DNA of 43,206 nt. Source: a virus. The notes under the pieces are model-generated. The model saw only the letters and a program-made list of their open reading frames with translations. It did no database searches and had not been told where the DNA came from. The position numbers and the translations under genes were made by a program. The stretch spans positions 1 through 43,206 of the IMG/VR virus record IMGVR_UViG_3300033153_003239. One strand, given 5' to 3'. Below are positions 1-43,206 of this stretch, piece after piece (positions within the stretch are counted from its first letter, which is position 1; each line of letters opens with the position of its first letter).

Positions 1-234
1 TTTGGTAGCCCTTAACTATTTGGTCGCCCTCAACTATTTGGTCGCCCTTAACTATTTGGTAGCCCTTAACTCTTTGGTCGCCCTTAACTATTTGGTAGCC
101 CTCAACTCTTTGGTCGCCCTCAACTCTTTGGTAGCCCTCAACTCTTTGGTAGCCCTCAACTATTTGGTAGCCCTCAACTCTTTGGTCGCCCTCAACTCTT
201 TGGTCGCCCTTAACTATTTGGTCGCCCTCAACTA
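1..234. repeat. Tandem 18-bp repeat array, 13 units of TTTGGT[A/C]GCCCT[T/C]AACT[A/C]; continuation of the array at 42708-43206
   Basis: Read directly. The 13 head-to-tail 18-mers are identical except at unit positions 7, 13 and 18, each with two alleles. Confidence 0.97.
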
Positions 235-349
235 TTAGATTAATTTTAATTATTGCATTTCCATTTATTATTAAATTTCCACTAAATTCAAACCAATAAC
301 CTTTATTTACAACACCCTCATAATTTTCATCTATAATTATATCTTTCAT
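1..349 (-). CDS. 5' part of the hexapeptide-repeat protein gene. ATG is at 349-347. The ORF runs off the window start and continues in frame at 43128 once the ends are joined.
   Basis: The initiation region AAGGATAAAAAGATG is the reverse complement of 347-361. Translation gives MKDIIIDENYEGVVNKGYWFEFSGNLIINGNAIIKINL followed by 13 x [I/R]V[K/E]G[D/Y]Q. There is a 4-nt gap to the upstream minus gene. The ORF is missing from the track because it is open at the window edge. Confidence 0.75.
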   Translation of the reverse strand, partial: MKDIIIDENYEGVVNKGYWFEFSGNLIINGNAIIKINLIVEGDQIVKGDQRVEGDQRVEGYQIVEGYQRVEGYQRVEGDQRVEGYQIVKGDQRVKGYQIVKGDQIVEGDQIVKGYQ

Positions 350-353
350 CTTT

Positions 354-584
354 TTATCCTTCTCTCTTTACATTTTCATAGAACTCAACACGACCCTCTA
401 AATCAGGGAAGTTAAATATGAGGTCTAAATAATTTTGTTTAGTAAAATTTCTCTTACCACCTAACATCTCTCTAGCTACAGCTAGTCTCTCACCAAGTAT
501 TACACGTATCTCTTTTATAGTCAGTTTCTCTATATGTAAGAGATAGTGTATAGTAGCACTTGTACTCATTACCACTTTATTCAT
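354..584 (-). CDS. Small helix-turn-helix DNA-binding protein (76 aa from the MNKVV start)
   Basis: Track ORF 354..641, trimmed to an internal ATG that overlaps the upstream stop by 8 nt. HTH-like segment LTIKEIRVILGERLAVAREML. Confidence 0.6.
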   Translation of the reverse strand: MNKVVMSTSATIHYLLHIEKLTIKEIRVILGERLAVAREMLGGKRNFTKQNYLDLIFNFPDLEGRVEFYENVKREG

Positions 585-891
585 CCAGTAACTCCTTAAA
601 TGTTGTAAATGCTTTTTCACAAAGATTAGCAGTATCAGCACTAAATTCTTTCACATTGTCATAATTAGCATAATTAATAGCTATTTTTAGTTTAGCTACA
701 TGATGGTCTAACTCCTCACAAAACTCTTTGTAAGTTGGCTTCCATTCTTGCCAGTTACCTTTTTCAGCATTAGCTCTCAGTTCATATCGCATTTGATTAA
801 TAAAACTTTCATCAAGAACCGCACCTCTTTTATTTTCTTCAAGTTTTGCAATACTATCATCTACCTGTTTATCTTTTAATGAATCATACAT
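577..891 (-). CDS. Hypothetical helical protein (104 aa)
   Basis: Track ORF in the tightly packed minus operon. A weak EFCE...EFSAD spacing recalls all-alpha NTP pyrophosphohydrolases but is not convincing. Confidence 0.6.
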   Translation of the reverse strand: MYDSLKDKQVDDSIAKLEENKRGAVLDESFINQMRYELRANAEKGNWQEWKPTYKEFCEELDHHVAKLKIAINYANYDNVKEFSADTANLCEKAFTTFKELLDE

Positions 892-1079
892 TACTGCTCC
901 TCAATTCTTAGCAATCTTATGTGAGGTTTCATTTTATTAATATCTTCTTGTTCCATAATTATTGAAAAAGTACTGTACCATTTACCATCTTTGTTTAATA
1001 CAGCCATAGTATCAGCACCATTGTATAATATATCCCCAACTTTGTTAGGCTCATCCAGTTTTAATTTAATTAATTTCAT
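891..1079 (-). CDS. Hypothetical protein (62 aa)
   Basis: Track ORF with start/stop overlaps to both neighbours. Confidence 0.6.
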   Translation of the reverse strand: MKLIKLKLDEPNKVGDILYNGADTMAVLNKDGKWYSTFSIIMEQEDINKMKPHIRLLRIEEQ

Positions 1080-1465
1080 TTATAATCCTTTAATGCTCTC
1101 TTACATTCACTGCATGGCATACCCGCACCGCCGCAATCGCAACCATTATCACTCGTACCCTCAAAAGGTAAATTTTTATGGGACTCACAGACCCATCCCG
1201 TTGAATCACAAGTTTTACAATAAGGCTCATCTTCCTCCCAAAAATCAATCTGCCAAAATATTTTCTCATCTTTTAAATAGTTCGCTAACAAGTCCGGTCT
1301 ATCTGTACACCATAGCCCAGCAGTGTAGTGCGAATAATGTTCTAAATCTTTAAGTTGCTTAATCGCCTCTTGTAATTCTTCATATTCTAAATCAGCTATA
1401 TTCTCTAAGAGAACTTTTCCATAAGCTTCTAATATTGTTATACCTTTTAATTCATGAATACCCAT
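1076..1465 (-). CDS. Hypothetical protein with a Cys-rich (zinc-binding-like) C-terminus
   Basis: Track ORF. The C-terminus reads CKTCDSTGWVCESH...CDCGGAGMPCSEC. Confidence 0.65.
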   Translation of the reverse strand: MGIHELKGITILEAYGKVLLENIADLEYEELQEAIKQLKDLEHYSHYTAGLWCTDRPDLLANYLKDEKIFWQIDFWEEDEPYCKTCDSTGWVCESHKNLPFEGTSDNGCDCGGAGMPCSECKRALKDYK

Positions 1466-1466
1466 C

Positions 1467-1616
1467 TTATAGTCCTTTTATGTAATTAATTATTCGAGTT
1501 TCTTCTTTGTCTAATTCTTGCCAATCTTTAGATAGAAAATTAACATGTTTTAATCTAGTTTTCACATCAACTAATGCCATTTGTGCTTGTATGTATTCTT
1601 TTGATAGTGTTCTCAT
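1467..1616 (-). CDS. Small hypothetical protein (49 aa), below the track cutoff
   Basis: Hand translation: MRTLSKEYIQAQMALVDVKTRLKHVNFLSKDWQELDKEETRIINYIKGL. TAATG overlap with the upstream ORF and TAAGATG junction with the downstream ORF. Confidence 0.55.
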   Translation of the reverse strand: MRTLSKEYIQAQMALVDVKTRLKHVNFLSKDWQELDKEETRIINYIKGL

Positions 1617-1822
1617 TATATATCCTTTCTTTCTCTAGAGTCTGAAAAATCAAGTAGTACTGAATTCTTTGAACCTTTAGCCGTTACTGAAATTGATGTT
1701 TCGTTTATCTGTATTGCCTCGTCAACCGTTGCATAATAAGGTTCATTTTCTCCATTTGGGACATAATGAACTTGACTATGAAAGTTATCGCCCTTTTTTC
1801 TATATAATCTATATTCTCTCAT
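1616..1822 (-). CDS. Hypothetical protein (68 aa from the MREYRLY start)
   Basis: Track ORF 1616..1861, trimmed to an ATG preceded by AGGAAAAAG. Confidence 0.55.
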   Translation of the reverse strand: MREYRLYRKKGDNFHSQVHYVPNGENEPYYATVDEAIQINETSISVTAKGSKNSVLLDFSDSRERKDI

Positions 1823-2066
1823 CTTCTTTTTCCTCCATATATTTATTAAATCTCTCAACAAAACTTTCTTGTCTCTGATGTTTAGGTATCAGCAGTCTTT
1901 TTCTCTCAGCTTGTGCATCATTCCTACACTTTATACATTTAGCATAAGGTCCACCACTTGTCATTAGTGAGAAATTAACTTCATCTTGAAAACAACCACA
2001 CCCAGAACACGACCAATCTTTAGGTACGCCCTTATTAGCTTTTTCCTTAAAAGGTCTACCAGCCAT
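1809..2066 (-). CDS. Zinc-finger-like small protein (85 aa)
   Basis: Track ORF. Cys pairs CSGCGC ... CIKC. Confidence 0.6.
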   Translation of the reverse strand: MAGRPFKEKANKGVPKDWSCSGCGCFQDEVNFSLMTSGGPYAKCIKCRNDAQAERKRLLIPKHQRQESFVERFNKYMEEKEDERI

Positions 2067-2137
2067 TACGACTCACGCTTTTCTTTGTTCTTATTACGCT
2101 TACGTCTTTTAAGTCTTAATTGATTTTTACTAGCCAT
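2066..2137 (-). CDS. Micro-ORF, 23 aa, highly basic (MASKNQLRLKRRKRNKNKEKRES)
   Basis: Hand translation. TAATG overlap with the downstream ORF. Confidence 0.4.
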   Translation of the reverse strand: MASKNQLRLKRRKRNKNKEKRES

Positions 2138-2138
2138 C

Positions 2139-2225
2139 TTATATTCCTTTTACTATTGCTGTTACTATCAATCCCACTATTAATAAAATAGTCACCACTT
2201 GGTCTAAGTTAAATTTATTTTTCAT
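2139..2225 (-). CDS. Micro-ORF, 28 aa, single hydrophobic helix (MKNKFNLDQVVTILLIVGLIVTAIVKGI)
   Basis: Hand translation. TAAGATG junctions on both sides. Confidence 0.45.
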   Translation of the reverse strand: MKNKFNLDQVVTILLIVGLIVTAIVKGI

Positions 2226-2226
2226 C

Positions 2227-2298
2227 TTAATCTCCTACTATTAAATCTGCTATACCATATATAAGCATGGCTCCAACTAGTATGTAGCACCATATCAT
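2227..2298 (-). CDS. Micro-ORF, 23 aa, hydrophobic (MIWCYILVGAMLIYGIADLIVGD)
   Basis: Hand translation. ATGA overlap with the upstream micro-ORF. Confidence 0.45.
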   Translation of the reverse strand: MIWCYILVGAMLIYGIADLIVGD

Positions 2299-2447
2299 AA
2301 CGCTACTCCTACCATAACCCCTACAACAAATACTAATGGTGCTGTTAATATAAATACTATTATCTTACAGTATTGTAAGTCTTTATTAGACTCAACCTCT
2401 TTTGTTCCTTCTAATTTTTTTATAACCGGATTATCTTTGTGTATCAT
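2295..2447 (-). CDS. Micro-ORF, 50 aa, C-terminal transmembrane helix (…KIIVFILTAPLVFVVGVMVGVAL)
   Basis: Hand translation with ATGA coupling. Confidence 0.5.
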   Translation of the reverse strand: MIHKDNPVIKKLEGTKEVESNKDLQYCKIIVFILTAPLVFVVGVMVGVAL

Positions 2448-2457
2448 TATTTATCCT

Positions 2458-2580
2458 TTAACCGTGTTCTAACCACATCATTATAAAAGCTCCAATTATA
2501 CAAATAATCCAAGTTGATTTATATTTCAGTGGTCTAAAGTATTGTTTTGTTCTGTCTATGAAAAATTCTTTAAAGGTCAT
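2458..2580 (-). CDS. Micro-ORF, 40 aa, C-terminal transmembrane helix (…STWIICIIGAFIMMWLEHG)
   Basis: Hand translation. ATGA overlap with the upstream ORF. Confidence 0.5.
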   Translation of the reverse strand: MTFKEFFIDRTKQYFRPLKYKSTWIICIIGAFIMMWLEHG

Positions 2581-2753
2581 CTTAAATATCTCCAATCTAT
2601 AGTAATCTCAATATTGTACTGAGATAGTAATTTTAACTTTGCAGTTACATAGCCCATCTTGTCAACCATAAATCTAACTAAAGCTATAACATCTTTAACA
2701 TTATTAGCTTTGTTGTATCTTTTGATTTGAATACTCATATCTTCAGAACTCAT
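2577..2753 (-). CDS. Small hypothetical soluble protein (58 aa)
   Basis: Hand translation: MSSEDMSIQIKRYNKANNVKDVIALVRFMVDKMGYVTAKLKLLSQYNIEITIDWRYLR. An AGGAG-like GGAGTAAG lies upstream. Confidence 0.5.
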   Translation of the reverse strand: MSSEDMSIQIKRYNKANNVKDVIALVRFMVDKMGYVTAKLKLLSQYNIEITIDWRYLR

Positions 2754-2763
2754 AACTTACTCC

Positions 2764-2868
2764 TTAAAATATTTTCTCGTCCCAACCATTTTTAAAAGCT
2801 AGATATAATCCAGCTCCTATTAATAGTGTAAAACCTATCGCTAAAGCGATATTTAGTATTTGCTCCAT
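2764..2868 (-). CDS. Micro-ORF, 34 aa, single transmembrane helix (MEQILNIALAIGFTLLIGAGLYLAFKNGWDEKIF)
   Basis: Hand translation. TAATG overlap with ORF 2868..3164. Confidence 0.5.
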   Translation of the reverse strand: MEQILNIALAIGFTLLIGAGLYLAFKNGWDEKIF

Positions 2869-3164
2869 TATAAATCCTCTTTGATTATAGCTCTACCATC
2901 AGCTATTCTAGTCCTAAGCTCCGCGACTCCATAACCTAGAAACTCATTTCTATATTTACCTGTAGTTTTGCTATAATCCCAATCACTACCAAGATATATA
3001 ATGTTCTCATCATATGGTTTAAACGCTATATTGCTGTTGTAGCTTCTAAACATCACTCCATAATTAGTATATATAATAAATTGATTTGGCACATCATTAC
3101 CTCTACTACTAGTCATGTTTTCTACTCTCATATTTGCTTTTAAAGCTCTAGTTATAGCTTTCAT
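2868..3164 (-). CDS. Hypothetical protein (98 aa)
   Basis: Track ORF, tightly coupled to its neighbours. Confidence 0.7.
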   Translation of the reverse strand: MKAITRALKANMRVENMTSSRGNDVPNQFIIYTNYGVMFRSYNSNIAFKPYDENIIYLGSDWDYSKTTGKYRNEFLGYGVAELRTRIADGRAIIKEDL

Positions 3165-3165
3165 C

Positions 3166-3450
3166 TCATTCTCCTATTTTACCAGTTTGTAATATGCTAA
3201 ACATATCTTTTCTCATAGTGCTGTTAGTAGTATAACCTTTTACTACAAAAGTTCTATCATTACACATGTTAGACAATCTCTCATGTAGAGTTGTAGCATT
3301 ACCTTCAACCATAACACTACCATACCATTCTTCAACCATATGTGTGAAAAGCATAGCCCTCCAAGACTTTAAACCCGTTTGATGTACTAAGTACCATCTT
3401 CCATGGTCACTCGATACCAAGTAACTTTTACCTTTTATAAACTTTGCCAT
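3166..3450 (-). CDS. Hypothetical protein (94 aa)
   Basis: Track ORF with 1-nt spacers to its neighbours. Confidence 0.7.
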   Translation of the reverse strand: MAKFIKGKSYLVSSDHGRWYLVHQTGLKSWRAMLFTHMVEEWYGSVMVEGNATTLHERLSNMCNDRTFVVKGYTTNSTMRKDMFSILQTGKIGE

Positions 3451-3451
3451 T

Positions 3452-4300
3452 TTAAACTCCTTGTTTAAATAATTTTTCTTCTAGCTCATTAATACTGCTA
3501 CTCTCACTTAGTTTTACGTGATTAGCTAAAATCATACTTGCACCTACTTCAGAGGCACCACCAGATAAAGTTTCTCTAATTTTAAAAGCACCTCTTCTAA
3601 CGTAAGTTGGAGACAACACACTACTTAATTTTTTATAGTTAATAGGTTCATCGTAATCTTTAACTACAAATGAAGTAACCAACATCTCTCTACTTCTGTT
3701 TTCACCCCATCTCTCAACACCATTAGTTATTCTAACCTTAACTTCTATCCCGTGGTTTTCAAGTATAGCTATCATACCACACAATCTTCCACCGTTTTTT
3801 TGGATAATTTCAAATTCACCATCACATCTAAAACCACCATCGATATTGATTTCGATACGCAATACTTCTTCTGACTCAGGTTCAGGTTCTAACCATGTTT
3901 CAGGTACACCCGTTAACACTAATCCAACATCAAAGAATTGACCCGTAACATCAAAGCGGTAGTTAGTTAACACCTCTTTGTATTTTGTTTCAAACTCTTT
4001 TATAGATGCTTTTGTTGTATCACGAATTAACTTTATAACTTGTTCATCTCCATTTTCGAGTAACTCAAGATACTCCTCAAATGTATCTGACCCAGCCCAA
4101 CCGCTAGTGTCAATATTTTGTGATGGACAATTGTTAAAGTTAACACCGTTATTCATAAACTTTTTTAAATTAGATAGTGAACCAATGTCAATAATTCTAA
4201 CTCGATTAGTTCTCTCAGGTATAACACACCAATCAGGCATATTGCTCAATGTTTTAAACGGTAATATGTCACCACTTTTATTGCTTAAAATTTCAGTCAT
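3452..4300 (-). CDS. Hypothetical 282-aa protein, probable partner of the upstream AAA+ ATPase
   Basis: Track ORF immediately downstream of the ATPase gene (10-nt gap). No motif recognised, and no DxSxS MIDAS motif. Confidence 0.75.
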   Translation of the reverse strand: MTEILSNKSGDILPFKTLSNMPDWCVIPERTNRVRIIDIGSLSNLKKFMNNGVNFNNCPSQNIDTSGWAGSDTFEEYLELLENGDEQVIKLIRDTTKASIKEFETKYKEVLTNYRFDVTGQFFDVGLVLTGVPETWLEPEPESEEVLRIEINIDGGFRCDGEFEIIQKNGGRLCGMIAILENHGIEVKVRITNGVERWGENRSREMLVTSFVVKDYDEPINYKKLSSVLSPTYVRRGAFKIRETLSGGASEVGASMILANHVKLSESSSINELEEKLFKQGV

Positions 4301-4310
4301 AACTTATCCC

Positions 4311-5351
4311 TTACCACTCAAATTCTTCAGCTTCTTCAGCTTCAGACTCTTCTTTAACTACCTCAGCTTCTTTTTCAACAACTTCTTTTATAGCTTCATC
4401 TAAACCTTTTTTAGTAGCTTTAGCTCCACCACCTTTTACAGCAGTTGACTTCATATTAGCAGTAATACCTTTTAATAAAGTCTTTGCTTCATCTTCACCC
4501 ATAGCTTTAATAATAACCATATTAATTACACTATCAATAGGAATACCAGCTTTTAAAAGTTTAGCACCATCATAGCTAGAACGTGGAGTAACAGTTACAC
4601 CCTCTAAATTATTCTCAGCAGTTTCACGACACTTGCGAACAATAGCTAACCAACCATCATTATTAGTTATTTTTTGCTCTAGCTCTTCATCAAGCTTCCA
4701 CTCAATAACAACAAATCTATCAATCGTTGCAGCATCAAGTTTATTTCTAGCAGTAAAACCATCTTTAGCACCGCGTAAATTAGTGTTAGCAGTTCCAACA
4801 AATCTAAAGTTGTCATGTGCATTTATTATTTTATTATCTGGAGTTTCTATAAACCCATTACTAATAGCACTATTTAATAATACCAATACGTTAGCACTAC
4901 ACGCATCCATCTCGTCAGCTAAGAATATCTTGCCATTCTCAAACGCGTCAACAAAACCACTTTTACGATAGATACCATTTGCATCAACAAAACCTAATAA
5001 ATCTGTTTTTGTTGTTTGATTACTAAACGATATACTTGCAAAGTCTAATTTGTATGCTTCTGCTATTTGCTCAACCGCTGTTGATTTTGCTAGACCTGCA
5101 CCACCTGTTAACAATACGTTAAGACCCTTAACAGCAGTAATTTTTAGCAGTGTCTCAAATTGCATGTGAACTAAAGGAAATTTACGCCCTTCGCCCTTCT
5201 CACCTTCAAGCTTAACTGTTAATATCTTACTTACTTTTTCAGCAACACCGGCTAACATATCTTTAATTTGACCTTCTACGTCAAACGCTTCCATTTTTTT
5301 ATCTATCGCGGAGTTAATAACTCCGCTTAAATCTAATTGCAATCCGTCCAT
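4311..5351 (-). CDS. AAA+ ATPase, MoxR/CobS-like (AAA_5 type), acidic C-terminal tail
   Basis: Walker A is GGAGLAKS. Walker B is KIFLADEMDA. Size is 346 aa. The tail reads EESEAEEAEEFEW. Confidence 0.8.
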   Translation of the reverse strand: MDGLQLDLSGVINSAIDKKMEAFDVEGQIKDMLAGVAEKVSKILTVKLEGEKGEGRKFPLVHMQFETLLKITAVKGLNVLLTGGAGLAKSTAVEQIAEAYKLDFASISFSNQTTKTDLLGFVDANGIYRKSGFVDAFENGKIFLADEMDACSANVLVLLNSAISNGFIETPDNKIINAHDNFRFVGTANTNLRGAKDGFTARNKLDAATIDRFVVIEWKLDEELEQKITNNDGWLAIVRKCRETAENNLEGVTVTPRSSYDGAKLLKAGIPIDSVINMVIIKAMGEDEAKTLLKGITANMKSTAVKGGGAKATKKGLDEAIKEVVEKEAEVVKEESEAEEAEEFEW

Positions 5352-5355
5352 CTTT

Positions 5356-5493
5356 TTATCCTTTTATATTTATTGTACTTGGTACTATAAAGTAACAAAA
5401 TAATCTTTTTACTTTAGCCAATAGTTTAAGCTCACCATAATTTCCATAAGCAACTGTTTTTCCATTTGCATTAGTTAATTCAAACGTATTCAT
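5356..5493 (-). CDS. Small hypothetical protein (45 aa)
   Basis: Hand translation: MNTFELTNANGKTVAYGNYGELKLLAKVKRLFCYFIVPSTINIKG. AAAGAGG Shine-Dalgarno upstream. Confidence 0.45.
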   Translation of the reverse strand: MNTFELTNANGKTVAYGNYGELKLLAKVKRLFCYFIVPSTINIKG

Positions 5494-5914
5494 TTTTTTA
5501 TACCTCTTTAAACATAAGACAATTTTGTAAAACTCCCATAGCTCACAACTTATGCTTAATAAAGATATATAGATACACGTATAGTTTTTCTCTATACTAA
5601 GCGGTATTTAATCCGCAATTACTTAAAAGTTACATCCATTTTGCATTATGTACGCGCTTCGTACTATTAATTATATGAAGTATCTATTTCTAAAATGGAA
5701 CGGTTTTTTCCGCTAATCACTTTTAAGATTTTTGACAGTAGGTAATTTAATTTTTTCATTAAGTTTTAGCTCTTAACAACACGTTAAGAAACTGGACCGT
5801 ATCTATAATCATTATGGTGGACGATTAAAACAATACTACAATTTGTTAATATACTCTAAACGCTTATTAGTTGTTATGGTAGACAACTAAATACTAAACG
5901 CTTATTAATACATT

Positions 5915-5938
5915 AACAAGCTGTTAAGCTTGTTTTTT
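5915..5938 (+). terminator. Intrinsic-terminator-like hairpin (8-bp stem AACAAGCT/AGCTTGTT, 4-nt loop) followed by a T-run on the plus strand
   Basis: Read directly. The stop codon of minus ORF 5924..6481 lies in the loop. The U-tract exists only in the plus orientation. Confidence 0.5.
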
Positions 5939-6481
5939 GCCTTCTTTTATTTTTCTATCTTTTATTATTTTCGCCACTTGTAAAATAGTTTCTATCTCTT
6001 CTATAGTTTTACCGCTTAAATGTTCAGTTAACTTTTCGTTATCGCTCAACACTTTAGAATTAATCGCATGTTTACATGTTTTAACAATTGCTTTTAAATT
6101 TTTATTATATTCTTCTTTATCCGCGTTAATACATGTCTTTAAGTCTTTGTTTGTTACTTCATATAAGAATACGTCACGCGCATTTTCATAACTTACAAGT
6201 TCATGTTTAATAACGCTATTCCCTAAACTATTCTCAATCACACTAAGCACGTTTAAAATACTTGTTTTCTCTGTTGACTCGTTCAGCTCTTCAAATACAT
6301 CTGTTAAGAACTCGCCATAATTAGCCGTGTCTTTAATTTGCATGTATTCCGCTATGATATCGTTTAAAGTGTTATGGAATAATATTTCACGTTGAGAAGT
6401 TTTAGCGCTATTAGTAAGCGCAACGTCATTAATTAATGTTTCTAAAACAGTTACGTTTTGAATGATGTTTAGTAAGTTCAT
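5924..6481 (-). CDS. Hypothetical acidic helical protein (185 aa), isolated between two long non-coding regions
   Basis: Track ORF. AAAGG Shine-Dalgarno upstream. Flanked by about 430 bp and about 1050 bp without ORFs. Confidence 0.7.
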   Translation of the reverse strand: MNLLNIIQNVTVLETLINDVALTNSAKTSQREILFHNTLNDIIAEYMQIKDTANYGEFLTDVFEELNESTEKTSILNVLSVIENSLGNSVIKHELVSYENARDVFLYEVTNKDLKTCINADKEEYNKNLKAIVKTCKHAINSKVLSDNEKLTEHLSGKTIEEIETILQVAKIIKDRKIKEGKKQA

Positions 6482-6563
6482 AATAAAACCTTTAATTTTA
6501 TAGTGTTGTTTTCACGTTTTAAAGTTGCTTAACGTCTCATGGACAGTGAAAGTATGCTATAGA

Positions 6564-6596
6564 AAAGTAAACAGAAAGTAAACAGAGTGTAAACGA
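6564..6596. repeat. Three tandem 11-bp units (AAAGTAAACAG x2, AGTGTAAACGA)
   Basis: Read directly. Confidence 0.85.
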
Positions 6597-6727
6597 ACAC
6601 CTCTAAAACCTCGTAGCGTTGGGAGCTGTAGCGAATTGTCAAATTTGTAGAAATAAAAACGTTTTGTAAATATTCTTATAAAAACATGTACAAATTTAGC
6701 TATAAAGTGACAGCAGTGAGACAAAAT

Positions 6728-6876
6728 AGTTTTGCTTTAATACTTTTTATTTATTATTTTTTATGGAGTGGGCGCGTTCAGCTGTTGAGTGTTGTAACGT
6801 TGAGCCGTTGAGCTGTTGATAATAGAGTGTAAAAGTTTTGCTTTAATATTATTTATTTTCTTTTTTATTTATAGTA
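6728..6876. repeat. Two copies of a ~45-bp AT-rich direct repeat. Each starts AGTTTTGCTTTAATA (6728-6742 and 6834-6848) and is followed by a T/A-rich tract.
   Basis: Read directly. Exact 15-mers lie 106 bp apart, and the trailing AT-rich tracts are similar. Confidence 0.8.
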
Positions 6877-6924
6877 CAGCGTTGAGCTGTTGAGTAATAA
6901 TAGTATAGCGTTGAGCTGTTGAGT
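6774..6924. repeat. Iteron family GCGTT(G/C)AGCTGTTGAG. There are exact 18-mers AGCGTTGAGCTGTTGAGT at 6878-6895 and 6907-6924, with degenerate copies at 6774-6789, 6798-6819 and 6993-7009.
   Basis: Read directly. Confidence 0.85.
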
Positions 6925-6943
6925 GAGTAGGTGTAAGCTTAAA

Positions 6944-7181
6944 GTTATTCACATTCAGCTTAGATTTATGTGAATAACCTATAATCATGCGTGAGCGTTG
7001 TAAGCTGTAATCCTCTTAGTTCTCCTATTATAGGGCTTCATCGACCTTGCATTTATGTAGACAAGTCCACTCGCTTTGGCTCGTGTCCTTTGGAATAACA
7101 TGTGAATAACTATCACTTATTCACATTAAACTGTTAGTTATTCATATTAGCTATAAACTATGTGAATAACATGTGAATAAC
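6944..7181. promoter_or_regulatory. Cluster of seven DnaA-box-like 11-mers ATGTGAATAAC / GTTATTCACAT
   Basis: Copies lie at 6944-6954(rc), 6968-6978, 7100-7110, 7116-7126(rc, first base differs), 7137-7147(rc, CATAT variant), 7160-7170 and 7171-7181. The core TTATTCACA fits TTWTNCACA. Confidence 0.7.
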
Positions 7182-7308
7182 TCATAGTGAGAATGCGTTC
7201 AGAGCCGACCCTATGGGGGTAATTTGAAATCTGAAATGGGGTGGGTAGCCCCAAATGGATTTCCATAGCTAAAATGATGACCTTATAATAACCTTAAAGT
7301 AGTAAACC

Positions 7309-7319
7309 TATGGTATAAT
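7309..7319 (+). promoter_or_regulatory. Extended -10 promoter candidate TATGGTATAAT (TGnTATAAT)
   Basis: The perfect TGGTATAAT sits about 18 nt upstream of the AAGGATAACCGATG micro-ORF start. The same 11-mer recurs at 19989-19999. Confidence 0.5.
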
Positions 7320-7336
7320 TAACTAAAGGATAACCG

Positions 7337-7402
7337 ATGAAGAAGGTACGCTACATAACCGCACCGTGGGGTTATAGATTTATATTTAGAAGAAAAGGAT
7401 AA
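7337..7402 (+). CDS. Candidate leader micro-ORF (21 aa, MKKVRYITAPWGYRFIFRRKG)
   Basis: Hand translation. AAGGATAACC(G)ATG initiation region, duplicated at the next ORF. Confidence 0.25.
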   Translation: MKKVRYITAPWGYRFIFRRKG

Positions 7403-7405
7403 CCA

Positions 7406-7576
7406 ATGACTAAGTGGTATAGATATGGTGACATTGAGTATCAACTTGATTTTGCACTAGGCACGATTACTGATAGAGAGTGGACGCAACCTAAGAAGAG
7501 AAAGAGTCATCTTAGACCAGCTAATAACTTTATTCCAAAGAACAAAGGTACTCGAAGTGAACGCTTCCTTCCTTAA
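7406..7576 (+). CDS. Candidate small basic protein (56 aa). It converges on and overlaps the 3' end of minus ORF 7530..8108 by 47 nt.
   Basis: Hand translation: MTKWYRYGDIEYQLDFALGTITDREWTQPKKRKSHLRPANNFIPKNKGTRSERFLP. AAGGAT Shine-Dalgarno. Just under the track cutoff. Confidence 0.35.
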   Translation: MTKWYRYGDIEYQLDFALGTITDREWTQPKKRKSHLRPANNFIPKNKGTRSERFLP

Positions 7577-8108
7577 GTGAGGCAGGGTTGTGTCCCTTAT
7601 CATTCTTTCGACCTCTCAGAGGTATTCCTTCACGCACTTTAACCATCTCATCATTAGTTTGAAAGTAATCTTTTTCAACCACAACTCGCAACAGTTCATC
7701 CCATAGACCGTTCTCTATACCAAGCAACATCATCTTGGCTCCAAGATATTCGTCTAGTTCGTCTATACGAGATTGCTTGAACATATGGTTAAACACTTGT
7801 CTCCACATACGCACAATAATCTGCATCTGTATATTCTCTAAAGCGTGTCCGTATTGAGCTGGATTATCTACAAAGTGTCTACACATACTTATAGCAACTC
7901 TAGCCATATCATTAGTCAATACTCTACTGCCTGACATAGACACATCGATAAAGAGTTTACGCCTTTTACTTTCAAATGTTGGGTGACTGAAGAGGCAATT
8001 AATCATATCTTTTAACTTCTTTGGCGCTCTATATGGGAGGTCTAGCTCACTATTAAACGGTACAGCATATGCAAAATGGTCTATCTTTCTTCTATCAGAT
8101 ACATTCAT
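7530..8108 (-). CDS. Hypothetical protein (192 aa), first gene of the minus arm
   Basis: Track ORF. Visibly GC-richer than its surroundings. Only 38 bp separate it from the first plus-arm gene. Confidence 0.7.
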   Translation of the reverse strand: MNVSDRRKIDHFAYAVPFNSELDLPYRAPKKLKDMINCLFSHPTFESKRRKLFIDVSMSGSRVLTNDMARVAISMCRHFVDNPAQYGHALENIQMQIIVRMWRQVFNHMFKQSRIDELDEYLGAKMMLLGIENGLWDELLRVVVEKDYFQTNDEMVKVREGIPLRGRKNDKGHNPASLKEGSVHFEYLCSLE

Positions 8109-8146
8109 GTTTGTCCTTATACTATATATTATGATATACTTCTGCT

Positions 8147-8503
8147 ATGAATTATAAAAACATTATATCAGAAATTGTTGGTGATAAGTATGTCGATGTT
8201 TGGCTTAAACTTAAACCAAAAGTATATTATAAGAACAATAAACCTTATGGTCTTATGGTGGTTTCAGATGGTCCAGATGGCTATAGGTCTATAGCCACTA
8301 CATGCATTAATGTTAATTATAATTTCACTATAGGTATGATACGAGATATCATATATCATTATAACGAGTCACCAATTTGTCTTATTAGTGGTACAAAAGA
8401 TAGACACTCTACTCTAGTTAAGGCTTTAGATAGTAGGTTTAACTTTAGATATGAAACGGTTGGTGATATTCTATTCGCATTTGGAGAAAATCATAATGTT
8501 TAA
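8147..8503 (+). CDS. Hypothetical protein (118 aa), first gene of the plus arm
   Basis: Track ORF. No clear Shine-Dalgarno. Confidence 0.6.
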   Translation: MNYKNIISEIVGDKYVDVWLKLKPKVYYKNNKPYGLMVVSDGPDGYRSIATTCINVNYNFTIGMIRDIIYHYNESPICLISGTKDRHSTLVKALDSRFNFRYETVGDILFAFGENHNV

Positions 8504-8861
8504 TTTACATAAAAAGTTACTTGGTGAAGTTCCAATGACCTACAATGACCCTGCGTCAGCAACAATATTGAGTACATTAGTTGGTGGGGGTCTCTCTTTA
8601 TATCAAGCTGAAAAACAAGAAGATATAGCTGAAGAAGAACAGAGAAAAAGAGAAAAAGCCGCTGCGGATGCAAAAGCTGAGACTGAGCGTATAGCCAGAG
8701 AAACTAGACCAGAAGGTGAGACTGCTACTGGGATACAATTTGGTACTGGAGATATAGGAGAGGACGTTGGTTCAACTGAAGAGTTTTTAGTACCAAGAAC
8801 ATCGGCGTTAGGCACTGCAACAGGAGCATCGGGTCGCTCTGGATTAGGATTTACAGTATGA
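8496..8861 (+). CDS. Putative virion-associated protein (121 aa from MFNLHKK), with a hydrophobic N-terminus and a charged middle
   Basis: Track ORF 8451..8861, trimmed to an ATG preceded by GGAGAAAA. Sits just upstream of the portal gene. Confidence 0.6.
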   Translation: MFNLHKKLLGEVPMTYNDPASATILSTLVGGGLSLYQAEKQEDIAEEEQRKREKAAADAKAETERIARETRPEGETATGIQFGTGDIGEDVGSTEEFLVPRTSALGTATGASGRSGLGFTV

Positions 8862-9022
8862 GAAAATTAATAGAGTTCCTAGAGGAACAGTTACAGTTAA
8901 GTACTAAAGACCTAGAAAAATCTGATGCTGAAAGAAATAAACTTATTGGTAAAATAGAATTACTTGAACAGATTAAAGTACTAGATGAAAGAGGTTATCC
9001 AGATGAAGAGGAAGAGAAATGA
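8858..9022 (+). CDS. Small coiled-coil protein (54 aa)
   Basis: Hand translation: MRKLIEFLEEQLQLSTKDLEKSDAERNKLIGKIELLEQIKVLDERGYPDEEEEK. ATGA overlaps at both ends. Confidence 0.55.
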   Translation: MRKLIEFLEEQLQLSTKDLEKSDAERNKLIGKIELLEQIKVLDERGYPDEEEEK

Positions 9023-10545
9023 TTAATATATCCGACACAACTCCATCAGAGTTTTTTAACTCTAAGTTGAGTGACCGTAAGCCTTATGAAAATAGGGCGC
9101 AAAAGATATCTGAAGTATCATTGCCATATGTCTTTAGAAAAGAAGGTGCTGATGGTGGTTCAGAATTATTCAAAACAGTTAACCAATCTTTTAATGGTAG
9201 ACAGATTAATAACCTAAAAGCTAAGATGGGTATGGCACTGTTACCACCAGCAACATCTAGTTTTAGACTTAAACCTGATGCAATGGGTATGGTTCAGTTG
9301 TTTACTGACCAAGAGGGTAAGGTTAATGAAGAAGCTATCTCCATTATTCGTCAAAACTTATCTCTTAATACAGATGCGATTAATTCAGAGATAGAGAACC
9401 AACAAATTCGTTCATCATTGTTTGACATGTTACTACAACAAATAGTTGTAGGTTCAGTTATTGTTGAGAAGAATGAAAGAGCAGGCATTACTATATTCCC
9501 ACTACGTTCATTCGTTGTTGACTTAGATTCTCAAGGTGAGCCGTTAGCAATGTGTATAGTTGAGAATCTAAAGATGTTGCCGAAAGGTATTGAGGCTAAA
9601 GAAGAAAAGGAAACTTATGATTTATACACTCTATTGGCTTTGGATAAAGATACTAACAAGTGGATAATGAAACAAGATATTGATGGTGAAGCAGTTGGTG
9701 AAGAGAAAACGTATACAGACTATGACGCATTACCATTTAGATATTTTGGATGGAACTGGGTTCAAGGTGACGCATACCACAGACCTTTTGCAGAAGATTA
9801 CTATCCTGATATGGAGCAAATAAATAAACTTGGTAAGTTAAATACTGAAGGTGCTGTGATAGCAGCTAAAAGTTTATTGTTAGTAGACCAACGTGGTGGT
9901 AGAACTCGTAAAGCAGATATTACAAAAGCAGCTAATGGTGATGTGATTGATGGTAAAGCTGATGATATTACAGCATTTCAATTTCAAAAGAACTTTGACT
10001 TCCAAGTATCAAATGAGAGAGAAGCTACATTAAAAAGAGAACTTATGGCTAACTTTTTAGATACGGGTTCTGTTCAAAGAGATGCTGAGAGAGTTACTGC
10101 TGAAGAGATTAGAGTTATGGCTCAACAGTTAGAAGCTTCTACATTAGCTGGTGTGTATTCTAAGATGGCTTTAAAATGGTCTAAGTGGATTGTTACTAAA
10201 GTTATGAATGAGTTGAAAATTACATTTGATGCTGTTGACGTTGATGTGCTTACAGGTCTTGATGCTCTTGGTCGTTCACAAGAAGCTCAAAAACAAGATA
10301 GTTTCATGCAAAGAGTTTCAACTCTACAACTTAACCATTGGATTAAAGAGAATGAATTGTTACAAAGATACGCGTCTTTCGATGGTATTAACATTGTGGG
10401 TCTATTGAAGACTCAAAAAGAAGTTACAAAAGAACTTCAAGCAGCGCAGAAGCAACAAACCACTCAAGAGTTAGCTGATAGTACAGCTAAGTCAACAGGT
10501 GATGAGGCTGGTAAAGCGATAACTCAACCACAAGGAGGGCAGTAG
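9019..10545 (+). CDS. Portal (head-tail connector) protein, T7 gp8-like
   Basis: 508 aa. First large gene of a portal-scaffold-capsid-adaptor-nozzle series in T7 order. Confidence 0.8.
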   Translation: MINISDTTPSEFFNSKLSDRKPYENRAQKISEVSLPYVFRKEGADGGSELFKTVNQSFNGRQINNLKAKMGMALLPPATSSFRLKPDAMGMVQLFTDQEGKVNEEAISIIRQNLSLNTDAINSEIENQQIRSSLFDMLLQQIVVGSVIVEKNERAGITIFPLRSFVVDLDSQGEPLAMCIVENLKMLPKGIEAKEEKETYDLYTLLALDKDTNKWIMKQDIDGEAVGEEKTYTDYDALPFRYFGWNWVQGDAYHRPFAEDYYPDMEQINKLGKLNTEGAVIAAKSLLLVDQRGGRTRKADITKAANGDVIDGKADDITAFQFQKNFDFQVSNEREATLKRELMANFLDTGSVQRDAERVTAEEIRVMAQQLEASTLAGVYSKMALKWSKWIVTKVMNELKITFDAVDVDVLTGLDALGRSQEAQKQDSFMQRVSTLQLNHWIKENELLQRYASFDGINIVGLLKTQKEVTKELQAAQKQQTTQELADSTAKSTGDEAGKAITQPQGGQ

Positions 10546-10547
10546 TA

Positions 10548-10631
10548 ATGGCAGTAGTAGTAATTCCAGCGGTAGACTTACCAGCTAACAAAAAAGTTAA
10601 AGCGGCGAGAGCTAAAAAAGAGAAGAAGTAA
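10548..10631 (+). CDS. Candidate micro-ORF (27 aa, MAVVVIPAVDLPANKKVKAARAKKEKK)
   Basis: Strong AAGGAGGG 10 nt upstream of the ATG. Hand translation. Confidence 0.35.
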   Translation: MAVVVIPAVDLPANKKVKAARAKKEKK

Positions 10632-10636
10632 ATTCT

Positions 10637-10667
10637 TAGAGCCTCTTCGGAGGTTCTATAGAGTCTA
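10637..10667 (+). promoter_or_regulatory. C(UUCG)G tetraloop hairpin (9-bp stem) followed by the shared motif CTATAGAGTCTA
   Basis: Stem 10637-10645 / 10650-10658, loop TTCG. The 12-mer at 10656-10667 is identical to the one on the minus strand at 36499-36510. Confidence 0.7.
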
Positions 10668-10693
10668 TGACTCATAATTCAAGGAGGCTGATT

Positions 10694-11215
10694 ATGTCAG
10701 AAGTTAAAAAAGAAGAAACAAGATTAGAAGCGATTATACGCTTAAGAGCAGAGGGTTTAAAACCTAAACAAATTGCCACAGAGTTAACTACAGAGGAAGA
10801 ACCTATTACATTTCAAGCTGTTGTTAAAATGGCTAAAGAGTATGACCTTTCACAAGCTAAGGATGAGTTTGAACCTACACCCACACCTAAAGAAGGTGGA
10901 GGTGTAATACCTACATTCAAACCACTTGAGGGTGAGGTTATTATCAAAAATAGTAAAACTTATACTGCTGAAGAGTATGGTGATTACTCAGCTGCAAATG
11001 GTCGTACTAGATATGGTAATGAAAAAGGTGTTAAAGTTAAAGCAACTATTGAAGAGCTTAGAGCTTATATCAATTCACATTGGACGCCAAAAATGCTTAT
11101 GGAAAAATGGCAAATGAATGAAGAAGAGTTGAAACAACTTGTGTGGAAACTAAGTAGAGCTGAACTTCGTGATAAGCCTGTTAAGGTCAATTTTAAAAAC
11201 GACTTTTTTAGATAG
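10694..11215 (+). CDS. HTH-containing protein (173 aa) between portal and scaffold genes
   Basis: Track ORF trimmed to an ATG preceded by AAGGAGG. The N-terminal segment AIIRLRAEGLKPKQIATEL is HTH-like. Confidence 0.65.
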   Translation: MSEVKKEETRLEAIIRLRAEGLKPKQIATELTTEEEPITFQAVVKMAKEYDLSQAKDEFEPTPTPKEGGGVIPTFKPLEGEVIIKNSKTYTAEEYGDYSAANGRTRYGNEKGVKVKATIEELRAYINSHWTPKMLMEKWQMNEEELKQLVWKLSRAELRDKPVKVNFKNDFFR

Positions 11216-11236
11216 TCGTAGTACAGAGGAGAGATT

Positions 11237-12067
11237 ATGAAATTTAATAGATACATATTAATGGACCCAGAGACAGGTGGAGAACCCCAAGGTGGAGGTG
11301 GCGCACCAGTTGGAGACCCAGCAGCTACTAATTTACCTAGCGACCCAGTACCAGAGGCTACAGGATTTTCAGTTAAACCTGAAGACTTACAAGATGGTAA
11401 GTTTGGTGGTAAGTGGTCATCACCTACAGAAATGGCTGAACATATTAAAAATATTGAAGATAAGTATGCCACTCTTAACAGAGAAATTACTGATAAGAGT
11501 AAACAGTCAGATGCAGACATAGCTTTAACAGCCAAAGAGCAACAAACTAAACAGTTACAGAATGATACAATTCGTGATTTAGCACCTAAGTTTATTGAAG
11601 GTGGAATGGTTGTTACTGAAGAGATTAAAGCTGCTCTAATTGAAACAGGTCTTACAGAAATGGAGATTAAGGTTGGTGCTTATGAGTTAAAAGAAGCTCT
11701 TGATAAAAACGCTGTATATGTTGGTGGTCAAGAAAACTACAATATTATAATGGACTATCATGCTGAAAACATGAATGATGATGAAAAAAGAGCTTTCAAT
11801 CATACTATCCAAGACCCTAAACACAGTCAAGCCTTAATGCTTGGTCTTCAAATTATGTATGAGAAGAAGTTAGCTGAAGGTAAAGCTCAACCAACAGGTA
11901 GAGTTCGTGGTGATGGACCAGTTATAATCAATAGTATCAAGCCTTATGAGACTAAACAAGAACTGCTTAGAGACAAAACATATGCTGATAGTCGTACAGC
12001 TTCTAAAGCTGATAAAGACAAATATAGACAAAGATTAGCGATTACTCCTGATAAAGTTTGGAGATAA
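11237..12067 (+). CDS. Scaffolding protein (T7 gp9 position)
   Basis: 276 aa, charged and helical, between the portal and capsid genes. Confidence 0.6.
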   Translation: MKFNRYILMDPETGGEPQGGGGAPVGDPAATNLPSDPVPEATGFSVKPEDLQDGKFGGKWSSPTEMAEHIKNIEDKYATLNREITDKSKQSDADIALTAKEQQTKQLQNDTIRDLAPKFIEGGMVVTEEIKAALIETGLTEMEIKVGAYELKEALDKNAVYVGGQENYNIIMDYHAENMNDDEKRAFNHTIQDPKHSQALMLGLQIMYEKKLAEGKAQPTGRVRGDGPVIINSIKPYETKQELLRDKTYADSRTASKADKDKYRQRLAITPDKVWR

Positions 12068-12240
12068 GAGAAAAGTATGATATACTTTTCTTATCGATTA
12101 TGTTAGATTTAACAACCTAACATTAAAACATCTTCAAAAACAACTCTACAATTACGTGGTTTTGTCCTATGATTTTGTGACTTGGTTTAACACTAACTAA
12201 TCAAAAAATCAAAAAGTCTCGAAAGAGCGAAGGACAAATC

Positions 12241-13167
12241 ATGGCTTACACAGGTGCAACAGCGGTAAATACTGGTACAGATACAACAAATGACTTAACA
12301 AGAGACGTCACTTTAGACGTACTTCAAGCAAAAGAACGTGCTACACGTTATATGGATTTACTTAGAACTGACGTTATTGAAGGCGGAGCTTCTGCTGGTT
12401 CATTCGTTATCGAAGGTAAAGAAGATACTACTGATGGCAACTTAGCTGAATACCCGCGTGGTACACAAGTTAATGTAAACAACGGTACGCAAGATGAGAT
12501 TTCTATCCCACTTGACAGACCTCAATATGAGTCACGTAGAATTGACAAATGGGAACAAGCTGTAGCTCGTTACGATACACTTGCAATGAATGTTCGCCAA
12601 CTTGGTACACGTTTAGCAAATGCTATTGACCGTAAAGCATCTGCGGCTGTTGAAGCATCGTCTTTAGCAACTGGTCTTGTTTCAAATGGTGATGGTACAG
12701 TTGTTGTTAATACAGCACTTCCGGGCGGAGTTGCAGCAGCAGCTACAGCGGAGTTACTTGGTAAAGAGATTATCGAGTCTATTTATGCATCAGTAGCGGC
12801 TATTCGCACTAATGACGTAATGGATGAGGTTTATGTTGGTATATCTCCAACAAATTTCCAATACTTACCTCAAGCGCTTACAATCGTTTCTAGTGATTAT
12901 ACTAACAACAATGGTGGTCTTGATATTGGTGATGTTAAAATGGTTGGTGATGCTACGGTATTCCAAACAAATAACTTACCAACTACAGCTGGGCTTATTG
13001 CTCAAGTGTTTTGTGAAGAAGCTGCTGGTATTGTTAAATTATGGGATGTTCAAGTTGATATTAACCCTCAACCAGATTTCCTTAATGCTAAACTTATCAA
13101 TGCTTATTTCTCAAATGGTATGGCAGCTCTTCGTCCTCAATGTTCTGTTTCTATTAAGAACGTATAA
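12241..13167 (+). CDS. Major capsid protein (T7 gp10 position)
   Basis: 308 aa, preceded by a 173-bp leader. Assigned by synteny. Confidence 0.8.
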   Translation: MAYTGATAVNTGTDTTNDLTRDVTLDVLQAKERATRYMDLLRTDVIEGGASAGSFVIEGKEDTTDGNLAEYPRGTQVNVNNGTQDEISIPLDRPQYESRRIDKWEQAVARYDTLAMNVRQLGTRLANAIDRKASAAVEASSLATGLVSNGDGTVVVNTALPGGVAAAATAELLGKEIIESIYASVAAIRTNDVMDEVYVGISPTNFQYLPQALTIVSSDYTNNNGGLDIGDVKMVGDATVFQTNNLPTTAGLIAQVFCEEAAGIVKLWDVQVDINPQPDFLNAKLINAYFSNGMAALRPQCSVSIKNV

Positions 13168-13177
13168 GGGGTAAGTG

Positions 13178-14119
13178 ATGGAACTGTTTGAAATACATGC
13201 TGGAAGTTTCATAGGAGTAGCCGATGCTACTCCACTTGGACCTAAAAAGCAAATCAGAGCTATTGATGCTGGTACTCAAACTTTCAACTATGGTTCTGTA
13301 TCAACTAGGAACGTAGCGGATGCTATAGGTACTGGTAATGGTGTATTAACTGCATTTACTTGTAATAATACTCCATTGGTTAATGCTGATGAGTTAACTT
13401 TATATGTAGATGCTGTAGAAATTGACCCATCGTATTATAGTGTTGTATTAGCAACTGGTGTTATTACAGTGCTTACAGTACCCACTGATAATATAGCTGA
13501 CGCTTTAGGTACTGGTGATGGTACAGAGGTTGATTTTACTTGTAACAACACTCCATTACTTAGTGATGAAGATTTAACTGTTTATGTTGATGCTGTAGAA
13601 TATCCAAAAACAGGTTACTCTGTTGTTTTAGCTACTGGTGTAGTAACTTTTGACCCAGTTGAAACTACTCATACAGATGATGCTATAGGTACTGGTGATG
13701 GTATAGAAACTGACTTTACTTGTAATAATATTCCGTTACTTAGTGGCGCTAGTCAAACAACTTATCCTCAAGGAGACTCGGGTTTAACTGTTTTTGTTGA
13801 TGGTGTAAAAGTAGACTCGTCAGAGTATACAGTTGTACTAGCTACAGGTGTCGTTACATTCGATGTAGCTCCACTTGATACGTTGGCTGTAACCGCTACT
13901 TATACTAGCAATGATGTTGCTGTAGCTAACGGACTAGATGTGACTGCTGATTATATTAGCTTGGAACCAGTAGGGGATACACTTGCTGTAACTGCTGATT
14001 ACCTTAGTGCCGATGTAACGACTAAAGCGGTTGCTATGTTAGCTGGAGAAGCTTTTGTTATTGGTGGCGGCTGTGAGAGCGTTACTTCTGAAGCTTTGAA
14101 AAAAGTTATATTATCTTAG
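13178..14119 (+). CDS. Head fibre / decoration-type protein with three tandem ~85-aa repeats
   Basis: Three repeats of the form A(I/L)GTG(N/D)G..(T/D)FTCNN(T/I)PL...(L/V)(Y/F)VD(A/G)V.......Y(S/T)VVLATGV(I/V)T(V/F). AAGGGG Shine-Dalgarno. Confidence 0.55.
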   Translation: MELFEIHAGSFIGVADATPLGPKKQIRAIDAGTQTFNYGSVSTRNVADAIGTGNGVLTAFTCNNTPLVNADELTLYVDAVEIDPSYYSVVLATGVITVLTVPTDNIADALGTGDGTEVDFTCNNTPLLSDEDLTVYVDAVEYPKTGYSVVLATGVVTFDPVETTHTDDAIGTGDGIETDFTCNNIPLLSGASQTTYPQGDSGLTVFVDGVKVDSSEYTVVLATGVVTFDVAPLDTLAVTATYTSNDVAVANGLDVTADYISLEPVGDTLAVTADYLSADVTTKAVAMLAGEAFVIGGGCESVTSEALKKVILS

Positions 14120-14203
14120 TTATTTAATCTACACAGTAGGTTTTCAATCCCCATCGAGCCTCCTCTGGGTGGGGATGCCAAAATCTATTTATAGGAGAGT
14201 GTT

Positions 14204-14794
14204 ATGGCAGATTTTTTAGACCCTCAATACGACTCAAGTAAATTCTTTTTAGCATCTGTTAATGTCATGTTACAAGCAATTAATGAATTGCCGATAGCTG
14301 ATGATGTAGAGTTAGCTGAATTATTGGAAGCGCAAGTTGCTTCAAGTGTTCTTATTGAAACAAAGAAAGAAGTTCTAAGTGAAGGCTGGGATGTTAACTC
14401 AGATGAAGATTATGAATTTCCTCAAGATGGTGGCGGGTTTATAAATATTCCGGCTAATGTTTTAGATATATCATCTACTGATGGTAATATAATTATGAGA
14501 AACTGGCAGCTATATAGTAAGAAAGACAAAACAGCTATCTTTGATGAACCTCAAAAAATGGATGTTATTTGGGATTTAGATTTTAATACGCTTACGCATC
14601 CAATTAGAAACTTCATAACTATAAGAGCAGCTAAGAAGTTCCAAGCCCGTACTGTAATGGATACCAATGTTTATCAATACACACAGGTTGATGAAGAAGA
14701 TGCTCACATTATTGCTCGTAGAAGCGAAGGTTTTACAGGCAGATATAACATGTTGACTTCCGCTTATGGTCAAGATAACTTGGTAATGAGTTAA
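14204..14794 (+). CDS. Head-tail adaptor / tail tubular protein A (T7 gp11-like)
   Basis: 196 aa, the same size as T7 gp11. Its position is directly before the nozzle gene. Confidence 0.7.
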   Translation: MADFLDPQYDSSKFFLASVNVMLQAINELPIADDVELAELLEAQVASSVLIETKKEVLSEGWDVNSDEDYEFPQDGGGFINIPANVLDISSTDGNIIMRNWQLYSKKDKTAIFDEPQKMDVIWDLDFNTLTHPIRNFITIRAAKKFQARTVMDTNVYQYTQVDEEDAHIIARRSEGFTGRYNMLTSAYGQDNLVMS

Positions 14795-14795
14795 T

Positions 14796-17618
14796 ATGCC
14801 TTTAATATCTAATCAGTTTAATGGTTTATACGGCGGTGTAAACCAACAATCAGCAGAACAAAGACTTTCTACTCAAGTAGAGGAGATGGTTAATGCTTAT
14901 CCTACATTAGATAGGGGTTTACTTAAAAGAAACCCAACAGAAAAACTTACATTGAGTCATGCTATAGATTATGATAAAAATATGTGGGTATATGAGTATG
15001 ATAGAGGTTTAGCTGGTGATAGTGAAGAAAAATATTCAATACAAATAACAGATGGTGGTATGAATATAATTAACGTTATTGATGGTCAAATATATAATAA
15101 ATCTAATGGTAAATTAATATTTACAGAAACAGAAGATGAGGACTATTTACAACCATTTATTAATGGTAGAGGTTATAGTGCTGTAACAATTAAAGATACA
15201 ACATTTATAGCTAATAAGAATGTCTTATCTATACTTGACCCTTATATTGCTGGAGATAGTACAGGAACTCCAAGTACAGTTACAGTTAATGAAGATATTA
15301 TATGGTTTAATAAAACTCCAACTAAATCAGCAATAGTAGGCAACCCACTTAATCCAACAACAGTTTATCAAAAAGACTTTGCACCCGGTCACCTTGAAAA
15401 AGTTACTTTTTATGAAAATTTATATTATGTGTTTCTTGGTAGTTCGTCTACAACAATAGTTATAGATGGGGTATATACGGCAATATATGTTAAGCCACAA
15501 GAAAAAATAATAGATGTAATACCTTTACCATCAGACCCACAAGAACAACAGTACGGTATGATTTACGTTGGTAATAACGCCATTACATATAATGAATATA
15601 TAGAGAATGTTAAAAATAAAGTTGTTGAAAGTCTTGACCCATCTGTTTATATTGTTGATATAATTACAGATGCAACAAAAAAGGGAATTAGAATTAAAAA
15701 AGTGGACGGTTCAGCGAGTCTAGTTACTACTACTGCTATAACAATAAACTCTGTTTCTGGAACAAAACTTTGGACAGCTGTAGAGGCTGATTACTATAAC
15801 TTAACAGTTAGCGATTCATATAGTGAAGACATAATCATTCCGCCATCTACATATACACAAGAAGGATACATTTGGATTAAGTCTAGTAATCCTACTTCTG
15901 GGTATACTTATTCATATAGTATACAATCAGATACTACCACTTACTCAAGCAATGTGACCTCAACAACTACAGAAGGAGCTATGTCAGCTATAGTTACTGA
16001 CATTAATACTAATGCTAGTGCTAACTTTATTGCTGACCCTACGGGTGCTAATAAAGGTAGTATTCTTAGAATTAAAACCAATGATGATGCTGATATGATT
16101 AATGTGTATATTGGAGATACATTTGGTAATCAAGCTTCTTTTGGTTGGACTGGGGAAGTTACTTTTAGTACGGACTTACCAAAGAACATGCCCTTTTCTG
16201 GAGCATTGGTTAAAGTTATTGGAACTAATGATAAAGATGAAGACACGTATTGGCTCAAATATACTGATGGTCAATGGAGAGAAGCATTAGGTTACAATAC
16301 TCAACCAAAAATACTTGCTCAATCAATGCCTCATATATTAACTAGAAATGCTGACGATACGTTTACATTTGAAGCATATGACCAATGGGGCGATAAGTTA
16401 GTTGGAGATGACATTTCAAATAAACCGCCCTCATTTACACAAGATGGCAATGTAATTAAAGATATATTCTTCTTTAAAAATAGATTAGGATTTATTACAA
16501 ATAGAACTGTAATATTTAGTGAAGTTGGTGGATATGGTAACTTTTGGAGAACAACAGTTGCAGCGTTATTGGACTCAGATAGAATAGACACAACAGTTGA
16601 TACAACCAAAGCTATACAGTTGGAGTACGCTACCTATCTTGAAGATAGTTTAATGTTATTTTCCGATAAGGCTCAATTCAAACTAGAGGGTGGAAAAGTA
16701 TTATCTCCTAAGTCTATTCAAATTAGTCAAACCTCTGCTTATGAGATAAATAAAAATATTAGACCTATCTTTATGAATGATAAAATATTCTTTTGTGCTA
16801 AACGTGGAGACTATACAGCAGTAATGCAATACTCTGTAACTGGTGATGGTAGAATAAGCGAAGCTGTAGATATTAGTGGTCATATACAATCTTATATACC
16901 ACAAGATGTTACTAGACTTAGTGGTAGTCCAATAAATAATATGTTGTTTCTAACAAGTAACGACTTATCTGACACTATCTTTGTTTACAAATATTTTGAT
17001 AATGGTGGAGAGAGAGTACAATCTGCATGGTTTAAATGGACTTATAATGGTCAGATATATAGTTCATTCAGCCTAGGTAAGAATCTTAATATATTAATTA
17101 ATCGTTTAAACCCTGTAGCTGTTACTAACTGGATTGTTGGTACTGGTTTATGGGACATGTCTAAAGTTTGGGATAACTCACAAGTATGGGTTATGAGTCC
17201 AGATAGTTTAACGGCTCAAGACCAATTTGAAGTATCTCCTATATTTCCACAAGATTATAGAGGACAGTTTTTAGATGACTTTACAACTGCTGATAATGAG
17301 ACTATAATACCAACAGTAGTTAAAATTGGCGAATGGGTTGCATCTAGCGGTGGAACTAAAGACATTAGAGGTCATTTAAAATTTAAAACAGCTCAAATAT
17401 CAAGTGAAGAAGGAAGTGACTTTAGTTTAATGGTTGAAGATATTGCAAGAGGAACAATAAGAGAAATTAAATCTAAGTACACGGTTAATAGAAAACCAAT
17501 GATATACGGAGATGCTAAAAATATTAGGATTAGTGTTACAAATGCTAATGCTACAGGATTTAGAATAAATACAGTTAGTTACGAAGGCGCATTAACTAAA
17601 CGAGACTCAAGGAGATAA
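14796..17618 (+). CDS. Tail nozzle / tail tubular protein B (T7 gp12-like)
   Basis: 940 aa. Assigned by synteny. Confidence 0.7.
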   Translation: MPLISNQFNGLYGGVNQQSAEQRLSTQVEEMVNAYPTLDRGLLKRNPTEKLTLSHAIDYDKNMWVYEYDRGLAGDSEEKYSIQITDGGMNIINVIDGQIYNKSNGKLIFTETEDEDYLQPFINGRGYSAVTIKDTTFIANKNVLSILDPYIAGDSTGTPSTVTVNEDIIWFNKTPTKSAIVGNPLNPTTVYQKDFAPGHLEKVTFYENLYYVFLGSSSTTIVIDGVYTAIYVKPQEKIIDVIPLPSDPQEQQYGMIYVGNNAITYNEYIENVKNKVVESLDPSVYIVDIITDATKKGIRIKKVDGSASLVTTTAITINSVSGTKLWTAVEADYYNLTVSDSYSEDIIIPPSTYTQEGYIWIKSSNPTSGYTYSYSIQSDTTTYSSNVTSTTTEGAMSAIVTDINTNASANFIADPTGANKGSILRIKTNDDADMINVYIGDTFGNQASFGWTGEVTFSTDLPKNMPFSGALVKVIGTNDKDEDTYWLKYTDGQWREALGYNTQPKILAQSMPHILTRNADDTFTFEAYDQWGDKLVGDDISNKPPSFTQDGNVIKDIFFFKNRLGFITNRTVIFSEVGGYGNFWRTTVAALLDSDRIDTTVDTTKAIQLEYATYLEDSLMLFSDKAQFKLEGGKVLSPKSIQISQTSAYEINKNIRPIFMNDKIFFCAKRGDYTAVMQYSVTGDGRISEAVDISGHIQSYIPQDVTRLSGSPINNMLFLTSNDLSDTIFVYKYFDNGGERVQSAWFKWTYNGQIYSSFSLGKNLNILINRLNPVAVTNWIVGTGLWDMSKVWDNSQVWVMSPDSLTAQDQFEVSPIFPQDYRGQFLDDFTTADNETIIPTVVKIGEWVASSGGTKDIRGHLKFKTAQISSEEGSDFSLMVEDIARGTIREIKSKYTVNRKPMIYGDAKNIRISVTNANATGFRINTVSYEGALTKRDSRR

Positions 17619-17620
17619 CA

Positions 17621-19006
17621 ATGGCAATACAATCAACATTTTATACAGGAACAGCTTTAGAGACTAGGACTTTTCCATCAACTAAACATATAGCTACTAA
17701 ACAACATATGGCTGTATGGAGACAAGAAGTAGCTGACCCTCAAGATTGGGTACAGATGGATATTGGAGAGTATCAACTAATAACCAATGCTTGTGTATTA
17801 AACACATTATTAAGTACAACATTATATAGTGACTTAGAGGTTCGTGTTGCTGATGCTCCAGATGAACTGGTAAGTTCTCCTAGTGATATAACTATTGTTG
17901 CTGGGATAGAAGCGGAAGTGGTTACTGTAGCGGGCATAGCTGATGAAGTTATAATTGTTGCTAATAATGATGCTAACGTAACTTTAGTTGGTGACGATTT
18001 AGCGTTAGGTGCTGGTACTAACCAGCCTGAAGATAGTGCCATACTTAATGCTTTAACAAATGCTACAGATAGTGCTACAAGTGCTGGAGAGTCTAGCGAT
18101 AGTGCTGATGCCGCTTCTACTTCAGAAACTAATGCGGAGTTATTTGAATGGGAAGCTGAAGCTGAAAGACTTACAGCAGATAGCTATGCTACTGAAGCTG
18201 AAGATACTAAAGTTAATATAGTTACTTCTGATGGAGATGGTACATTTACCTATACACCTCAAACAGGTATTTATAGTGCGTTACATTGGGCTGCTAAATC
18301 TGCTACTTTTAATCCAGCTTTATATGCTCTACTTACAGGTGCTACATTTACTGGTAATCTTTTAGGTATTACGCCAACACTAGCAGCTCACTTAACTCGT
18401 AAAGATTATGTGGACGATGGAGTAGCAAATAGAAGAAAACTTTATGCTAAAGAACCTGCTACTATTACCCCTGATGCTGATGCAGATTATACATTAACAG
18501 CGGATGAAAACCTATATGGTAGATTAACTTTAGCTGATGGAAGTTGGACTGCTACACATAACATTATAGTTGACACAAGCATTAGAGAAATTGTAGTTGA
18601 TAATACAAATGGTACTTATGATGCGACTGTTAAGACAAGTGCAGGAACAGGTGTGATTGTATTAGCAGGTCATACATCTAAATTATATTGTGATGGTACT
18701 AATGTAGTTAAGAACTCTTTTGGTATTGGAGAGGGTGGTCAGACTTCGCAAATCTTGACAGGTAGTAGAAACAGTGGTTCTACATACACAAATTCAACAG
18801 GTAAGCCAATATATGTGTCAGTGTACAATACCGCAGGAACTATTCCAGAGATTTCTTTTTATTTAGATGGAGATATAGTGGAGTCTAATTTAATAAGAAA
18901 CAGTGAAACCTCAGGTTATGGAAGTGTATCTAGTATTGTGCCAAATGGAAGTGAATATAAAGTTAATTCTAATACAGCTATTGCAAGATGGACAGAATTA
19001 AGATAA
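17621..19006 (+). CDS. Tail fibre / spike protein
   Basis: 461 aa. Has an Ala/Ser/Glu-rich fibre-like stretch (SATSAGESSDSADAASTSETNAE...) and is followed by a fibre-assembly-type gene. Confidence 0.7.
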   Translation: MAIQSTFYTGTALETRTFPSTKHIATKQHMAVWRQEVADPQDWVQMDIGEYQLITNACVLNTLLSTTLYSDLEVRVADAPDELVSSPSDITIVAGIEAEVVTVAGIADEVIIVANNDANVTLVGDDLALGAGTNQPEDSAILNALTNATDSATSAGESSDSADAASTSETNAELFEWEAEAERLTADSYATEAEDTKVNIVTSDGDGTFTYTPQTGIYSALHWAAKSATFNPALYALLTGATFTGNLLGITPTLAAHLTRKDYVDDGVANRRKLYAKEPATITPDADADYTLTADENLYGRLTLADGSWTATHNIIVDTSIREIVVDNTNGTYDATVKTSAGTGVIVLAGHTSKLYCDGTNVVKNSFGIGEGGQTSQILTGSRNSGSTYTNSTGKPIYVSVYNTAGTIPEISFYLDGDIVESNLIRNSETSGYGSVSSIVPNGSEYKVNSNTAIARWTELR

Positions 19007-19016
19007 GGAAAATAAT

Positions 19017-19301
19017 ATGAAAAGTTATAAAAATAAAAACAATGAAATATATGCTTTTGAGTTAGATGGAAGTCAAGACCATTTAATAACTGCTGATATG
19101 GTAGCTATTACAGATGAGGAAGTTTATGCAATAAATAATCCACCTTTGACAGAAGAACAAAAGCAAAATATTATTAACAATGAAGCTAGAAGTTATTTAG
19201 CTTCAACTGATTGGTATGTTATCAGGCTACAAGAGTCAGGCGAAGCTATACCTGCTGGTGTATCAACTGCTAGAGCAGAAGCTAGGTTAAAGGTGATATA
19301 G
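19017..19301 (+). CDS. Tail fibre assembly / chaperone-like protein
   Basis: 94 aa. The C-terminal ...ASTDWYVIRLQESGEAIPAGV..ARAEAR motif is typical of fibre assembly proteins. Confidence 0.55.
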   Translation: MKSYKNKNNEIYAFELDGSQDHLITADMVAITDEEVYAINNPPLTEEQKQNIINNEARSYLASTDWYVIRLQESGEAIPAGVSTARAEARLKVI

Positions 19302-19505
19302 ATGAAAGATAATATTAAACTCGGTGCTAGATATGTAGTGTTAGTGTTTTTTATGTATCTAGCATGGTATACTACAAGTCCAACTTACTTAGAGAGCATC
19401 AAAGATATGCCTCAGTTTGTATTAATGACAATCAATGCTTCTGTATTTGGTGCCTTAACGCTTGTCGTTAAGAGTCATTTTTCAACTAAGATAGGAGAAG
19501 ACTAA
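19302..19505 (+). CDS. Holin candidate (67 aa, two hydrophobic helices)
   Basis: Hydrophobic segments YVVLVFFMYLAWY and FVLMTINASVFGALTLVV. Lies directly upstream of the spanin pair. Confidence 0.5.
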   Translation: MKDNIKLGARYVVLVFFMYLAWYTTSPTYLESIKDMPQFVLMTINASVFGALTLVVKSHFSTKIGED

Positions 19506-19506
19506 T

Positions 19507-19767
19507 ATGGATTTTTTAAAAAACAATAATCTTACACCTATTATTGTGATGGCTATCATATCTGTAGTATTAGGTTATTTTTATATACATGATAATATTG
19601 AACATAAGATGGAGATGGCTCAAAAACAAGCTGAGATAGATTTAGCCAATAAAAATCAAGGTGACATACAAGCGTACAATGAGATTAGATTTAATGCACT
19701 TGAAAAAGTCGATAATACAAAATGGAAGGCTGGTAAACATGAAGTTACTTTATTTCTCAATCAGTAG
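19507..19767 (+). CDS. i-spanin candidate (N-terminal TM helix plus coiled coil)
   Basis: TM helix LTPIIVMAIISVVLGYFYI followed by a charged helical region. Overlaps the following lipoprotein ORF. Confidence 0.55.
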   Translation: MDFLKNNNLTPIIVMAIISVVLGYFYIHDNIEHKMEMAQKQAEIDLANKNQGDIQAYNEIRFNALEKVDNTKWKAGKHEVTLFLNQ

Positions 19768-19987
19768 TATCTTATTGCTAGGAGGTTGTACAGCAACTCC
19801 AACACAACTTCCAACTTTTAAAAAAATAAAGAATCCAACCTTTTTAATAGAAGATAAGAAAATTGATGGTAAGGAAGTTCATGTTGTTGAGAAACAAGAA
19901 TGGAAACATGTTCAAAAGGTAATTATCCATGCAGGGACTACAGCAAATAAATGTATAACAGTGCTTGATAATTTCAATAATAGATAA
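19739..19987 (+). CDS. o-spanin candidate (lipoprotein, 82 aa)
   Basis: Signal peptide plus lipobox MKLLYFSISSILLLGGC. The start is embedded in the 3' end of the i-spanin ORF (29-nt overlap). Confidence 0.6.
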   Translation: MKLLYFSISSILLLGGCTATPTQLPTFKKIKNPTFLIEDKKIDGKEVHVVEKQEWKHVQKVIIHAGTTANKCITVLDNFNNR

Positions 19988-19988
19988 G

Positions 19989-19999
19989 TATGGTATAAT
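19989..19999 (+). promoter_or_regulatory. Extended -10 promoter candidate TATGGTATAAT
   Basis: Identical 11-mer to 7309-7319, located 27 nt upstream of the ATG at 20026. Confidence 0.5.
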
Positions 20000-20025
20000 A
20001 CTGAAACAATAAAAAGGGAACTAGA

Positions 20026-20373
20026 ATGTCTGGAGAGAGAAGAAGTCCATCCCAAGAAACAATAGATAATACTGTAGCGATTGCTACGTTAGTGTCTGTA
20101 TCTCAAAGAACAACAACAGATGTAGACAAGCTTGTAAAACATATTGAACGGTTTTTACCCGTGCATGAAAAACTAGCCAACTTAAAAAAAATACTTTATG
20201 GTGGTTTAACGCTTGGCTTGGCTTTTGTTTTATGGATGACTACAGAGCACTATGCATTATCTTCTCGTGTAAATGCTGACATTGCTGTTAAAGAAGAAAG
20301 ATATGGGGATGTCATGGAGAAAATAAATAAAAATAAAAATCAAATAACTTATCTAAAAGGTAGGATTAAATAA
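20026..20373 (+). CDS. Membrane protein (115 aa, one TM helix), a possible second holin or lysis regulator
   Basis: TM helix LYGGLTLGLAFVLWMTT. ATGA-type coupling to the endolysin gene. Confidence 0.5.
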   Translation: MSGERRSPSQETIDNTVAIATLVSVSQRTTTDVDKLVKHIERFLPVHEKLANLKKILYGGLTLGLAFVLWMTTEHYALSSRVNADIAVKEERYGDVMEKINKNKNQITYLKGRIK

Positions 20374-20738
20374 TGAAAATTAGTGAACACTTTAACAGAG
20401 AAGAATTTGCATGTTCTTGTGGATGCCAATTCAAAGCTGTAGATAAACAACTATTAGATATATTAGAAGACCTTAGAGGTTTCTTTAAACAACCAATAAA
20501 TATTAATTCTGCATGTAGATGCGAAGCACATAATGAAGCGATTGGTGGTTCAAAGAACTCTCAGCATATCAAAGGTATGGCTTGTGACGTAGTTGTTAAG
20601 ACTATACCATCATATGAAGTATATAACTATCTAAATAGTTCTTATCGTTCTCAATTAGGATTAGGACAGTATGATAACTTTACACATTTAGATGTACGAA
20701 CAACGAAGACTCGTTGGGATAAAAGAAATAAAGGATAA
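20373..20738 (+). CDS. Endolysin, zinc peptidase M15 family (D-Ala-D-Ala carboxypeptidase / L-Ala-D-Glu peptidase fold)
   Basis: Motifs SQHIKGMACDV and HLDVR, with the CRCEAHN region. 121 aa. Confidence 0.88.
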   Translation: MKISEHFNREEFACSCGCQFKAVDKQLLDILEDLRGFFKQPININSACRCEAHNEAIGGSKNSQHIKGMACDVVVKTIPSYEVYNYLNSSYRSQLGLGQYDNFTHLDVRTTKTRWDKRNKG

Positions 20739-20741
20739 GAC

Positions 20742-21830
20742 ATGGCACTAAGTAAAACATTATGGCAAACGTTAGTAGATTTAGTATCGACAGGACAAGA
20801 TGCGTCTGATATGTTTGATACAGCATTTTCTAATATAGATGGTGCTATTGACCAAATTGATACAAATGTTACAGATATTATAGCATTAAAAAATCCAGCT
20901 AAAATACCTTTTGACCCACAAGAAACTCCACCTGAACATCTTGAAGGTCAAATGTATTATGACCCAGTTAAAGGAACAATGAGAATACAAGGACCTGTTG
21001 CTGGAATTACTGTTGCAGTCGGTCACGGTATGCACATACACGTTGAAAATAATTCTGGTGCTTTGATTGAAAAAGGAATGGCAGTAAGACAAGATAGTGT
21101 AGTAGCTGGTAAAATTCAAATAGTAAAAGCTCAAGCGGATACATTTCTACATGCTAGAATGTTTGGAATTGCGCAAGCCGATATTGCAGATGAAAAAGAA
21201 GGAGCAGTTGCCACATTTGGAGAAATTACTGATTTGGACACATCGGGTCTTCCAGCAGGTGTTCCATTATATCTAAGCGATACTGTAGCTGGAACATATA
21301 CATCAACAGCACCCGATATTATTTCGAGAGTTGGTGGAGTAACTGTTTCAGATGAGTCAGGAACATTATTTGTAAGTATTGTAAATAATAAAAATACTCC
21401 AACAGTGTTTGGAGGAATGAAAGGTCAATCTGGAACAGGGGTTTATTCTCTTACAACAACAGCACAAGACATTACTGACTATGATACATCTGATACAGTG
21501 GTAATGGCAGTCGATAAACCTAATGGTACAATAACTTTATCTAATGACGGCAAGCATCGTATACATTTTACCAGTGCGATATCTTTCGCTTCTTCCTCAC
21601 AAACTAGAAGTATTACAATAGAGTTGTATGACGTAACGGGTGCGGAAATCCATTTCCCTTATATAAAAAATATTCCAAAAGATGCAACAGAAGATTCATT
21701 GAGTTTTGATTTTCCTATAGATGAGGTTACTGGCACAGTCCATAAAATAAGAATAAAAGCAAGTACTAATATGGATATAACTTTTGAATCAATTGTTTTT
21801 GATATTCAATCAATAAGTATCACAGCATAA
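20742..21830 (+). CDS. Second tail fibre / receptor-binding protein candidate
   Basis: 362 aa, beta-rich. Lies within the virion module. Confidence 0.45.
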   Translation: MALSKTLWQTLVDLVSTGQDASDMFDTAFSNIDGAIDQIDTNVTDIIALKNPAKIPFDPQETPPEHLEGQMYYDPVKGTMRIQGPVAGITVAVGHGMHIHVENNSGALIEKGMAVRQDSVVAGKIQIVKAQADTFLHARMFGIAQADIADEKEGAVATFGEITDLDTSGLPAGVPLYLSDTVAGTYTSTAPDIISRVGGVTVSDESGTLFVSIVNNKNTPTVFGGMKGQSGTGVYSLTTTAQDITDYDTSDTVVMAVDKPNGTITLSNDGKHRIHFTSAISFASSSQTRSITIELYDVTGAEIHFPYIKNIPKDATEDSLSFDFPIDEVTGTVHKIRIKASTNMDITFESIVFDIQSISITA

Positions 21831-21840
21831 GGATATAACT

Positions 21841-22500
21841 ATGGCTAATAGCAACTATATACCAGCGGCAGCTACCATAGCTGCATTATCATCAATAAGT
21901 TCCGGTTTTGCACAGACATCTTCTTTTGAAGCGCAGTTGAAGGCTGATACTGAAGCAGCAATACAAAATGCTGGTAATCTTGTTACTAGCTATGAATTAC
22001 AACAAACTAAAAATAAAGAACAAATAGAAAATATCAACAGTGTGCTTGGTGATAAGCTCTCTGAGAGAGGTCTTAAAGCAATGAAGGAAGCTTCATTGTT
22101 AAAAACTGCTGCTGCTGAAACAGGTACTACTGGTGGTTCTACAAATGAGGCTATTAGAGAAGCTTTCATAAATGAAAATATGGACAAAGCTAATATAATA
22201 AGTCAAGCTAAACAACAAACTAGAAACATACTGATAGGTATGGAGACTACTGACTTAAGTGTTAGAAATCAAATAGACTCTATTCTTCTTGGTGGAGCTA
22301 TTCAGATTGAAACAGACCCACTTTTAGCTGGAATATCTGGTGGACTATCAGTATTTACCGATATGTTAAACATGCTTCCACAATCTGAAAGAACAAAAAT
22401 ATTTGGAGTAAGTCCGACAACTCCAAGCCCTACAGTTAGCCCTGTAGATTATTCAATCAATACGTTTGGACCGTATGATGAATTTAATTATGGATTTTAA
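21841..22500 (+). CDS. Internal virion (core) protein, T7 gp14 position
   Basis: 219 aa. First of three consecutive ORFs of increasing size (219/718/1249 aa) before the terminase genes, as in T7 gp14-16. Confidence 0.5.
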   Translation: MANSNYIPAAATIAALSSISSGFAQTSSFEAQLKADTEAAIQNAGNLVTSYELQQTKNKEQIENINSVLGDKLSERGLKAMKEASLLKTAAAETGTTGGSTNEAIREAFINENMDKANIISQAKQQTRNILIGMETTDLSVRNQIDSILLGGAIQIETDPLLAGISGGLSVFTDMLNMLPQSERTKIFGVSPTTPSPTVSPVDYSINTFGPYDEFNYGF

Positions 22501-22517
22501 TATTAAAAGGATAACAT

Positions 22518-24674
22518 ATGCCAACTCTTAGCGATTTAGCAAAAACACAACAAACTACACAAGTTGGTTCGGCTCAAAGTGGTGGAGTTGGTTCAGCTGG
22601 TGGTACAAATATACAAGCAACTAAAATCATAGATAGGTCTGAAGGGCTTATTAAAGATATTGGTAAGATGCTTGGAACAACTGTTACAGCTGTGGCTGAT
22701 GCTTCAGAGTATGCTGGTAAAAGAGTTGGTATAGACAACTTATCTGAATATAAAAAAAGTATGGATATTATCGATGCTACATACAAAGGTAAAGCTAATT
22801 TAACTTCAGCTGACATGGTTGAAAAAAGTAGATTAGAACAGGGTGCATATGAACTGCATATGCAAAAAGGTTCGTTTGGTGACAACTCTTTAGCTAATCA
22901 AGCGTTTAAAGATACGTATGCTGTTCCGGCTACCAACAATCTTTTTAAAAATAAAGCTGCTAATGAAGCGAAAAGAAGCGCGTTATTTGGAATAGAAGAG
23001 GATAGAGCTGTTCAAGATGAGATAGAAGCTATTGGTAAAGATTTTGATACTGCTACACATTATGATGCGTTTAGAACTAGAATGTCTAATGCAAATAATA
23101 ATCCAGATAAAGTTGATAACTATGTTGCTAAAGCTTTCAATGCTGATGTGAATAAATTACATGATATTAATAGAGAGCTATTAATATATAATGCTGATGG
23201 TACGGTTAACAACCAGTTGCAAATGGAAGTGTTCAATAATCTAAATGGTAAAGTTGTTGAGATAGATGAAAACGGTACTGTAACTATGACTAAGCTTAAC
23301 GATGCGGGTACAATGGCTATAGTTAAGAACTGGAAACAATTGGTATCCGCTAAAAAGTCTACAAGTGGTAAAATTGATTTAAAATTTAATAGTGTTACTG
23401 GTAACGTTGGTGAGGGTGTTAATGTTATTGGAGCTAAGTTGCAAGGTGTTAATGAACAAATGGGTCGCCTAGTTGACTCTCAAACAAACGGGTTAGGTAA
23501 AGTTAGTCCTTCAACTTGGAACACAGCTTTTAAAAAGAGAGCTGAACTTACAAGCATGGGTCAACAGGCTCAAAGTTTGAATGGCGCTATAACCAATATC
23601 TTTAAAGGTGATGTTGGTTCATTTATATTATTTGATAAAGATACGATAGTTGAATATGAGCATCAAAATGTTACCACTGGTGGACTAGATAAAAGCACAT
23701 ATACAATGTCAAAGGACCAAAAAAATAAAAGGTTAAATGATGCTATTAGAAATAGAGAGAATAACCTAGATAATCCAACTATTCCAATAAATGATAAAAT
23801 TGCTAATGTTACTGAACTTATCAATGCTGAGAATATAACCGGTGTTAAATCAGATGTGTTAACTCGTAAGGTTACTAATTTAACAGATGGGTTAATTCAA
23901 GGTAAAAGTGTGAACGATAAGTATTCTAACTTTGCTGTAGCGCAAACTAAGATAAGTAATCGTTCAGTACCTTATGTAGGATGGGCTAATAAGAAGACAT
24001 TGGACGCTATTGGTGTTGAATACTTAGAGGCTGTTAATGAATTATCTAACGAGAATTTATCTTCATCTGAAAAAACTAAACTTGAAAACGATTGGATGGT
24101 TAGACTTGACAGTATAATGCAAGTGCATAAGAATAATTATGAAACAAACAAGTTTACATCTGGAGAAAGTAAGATAGTACATAATGCTTTTGTAGATGCT
24201 CAAGAGGCTAAGTTGTTTGAGTGGAGTTGGGGTGATGGTAAAATGAGTACAGCTACTATGAAAGCTGTAACTGATGGAGCTATATATACTGCTGCTGGGT
24301 CGATTACTAATGACAATGTTGGAGATGTTGTTAGTAAGTATCAAAGCAATAATATGATAAAATTAAGTAACGAGTGGTTTGGTAAAGATGGTCAAGTGAT
24401 AGTTAAACCTCAAGGTTATACAAATCAAAGTACCGGAGCGATGCTTGATAGAATTGAAAAGGATATATCAGATGGACTTAAAGGTACTGAGTACGCGGAT
24501 ATAAATCTTGAAGATGGTACACAGGCTCAACTTAATTCTAATATAAATAGTGAAGGTGTTATATCAACAGTTGTTATACTTAGACATAACGTTACTGGCG
24601 AAATACTGTATACTAGAGAGTATCATGGTGGAGAACTTGTAAAAGGTCTAACTGTAGAAGAAAAGAAACAATAA
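22518..24674 (+). CDS. Internal virion (core) protein, T7 gp15 position
   Basis: 718 aa. Assigned by synteny. Confidence 0.55.
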   Translation: MPTLSDLAKTQQTTQVGSAQSGGVGSAGGTNIQATKIIDRSEGLIKDIGKMLGTTVTAVADASEYAGKRVGIDNLSEYKKSMDIIDATYKGKANLTSADMVEKSRLEQGAYELHMQKGSFGDNSLANQAFKDTYAVPATNNLFKNKAANEAKRSALFGIEEDRAVQDEIEAIGKDFDTATHYDAFRTRMSNANNNPDKVDNYVAKAFNADVNKLHDINRELLIYNADGTVNNQLQMEVFNNLNGKVVEIDENGTVTMTKLNDAGTMAIVKNWKQLVSAKKSTSGKIDLKFNSVTGNVGEGVNVIGAKLQGVNEQMGRLVDSQTNGLGKVSPSTWNTAFKKRAELTSMGQQAQSLNGAITNIFKGDVGSFILFDKDTIVEYEHQNVTTGGLDKSTYTMSKDQKNKRLNDAIRNRENNLDNPTIPINDKIANVTELINAENITGVKSDVLTRKVTNLTDGLIQGKSVNDKYSNFAVAQTKISNRSVPYVGWANKKTLDAIGVEYLEAVNELSNENLSSSEKTKLENDWMVRLDSIMQVHKNNYETNKFTSGESKIVHNAFVDAQEAKLFEWSWGDGKMSTATMKAVTDGAIYTAAGSITNDNVGDVVSKYQSNNMIKLSNEWFGKDGQVIVKPQGYTNQSTGAMLDRIEKDISDGLKGTEYADINLEDGTQAQLNSNINSEGVISTVVILRHNVTGEILYTREYHGGELVKGLTVEEKKQ

Positions 24675-24680
24675 GGATAA

Positions 24681-27600
24681 ATGATGGGGATAATAGACCA
24701 AGAGAAGTTAACCGTAAATATTGATGTGGAAGATAACCCTCATTTAAGACAGCAAAACTTACTGGTTGATAGGGGTGCTAATCTTCAAAATCAAGTTGAT
24801 GTTGAAAACTCTTCGATAGAAGATAAGTTGACAGCAGCTAGTCTTACTTGGGAGAACACTTATCTTGCAACAAGTGTAGATTGGTTTAAAAACTCTGCTC
24901 CATATTTATTTGAAGATGACGATGATTTTATGAAGAATATGAGTGATGAACGACTTAGTATGATTATTAGAGATAACGGTCTACCACCTAAATATTATGA
25001 TAGATTATCTGATGCTAAAAATCAAGAACATTTAGCTAAGTTAATTAACGAAAGTGTTGATGATGTGGATAAAGAAAAGTTTGTTCATAAAACACTTAAC
25101 TCATATAATCCTATTCTTGGTATCTTTTCTGAAGCTTCTAGTGCGGGGTTAGCTACAGGTATTTTGGGTGATGTTGATACAGTTACAATCCCTCTTGGTA
25201 TAGGTCTGGCTTCTAAACTTGGAAAGATAGGCGCAGCTTCAATGGCTACAACAGTTCACATTGGTGCTTCAGCGATTGCTTATGAAAAAGACCCAGATGT
25301 TAGCGGTACTGAAGCTATTGTATTTGGAGCGCTTGGAACGTTAGCTGACTCATTTGCAATAAGTAGATTAGGTTATAAATCTGATGTTGTTGCAGAAGAT
25401 GTTGCATCTAAACTTGAAAAGCAAGGTATGTCTGATGACTCAATTAATGATGTTGTAAACCATATTGATAGTAGAAACATTAACATAGTAGATAGAGCTG
25501 AACCTTTAACTGGAGATAGACTTAGAGCGTCTAGGTTATTCGATGTTGTTGATGAAGTGAATAAAAAAGGTGAACCAAGTAAAAGAGCTACGAAAGCTTT
25601 AGATGAATTAGAATCTATGGGGTACGAAGCTGGTACGTCTAAAAGATTGTTAGATGAGTTAGAAACTCTAAAGAAAGATAAGACTAAAAAAGTTGAGTAT
25701 CAACAAAAGAAAGCTGAGGTTAAAGCTACTAGAGATAAGATTATAAAAAATATTATGGAGTCAAGACAAGCTAGAAAAGCTAGTGCGTTCAAAGGTGTTA
25801 GTAATATAAAGAATAATGCAACTGTTAAACAACTTAGTTGGGAAACTAGATACATGAAAAAAGAAGCTGAAGAGATGTTGTATGACATTAATGTGTTTAA
25901 AGGATATGTTAGAGATATTTCTGCTGAGGTTAAAAACAATCCTCTAAATGCAAATGCTAAAGCAACTCTTGATAAAATCAATACCAATACTAAAGCTCTA
26001 TTTGATAACGGATTAATTAATAAATCTGAATTTGACCAAATTTCTTATGCTGTTAAACATGGTAAGCCTGAGAGACTTGATAAATTTAACGCTGTATTTA
26101 AGAAAAATGCGGATGGAACATTTAGCCCTGTATCAAAGGACAAAAAACGTACTAGCAAACTTGTTGTAGCTGGAGGAATGTTGTTGGCTGCTGATGCGTT
26201 AATGGCTGATGATGGTGTTACAATAACCGTTGCTGGTCTTGGTGGCGCTGTAATTCTTGGTGGACTCATAATGTTAGCTGGTGGAAATGCTAAAGGTATT
26301 TTCAATGCGACTAGGGATGCTGTGGTTGGTAGTGTTAAAAAAGTAAGAAACCAAAAGTATATAGAAGCTGTTGAAGAAACTACAGAGAGCGCTAGAGTAT
26401 CGTTTATGGAAAGTTTCACTCCACTTGTTAAAGATGAAAGTAAAGAGTTTTCAGACTTAGCACAAGATATGTTATGGGACGCGTTTGATGGTACTAGACA
26501 CACAGCTGAAGCTATTAAAAGAGATTTGTATGGAACTCAATTTAAGATACTTGAGGGTAATCTAAACGAGTCATATAGACTATGGATGGATGAAAATAAA
26601 CAAGGTGTTTTTGGTCGTATGACTAGCCAAATAACTATTGGATTAACAGAGAGACAACGTTTTGATATTGATATAACTAATGCTATTGAAAATGGTGTTG
26701 TTGGTGAAAGTAAAGCTCTGCAAAAAGCTGTTAACGATATTAATGCTGTTAAGGATAATGTTCTTAGAGAGATGAAGGAAGCGGGTGTTGAGGGTGCTGA
26801 AGAGATAATTGCTGATGCAACTTACATGCCTAGAAAAGTTCGTTCAGGTAGCTTTGGAACATTGCTTAGAGAACTGAGAAATAAAGCTGATGGTGGTGTT
26901 AATAAAGAGTATGACAAAGTTGTTGACTCTATTGCTAACATGATGCGTGGTGAGAACACAACTAGGAAAGCTAGAGTATATTTAGACATGATTGCCGATA
27001 TGGGTACAAGTAAGCAAACGTTTGAAACTATGGAGAACATGGATGAATACTTAAAGAGTAGAGGTATTACCGATGTTACAGCTAAAGATGTTGCTGACTT
27101 GTTTGGTATTACAAGTTCTGTAAATAAGAGTGTTGGTGCTGCTGAACAGTTTGGTAGAACTAAACGTAGAATAGAACTGGATATGTCAAAGTTTGAAACG
27201 TTTAAAGTTCAAACAATAGATGGTGATATTGATGTGAGTCTTGATACCATTTTTGTAAGACAAGCTACTGAGCTTATGAATGGTTACATTAATCAAGCCT
27301 CGGGTTATGTTGCATTAGCTAGAAAAGGTTATACAGTACCACAAGCTTATGGGATTGCTAGTAAGTCAGCTACACAAAGTCTTGAGATGCAAAAGGTGTT
27401 GGATAGTATTTTAGGAACACCTTTATTTGATGGGTCAACAAGCACATCAAAACTTATGCGTGATGCTGAGAATTATACAACAGCTATCTCTATGAGTTTT
27501 TCCGCATTGACACTTGCTGGTGAGGCTATGAAACTTGTTACAGCGTTAAACAAAACTGGGTTAAATACGGCTGTTAAGCAACTTGTTAGAACTATTGCTA

Positions 27601-28430
27601 AACAGGGTGATACAGAATTAGTCCGCTCACTTAGAGAAGGTACGGGTATGGCTATTCATAAGAAGGGTTTAACGTTTGGCTCATTCAATTCTATAACTGA
27701 TGAAAACCTAATGGATGGTTCATATAGAAGTAGTAAAGTTGGTAGGGGTGCAACTAAACTTGGAGAGTGGAGTAGAGATATGATACTTTATCCAATGGTT
27801 GCCACATCTGATTGGTTATCTGCTGTTGCATTATCTAAGAACGGTCAATTATTTTTAGATATATCAACTGGAACTGCAAAGGTAGCGGATGATAGAATGA
27901 AAGCTTTTGGTATAGGTGAAAGTGAAATGGCTATCGCTCGTAAGTATTTTAGTAAGAATAGAAATGGTGAATTAAAACCTGTTGATTGGGATGCAATGAG
28001 TCCTGAAGAAATGAGAACAGTACAGAGAGTGTTGTTTAATATGAATCAAAAAGATATAATGCTAACTACAATGGGTGGTAGTCCAAGTTGGAGTAGAAAT
28101 AATGAAGTGGGTGTGCTTGTTTCACATTTGATGAAGTTCCCTATGAACGCTTATTCTAACCACGGCTTATTTGATGCTAGAGGTATGGCTAAAGGTGACA
28201 TGAGAAGTTTTGTTAACATGTCAGCATGGTTTATTGGTGGTATGATTACACAAGCTATGAAGTCAGAAGTTAAAGGTAAGCCTTTAAGTGATGAGGATAT
28301 GGTGCTTAGAGCTTTATGGTCTATGCCTATCTTTGGATTTGGAAATGTTGCTGATGGTTTAACTAGCCCTGCCATTTTTGGAGCAAGTGAGAACGTTGCA
28401 ATAGGGTCGAAATTGATATACGGTAACTAG
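24681..28430 (+). CDS. Internal virion (core / ejection) protein, T7 gp16 position
   Basis: 1249 aa with an internal hydrophobic stretch LVVAGGMLLAADALMADDGVTITVAGLGGAVILGGLIMLAGG. Assigned by synteny. Confidence 0.6.
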   Translation: MMGIIDQEKLTVNIDVEDNPHLRQQNLLVDRGANLQNQVDVENSSIEDKLTAASLTWENTYLATSVDWFKNSAPYLFEDDDDFMKNMSDERLSMIIRDNGLPPKYYDRLSDAKNQEHLAKLINESVDDVDKEKFVHKTLNSYNPILGIFSEASSAGLATGILGDVDTVTIPLGIGLASKLGKIGAASMATTVHIGASAIAYEKDPDVSGTEAIVFGALGTLADSFAISRLGYKSDVVAEDVASKLEKQGMSDDSINDVVNHIDSRNINIVDRAEPLTGDRLRASRLFDVVDEVNKKGEPSKRATKALDELESMGYEAGTSKRLLDELETLKKDKTKKVEYQQKKAEVKATRDKIIKNIMESRQARKASAFKGVSNIKNNATVKQLSWETRYMKKEAEEMLYDINVFKGYVRDISAEVKNNPLNANAKATLDKINTNTKALFDNGLINKSEFDQISYAVKHGKPERLDKFNAVFKKNADGTFSPVSKDKKRTSKLVVAGGMLLAADALMADDGVTITVAGLGGAVILGGLIMLAGGNAKGIFNATRDAVVGSVKKVRNQKYIEAVEETTESARVSFMESFTPLVKDESKEFSDLAQDMLWDAFDGTRHTAEAIKRDLYGTQFKILEGNLNESYRLWMDENKQGVFGRMTSQITIGLTERQRFDIDITNAIENGVVGESKALQKAVNDINAVKDNVLREMKEAGVEGAEEIIADATYMPRKVRSGSFGTLLRELRNKADGGVNKEYDKVVDSIANMMRGENTTRKARVYLDMIADMGTSKQTFETMENMDEYLKSRGITDVTAKDVADLFGITSSVNKSVGAAEQFGRTKRRIELDMSKFETFKVQTIDGDIDVSLDTIFVRQATELMNGYINQASGYVALARKGYTVPQAYGIASKSATQSLEMQKVLDSILGTPLFDGSTSTSKLMRDAENYTTAISMSFSALTLAGEAMKLVTALNKTGLNTAVKQLVRTIAKQGDTELVRSLREGTGMAIHKKGLTFGSFNSITDENLMDGSYRSSKVGRGATKLGEWSRDMILYPMVATSDWLSAVALSKNGQLFLDISTGTAKVADDRMKAFGIGESEMAIARKYFSKNRNGELKPVDWDAMSPEEMRTVQRVLFNMNQKDIMLTTMGGSPSWSRNNEVGVLVSHLMKFPMNAYSNHGLFDARGMAKGDMRSFVNMSAWFIGGMITQAMKSEVKGKPLSDEDMVLRALWSMPIFGFGNVADGLTSPAIFGASENVAIGSKLIYGN

Positions 28431-28454
28431 ATAATTAAGTAGGTAGGAGGACTT

Positions 28455-28703
28455 ATGAGTAAGAAACAAGATGATTTAGATAAGATAGATAAGTTGGTTA
28501 GAGAGAAGATAATTCATTGTCTTGATAACAATAAAACAGATATGCTTACTGACCTAAGCGTTGCTGTGTCTTATCTTGCTAAAAATAATGTGGTATCTGA
28601 AAAGAGTAAGAGTTCCGTAGAGGACAATACTAAGAAGAAGTTAGCCGATGCTAAGAAGAGAAGAGAAGGTGTTGTTGAAGAAGATGAAGAAGAGGAGTTT
28701 TAA
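28455..28703 (+). CDS. Small terminase subunit candidate (T7 gp18 position)
   Basis: 82 aa with an acidic tail. ATG overlap with the large terminase gene. GGTAGGAGG Shine-Dalgarno. Confidence 0.5.
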   Translation: MSKKQDDLDKIDKLVREKIIHCLDNNKTDMLTDLSVAVSYLAKNNVVSEKSKSSVEDNTKKKLADAKKRREGVVEEDEEEEF

Positions 28704-30430
28704 TGGACTTCACTAGACTTTCTCCACAAGAAACCGTTGATTACTTTACAAACTGTGAATGGGGTCAACATTACGAAGACGATAAGTATTTTGAAGATGC
28801 TGAACTTATGGATAACTTCATCGTGTTCTTCACGTATGTATTTGCATGGTTAAATCTTCCCAGACCAACTAAAGGTCAATACGCTATTGCTTTATGGTTA
28901 CAAGATAGTTCTAATCCTCACCGTATGGTTTGGGCTTCACGTGGTCTAGGTAAGTCGTTAGCTTCTCAGATATACGCTGTATGGCGTTATCTAAACGACC
29001 CTAATGAAAAGATATTAGTAATGTCTGCCGGTGCTGCTAGAGCAATTAACTACACTCAGTTCGTACAGAAGCTAATTAAGATGCTTCCAATCACTATAGA
29101 TATGACACCTAGACACAATATAGAGAGAACATCTGGTCAATCATTTGATGTTGCCGGAGCTGTTGCTTCAGATAGCCCAAGTATGTACGCGGTTGGTGCG
29201 GGTAATCAGGTTACGGGTATGAGAGCGAGTCTTGTAATCTATGATGATATTGAGACAGCTCAAACAGTTGAGTCTATGACGATGATGGATAAGATAGACA
29301 CATTTGCTAAAGAGGCGCAAAATCTTCTTATGTCTGGTAAAGATGAAAGTATTTGTTTATCTACACCTCACTCTATGTCTTCTATGTACATCGGTTGGTT
29401 AGACTCTGGATATAAACTATTAGCATTACCGGCTGAAGTTCCAGAAGACGATAGCGCTTATTTTGGCTCGTTGGCTCCACACATTAAAGAGATGATGGCT
29501 GAAGGTCTTGTTGGATTAGCTGTTGATGAGAGATTAGACAAAGAGTTCTTGATGTCTAAGAAGATGAGGATTGGTAAGTCTAAATACAAACTACAATACA
29601 TGTTAGACGTATCGGACGCTGATGATTTAAGATACCCACTTAAGCTAAATGATTTAATCGTTATGGATGTAGATGATGAAGTTGGACCGTTAAAGGTTTC
29701 ACATTCATCTATGCCTGATAATAATTTATATATTAAGCACAATGGGTTTAAAGCTGACAAGCTATACTCACCATCCTATGTGTCTGATGAAGTGGCTGAG
29801 TATGAGATGAAGTTGATGTCACTTGACCCATCGGGTAAAGGTAAAGATGAGATTGGTATATCAATAATATATTCACTTAATACTAGATTGTTTTTGAAAA
29901 AGATAACTGGTTTACAGGGTGGTTATGAAGATGAAAATATGATTAATATAGCAACTCTTTGTAAGATACATAAGATTGATACGTTGCTTATTGAGGAAAA
30001 TTGGGGTGGTGGTATGTTCACGAAGATGTTAGAGCCACACTTAAGAATGATAAGCCCTCTAACGGAGATTGATGAGGTTAATGTTAAGGGTCAAAAAGAG
30101 ATTCGTATTATAGAAAATTTAGAGCCACTTGTTAATCAACATAAATTGATTGTAGATAAAGATACTTTAGATAAAGATAAGAACGCTACAGCTATTAACA
30201 GTTTCACGTATCAGTTCAGTAAGATTACTAAAGAACGAGATAGCCTTAGAGCAGATGATAGGTTAGACAGTTTAGCTAATGGTATTATTTATATGATTGA
30301 TAAGATGAGTGATGATGAAGAGTTTGGTATGGAGTCGTATCAGATGGAACAAGGTAAAGACAATTTAGAATTTACCTTGAATAATTTTGGTTGGCAAGAA
30401 GCCAATACTAATTATGGAGATAGGTTTTAA
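28703..30430 (+). CDS. terL: Large terminase subunit (T7 gp19-like)
   Basis: 575 aa. Walker A-like SRGLGKS, Walker B LVIYDDIE, and a C-terminal nuclease region LLIEENWGGG. Confidence 0.88.
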   Translation: MDFTRLSPQETVDYFTNCEWGQHYEDDKYFEDAELMDNFIVFFTYVFAWLNLPRPTKGQYAIALWLQDSSNPHRMVWASRGLGKSLASQIYAVWRYLNDPNEKILVMSAGAARAINYTQFVQKLIKMLPITIDMTPRHNIERTSGQSFDVAGAVASDSPSMYAVGAGNQVTGMRASLVIYDDIETAQTVESMTMMDKIDTFAKEAQNLLMSGKDESICLSTPHSMSSMYIGWLDSGYKLLALPAEVPEDDSAYFGSLAPHIKEMMAEGLVGLAVDERLDKEFLMSKKMRIGKSKYKLQYMLDVSDADDLRYPLKLNDLIVMDVDDEVGPLKVSHSSMPDNNLYIKHNGFKADKLYSPSYVSDEVAEYEMKLMSLDPSGKGKDEIGISIIYSLNTRLFLKKITGLQGGYEDENMINIATLCKIHKIDTLLIEENWGGGMFTKMLEPHLRMISPLTEIDEVNVKGQKEIRIIENLEPLVNQHKLIVDKDTLDKDKNATAINSFTYQFSKITKERDSLRADDRLDSLANGIIYMIDKMSDDEEFGMESYQMEQGKDNLEFTLNNFGWQEANTNYGDRF

Positions 30431-30693
30431 TTGTATTGATTTTTAAATAATGCAATTAAAACGCAAAGTAATGTTACTATTTGCATAATCGCTGAACTTC
30501 TAATATGATTTTGTTGCTCATCGGTCTCTAATTCTATAAAATGGTATATTTCTTTATCGTTCTCTTCAGCGTTCAATTGCGCTGAATGTAGTTTTGCAAC
30601 CTTTTTAATATCATTCATTTTCATTGGAATGATATCTCCATTTTTGTAAGTATGTTTGTTTTCAATATATTCTTCAAAGCTTACATTAACCAT
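30427..30693 (-). CDS. Hypothetical protein with a C-terminal TM helix (88 aa), last gene of the minus arm
   Basis: Track ORF. Its stop codon overlaps the terL stop codon. Confidence 0.6.
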   Translation of the reverse strand: MVNVSFEEYIENKHTYKNGDIIPMKMNDIKKVAKLHSAQLNAEENDKEIYHFIELETDEQQNHIRSSAIMQIVTLLCVLIALFKNQYN

Positions 30694-30887
30694 TACTTAT
30701 CCTTTACTTCTAAGTCTTGTTTCATCTCATCCATAATAGAACGTATCTCTGATACAGGCAACTTGCTCTTAGCTGCTATATAACTCTCTATCCCTAATAA
30801 CGCTGTAAATATTTGGGCGTCATTGTCTGTTTTTATATCAAACTTAGCCTTACCTCTTTTAGTGAACTCTATTGCTATTTTACCCAT
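30693..30887 (-). CDS. Hypothetical protein (64 aa)
   Basis: Track ORF with start/stop overlaps. Confidence 0.6.
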   Translation of the reverse strand: MGKIAIEFTKRGKAKFDIKTDNDAQIFTALLGIESYIAAKSKLPVSEIRSIMDEMKQDLEVKDK

Positions 30888-31093
30888 TATATATCCTTGT
30901 TATTTATATTTTCCCAAAACGATAACGCTTTAATTACAGCGTTACATCTGAACGCTTCCCTTGAAAAATAAGGTTCAGCTAATATTTCTTCTAAATGCTC
31001 GTTAAGCAACTCAATCCTACGTACTACAATCTCTTGTGGTATTTCAGGAACTTCTATATCTTCACCATATAGGTATTCATTTGACTTTTTCAT
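30887..31093 (-). CDS. Hypothetical protein (68 aa from MKKSNEY)
   Basis: Track ORF 30887..31165, trimmed to an internal ATG near the upstream stop. Confidence 0.55.
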   Translation of the reverse strand: MKKSNEYLYGEDIEVPEIPQEIVVRRIELLNEHLEEILAEPYFSREAFRCNAVIKALSFWENINNKDI

Positions 31094-31373
31094 GGAGATA
31101 CCTATAGTAAGCTTCATATGTCTCAATCTTTTTAGACTCTTTAAGAACATCATCTTTATTACCAATACGAAGTCTGTATTTCATAGCAGTAATTTTAGCC
31201 CATTGCATCAACTCTTCAGTTGAATACATCTGTTCCATACGTTCAATCGCTTCCACATCATCAACCATAGAGTAATGTTTAGAGTCGGGATTAAGTAACG
31301 GGTGGATAGGTTTGCTAGGAGCTTTGTGTCCACCCATGTTATAACTAGGCATTCTTAATCCTTTCAAACTCAT
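31077..31373 (-). CDS. DUF3310-like protein
   Basis: ...SKHYSMVDDVEAIERME...WAKITAMKYRLRIGNKDD... matches the pattern I associate with DUF3310 phage proteins. Confidence 0.55.
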   Translation of the reverse strand: MSLKGLRMPSYNMGGHKAPSKPIHPLLNPDSKHYSMVDDVEAIERMEQMYSTEELMQWAKITAMKYRLRIGNKDDVLKESKKIETYEAYYRYLHEKVK

Positions 31374-31497
31374 TATTAATCAACCGTGATATTACAGCCC
31401 TCATTGTACGGTCTTCTTTCTTAGCAATATGTACAAGCTTGTCATAAACCGGCTCGTCCATAGTCGCGTGTTTTTCAACTACTTTTCTTTTTTTCAT
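31345..31497 (-). CDS. Ribbon-helix-helix (CopG/Arc-like) small DNA-binding protein (50 aa)
   Basis: Hand translation: MKKRKVVEKHATMDEPVYDKLVHIAKKEDRTMRAVISRLINNEFERIKNA. GGAGG Shine-Dalgarno upstream. Confidence 0.5.
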   Translation of the reverse strand: MKKRKVVEKHATMDEPVYDKLVHIAKKEDRTMRAVISRLINNEFERIKNA

Positions 31498-31654
31498 TGT
31501 TAACCTCCACTTCAAGATAATCAGTTGTTATTTTCTTCCAACCGTTTTCTTCATTAATATACTCATCACCATCTGAAAAGTAATCTTTAGTCACTTCAAT
31601 CATTGTTTCTGTAGCCGGTGGAACTTTAATCCACTTATAAAATCTTTTTTTCAT
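31475..31654 (-). CDS. Small hypothetical protein (59 aa)
   Basis: Hand translation: MKKRFYKWIKVPPATETMIEVTKDYFSDGDEYINEENGWKKITTDYLEVEVNNEKKKSS. One residue under the track cutoff. Confidence 0.5.
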   Translation of the reverse strand: MKKRFYKWIKVPPATETMIEVTKDYFSDGDEYINEENGWKKITTDYLEVEVNNEKKKSS

Positions 31655-31666
31655 TACATTCTCCTT

Positions 31667-31942
31667 TTAAAATTCTTCCATTACATCGTATAAACAATCA
31701 GCAACTATAGCTTTACCACCACTTGCTTGTATCATTTCTATATGCAATTTCTGTAATTCAGTTACTTGTTTTTTCTTACCCGTAGCTTTTACTTCAACCG
31801 CGCAAAACTTCCCATCCTTACAAAATAAGATGTCAGGAACACCAGAAACGTTAGCTACAACCACCTTGATAACATAGTAACCTTGTTCTTTTAGGTATTT
31901 CAGTATCTCTTTTTGTACAACACTCTCTTTTTTCTTTTCCAT
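31667..31942 (-). CDS. VRR-NUC domain nuclease
   Basis: GVPDILFC...CAVEVK gives the PD-(D/E)xK signature. Size is 91 aa. Lies next to the SNF2 helicase gene. Confidence 0.8.
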   Translation of the reverse strand: MEKKKESVVQKEILKYLKEQGYYVIKVVVANVSGVPDILFCKDGKFCAVEVKATGKKKQVTELQKLHIEMIQASGGKAIVADCLYDVMEEF

Positions 31943-31975
31943 TTTAGATTATATCCTCTCTAACCTTAAGTTTAC

Positions 31976-32239
31976 TTAAGTCCTAGCTTCCCATTCATTA
32001 CAGTGAAATTTGGTTTCGTCTAAGAAATTTACAAGCTTTGTTATACACTCATCTTGTTCACTATATATTCTACAGTTATGACAAGACCTAGCTTCAAAAG
32101 CATCAAGAATTTTTATACACTCCTCCACATCTTCTTGGTCTTTCTTAAGATTATGCTTTTCTTTAAAATAATCATCAGCATAGTCAGCCCAACCAATAGC
32201 TTCTGTTAGTGTTTCTTTTATAAATATTATATCTTTCAT
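31976..32239 (-). CDS. Hypothetical Cys-containing protein (87 aa)
   Basis: Track ORF. Cys pattern CHNC...C...HC. Confidence 0.6.
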   Translation of the reverse strand: MKDIIFIKETLTEAIGWADYADDYFKEKHNLKKDQEDVEECIKILDAFEARSCHNCRIYSEQDECITKLVNFLDETKFHCNEWEART

Positions 32240-33570
32240 CTTAATGCTCCTAATAAATCAGCTTGAACAACATCTTTTTTAGCTAAAGCTGTCATCAAGT
32301 CGTGTTCAATATCCCCCACAGCGATGTGCATAGCACGGACTTTTTTGGTTTGTCCTTGTCGATGTAAGCGTTTATTGAATTGTTGGTAAAGTTCCAACGA
32401 CCATGTAAATCCATACCACACTACTAACGCTCCACCATCTTGTAGATTTAGTCCGTGTCCAGCACTAGCTGGGTGAGCCAAAAGAATTTTGATTTTCTTT
32501 TTATTCCATGCTTCCACAGCTTCCCCTTTTTTATCAAGGACAACTGAATCTGGGAAAGCGGTTTTAAGCGCCTCGAGTTCATGTTTGTAGTTGTAGGCAA
32601 CCAGAATATTATCATTTGGGTTTTCATCTATAATCTCCTTTAAAGTATCTATTTTTAATTCATGGAAGTGGTGTACTAAACCTTTTTCATCATACATGTT
32701 ACCGCTACAAAATTGCAACAACTTATTGCTCAACGTTGCAGCACTCATAGCAGTTATTTTCTCTTCTTTGTTAATTGCTAATATCATATCGTTTTTAAAC
32801 TTTAGATATTTTCTTAAGTTCTCACCCTCTAACTTGTTTCCAAGTACAGAAGGTATGAAGTCAGGCAACTCAAGATAATCCTCAGAAGACATAGATAACA
32901 CTAGGTCTTGTATTTGGTCTTGTATCAATTTAACAGCACCATCACGCAACGTATAGGTCCAACCCATGAAGTCTTTATCAAAGTATCTAGTTCTAAACAT
33001 CGTTTGCGTTCTACCCAATCTAAATCCACCATCAAGCAAAAAGAATTGTGAATATAAATCAGCGTAACCGTTTGAAGCTGGAGTACCTGTAAGCAAAACC
33101 ATACGGTTAATGTGAGGTGACATTTTCTTTAAGGCTTTGAAGCGTTGTGATGATGGTGATTTGAATGAAGAACTTTCATCAATGACGACCATATCAAAAG
33201 ACCAATTCTTACCAAGATGAAGGACTAAAGCTTTAACATTTTCTCTATTGATAATATAAATATCAGCTTTTCTTTGAAGACCTGTAAGCATGTTTTTCTT
33301 ACCACCACTAAGATTTGAGAACGTTAAATCTTTTGTATGCTCCCACTTCTTAGCTTCTGAAATCCATACCGTATTGCAAACGCGTAGAGGGGCAATAACC
33401 AATACTTTAGAGACACTAAAACTATCGTACATTAAATCCTCTATAGCTGTTAGTGTTGATACTGTCTTACCTAAACCCATGTCTAAGAACAATGCGGATT
33501 TAGGAATATCTAAAATATGGTCAACAGCACGTTCTTGATATTTATGTAGTTTGTTTTTTGAGAGCATCAT
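32236..33570 (-). CDS. SNF2-family (SF2) helicase / DNA translocase
   Basis: Motif I is GLGKT, motif II VIDESS, motif III LTGTP, motif VI HRQGQ. Confidence 0.88.
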   Translation of the reverse strand: MMLSKNKLHKYQERAVDHILDIPKSALFLDMGLGKTVSTLTAIEDLMYDSFSVSKVLVIAPLRVCNTVWISEAKKWEHTKDLTFSNLSGGKKNMLTGLQRKADIYIINRENVKALVLHLGKNWSFDMVVIDESSSFKSPSSQRFKALKKMSPHINRMVLLTGTPASNGYADLYSQFFLLDGGFRLGRTQTMFRTRYFDKDFMGWTYTLRDGAVKLIQDQIQDLVLSMSSEDYLELPDFIPSVLGNKLEGENLRKYLKFKNDMILAINKEEKITAMSAATLSNKLLQFCSGNMYDEKGLVHHFHELKIDTLKEIIDENPNDNILVAYNYKHELEALKTAFPDSVVLDKKGEAVEAWNKKKIKILLAHPASAGHGLNLQDGGALVVWYGFTWSLELYQQFNKRLHRQGQTKKVRAMHIAVGDIEHDLMTALAKKDVVQADLLGALR

Positions 33571-33856
33571 GCAATCCTTCCGTTATCATACTTAAATTTT
33601 TAATGCGTACAAAACCTAATTTATCTTTTTCTAATGTGTCAATGTTTAAATATTTTTCTATAACACATGTGCCTATGTAATGTTTACCCCTAACTACACT
33701 TTTTAATTGGTTTTTACTCAATTTTATCCACATGTGTTTTCTTATCACGTCACCATCAGCTACACAATCCAGCAATAAAACTCGTGGATAATTAAATCGG
33801 GCATCATTACGTCTAATTTGTTCTATCTTACCACTAAAAACAATTTTATCACTCAT
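33542..33856 (-). CDS. Hypothetical protein (104 aa from MSDKIVF)
   Basis: Track ORF trimmed to an internal ATG adjacent to the upstream stop. Confidence 0.6.
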   Translation of the reverse strand: MSDKIVFSGKIEQIRRNDARFNYPRVLLLDCVADGDVIRKHMWIKLSKNQLKSVVRGKHYIGTCVIEKYLNIDTLEKDKLGFVRIKNLSMITEGLHDALKKQTT

Positions 33857-33858
33857 AA

Positions 33859-34449
33859 TCAATACCAACCACAATCATCTTCATTAGATAACTCAACAGT
33901 TTTGTCATATCTCCAATGTCTAACCTCGTCAATGTCTTCAAACTTATCTGTTAACTCCTCCATCTCATCAAGATTGTCACCGCTGGTATCATTCCAAATA
34001 TCACAATATGCAAAGTCGAAAAGTCTGTCAGGCTCAAAGTCATGTATATCACTGATAACAATTCTAACTTTATCGTTTAAATCTAAATTCGGAACGATAA
34101 AATCGTGAAGCTCTTGGCTGATTTCAACAACTGTAATACTTAATACTTCAGGTCTCTCTTGTAAAGCTAGTAAAATCATACCAATACCTAAACCCCCTAT
34201 AAGCACATGACCTGTTGCTTCTTGCACTAACTCAATATTAGTCTCTTGCTCCATCCAGCTATCAGACATTACAATCTCTCGCTTATCGTTATCTCTCAAC
34301 ACACAAACAAGTTGGTCTTTTTGTCCAGCATATTCAGGATTCCAACTGTCAACCTCACTAGCTTGAATGTGTTTAATCTCATAGTTTTCTGACATCGCTT
34401 CAGGATGCACCTTTGTCATATCTTTAAATTCTTTATAATACATAATCAA
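33859..34449 (-). CDS. Class-I SAM-dependent methyltransferase / spermidine-synthase-fold protein
   Basis: VLIGGLGIG (motif I), VVEIS (motif II acidic residue) and DFAYCDIW (motif IV-like). Overlaps the 3' end of the polymerase gene by 17 nt. Confidence 0.55.
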   Translation of the reverse strand: MIMYYKEFKDMTKVHPEAMSENYEIKHIQASEVDSWNPEYAGQKDQLVCVLRDNDKREIVMSDSWMEQETNIELVQEATGHVLIGGLGIGMILLALQERPEVLSITVVEISQELHDFIVPNLDLNDKVRIVISDIHDFEPDRLFDFAYCDIWNDTSGDNLDEMEELTDKFEDIDEVRHWRYDKTVELSNEDDCGWY

Positions 34450-36244
34450 CTCCTAAGTCTTTTAATTTTGATACCGCTTCATCGATATACCACTGAAAAT
34501 CTAAATCAGCAGGTCTATATTCTGTTAAATCCATCATTGGCTTCACCCCTTTTCCCTCAGCTGTTTTTGGTACGAGGTTCCCATTACTACTGTAAGTAAT
34601 CTTATCACCCTCAGTTGAATAGTACCATCTAACCATCTTTCCTAAATACTCACCCTTATAGACACCACCACTCTTTACAGTTCTAGCAGATACAAATTGA
34701 TTTATATCTTCACATCTTAATATTGTTTCAGCTAGTCTTGTACCGTTAAGTAAATATTCTCTAATAGCTGTATAGACTATCGGGGTTGAACGACCCTTAC
34801 TTAATGTTGTCTCAGCATAGATACCTTTTGACTTAACATAATCATCATAGACAGCAACGTAGTTATTAACATCTTTTGCATGTAAAGCTTCATACTCACC
34901 ATGCTCCATCTCAAAACCAGTTAGAAGCTCCAAGTCAAATACGAGTGTCTCAGCTAAAGCTATCTTATCACGTGGACAGAAATACTCAAGACCATCTGTA
35001 TTTGCACTAACTACCGGTATACCGTTTAGCTCCATATCTTCAATCAACATAAGTAATGTTAATTGACCAGTAATCGTTGTAGCCAACAACATGTTGGGTG
35101 AATAAAGTTTTGAATACTTAGAACCAAACTTACCAAAACTACCATTAATAGTAATTTTAAGTGAGTCGGCTACAAGTTTATTACCTTCAGCTTTTGCTTT
35201 TAGTCTTGTCTCAACTATCCTACGATAAACATCTAAGAACTTTTTACCTAAGTGTTTAGGATAAAGACCTTGATTTAAAATAATAAATGGGTAGTATGAA
35301 GCGAAGTCAGCATTACGCATAACGTTGTTCTCGTCACTAATCACACTAATAGACTTCTCTTGTGAGTGTAACCCACCTATACCCAACTTGTATGTTGTGT
35401 TGCCAATAACTATTTTATGATTAGCTAAAATCTTAGGCATCTTCACAGCACCATTATCAGCTATCTCAAAATTAATATCTTCAAGCAACTCAACTAACTC
35501 GTTAAGCTTTTTATCTTTGAAGTGAATATAATCGGGAGCTTGATAGTGAGCTTTGAAATTAGATGGTAATACAGGTTTCTTAGCTGTTACACCAAACTTT
35601 TTTAACTCAGACACAATGACTGTCTCTGCTATTTGAGCATCAGATTTAGAACGTAGGTCAAGACCGTATTCTTCACCCATACTAACACGCAACTGTATAC
35701 GGTCTTTAATTGCTTCATATAAATCATGTGTAACTTCAACATCATTCTCACAATAATCTCTCAGCCCATCTTTTTGACTTTCATCTATAGCAAGATGTGG
35801 GTCAAGATAAAACTCTTGTAACTTCTTAGACCCAACACGTGTACCATAATTCTTTAGTGAAATCATAACAGCCGGTGAAGGCTCACTAACATCAAAATGG
35901 TCATAACGTCTAGGCTCAATGTCTAGTTTACGATAAGTTAGCCAGTCGGGTTGATTCTTTTCCACTATATCTTTAGAAGCACTATATAGTTGTTGACAGT
36001 TAGCGCCACTTAACGCGTAGTTAATTAGTGGCATGTCATATTTAACAGAGTTAAAACCAAATGATGTGTATTTAGATAACATGTTGTTTAGTTTATTCTT
36101 TTGTTCTCTTGTTAACTTAGTACCAGCTCCGTACATATCCATCTTTAGATATTTGTTGTGCTGTAAACCCTTAATAACAATAAGAAAATAATTAGGGAGA
36201 ACTTCTATATCGAGGCAGATTAATTTATTCATACTCGCCACCAT
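34433..36244 (-). CDS. Family-B DNA polymerase with 3'-5' exonuclease domain
   Basis: ExoI is LDIEV, ExoII NSVKYD, ExoIII YCENDV. Polymerase motif A is DFASYYP, motif B KITINGSFGKFG, motif C SANTDG. Confidence 0.82.
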   Translation of the reverse strand: MVASMNKLICLDIEVLPNYFLIVIKGLQHNKYLKMDMYGAGTKLTREQKNKLNNMLSKYTSFGFNSVKYDMPLINYALSGANCQQLYSASKDIVEKNQPDWLTYRKLDIEPRRYDHFDVSEPSPAVMISLKNYGTRVGSKKLQEFYLDPHLAIDESQKDGLRDYCENDVEVTHDLYEAIKDRIQLRVSMGEEYGLDLRSKSDAQIAETVIVSELKKFGVTAKKPVLPSNFKAHYQAPDYIHFKDKKLNELVELLEDINFEIADNGAVKMPKILANHKIVIGNTTYKLGIGGLHSQEKSISVISDENNVMRNADFASYYPFIILNQGLYPKHLGKKFLDVYRRIVETRLKAKAEGNKLVADSLKITINGSFGKFGSKYSKLYSPNMLLATTITGQLTLLMLIEDMELNGIPVVSANTDGLEYFCPRDKIALAETLVFDLELLTGFEMEHGEYEALHAKDVNNYVAVYDDYVKSKGIYAETTLSKGRSTPIVYTAIREYLLNGTRLAETILRCEDINQFVSARTVKSGGVYKGEYLGKMVRWYYSTEGDKITYSSNGNLVPKTAEGKGVKPMMDLTEYRPADLDFQWYIDEAVSKLKDLGVDYVL

Positions 36245-36455
36245 CCACTAGTTCTATACTGTTGACTATGCAAACTTTAGATACCTCATATTCGTTCCAA
36301 CTCTTACAGATTTTACAATCAGTATAAAATCTATTAACATCTTTAGGTTCTATTATACTAAGTGAACACTCACCATCCTTACTCTGCCATTCAGTCAACT
36401 CTTCACCACACTTTTTGCACGGTGCTTTATACTTTACATAGTCAAACATTCCCAT
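36225..36455 (-). CDS. Zinc-ribbon protein (76 aa)
   Basis: CKKC ... CKIC pairs. Overlaps the polymerase start by 20 nt. Confidence 0.65.
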   Translation of the reverse strand: MGMFDYVKYKAPCKKCGEELTEWQSKDGECSLSIIEPKDVNRFYTDCKICKSWNEYEVSKVCIVNSIELVDGGEYE

Positions 36456-36498
36456 CTTATATCCTTTACGCTATGCGATTTTTCTTTTTATTTAGAGT

Positions 36499-36530
36499 TA
36501 GACTCTATAGTGTTCCCCGTAGGGAACACT
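36499..36530 (-). promoter_or_regulatory. C(UACG)G tetraloop hairpin (9-bp stem) followed by the shared motif CTATAGAGTCTA, just downstream of the SSB gene
   Basis: The minus strand reads AGTGTTCCC-TACG-GGGAACACT then ATAGAGTCTA. The 12-mer is identical to plus-strand 10656-10667. Confidence 0.7.
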
Positions 36531-36535
36531 AAGAA

Positions 36536-37045
36536 TTAATACTCTTCCTCTTCAATTTCATCGAACTCGTCAGCATCGGCAGTTTTACCACCATCACCAA
36601 ACGGCTCACCATCTTTAACGAATTGAATACCAAGTAAGTTTGCATTAACACGTTTACCGTAAGAGTTGTTTTGACCCCACATATCGATAATAGCATTAAC
36701 ATAACAACCAGCATAAACAACTTCATCTTCTTCTACAAGTGGAGTTTTGTCACGATTGATTACAGTTGGACGTTTGTTGTTTCCGGCTTTAACCATCCAC
36801 ATACCTTCACAACCATCATACTCAGACTCATCACCATCTTTAATACATAGTTTGTCAGAAGCAACTTTGATTTTGTTATCTTTTTTACATTGCTCAATAC
36901 CAGCCATAATTGCATCATAAGTTTTTGTGTCAGACTTAGGGAATAATAGAGTTGCCTCATACTTACCTTCTTTACCTTGAAACTCAGCTTTTTGAAATAG
37001 ACTTGGAAAGCTCAGACGAGCGTTTTTGATTTTAATGTTTGCCAT
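36536..37045 (-). CDS. Single-stranded DNA-binding protein, DUF2815-type
   Basis: 169 aa. N-terminus MANIKIKNARLSFPSLF. Acidic C-terminal tail DADEFDEIEEEEY. Lies next to the Cas4-like nuclease gene. Confidence 0.7.
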   Translation of the reverse strand: MANIKIKNARLSFPSLFQKAEFQGKEGKYEATLLFPKSDTKTYDAIMAGIEQCKKDNKIKVASDKLCIKDGDESEYDGCEGMWMVKAGNNKRPTVINRDKTPLVEEDEVVYAGCYVNAIIDMWGQNNSYGKRVNANLLGIQFVKDGEPFGDGGKTADADEFDEIEEEEY

Positions 37046-37113
37046 GATTTTATCCTTATAGCGTTTTATTTTTAGTTTTTAGAAGACATCTCAGTCGGCA
37101 CATGTTGAAGAGG

Positions 37114-37362
37114 TTATTTAGATTTTAACATTTTTTTAACATCTCTAAATCTCTTTTTAGAGATGTTACCTTTAACTTTTGTACTACGAGCAAACTTAGC
37201 AAGTTTTGAATTTCCATCCAAATCAACAGTAGCACCTTTTTCAATATGCTTAATAGCTTCATCATTAGCTTTGCCTTTAGGTATTCTCTTCCAAAAATCA
37301 GACTCCGCTTCAGCAATAGACAATTCATGTAATCTTTTTATTTCACCAGTATCCACATTCAT
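37114..37362 (-). CDS. Hypothetical basic protein (82 aa from MNVDTGE)
   Basis: Track ORF trimmed to an ATG preceded by GAGGAG. Confidence 0.6.
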   Translation of the reverse strand: MNVDTGEIKRLHELSIAEAESDFWKRIPKGKANDEAIKHIEKGATVDLDGNSKLAKFARSTKVKGNISKKRFRDVKKMLKSK

Positions 37363-37363
37363 T

Positions 37364-38485
37364 TTAACACTCCTCAAATTCATCAGCGACTTTTGTTATC
37401 GCCGGTCTTTTATCATCTAATTTTGCAACGACAGGTTTACCTTCAGGTTTAATCAACATCCCTTGAAGCTTCTTATCATCAGGTCTCATTTTTAAAATCT
37501 TAGTCATAGGGATTAACTTCTTAACCCATAGGTCTTCAGCTTTAACTTTACGATTAAGATATTTAGCTACCTCGTCTTCATCAACCCACTTGCGATTAGT
37601 CTTAGCTTCAACTAACTTATAACCATCTATCTCGTTACCCTCTTGTAATAACTCAAGGCTACGAGCTTCTACAGCTTTAATGAAAGCTACGATTAAATCT
37701 TTGTTGTCAAGTATCTTTTTGATATGGTTTGTATCGATTAAGTCAGCTTGACCATCAATATCTTCCAAGTTATCAAACGCGCCTTTAACAGTATTTTCAA
37801 CATGAGACTTTAAAGCTTCACAGTTTGTTTGATGTAAGCACCATTGACAAGCTTTTTGTGTAGGACTAAACTCAGTCTTGCCATCTATAATAGCTTTAGC
37901 TTGACCTTGTGCATACGCTTTGAACTTCATTAAGTCTTCGTAGTGAAGTTCCCATGTGTCAATATGCCCCGCTCTAGTTTGTACGATGTGCAAAGTTATC
38001 ATATCGATATCATAAATATCTTCTAACTCACCAACAGCACCAATCGCATAAAGCATTAGTTGTGTATTGCTCTCAGCTTTAACTGTACCGTGACCAGTTT
38101 TCAAATCCATAACATGAAGATGATTACCATTAAGTACCGTTGCATCAGATGTTCCAAATTGACCCTTAGATATTTCTGATAAATCAAATTGTTCTTCAAT
38201 TAATACAACGCTATTTTTGTCAATAAATGAATTAACATAATCGGCATACTCTTCAGCGCATTGCAACATCTCAGCATCAACTTGAAACGTTACACCCTGT
38301 TCAGTATGCACATCACCAATTTCAATAACTTTATCGTTAAGTAATAACTCACCTAAGAAGTGAACATTTGTACCCCACACAGCGGCAGAACCGCTTTTAT
38401 TCTCATACTTGTCACTAGCTTCCACCGAAGAGGTACAAGTGAGCCATCGAGAAGAACTCGATGGACTTAATCTCGCATGTTTCAT
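37364..38485 (-). CDS. PD-(D/E)XK nuclease, Cas4/RecB-like (DUF2800-type)
   Basis: VMDLKTG, QLMLYA (QxxxY), and four Cys (N-terminal C plus CQWCLHQTNC), as expected for an Fe-S cluster. Confidence 0.78.
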   Translation of the reverse strand: MKHARLSPSSSSRWLTCTSSVEASDKYENKSGSAAVWGTNVHFLGELLLNDKVIEIGDVHTEQGVTFQVDAEMLQCAEEYADYVNSFIDKNSVVLIEEQFDLSEISKGQFGTSDATVLNGNHLHVMDLKTGHGTVKAESNTQLMLYAIGAVGELEDIYDIDMITLHIVQTRAGHIDTWELHYEDLMKFKAYAQGQAKAIIDGKTEFSPTQKACQWCLHQTNCEALKSHVENTVKGAFDNLEDIDGQADLIDTNHIKKILDNKDLIVAFIKAVEARSLELLQEGNEIDGYKLVEAKTNRKWVDEDEVAKYLNRKVKAEDLWVKKLIPMTKILKMRPDDKKLQGMLIKPEGKPVVAKLDDKRPAITKVADEFEEC

Positions 38486-38486
38486 G

Positions 38487-38858
38487 TTACACCACTATAA
38501 CAGTTGCGTCAAACTTACTTAATAACTCAGCAATTTCAAGAGCTTTTTCAGAAGCTTCAGCTCTTTTTTCAGCATCTTTAGCCATTCTCTCTTGAATCTC
38601 TTTTGGCGCTAATTGAAATATTTCAATGTCATTTTTACGTTGTTGCTTAGTAGCTTTTTTAAATCTCTCTAACATATCATCACCTTTTAAATATTTATTT
38701 CTAGCTTTTACAGCTTCTTCTTCAGTAGCCCAATAACCGTTCTTAGCACCATCTTTAATAGTTCCATCTGTTTGAAGATAATCGGTCAGGCTACTAGCAA
38801 CGTTTACGTACCAACCATGTTTATTGTGTTTTGGTAAATCTAATTTAACCTTTTCCAT
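38487..38858 (-). CDS. Hypothetical protein (123 aa)
   Basis: Track ORF with 1-nt spacers. Confidence 0.7.
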   Translation of the reverse strand: MEKVKLDLPKHNKHGWYVNVASSLTDYLQTDGTIKDGAKNGYWATEEEAVKARNKYLKGDDMLERFKKATKQQRKNDIEIFQLAPKEIQERMAKDAEKRAEASEKALEIAELLSKFDATVIVV

Positions 38859-38859
38859 G

Positions 38860-39177
38860 TTACGCTCCTAACTCTTGTAAAGATTTATATAACTTGCCGT
38901 AGTCTTCTTCAGACACTTCAGCTAACTTTGGTGCATAATTGCCAATAGTCTCTTTAACTTTTTCACGGTCAGTTCTAGTAACAGCATTTTTAGCAGATTC
39001 TTTTAAATCTTCCAGCTTAATCTTAGAGCCTGTAGCTTCTTTTTTCTTTGGGGTAGGCTTAGGGTTAGGTTTTTCTTCTTTAGCCTCTGTAGGTGTCTTA
39101 GCTTTACGCTCACCACCTAGTAATGCTAAAACCTCAGCAACTTCTTCTTCGTTCTTTGTATCAAATGTGATTTTCAT
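38860..39177 (-). CDS. Hypothetical Lys/Pro-rich protein (105 aa)
   Basis: Track ORF. AAGGATAAAAAGATG initiation region. Confidence 0.7.
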   Translation of the reverse strand: MKITFDTKNEEEVAEVLALLGGERKAKTPTEAKEEKPNPKPTPKKKEATGSKIKLEDLKESAKNAVTRTDREKVKETIGNYAPKLAEVSEEDYGKLYKSLQELGA

Positions 39178-39236
39178 CTTTTTATCCTTATATTTTTGTG
39201 TGTATTGAAATTGTACTTAAGTTTCCTTAAGTAGTC

Positions 39237-41618
39237 CTAAAGCTCGTCTTCTTCCAAATCGTCAAATTCATCAACGACTTGTTGCTCTTTATCTTGGGTG
39301 TATGTCTTAAGATTTAGAGGGTAATATTTGATTGGCTTACCGTTGACTTTAATTGTCTTGGTTTGACTACCAACAAAATGACCCATCATTTTTTCGCCAT
39401 ATTTACCGTGGTCTAAAGTTGACACCTCTTTGAGTAGGTCTTCAACCATTGCTGTTACATCACCTTTTCGCTTGACGTAATACTCACCTTGTCTAATTAA
39501 AATATCACCTTCATCGGATGCAAGGTGTTTTAAATTAGATATGACTTGTTCAGAAACTCCATAAAGAAATTCATCTAAGTCGTTGTTGAGAGGTAATCTG
39601 TAGCGTGATTGTAAATCGCTAAAGTATTGCTTATCGTACTTATCATCAGTCAAACATCTCTTAAAATGATAACGAAGATAAGAACTGATAACCTCTGTAT
39701 ATAACGCGCTGTCATGTTGGAACACCGGACTGTGAGTAACATGATATGCTGACTCATTTTCCAATAACTCCACTTGTAAGAAACGATTATACAACTCGTC
39801 TGAATTGTTACGTGTAGCTGTTTTATGTGTTGAAGTTAATGCTGTGAAGTGGAGTTTAATCTTTTGTGTACCACCACCCGCACCGAACTCATCAACATAA
39901 AGGTCTTTGTCAAGGTCTTTAATCTCAGCTTCTAAAGCTTTGTTAGCTTCATCGATAAGTAATAAACCGCTGTTTTTAACCCCGTTAACGACTTGTGTAC
40001 CAATACCCTTGTCACCTCTAAGACCGTTAAGTAAACGTGGCATAGTTATCTTTTGAAAACCAAGCATCGTATAAATTTCTGTCTTACCTGTGTTGGAGGG
40101 TGCAACTGTCATTAGTCTGTTAAGCTTTTGTTCTTTGTAACGAATACTTAGAGCTATTAACTCAACAACGTCTTTAGCTTTACCATTCCAAATCTTTTGC
40201 ATGAAGTCATTAATAATTTCTTCGTTATTAATAAACTCTTTAACATTCCAAAAAGGGTCTTTTCTACCTACGAGTAGTGGAAGCTTCTCAACACCCTCAG
40301 CCTCTTCGATGTTGTAAGATATGTCTTCACCAAGCATGTAGTCAGTTGTCATTTCAGTACCGCTGATTACCGTAGGGTTAGACACAATGCTCTTAGCCAT
40401 CTTAGGAGCTATACCCAAGTTGATTAGTGTTGTGGTTGCTGCTCCGCTACCAAGGTCTTCAACTTTTTTCTTACCAATACGGACAACATACTTTGAACCT
40501 TTGAGATAAGCTTTTGCATCAACACCCGCTTGTTCCACCTCTTCTTCAGTGACTTCGTGTTGCAAGTCTTTGCTAAGAGTTCTAGCTTGTACAACTTTAA
40601 CCGTTGGGTCATCTTTTTTAAGCTCTTTCATACGAGAGTTAATCTTAACAGCAAGTTCATCACGCACTTTGTTGTCAAGTTTACCACGGGTATTTAAACG
40701 CGGAGTTGTTGATATGTTCTCAATAATCTTGTCTAACTCATTGGCATTAGCTTTTGATATATCAGTCTCAATATCGTTCACTGAGAGTTCATTGACAATA
40801 CTTCGTAAACGCTTGTAAGTTGTTTGTGTTGGCTTTAAAGCTCCGGAGTTCCATTTTTTAAGAGTAAAATCTTCATCGTATTTTGCAGAAGACCTCTTAG
40901 AAAATTCAATAAAGATTTCTAAACCATCTTCACCAGCTTCATAGCGGTCATAAATACACATACCTACAGCTAACCAAGTGTCGTAGTCTAAACCTTCGGG
41001 TAAAGATTCAAGTAGCGCTTGGAGTTCTTCATCCGGCATTTCTCCAGCTTTGATTGCAACACTTAATCCCATATCATCGTCATAAGGATTATTTGTAGCT
41101 TCAGCGCGTACTCTCATTTTGAACACTTGTTCCATCGTTGGGTCAAACTTGTTAACGTAAAATTCTAAGTCTTCATCAACCCATTTGTAAGAGGCTAACT
41201 CGTCTTGTTTATTTTTAACAGTTGTTCCAACGATAGGTATTACCGATTGATAACCGGCATAAATGTCAACAGCTTTGTAACCGTGATTACCGATTACCAT
41301 TTCGGGATTTGGATTTTCAAAAGCGTAATGCTCACCACCGCTAGGTGTTAAAGCAAAAGGCTGTGGTGTGTAGTCTAAGTTGAGGTCTTCTAACAATCTA
41401 GCAAACTCATTAGTCTCTTCATACTTGTCATTGTCCACAATAATTAAATTTGGTGGAATAATACCAACGTAACCCGTAGCCTTCTCGTTCCAATCTTCAT
41501 TGTCACGGTCAGCATAAGCACCTTCTCTAAACGCATGTTTTTTGTATCGTGCAGATTTTTGTAATACAAACCCTTGTGAATGATACTGTTCATAAGAATT
41601 TTTGAGAGTATTATTCAT
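39237..41618 (-). CDS. Bifunctional primase-polymerase (AEP) fused to an SF3/D5-type helicase
   Basis: AEP motifs VDNDK, SGGEHYAF and VDIYAG. Walker A APSNTGKT, Walker B LLLIDEAN. AAGGAG Shine-Dalgarno. Confidence 0.85.
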   Translation of the reverse strand: MNNTLKNSYEQYHSQGFVLQKSARYKKHAFREGAYADRDNEDWNEKATGYVGIIPPNLIIVDNDKYEETNEFARLLEDLNLDYTPQPFALTPSGGEHYAFENPNPEMVIGNHGYKAVDIYAGYQSVIPIVGTTVKNKQDELASYKWVDEDLEFYVNKFDPTMEQVFKMRVRAEATNNPYDDDMGLSVAIKAGEMPDEELQALLESLPEGLDYDTWLAVGMCIYDRYEAGEDGLEIFIEFSKRSSAKYDEDFTLKKWNSGALKPTQTTYKRLRSIVNELSVNDIETDISKANANELDKIIENISTTPRLNTRGKLDNKVRDELAVKINSRMKELKKDDPTVKVVQARTLSKDLQHEVTEEEVEQAGVDAKAYLKGSKYVVRIGKKKVEDLGSGAATTTLINLGIAPKMAKSIVSNPTVISGTEMTTDYMLGEDISYNIEEAEGVEKLPLLVGRKDPFWNVKEFINNEEIINDFMQKIWNGKAKDVVELIALSIRYKEQKLNRLMTVAPSNTGKTEIYTMLGFQKITMPRLLNGLRGDKGIGTQVVNGVKNSGLLLIDEANKALEAEIKDLDKDLYVDEFGAGGGTQKIKLHFTALTSTHKTATRNNSDELYNRFLQVELLENESAYHVTHSPVFQHDSALYTEVISSYLRYHFKRCLTDDKYDKQYFSDLQSRYRLPLNNDLDEFLYGVSEQVISNLKHLASDEGDILIRQGEYYVKRKGDVTAMVEDLLKEVSTLDHGKYGEKMMGHFVGSQTKTIKVNGKPIKYYPLNLKTYTQDKEQQVVDEFDDLEEDEL

Positions 41619-41651
41619 TTAGTCTCCTTGTGGGTGTAAAATATTAGCCTA

Positions 41652-41768
41652 CAAGTTGAAGATGCTCCCACACTTCTCAACTTGGACTGAATTAACAGTT
41701 ACGGCTAATCGAAGCACCCGCTCGAAAGCGAAGTGCGGTTGAGAAGTATGGGAGCTTCGATTAGTCGT
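41652..41768 (-). promoter_or_regulatory. GC-rich leader upstream of the primase gene, with interleaved inverted repeats and a UUCG hairpin
   Basis: 41664-41681 pairs with 41738-41755 (18 bp). 41701-41715 pairs with 41754-41768 (15 bp). There is a local hairpin at 41652-41684. The hairpin at 41713-41736 has a UUCG loop in the minus orientation. Confidence 0.6.
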
Positions 41769-41807
41769 TCTGATATTAGAATCATAACATAACTTTGGTA
41801 AATAAAA

Positions 41808-42157
41808 GTAGTAACTGGGATTACTACCTCTTCAAACATCGTGAATAAAGGGTCTGTAGAGAATTGTCATTTTTTACGTTACAACTTTTAACTACCCTAA
41901 TACTACCCCACTTACTACCGCTACAGCACCCTAAAACACGAGGTTTAAAGCACATTTTGATTAACGGTAGTAAGGGTAGTAATGCTCTCTATGTTTACTA
42001 AATATCTTTTATTTTTTCCTATATAATTAAAATACTTCTCTTAACACGTATGAGATTACTACCTTACTACCTTTCTCTGTAGCTCCGTGCCTCGTGGAAG
42101 TAGAGCGGTAGTAACGAAGTAGTAAAAAGTAGTAAAAAATAGGGGGTACTTACTACC
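41808..42157. repeat. Field of ~14 copies of the 7-8-mer TTACTACC / GGTAGTAA in both orientations
   Basis: Copies begin at about 41808, 41821, 41890, 41900, 41912, 41966, 41975, 42056, 42064, 42107, 42118, 42128 and 42150. Confidence 0.85.
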
Positions 42158-42163
42158 TTTTGG

Positions 42164-42460
42164 CTAAATGTCCTCCAATTTGTTAATTAATTCAGAAATT
42201 TTGGTTTGTTCGTAATTAAAATCTTCCATTTTAATTTCCTCTTCTGAAACAATTTTGTCTAAATTACTAGAAATTTCATCTAATTCTTTAGAAAACTTAT
42301 AAGCTTTACTGTTCATGTTTGTCACTTCGTTCTCAAGTTCATCAACATATTCAGCTTGTTCTTCTTGAAGTTCTGCTATTTCAGCAGTAGTTAATACAAC
42401 CAATTTACCACTTGTAAAGTAACAGTTATATATCTCATTTCCTTGATAATGTTTAGTCAT
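42164..42460 (-). CDS. Hypothetical coiled-coil protein (98 aa)
   Basis: Track ORF. Start overlaps the upstream stop. Confidence 0.65.
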   Translation of the reverse strand: MTKHYQGNEIYNCYFTSGKLVVLTTAEIAELQEEQAEYVDELENEVTNMNSKAYKFSKELDEISSNLDKIVSEEEIKMEDFNYEQTKISELINKLEDI

Positions 42461-42999
42461 TACTTATCCTTTTCATCATACGCTTCAACTAAATTAGAAT
42501 GTGTAGATAGTACAAAGTTTTTCCATCTAGTCCACCACTCTAAAGCACCAGAGTCCATATTTCTAATATCCTCATCTGTAAAACTAGCCCACGTCTCAGG
42601 TGAATGTTTTTGACAACCAATTTTTATTAAATCACTCATAAAATAAAGTTGGTATCTATCTTGGATAAACGATAAAGAGAATTTAGTTTTAAGACCTAAT
42701 ATTTCAATTTCGCCCTCAACTCTTTGGTCGCCCTCAACTCTTTGGTAGCCCTCAACTATTTGGTCGCCCTCAACTATTTGGTCGCCCTCAACTCTTTGGT
42801 AGCCCTTAACTATTTGGTCGCCCTCAACTATTTGGTCGCCCTCAACTCTTTGGTCGCCCTTAACTATTTGGTCGCCCTTAACTATTTGGTCGCCCTCAAC
42901 TCTTTGGTAGCCCTTAACTATTTGGTCGCCCTCAACTATTTGGTCGCCCTTAACTATTTGGTAGCCCTTAACTCTTTGGTACTCTTTGGTAGCCCTCAA
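42460..42999 (-). CDS. 3' part of the hexapeptide-repeat protein gene: repeats plus a unique ~80-aa C-terminal domain. No ATG start (TTG in the track). Probably the frameshifted continuation of the ORF ending at 42968.
   Basis: Track ORF. About 14 hexads, then EIEILGLKTKFSLSFIQDRYQLYFMSDLIKIGCQKHSPETWASFTDEDIRNMDSGALEWWTRWKNFVLSTHSNLVEAYDEKDK. Confidence 0.65.
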   Translation of the reverse strand: MRATKEYQRVKGYQIVKGDQIVEGDQIVKGYQRVEGDQIVKGDQIVKGDQRVEGDQIVEGDQIVKGYQRVEGDQIVEGDQIVEGYQRVEGDQRVEGEIEILGLKTKFSLSFIQDRYQLYFMSDLIKIGCQKHSPETWASFTDEDIRNMDSGALEWWTRWKNFVLSTHSNLVEAYDEKDK

Positions 43000-43206
43000 C
43001 TCTTTGGTCGCCCTTAACTATTTGGTCGCCCTCAACTCTTTGGTCGCCCTTAACTATTTGGTAGCCCTCAACTCTTTGGTCGCCCTCAACTCTTTGGTCG
43101 CCCTTAACTATTTGGTCGCCCTCAACTCTTTGGTAGCCCTTAACTATTTGGTCGCCCTCAACTATTTGGTCGCCCTTAACTATTTGGTAGCCCTTAACTC
43201 TTTGGT
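42968..43206 (-). CDS. Continuation of the repeat-protein ORF that starts at 349. It terminates at TAA 42970-42968, just after the truncated repeat unit.
   Basis: The frame is conserved across the junction because 43128 is divisible by 3. Reads ...DQRVEGYQRVPKS*. The joined ORF is 169 aa. Confidence 0.65.
   Translation of the reverse strand, partial: QRVKGYQIVKGDQIVEGDQIVKGYQRVEGDQIVKGDQRVEGDQRVEGYQIVKGDQRVEGDQIVKGDQRVEGYQRVPKS
43129..43206. repeat. Terminal duplication: the last 78 nt are identical to nt 1-78
   Basis: Base-by-base comparison of both ends. Confidence 0.95.

Follow-up and report, generated by a model that had tools for sequence, protein, structure and literature searches.

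A tandem array of 18-bp units in a phage early gene encodes a predicted three-sided β-solenoid with three variable positions per hexad

The closest described counterparts of the gene analysed here are pentapeptide-repeat proteins of phages that carry a C-terminal domain (C-domain) with the pattern QIGCQxH...W...MD..AL.FW..WK, represented by Rheinheimera phage Barba8S gp045, Caulobacter phage RapA gp021 and phrog_31567. These are small proteins, encoded among early or replication genes, in which a short cap leads into a repeat solenoid and the solenoid into the C-domain. Their repeat has a period of five residues, A(D/N)LXX, and forms a four-sided helix with 20 residues per turn. Characterised pentapeptide-repeat proteins are regarded as DNA mimics targeting gyrase (PMC7261183).

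Two other groups come close in helix geometry. The hexapeptide transferases of the left-handed β-helix class (LbH; PF00132; LpxA, NeuO and gamma-carbonic anhydrase) are trimeric enzymes with a period of six, three hexads per turn and the motif [LIV]-[GAED]-X2-[STAV]-X. Bactofilins (PF04519) and the YdcK β-solenoid repeat (PF18836) form triangular β-helices with ~18 residues per turn and glycine in the corners.

The present gene shares with the phage pentapeptide proteins its small size, its genomic setting, the order of cap, solenoid and C-domain, and the C-domain itself, which is 45-49% identical over ~50 residues, G, C, W and K being invariant; a Foldseek search of BFVD ranks these proteins first. 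It differs from them in its repeat, which has a period of six, x-V-x-G-x-Q, and in its helix, which is predicted to be three-sided with 18 residues per turn.

The window is the whole 43,206-nt stretch of viral DNA that was analysed (IMG/VR record IMGVR_UViG_3300033153_003239). The gene runs on the minus strand across the junction of its two ends, and the features of the region are, in reading order:

354..641, minus strand: upstream ORF
357..361, minus strand: ribosome-binding site AAGGA, 7 nt upstream of the ATG and directly after the stop of the upstream gene
236..349, minus strand: N-terminal cap (N-cap), 38 codons, translation MKDIIIDENYEGVVNKGYWFEFSGNLIINGNAIIKINL
1..235, minus strand: N-terminal part of the hexad array, 13 complete units of 18 bp, translated as [I/R]V[K/E]G[D/Y]Q
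42712..43206, minus strand: C-terminal part of the hexad array, including the frame-breaking partial unit
42981..43206, no strand assigned: extra stretch of 226 nt, 12 units plus 10 nt, ending in the third copy of a 78-mer
42975..42984, minus strand: aberrant partial unit of 10 nt, a tandem duplication of CTCTTTGGTA and the only frame-breaking irregularity
42460..42711, minus strand: C-domain, 83 aa and the stop, EIEILG...LIKIGCQKHSPETWASFTDEDIRNMDSGALEWW...KDK
42164..42460, minus strand: downstream gene, 98 aa, translationally coupled through a TAATG overlap
39237-41618, minus strand: primase gene, further downstream

A preliminary description of this DNA had pointed to an initiation region and a tight operon context, and both are present: AAGGA precedes an ATG at 349-347, the stop of the upstream gene adjoins AAGGA at 354-356, and the TAATG overlap lies at 42460. 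In the window the hexad gene is upstream of the primase gene. At the related locus L008 it comes first after a 500-bp divergent intergenic region; in Aeromonas phage Aer_P220 the gene lies in the early region, ahead of the RNA polymerase gene, and in RapA it has the DNA polymerase gene on one side and the helicase gene on the other. The window gene sits in the replication and early block of a ~43-kb podovirus-like phage. When 25 kb were compared by megablast with 50,697 phage records, there was no match at the genome level.

The repeat array itself is real. TRF places period-18 arrays at 1-236 and 42710-43206, and a regular-expression parse across the wrap finds 35 full units of TTTGGT[A/C]GCCCT[T/C]AACT[A/C], together with partial units of 13 nt at 42710 and 10 nt at 42975-42984. 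Three of the 18 nucleotide positions vary, with two alleles each, and seven of the eight combinations occur, the missing one being CTC (RVKGDQ). On the minus strand the hexad reads [I/R]-V-[K/E]-G-[D/Y]-Q. The head-to-tail array at both ends, the three two-allele sites with their seven combinations, and a 78-nt end duplication (the sole exact terminal overlap is 78 nt) had all been described, and are borne out. The absence of RVKGDQ is not a rule, since L008 carries five such hexads. The earlier tally of 35 full units and two partial ones stands for the window as given, but the count hinges on the assembly, as set out below.

A real protein-coding gene, read from the minus strand, has the array as its central part. 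This strand, proposed as the coding one from the outset, carries intact ORFs in relatives (209 aa in L005, 281 aa in L008, and also in L009, L010, L011 and L014, all with arrays internal to their contigs). Between the window and L005, synonymous codon changes outnumber non-synonymous ones, at 7:1 for the N-cap and 16:9 for the C-domain. The plus-strand frame, LVALN[Y/S], was rejected: it is open merely because the unit is stop-free, it turns into LVAFHY-type peptides where a lineage uses different synonymous codons, and conservation of the flanks follows the minus frame.

As assembled, the window does not contain the ~340-aa ORF that had been anticipated, because the 10-nt duplication shifts the frame; the N-terminal part terminates in RVPKS and a stop. 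This irregularity coincides with a conflict between assemblies. JGI contig Ga0366832_1001625 is 42,980 bp long and stops at window position 42980, and its bases 39164-42980 (3,817 compared) are identical to those of the window, so that the last 226 nt of the window are an extra stretch missing there. The aberrant unit begins 1-2 nt past 42980. The terminal 78-mer is present three times, starting at 1, 42903 and 43129 (bases 1-78 are copies of both 43129-43206 and 42903-42980), and a 114-nt exact repeat, 42867-42980 = 43093-43206, reaches the contig end with its second copy. The stretch 42981-43206 has the appearance of a side loop in the assembly graph. Since 226 mod 3 = 1, its removal restores the reading frame, and closing the circle at 42980->79 yields an intact 263-aa ORF with 23 hexads. 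Different closures of the circle give a protein of 263-335 aa, and with closures and contigs in conflict, unit number and order are assembly-dependent. The 10-nt unit is probably an assembly join, and the 35-unit count and the frameshift most likely reflect mis-assembly of the repeat, the intact version having 23 hexads and 263 aa.

The frameshift could also be real in the phage, leaving the gene truly inactivated, either as a pseudogene or as a phase variant (on/off) of a contingency locus prone to slippage. The window as given does carry it, a 10-nt tandem duplication is a plausible slippage product, and arrays of this kind are mutable, with lengths that differ among relatives and several contigs that break within the array. 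We nevertheless consider inactivation unlikely, given that the aberrant unit falls at the end of an otherwise identical public contig, just beyond the longest internal repeat, that an intact ORF returns once the 226 nt are removed, and that the ORF is intact in the six relatives named above.

These assembly features also bear on whether the entire array is an artefact and no such gene exists. Both contig ends lie inside the array, the terminal 78-mer is triplicated, two contig versions differ by 226 nt, and several related contigs terminate inside their arrays. The idea is effectively refuted by independent loci: the same architecture is found on at least 10 independent contigs from different samples, the array is contig-internal and within an intact ORF in six contigs, and the coding signatures agree across them. 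All arrays, in the window and in relatives, come from short-read metagenome assemblies, so their long-range unit order is uncertain in every case. More generally, such arrays break short-read assemblies and produce false 'circular' closures, false frameshifts and mis-annotated genes.

The preliminary description found the protein to fit no known phage family; profile searches show otherwise. The repeats match phrog_7964 (E = 5.9e-35) and phrog_5070 (E = 1.1e-25), and the C-domain matches phrog_31567 (E = 2.4e-10). By tblastn the C-domain is found in 126 phage records, and a C-domain profile built from 8 sequences retrieves 197 proteins, mostly with PF00805 repeats; G32, C33, W41 and K64 are invariant. 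An exhaustive phmmer search gave 834 hits, among them short orthologues that combine N-cap, hexads and C-domain. P0001 is 53% identical, with the same three-part architecture. N-cap and C-domain are shared by P0001, P0124, P0128, P0132, P0139 and P0162, all of which retain the N-cap motif IIDENYEG...INL. Seven viral loci are related to the window gene; the related loci with tandem hexads are L005 and L008-L015.

As in the wider family, a repeat solenoid lies directly upstream of the C-domain in a small protein (70-280 aa), and as in the x-V-x-G-x-Q subfamily, the hexads are tandem, V/I, G and Q being conserved while the other three positions vary. The hexad type accounts for only a handful of the 122 C-domain proteins examined. 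Within it, the six-residue period is evident from identity at lag 6 of 0.25-0.38 versus 0.04-0.07 at lag 5 (homologues P0001-P0003). The gene belongs to an uncharacterised, metagenome-only phage family composed of N-cap, x-V-x-G-x-Q solenoid and Cys/Trp C-domain.

Scans of Pfam, NCBIfam and PADLOC with the repaired protein, its parts or the close L005 homologue returned sub-threshold noise only, for example Glyco_hydro_92N and collagen-like adhesins. A sequence-profile search of the PDB with the window protein was empty, and the N-cap and unit patterns were unmatched in metagenome_contigs, a collection that evidently also lacks Ga0366832_1001625. No family member has an experimental or curated function, and literature searches on early phage proteins of the pentapeptide-repeat or solenoid type brought up no functional study of the family. 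P0131 bears the JGI label 'Zn-binding protein involved in type VI secretion', which has the look of noise from automated annotation and was set aside.

Structure prediction points to a β-solenoid. The AF2 model of window:42463-42975(-) reached pLDDT 91.5 and pTM 0.69 from an alignment that is shallow over the hexads. Its strands follow a 5/4/3-residue pattern that repeats every 18 residues, and over 14 hexads the strands include Q 14 times, I/R 13 times, V 13 times and G never. The predicted fold is a three-sided β-helix with three hexads (18 residues) per turn. In this model each strand would be formed by Q-[I/R]-V, with Gly at all the corners. If side chains alternate along the strand as they usually do, V and Q are expected to point into the core, leaving I/R, K/E and D/Y exposed. 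The model is in keeping with the earlier suggestion of a solenoid with constant V, G and Q and three variable exposed positions. The C-domain is predicted at pLDDT 92-98 as a β-hairpin and three helices. An AF2 model of P0001 (82-row alignment) was good for the C-domain and poor for the hexads (pLDDT 30-60), and Foldseek matches obtained with it were discarded as meaningless.

The resemblance to the LbH hexapeptide rule, which had been raised for this array, does not extend to family membership. The AF2 strand pattern does suggest three hexads per turn as in LbH transferases, and the window hexad shares their period, their exposed variable face and, at position i, their aliphatic residue. At position i+4, however, every hexad has Gln where the LbH motif needs a small residue ([STAV]), and the trimeric enzyme context is absent. 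The protein has no PF00132 hit at E <= 10, and of the two repeat families proposed for profile checks, the pentapeptide family (PF00805) is likewise unmatched. Hexads of the Aer_P220 type give sub-threshold hits to LpxA, GlmU and PaaY models.

Among structures in the PDB, for which all Foldseek E-values exceed 0.01, the top match of the window model is the bactofilin 6ria (probability 0.99, TM-score (target) 0.66, rmsd 4.5 Å over 100 columns, E = 0.07), whereas LbH enzymes reach a probability of at most 0.09. The window protein resembles bactofilin and YdcK repeats in its predicted triangular helix, ~18 residues per turn and corner Gly, and the phmmer search with the window hexads retrieved a sister protein, P0180 (G-[DN]-A-x-V-x hexads, same C-domain), that scores above the thresholds of both PF18836 and PF04519. 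The protein might then be a bactofilin-like scaffold, polymerising end to end and organising phage replication or host cell structures. Besides the top structural match (Thermus bactofilin), the Pfam Bactofilin scores of P0180 (33 bits) and, below the cutoff of 27.9 bits, of P0157 (20.8 bits) favour this. Bactofilins polymerise via exposed helix ends, while here dedicated terminal domains cover both ends of the helix, which would argue against polymerisation. The window protein itself matches neither PF04519 nor PF18836, its turn number varies widely as against the fixed bactofilin core of ~six turns, and it differs further in its Gln ladder, which replaces a small or hydrophobic residue, and in unit DNA that is near-identical from unit to unit. 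A scaffold role is accordingly very unlikely.

Hexad runs of the V-x-G-x-Q type also occur in the trimeric autotransporter adhesins P0123 and P0126, which carry a YadA anchor and came up in the phmmer search at E = 7e-45 to 2e-29. These are large, secreted, trimeric surface proteins that, unlike the window protein, lack the N-cap and the C-domain, and the likeness may be that of a common solenoid motif rather than of orthology. Their hexad regions are unannotated by Pfam.

Comparison between lineages indicates how the array evolves. The pattern recurs in at least 10 related arrays, nine of which were measured base by base, and in all nine the same three nucleotide sites are polymorphic, with a minor-allele fraction of 0.19-0.61 at codon 1 nt 2, codon 3 nt 1 and codon 5 nt 1. 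In the seven arrays of greatest regularity, the remaining positions are almost all monomorphic; L011 and L012 have one or two extra variable sites each. The consensus units of the lineages differ solely at third codon positions (GTT/GTG/GTC, GAG/GAA, GGC/GGT/GGG, GAC/GAT, CAA/CAG), and these synonymous codons are uniform inside each array and different between lineages. The preliminary description had likened the array to a string in a small alphabet rather than a drifting duplication, and had asked whether the same three positions vary in relatives; the nine arrays agree on both counts. Uniform synonymous codons together with persistent three-site polymorphism indicate, at the level of sequence, concerted evolution with maintained surface heterogeneity.

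The mechanism we infer is one of unit turnover with selection on the surface. Units of 18 bp would be gained, lost and shuffled through slippage or unequal recombination, which would homogenise synonymous sites within a lineage, while selection would keep heterogeneity at exactly three surface residues. Such turnover and selection would give different unit strings and lengths in close relatives, and hexad numbers there are indeed 14, 23 to 35, and 26 (rod of ~22 to 56 Å); the N-cap encoded at L015 has the same amino-acid sequence as that of the window, with a different unit order. A diversity-generating retroelement target was considered and rejected: read on the coding strand, the alleles at the three sites are T/G, A/G and G/T, a pattern that is not adenine-specific. 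No reverse transcriptase was found in the subset of ORFs scanned.

The same comparison bears on whether the array acts as DNA, in the form of origin iterons, a packaging or recombination signal, or a protein-binding array, with the ORF incidental. Between 23 and 35 direct 18-bp repeats lie in a replication module upstream of a primase gene, iteron-sized units within coding sequence have a precedent in the lambda ori in gene O, and the window and L005 agree at 15 of 15 invariant unit positions, against a divergence of 8-12% in the flanks. Other lineages, however, alter the synonymous DNA yet retain the amino-acid hexad, and distant orthologues retain x-V-x-G-x-Q with degenerate DNA. Variation within arrays is almost entirely at three non-synonymous sites, synonymous variation is rare and confined to the more degenerate arrays, and the domains on either side, which continue the frame of the array, show purifying selection. 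We rejected the iteron reading and regard a role at the DNA level as highly improbable.

A DNA mimic or anti-restriction decoy, a function on which the preliminary description had speculated, is one candidate: an acidic, charge-patterned rod would occupy the DNA site of a host nuclease, gyrase or defence sensor, with Ocr, ArdA and the Qnr/MfpA pentapeptide proteins as precedents. With a pI of 4.6-4.7 and a net charge of -18 to -20 the window protein is acidic, the charge per hexad is -0.4 to -1.0 in most arrays, sister proteins with the same C-domain are pentapeptide-repeat proteins, and the gene lies within early or replication modules. A strongly acidic surface is not conserved in the family, which weakens the idea: pI is 6.76 in L005, where the array charge is +3, L012 is close to neutral, the pI is 6.3 for the pentapeptide homologue of Barba8S, and net charge per hexad ranges from -1.0 to +0.2 across arrays. 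Rod length spans a ~2.5-fold range between relatives, the three-sided cross-section is unlike the four-sided pentapeptide fold, and neither PADLOC nor the literature search linked the hexad family to anti-defence. In PMC7261183, DNA mimicry alone is reported to have failed to inhibit BREX, which we count as a further point against. DNA mimicry is thus quite improbable.

These analyses directly show the gene with its frame, the family, the predicted fold, the pattern of evolution and the conflict between assemblies; function is what we infer from them. Most likely, the gene encodes a fast-evolving early host-interaction protein acting in takeover or counter-defence. The C-domain, which is fused to pentapeptide solenoids in many phages, would most likely be the shared functional or target-binding module, and the solenoid would serve as a rigid, variable binding surface or spacer. 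The account as a whole, comprising a real minus-strand gene, a solenoid fold, unit turnover, a host-interaction role and a mis-assembled unit count in the window, is likely to hold. Phage early regions are rich in small uncharacterised proteins, many of which prove to be host-takeover or counter-defence factors. Here, a widespread family places one conserved C-terminal module on interchangeable pentapeptide or hexapeptide solenoids, and its hexapeptide branch gives an unusually clean signal, with DNA-homogenised units and three heterogeneous surface residues in many lineages. This pattern is a hallmark of repeat proteins that bind through variable residues, making the family a good candidate for a new phage-host interaction.

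A more specific and decidedly speculative proposal, to which we give a low probability, is that the exposed triplets act like the variable residues of TAL effectors, with unit order setting the binding specificity for a host macromolecule. The target would be a protein surface or a linear polymer, and phages would rewrite specificity by shuffling 18-bp units. If true, this would define a new class of modular, rapidly reprogrammable recognition proteins in phage early regions. The analogy is one of pattern: TAL effectors also have homogeneous tandem DNA repeats, variation at fixed residue positions, and repeat number and order that vary between close relatives. Three-site polymorphism that persists across lineages despite concerted evolution, and near-identical phages with different strings, are compatible with such a code. 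There is no sequence or fold relationship to TAL effectors, however, whose units are of 34 aa rather than 6, and a ligand role is drawn by analogy only. It may be mixed composition alone, rather than unit order, that matters.

In statistical terms, unit order looks near-random. A per-turn (lag-3) correlation, sought as support for three hexads per turn, was not found in the unit order. Identical neighbours are mildly depleted (z = -2.2), and D and Y tend to alternate at lag 1 (z = -2.7). The I/R and K/E alleles are associated in the window (p = 0.005); the association is weak in pooled arrays (p = 0.03) and reversed in L005.

Tandem Repeats Finder locates period-18 arrays at 1-236 and 42710-43206 of the window, which begins and ends with the same 78 nt, its sole prefix-suffix overlap. 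When the ends are joined, the pattern TTTGGT[A/C]GCCCT[T/C]AACT[A/C] parses them into 35 contiguous full units and two partial ones. Only three of the 18 unit positions are variable, and two alleles occur at each. Read on the minus strand, the unit is A[T/G]A GTT [A/G]AG GGC [G/T]AC CAA, which translates as the hexad [I/R]-V-[K/E]-G-[D/Y]-Q. The gene comprises an N-cap (38 codons), these hexads and a C-terminal domain (C-domain, 83 aa). The array, the units, the three two-allele sites, the minus-strand hexad and the start and stop context were all found again as the preliminary description had given them.

Features of the repeat gene (partial units from the pattern parse of the joined ends)
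361-357, minus strand: AAGGA, immediately after the stop codon of the upstream gene
349-347, minus strand: start codon ATG
42975-42984: partial unit of 10 nt
42710 edge of the array: partial unit of 13 nt
At 42460, minus strand: stop codon overlapping the start of the next gene, TAATG

Seven of the eight allele combinations are present. The absence of the eighth, CTC (RVKGDQ), had been remarked on; it holds for the window array but is no rule, as the related locus L008 has five copies.

The minus strand had also been proposed as the coding strand, and the relatives bear this out. In IMG/VR, scanning for the exact pattern brought up a closely related contig, IMGVR_UViG_3300033153_004268 (L005), whose intact 209-aa ORF has 14 full hexads, an N-cap one residue off that of the window and a closely similar C-terminus. 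Codon changes between the two are 7 synonymous and 1 non-synonymous in the N-cap and 16 synonymous and 9 non-synonymous in the C-domain, which indicates that the minus frame is under purifying selection. With L005, six loci have the array internal to the contig and an intact ORF (the others are L008, 26 hexads; L009, 14; L010, 21; L011, 17; L014, about 45). That independent loci carry such arrays excludes a pure artefact. Plus-strand ORFs (LVALN[Y/S]) were rejected as candidates; they stay open only because, read that way, the unit contains no stop codon. The L015 N-cap has the same amino acids as that of the window, with two synonymous differences; its array starts IVEGYQ-IVEGDQ-RVEGDQ-IVK, and that of the window IVEGDQ-IVKGDQ-RVEGDQ-RVEGYQ.

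Two of these contigs have further features. At its very start, about 0.9 kb upstream of the hexad gene, L005 carries a 60-bp tandem repeat (2-198; 3.3 copies, 95% identity). L014 is a 40-kb 'Candidatus Omnitrophota' MAG contig (JAJDCA010000088.1) and might be phage DNA that binning assigned to a bacterial MAG; its 321-aa ORF (2983-3945) has about 45 [IRK]V[EKV]G[DYN]Q hexads, a different N-cap and no C-domain.

As assembled, the repeat gene of the window is broken. The 10-nt unit at 42975-42984 is a tandem duplication of CTCTTTGGTA that shifts the reading frame; the N-terminal ORF terminates in RVPKS*, and the C-terminal part is only a 179-aa ORF with a TTG start. The gene could possibly be a true pseudogene or phase variant, but the frameshift coincides with an assembly discontinuity. 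The terminal 78-mer has three copies in the window (at 1, 42903 and 43129), a 114-nt exact repeat (42867-42980 = 43093-43206) ends where the contig ends, and the aberrant unit starts 1-2 nt past 42980. JGI contig Ga0366832_1001625 (sample 3300033148), found through look-up of a neighbouring 98-aa protein, is 42,980 bp long and stops at 42980; the 3,817 bases compared match window 39164-42980 without difference. The window therefore has 226 extra bases (12 units + 10 nt; 226 mod 3 = 1) that are absent from the JGI contig. Closing the circle from 42980 to 79 gives an intact 263-aa ORF with 23 hexads, whereas closing it from 43128 to 1 gives 35 units and the frameshift. The frameshift is more likely a mis-join in the repeat than biology; that it is real we consider improbable. 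Unit number and long-range unit order in the window are not reliable. Three related contigs (L012, L013, L015) end inside their arrays, so arrays of this kind routinely break assemblies.

The most interesting result here concerns which sites vary. Nine arrays were split into in-register 18-mers and the minor-allele fraction was taken per nucleotide. The comparison with related phages that had been called for shows the same three positions varying throughout: codon 1 nt 2, codon 3 nt 1 and codon 5 nt 1 are polymorphic in 9/9 arrays, at fractions of 0.19-0.61. Nearly all other positions are monomorphic in the seven most regular arrays, and L011 and L012 have one or two extra variable sites each. 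Consensus units of the lineages differ at synonymous third positions (GTT/GTG/GTC, GAG/GAA, GGC/GGT/GGG, GAC/GAT, CAA/CAG), which shows that each array was homogenised after its lineage split, that is, by concerted evolution. The three non-synonymous polymorphisms are nevertheless kept across lineages, usually as I/R, K/E and D/Y and sometimes with V, N or H. Within-array synonymous variation is far lower: the most regular arrays have none, and L012 alone has an appreciable amount; this points to selection or recurrent change as holding the three sites polymorphic. More distant orthologues keep V, G and Q and have many different residues at the variable positions. Arrays acting as DNA-level iterons would be an alternative, but this is contradicted by protein-level conservation across lineages with different codons. 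As far as the literature shows, maintained polymorphism at three sites under concerted evolution has not been described before; the architecture is a new variation on known kinds.

Pooled over seven arrays, unit order is near random: there is no lag-3 signal, identical neighbouring units are mildly depleted (z = -2.2), and D/Y tends toward lag-1 alternation (z = -2.7). Net charge per hexad ranges from -1.0 to +0.2, and the pI is 4.6-4.7 for the window protein vs 6.76 for L005. The order and charge data show neither information in unit order nor a conserved acidic DNA-like surface. What they show is therefore a mixed composition maintained at three positions, predicted to be exposed. A DNA mimic or decoy is still possible, but this reading is weakened, as neither charge nor length is conserved. 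Within the window, 1/34 adjacent unit pairs are identical, against a fraction of ~0.19 expected from unit frequencies; in L005, unlike the window array, runs of identical units are common. This difference could reflect biology or the assembler's repeat resolution.

The beta-solenoid proposed from the hexad pattern is upheld by structure prediction. An AlphaFold2 model of window:42463-42975(-), covering 14 hexads and the C-domain with an 82-row alignment, has a mean pLDDT of 91.5 and a pTM of 0.69. Strands of 5, 4 and 3 residues recur each 18 residues, followed by a hairpin across 'IKIGCQKH' and three helices. Over the 14 hexads, Q is in a strand in 14, I/R in 13, V in 13 and G in 0. Judging from strand alternation, V and Q presumably face the same side, into the core; I/R would lie on the opposite side, with K/E-G-D/Y at the corners. 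An earlier model, of the homologue P0001, was poor across the hexads, so the solenoid call rests on one confident model and on sequence links. One such link is the sister protein P0180, which is recovered by the window's hexads (phmmer) and passes Pfam B_solenoid_ydck (95 bits) and Bactofilin (33 bits, cutoff 27.9). The top meaningful Foldseek match in the PDB is Thermus bactofilin 6ria (probability 0.99, target TM-score 0.66, E = 0.07); left-handed hexapeptide enzymes reach a probability of at most 0.09. A bactofilin-like polymer would have a fold similar to the predicted one, but here the helix is capped at both ends. The protein appears to work like a capped beta-solenoid repeat protein.

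The preliminary description could place the protein in no phage family. Pfam indeed gives no match above noise, and membership in Hexapep, Bactofilin and Pentapeptide was rejected because the protein did not pass their profiles, the hexapeptide and pentapeptide searches having been proposed earlier. In PHROGs, however, the repeats match phrog_7964 (E = 5.9e-35) and phrog_5070 (E = 1.1e-25) and the C-terminus matches phrog_31567 (E = 2.4e-10), all listed with unknown function. The C-domain ('LIKIGCQKHSPETWASFTDEDIRNMDSGALEWW...') also terminates annotated pentapeptide-repeat proteins.

Other carriers of the C-domain
Rheinheimera Barba phages, 111 records: pentapeptide-repeat protein
Caulobacter phage RapA: gp021
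Acinetobacter phages
Yersinia phage fEV-1: g01, domain alone

A profile from eight C-domains retrieves 197 proteins, mostly of 70-160 aa with PF00805 repeats; few of these are of the hexad type. With the N-cap and 13 hexads as the query, exhaustive phmmer searching retrieves 834 proteins at E <= 1e-3, in four groups.

Groups of phmmer matches
Group 1: short orthologues with an 'IIDENYEG' cap, degenerate x-[VI]-x-G-x-Q hexads and the C-domain
Group 2: a different cap and a variant C-domain ('IKIGCK')
Group 3: G-[DN]-A-x-V-x hexads and the C-domain
Group 4: large trimeric autotransporter adhesins containing the same hexads

All family members whose origin was looked up come from metagenomes. The repeat protein belongs to a phage family of solenoids with the IGC C-domain (phrog_31567), in its x-V-x-G-x-Q branch.

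Several relatives deserve separate mention. In Aeromonas phage Aer_P220 (ON624112.1, ~3380-3890), the 'putative MFS-type transporter protein' CDS (3397-3705) is the wrong frame of an 18-bp array; the actual product is a V[SF]G[ND]AR hexad solenoid terminating in the same C-domain ('HIKAGCQLHQIKDW...'). In fEV-1 the leftmost gene of the genome, g01 (293-514), encodes the C-domain only (63 aa, 'MQIGCQRHKLEDWW...'), and its tblastn match begins 33 nt ahead of the start given in the annotation; perhaps this domain can function by itself, or else the genome end has lost a solenoid part. Among the 111 Barba records, many have the pentapeptide and C-domain gene no more than a few hundred bases from one end of the record, which suggests that it often sets the assembly breakpoint; in several it is unannotated or 'hypothetical'. 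In Rheinheimera phage Barba8S, gp043 (1874-2851; ~35 'NTG[NDF][RWQ]' five-residue repeats) lies two genes upstream of that gene, so two distinct low-alphabet repeat proteins stand side by side. Outside phages the V-x-G-x-Q-type motif is widespread: the trimeric autotransporter adhesins P0123 and P0126 (YadA anchor, stalk domains) have long, Pfam-unannotated V-x-G-x-Q / V-x-G-[DN]-S runs.

The window genome is podovirus-like and has no tRNAs.

Genes of the window
9019-10545: portal/adaptor
12241-13167: major head protein
14796-17618: tail protein
24681-28430: internal virion protein
28703-30430: large terminase
32236-33570, minus strand: helicase
34433-36244, minus strand: DNA polymerase
37364-38485, minus strand: exonuclease
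39237-41618, minus strand: primase

The repeat gene belongs to the early and replication block, which runs leftward, and is located upstream of the primase gene. In L008 it comes first after a 500-bp divergent intergenic region; the Aer_P220 homologue is in the early region, ahead of the RNA polymerase gene, and the RapA homologue is between the genes for DNA polymerase and helicase. Across the family the C-domain is conserved, and the solenoid can vary freely in type, length and surface. This suggests that the C-domain may be the shared functional module and the solenoid a rigid, variable surface or spacer, in what would be a fast-evolving early host-interaction factor. The literature yielded no experiments on any family member. 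As a lead the repeat protein is sound and reproducible, and its signature is unusual; the window's own copy is compromised by assembly.

Elsewhere in the window, a 180-bp tandem repeat (13322-13745; 2.4 copies, 73% identity) lies in ORF 13175-14119(+). This ORF comes just behind the gene for the major head protein and encodes a 314-aa structural-block protein matching Pfam DUF2460; the tandem repeat probably reflects a domain repeated within a virion protein. The early block also encodes an AAA_5 (MoxR/dynein-type) ATPase (4311-5351, minus strand), labelled 'porphyrin biosynthesis' in PHROGs (phrog_249), followed by a DUF7192 protein (3452-4300, minus strand), a pair that we take to resemble the cobaltochelatase-like CobS/CobT pairs of marine phages.
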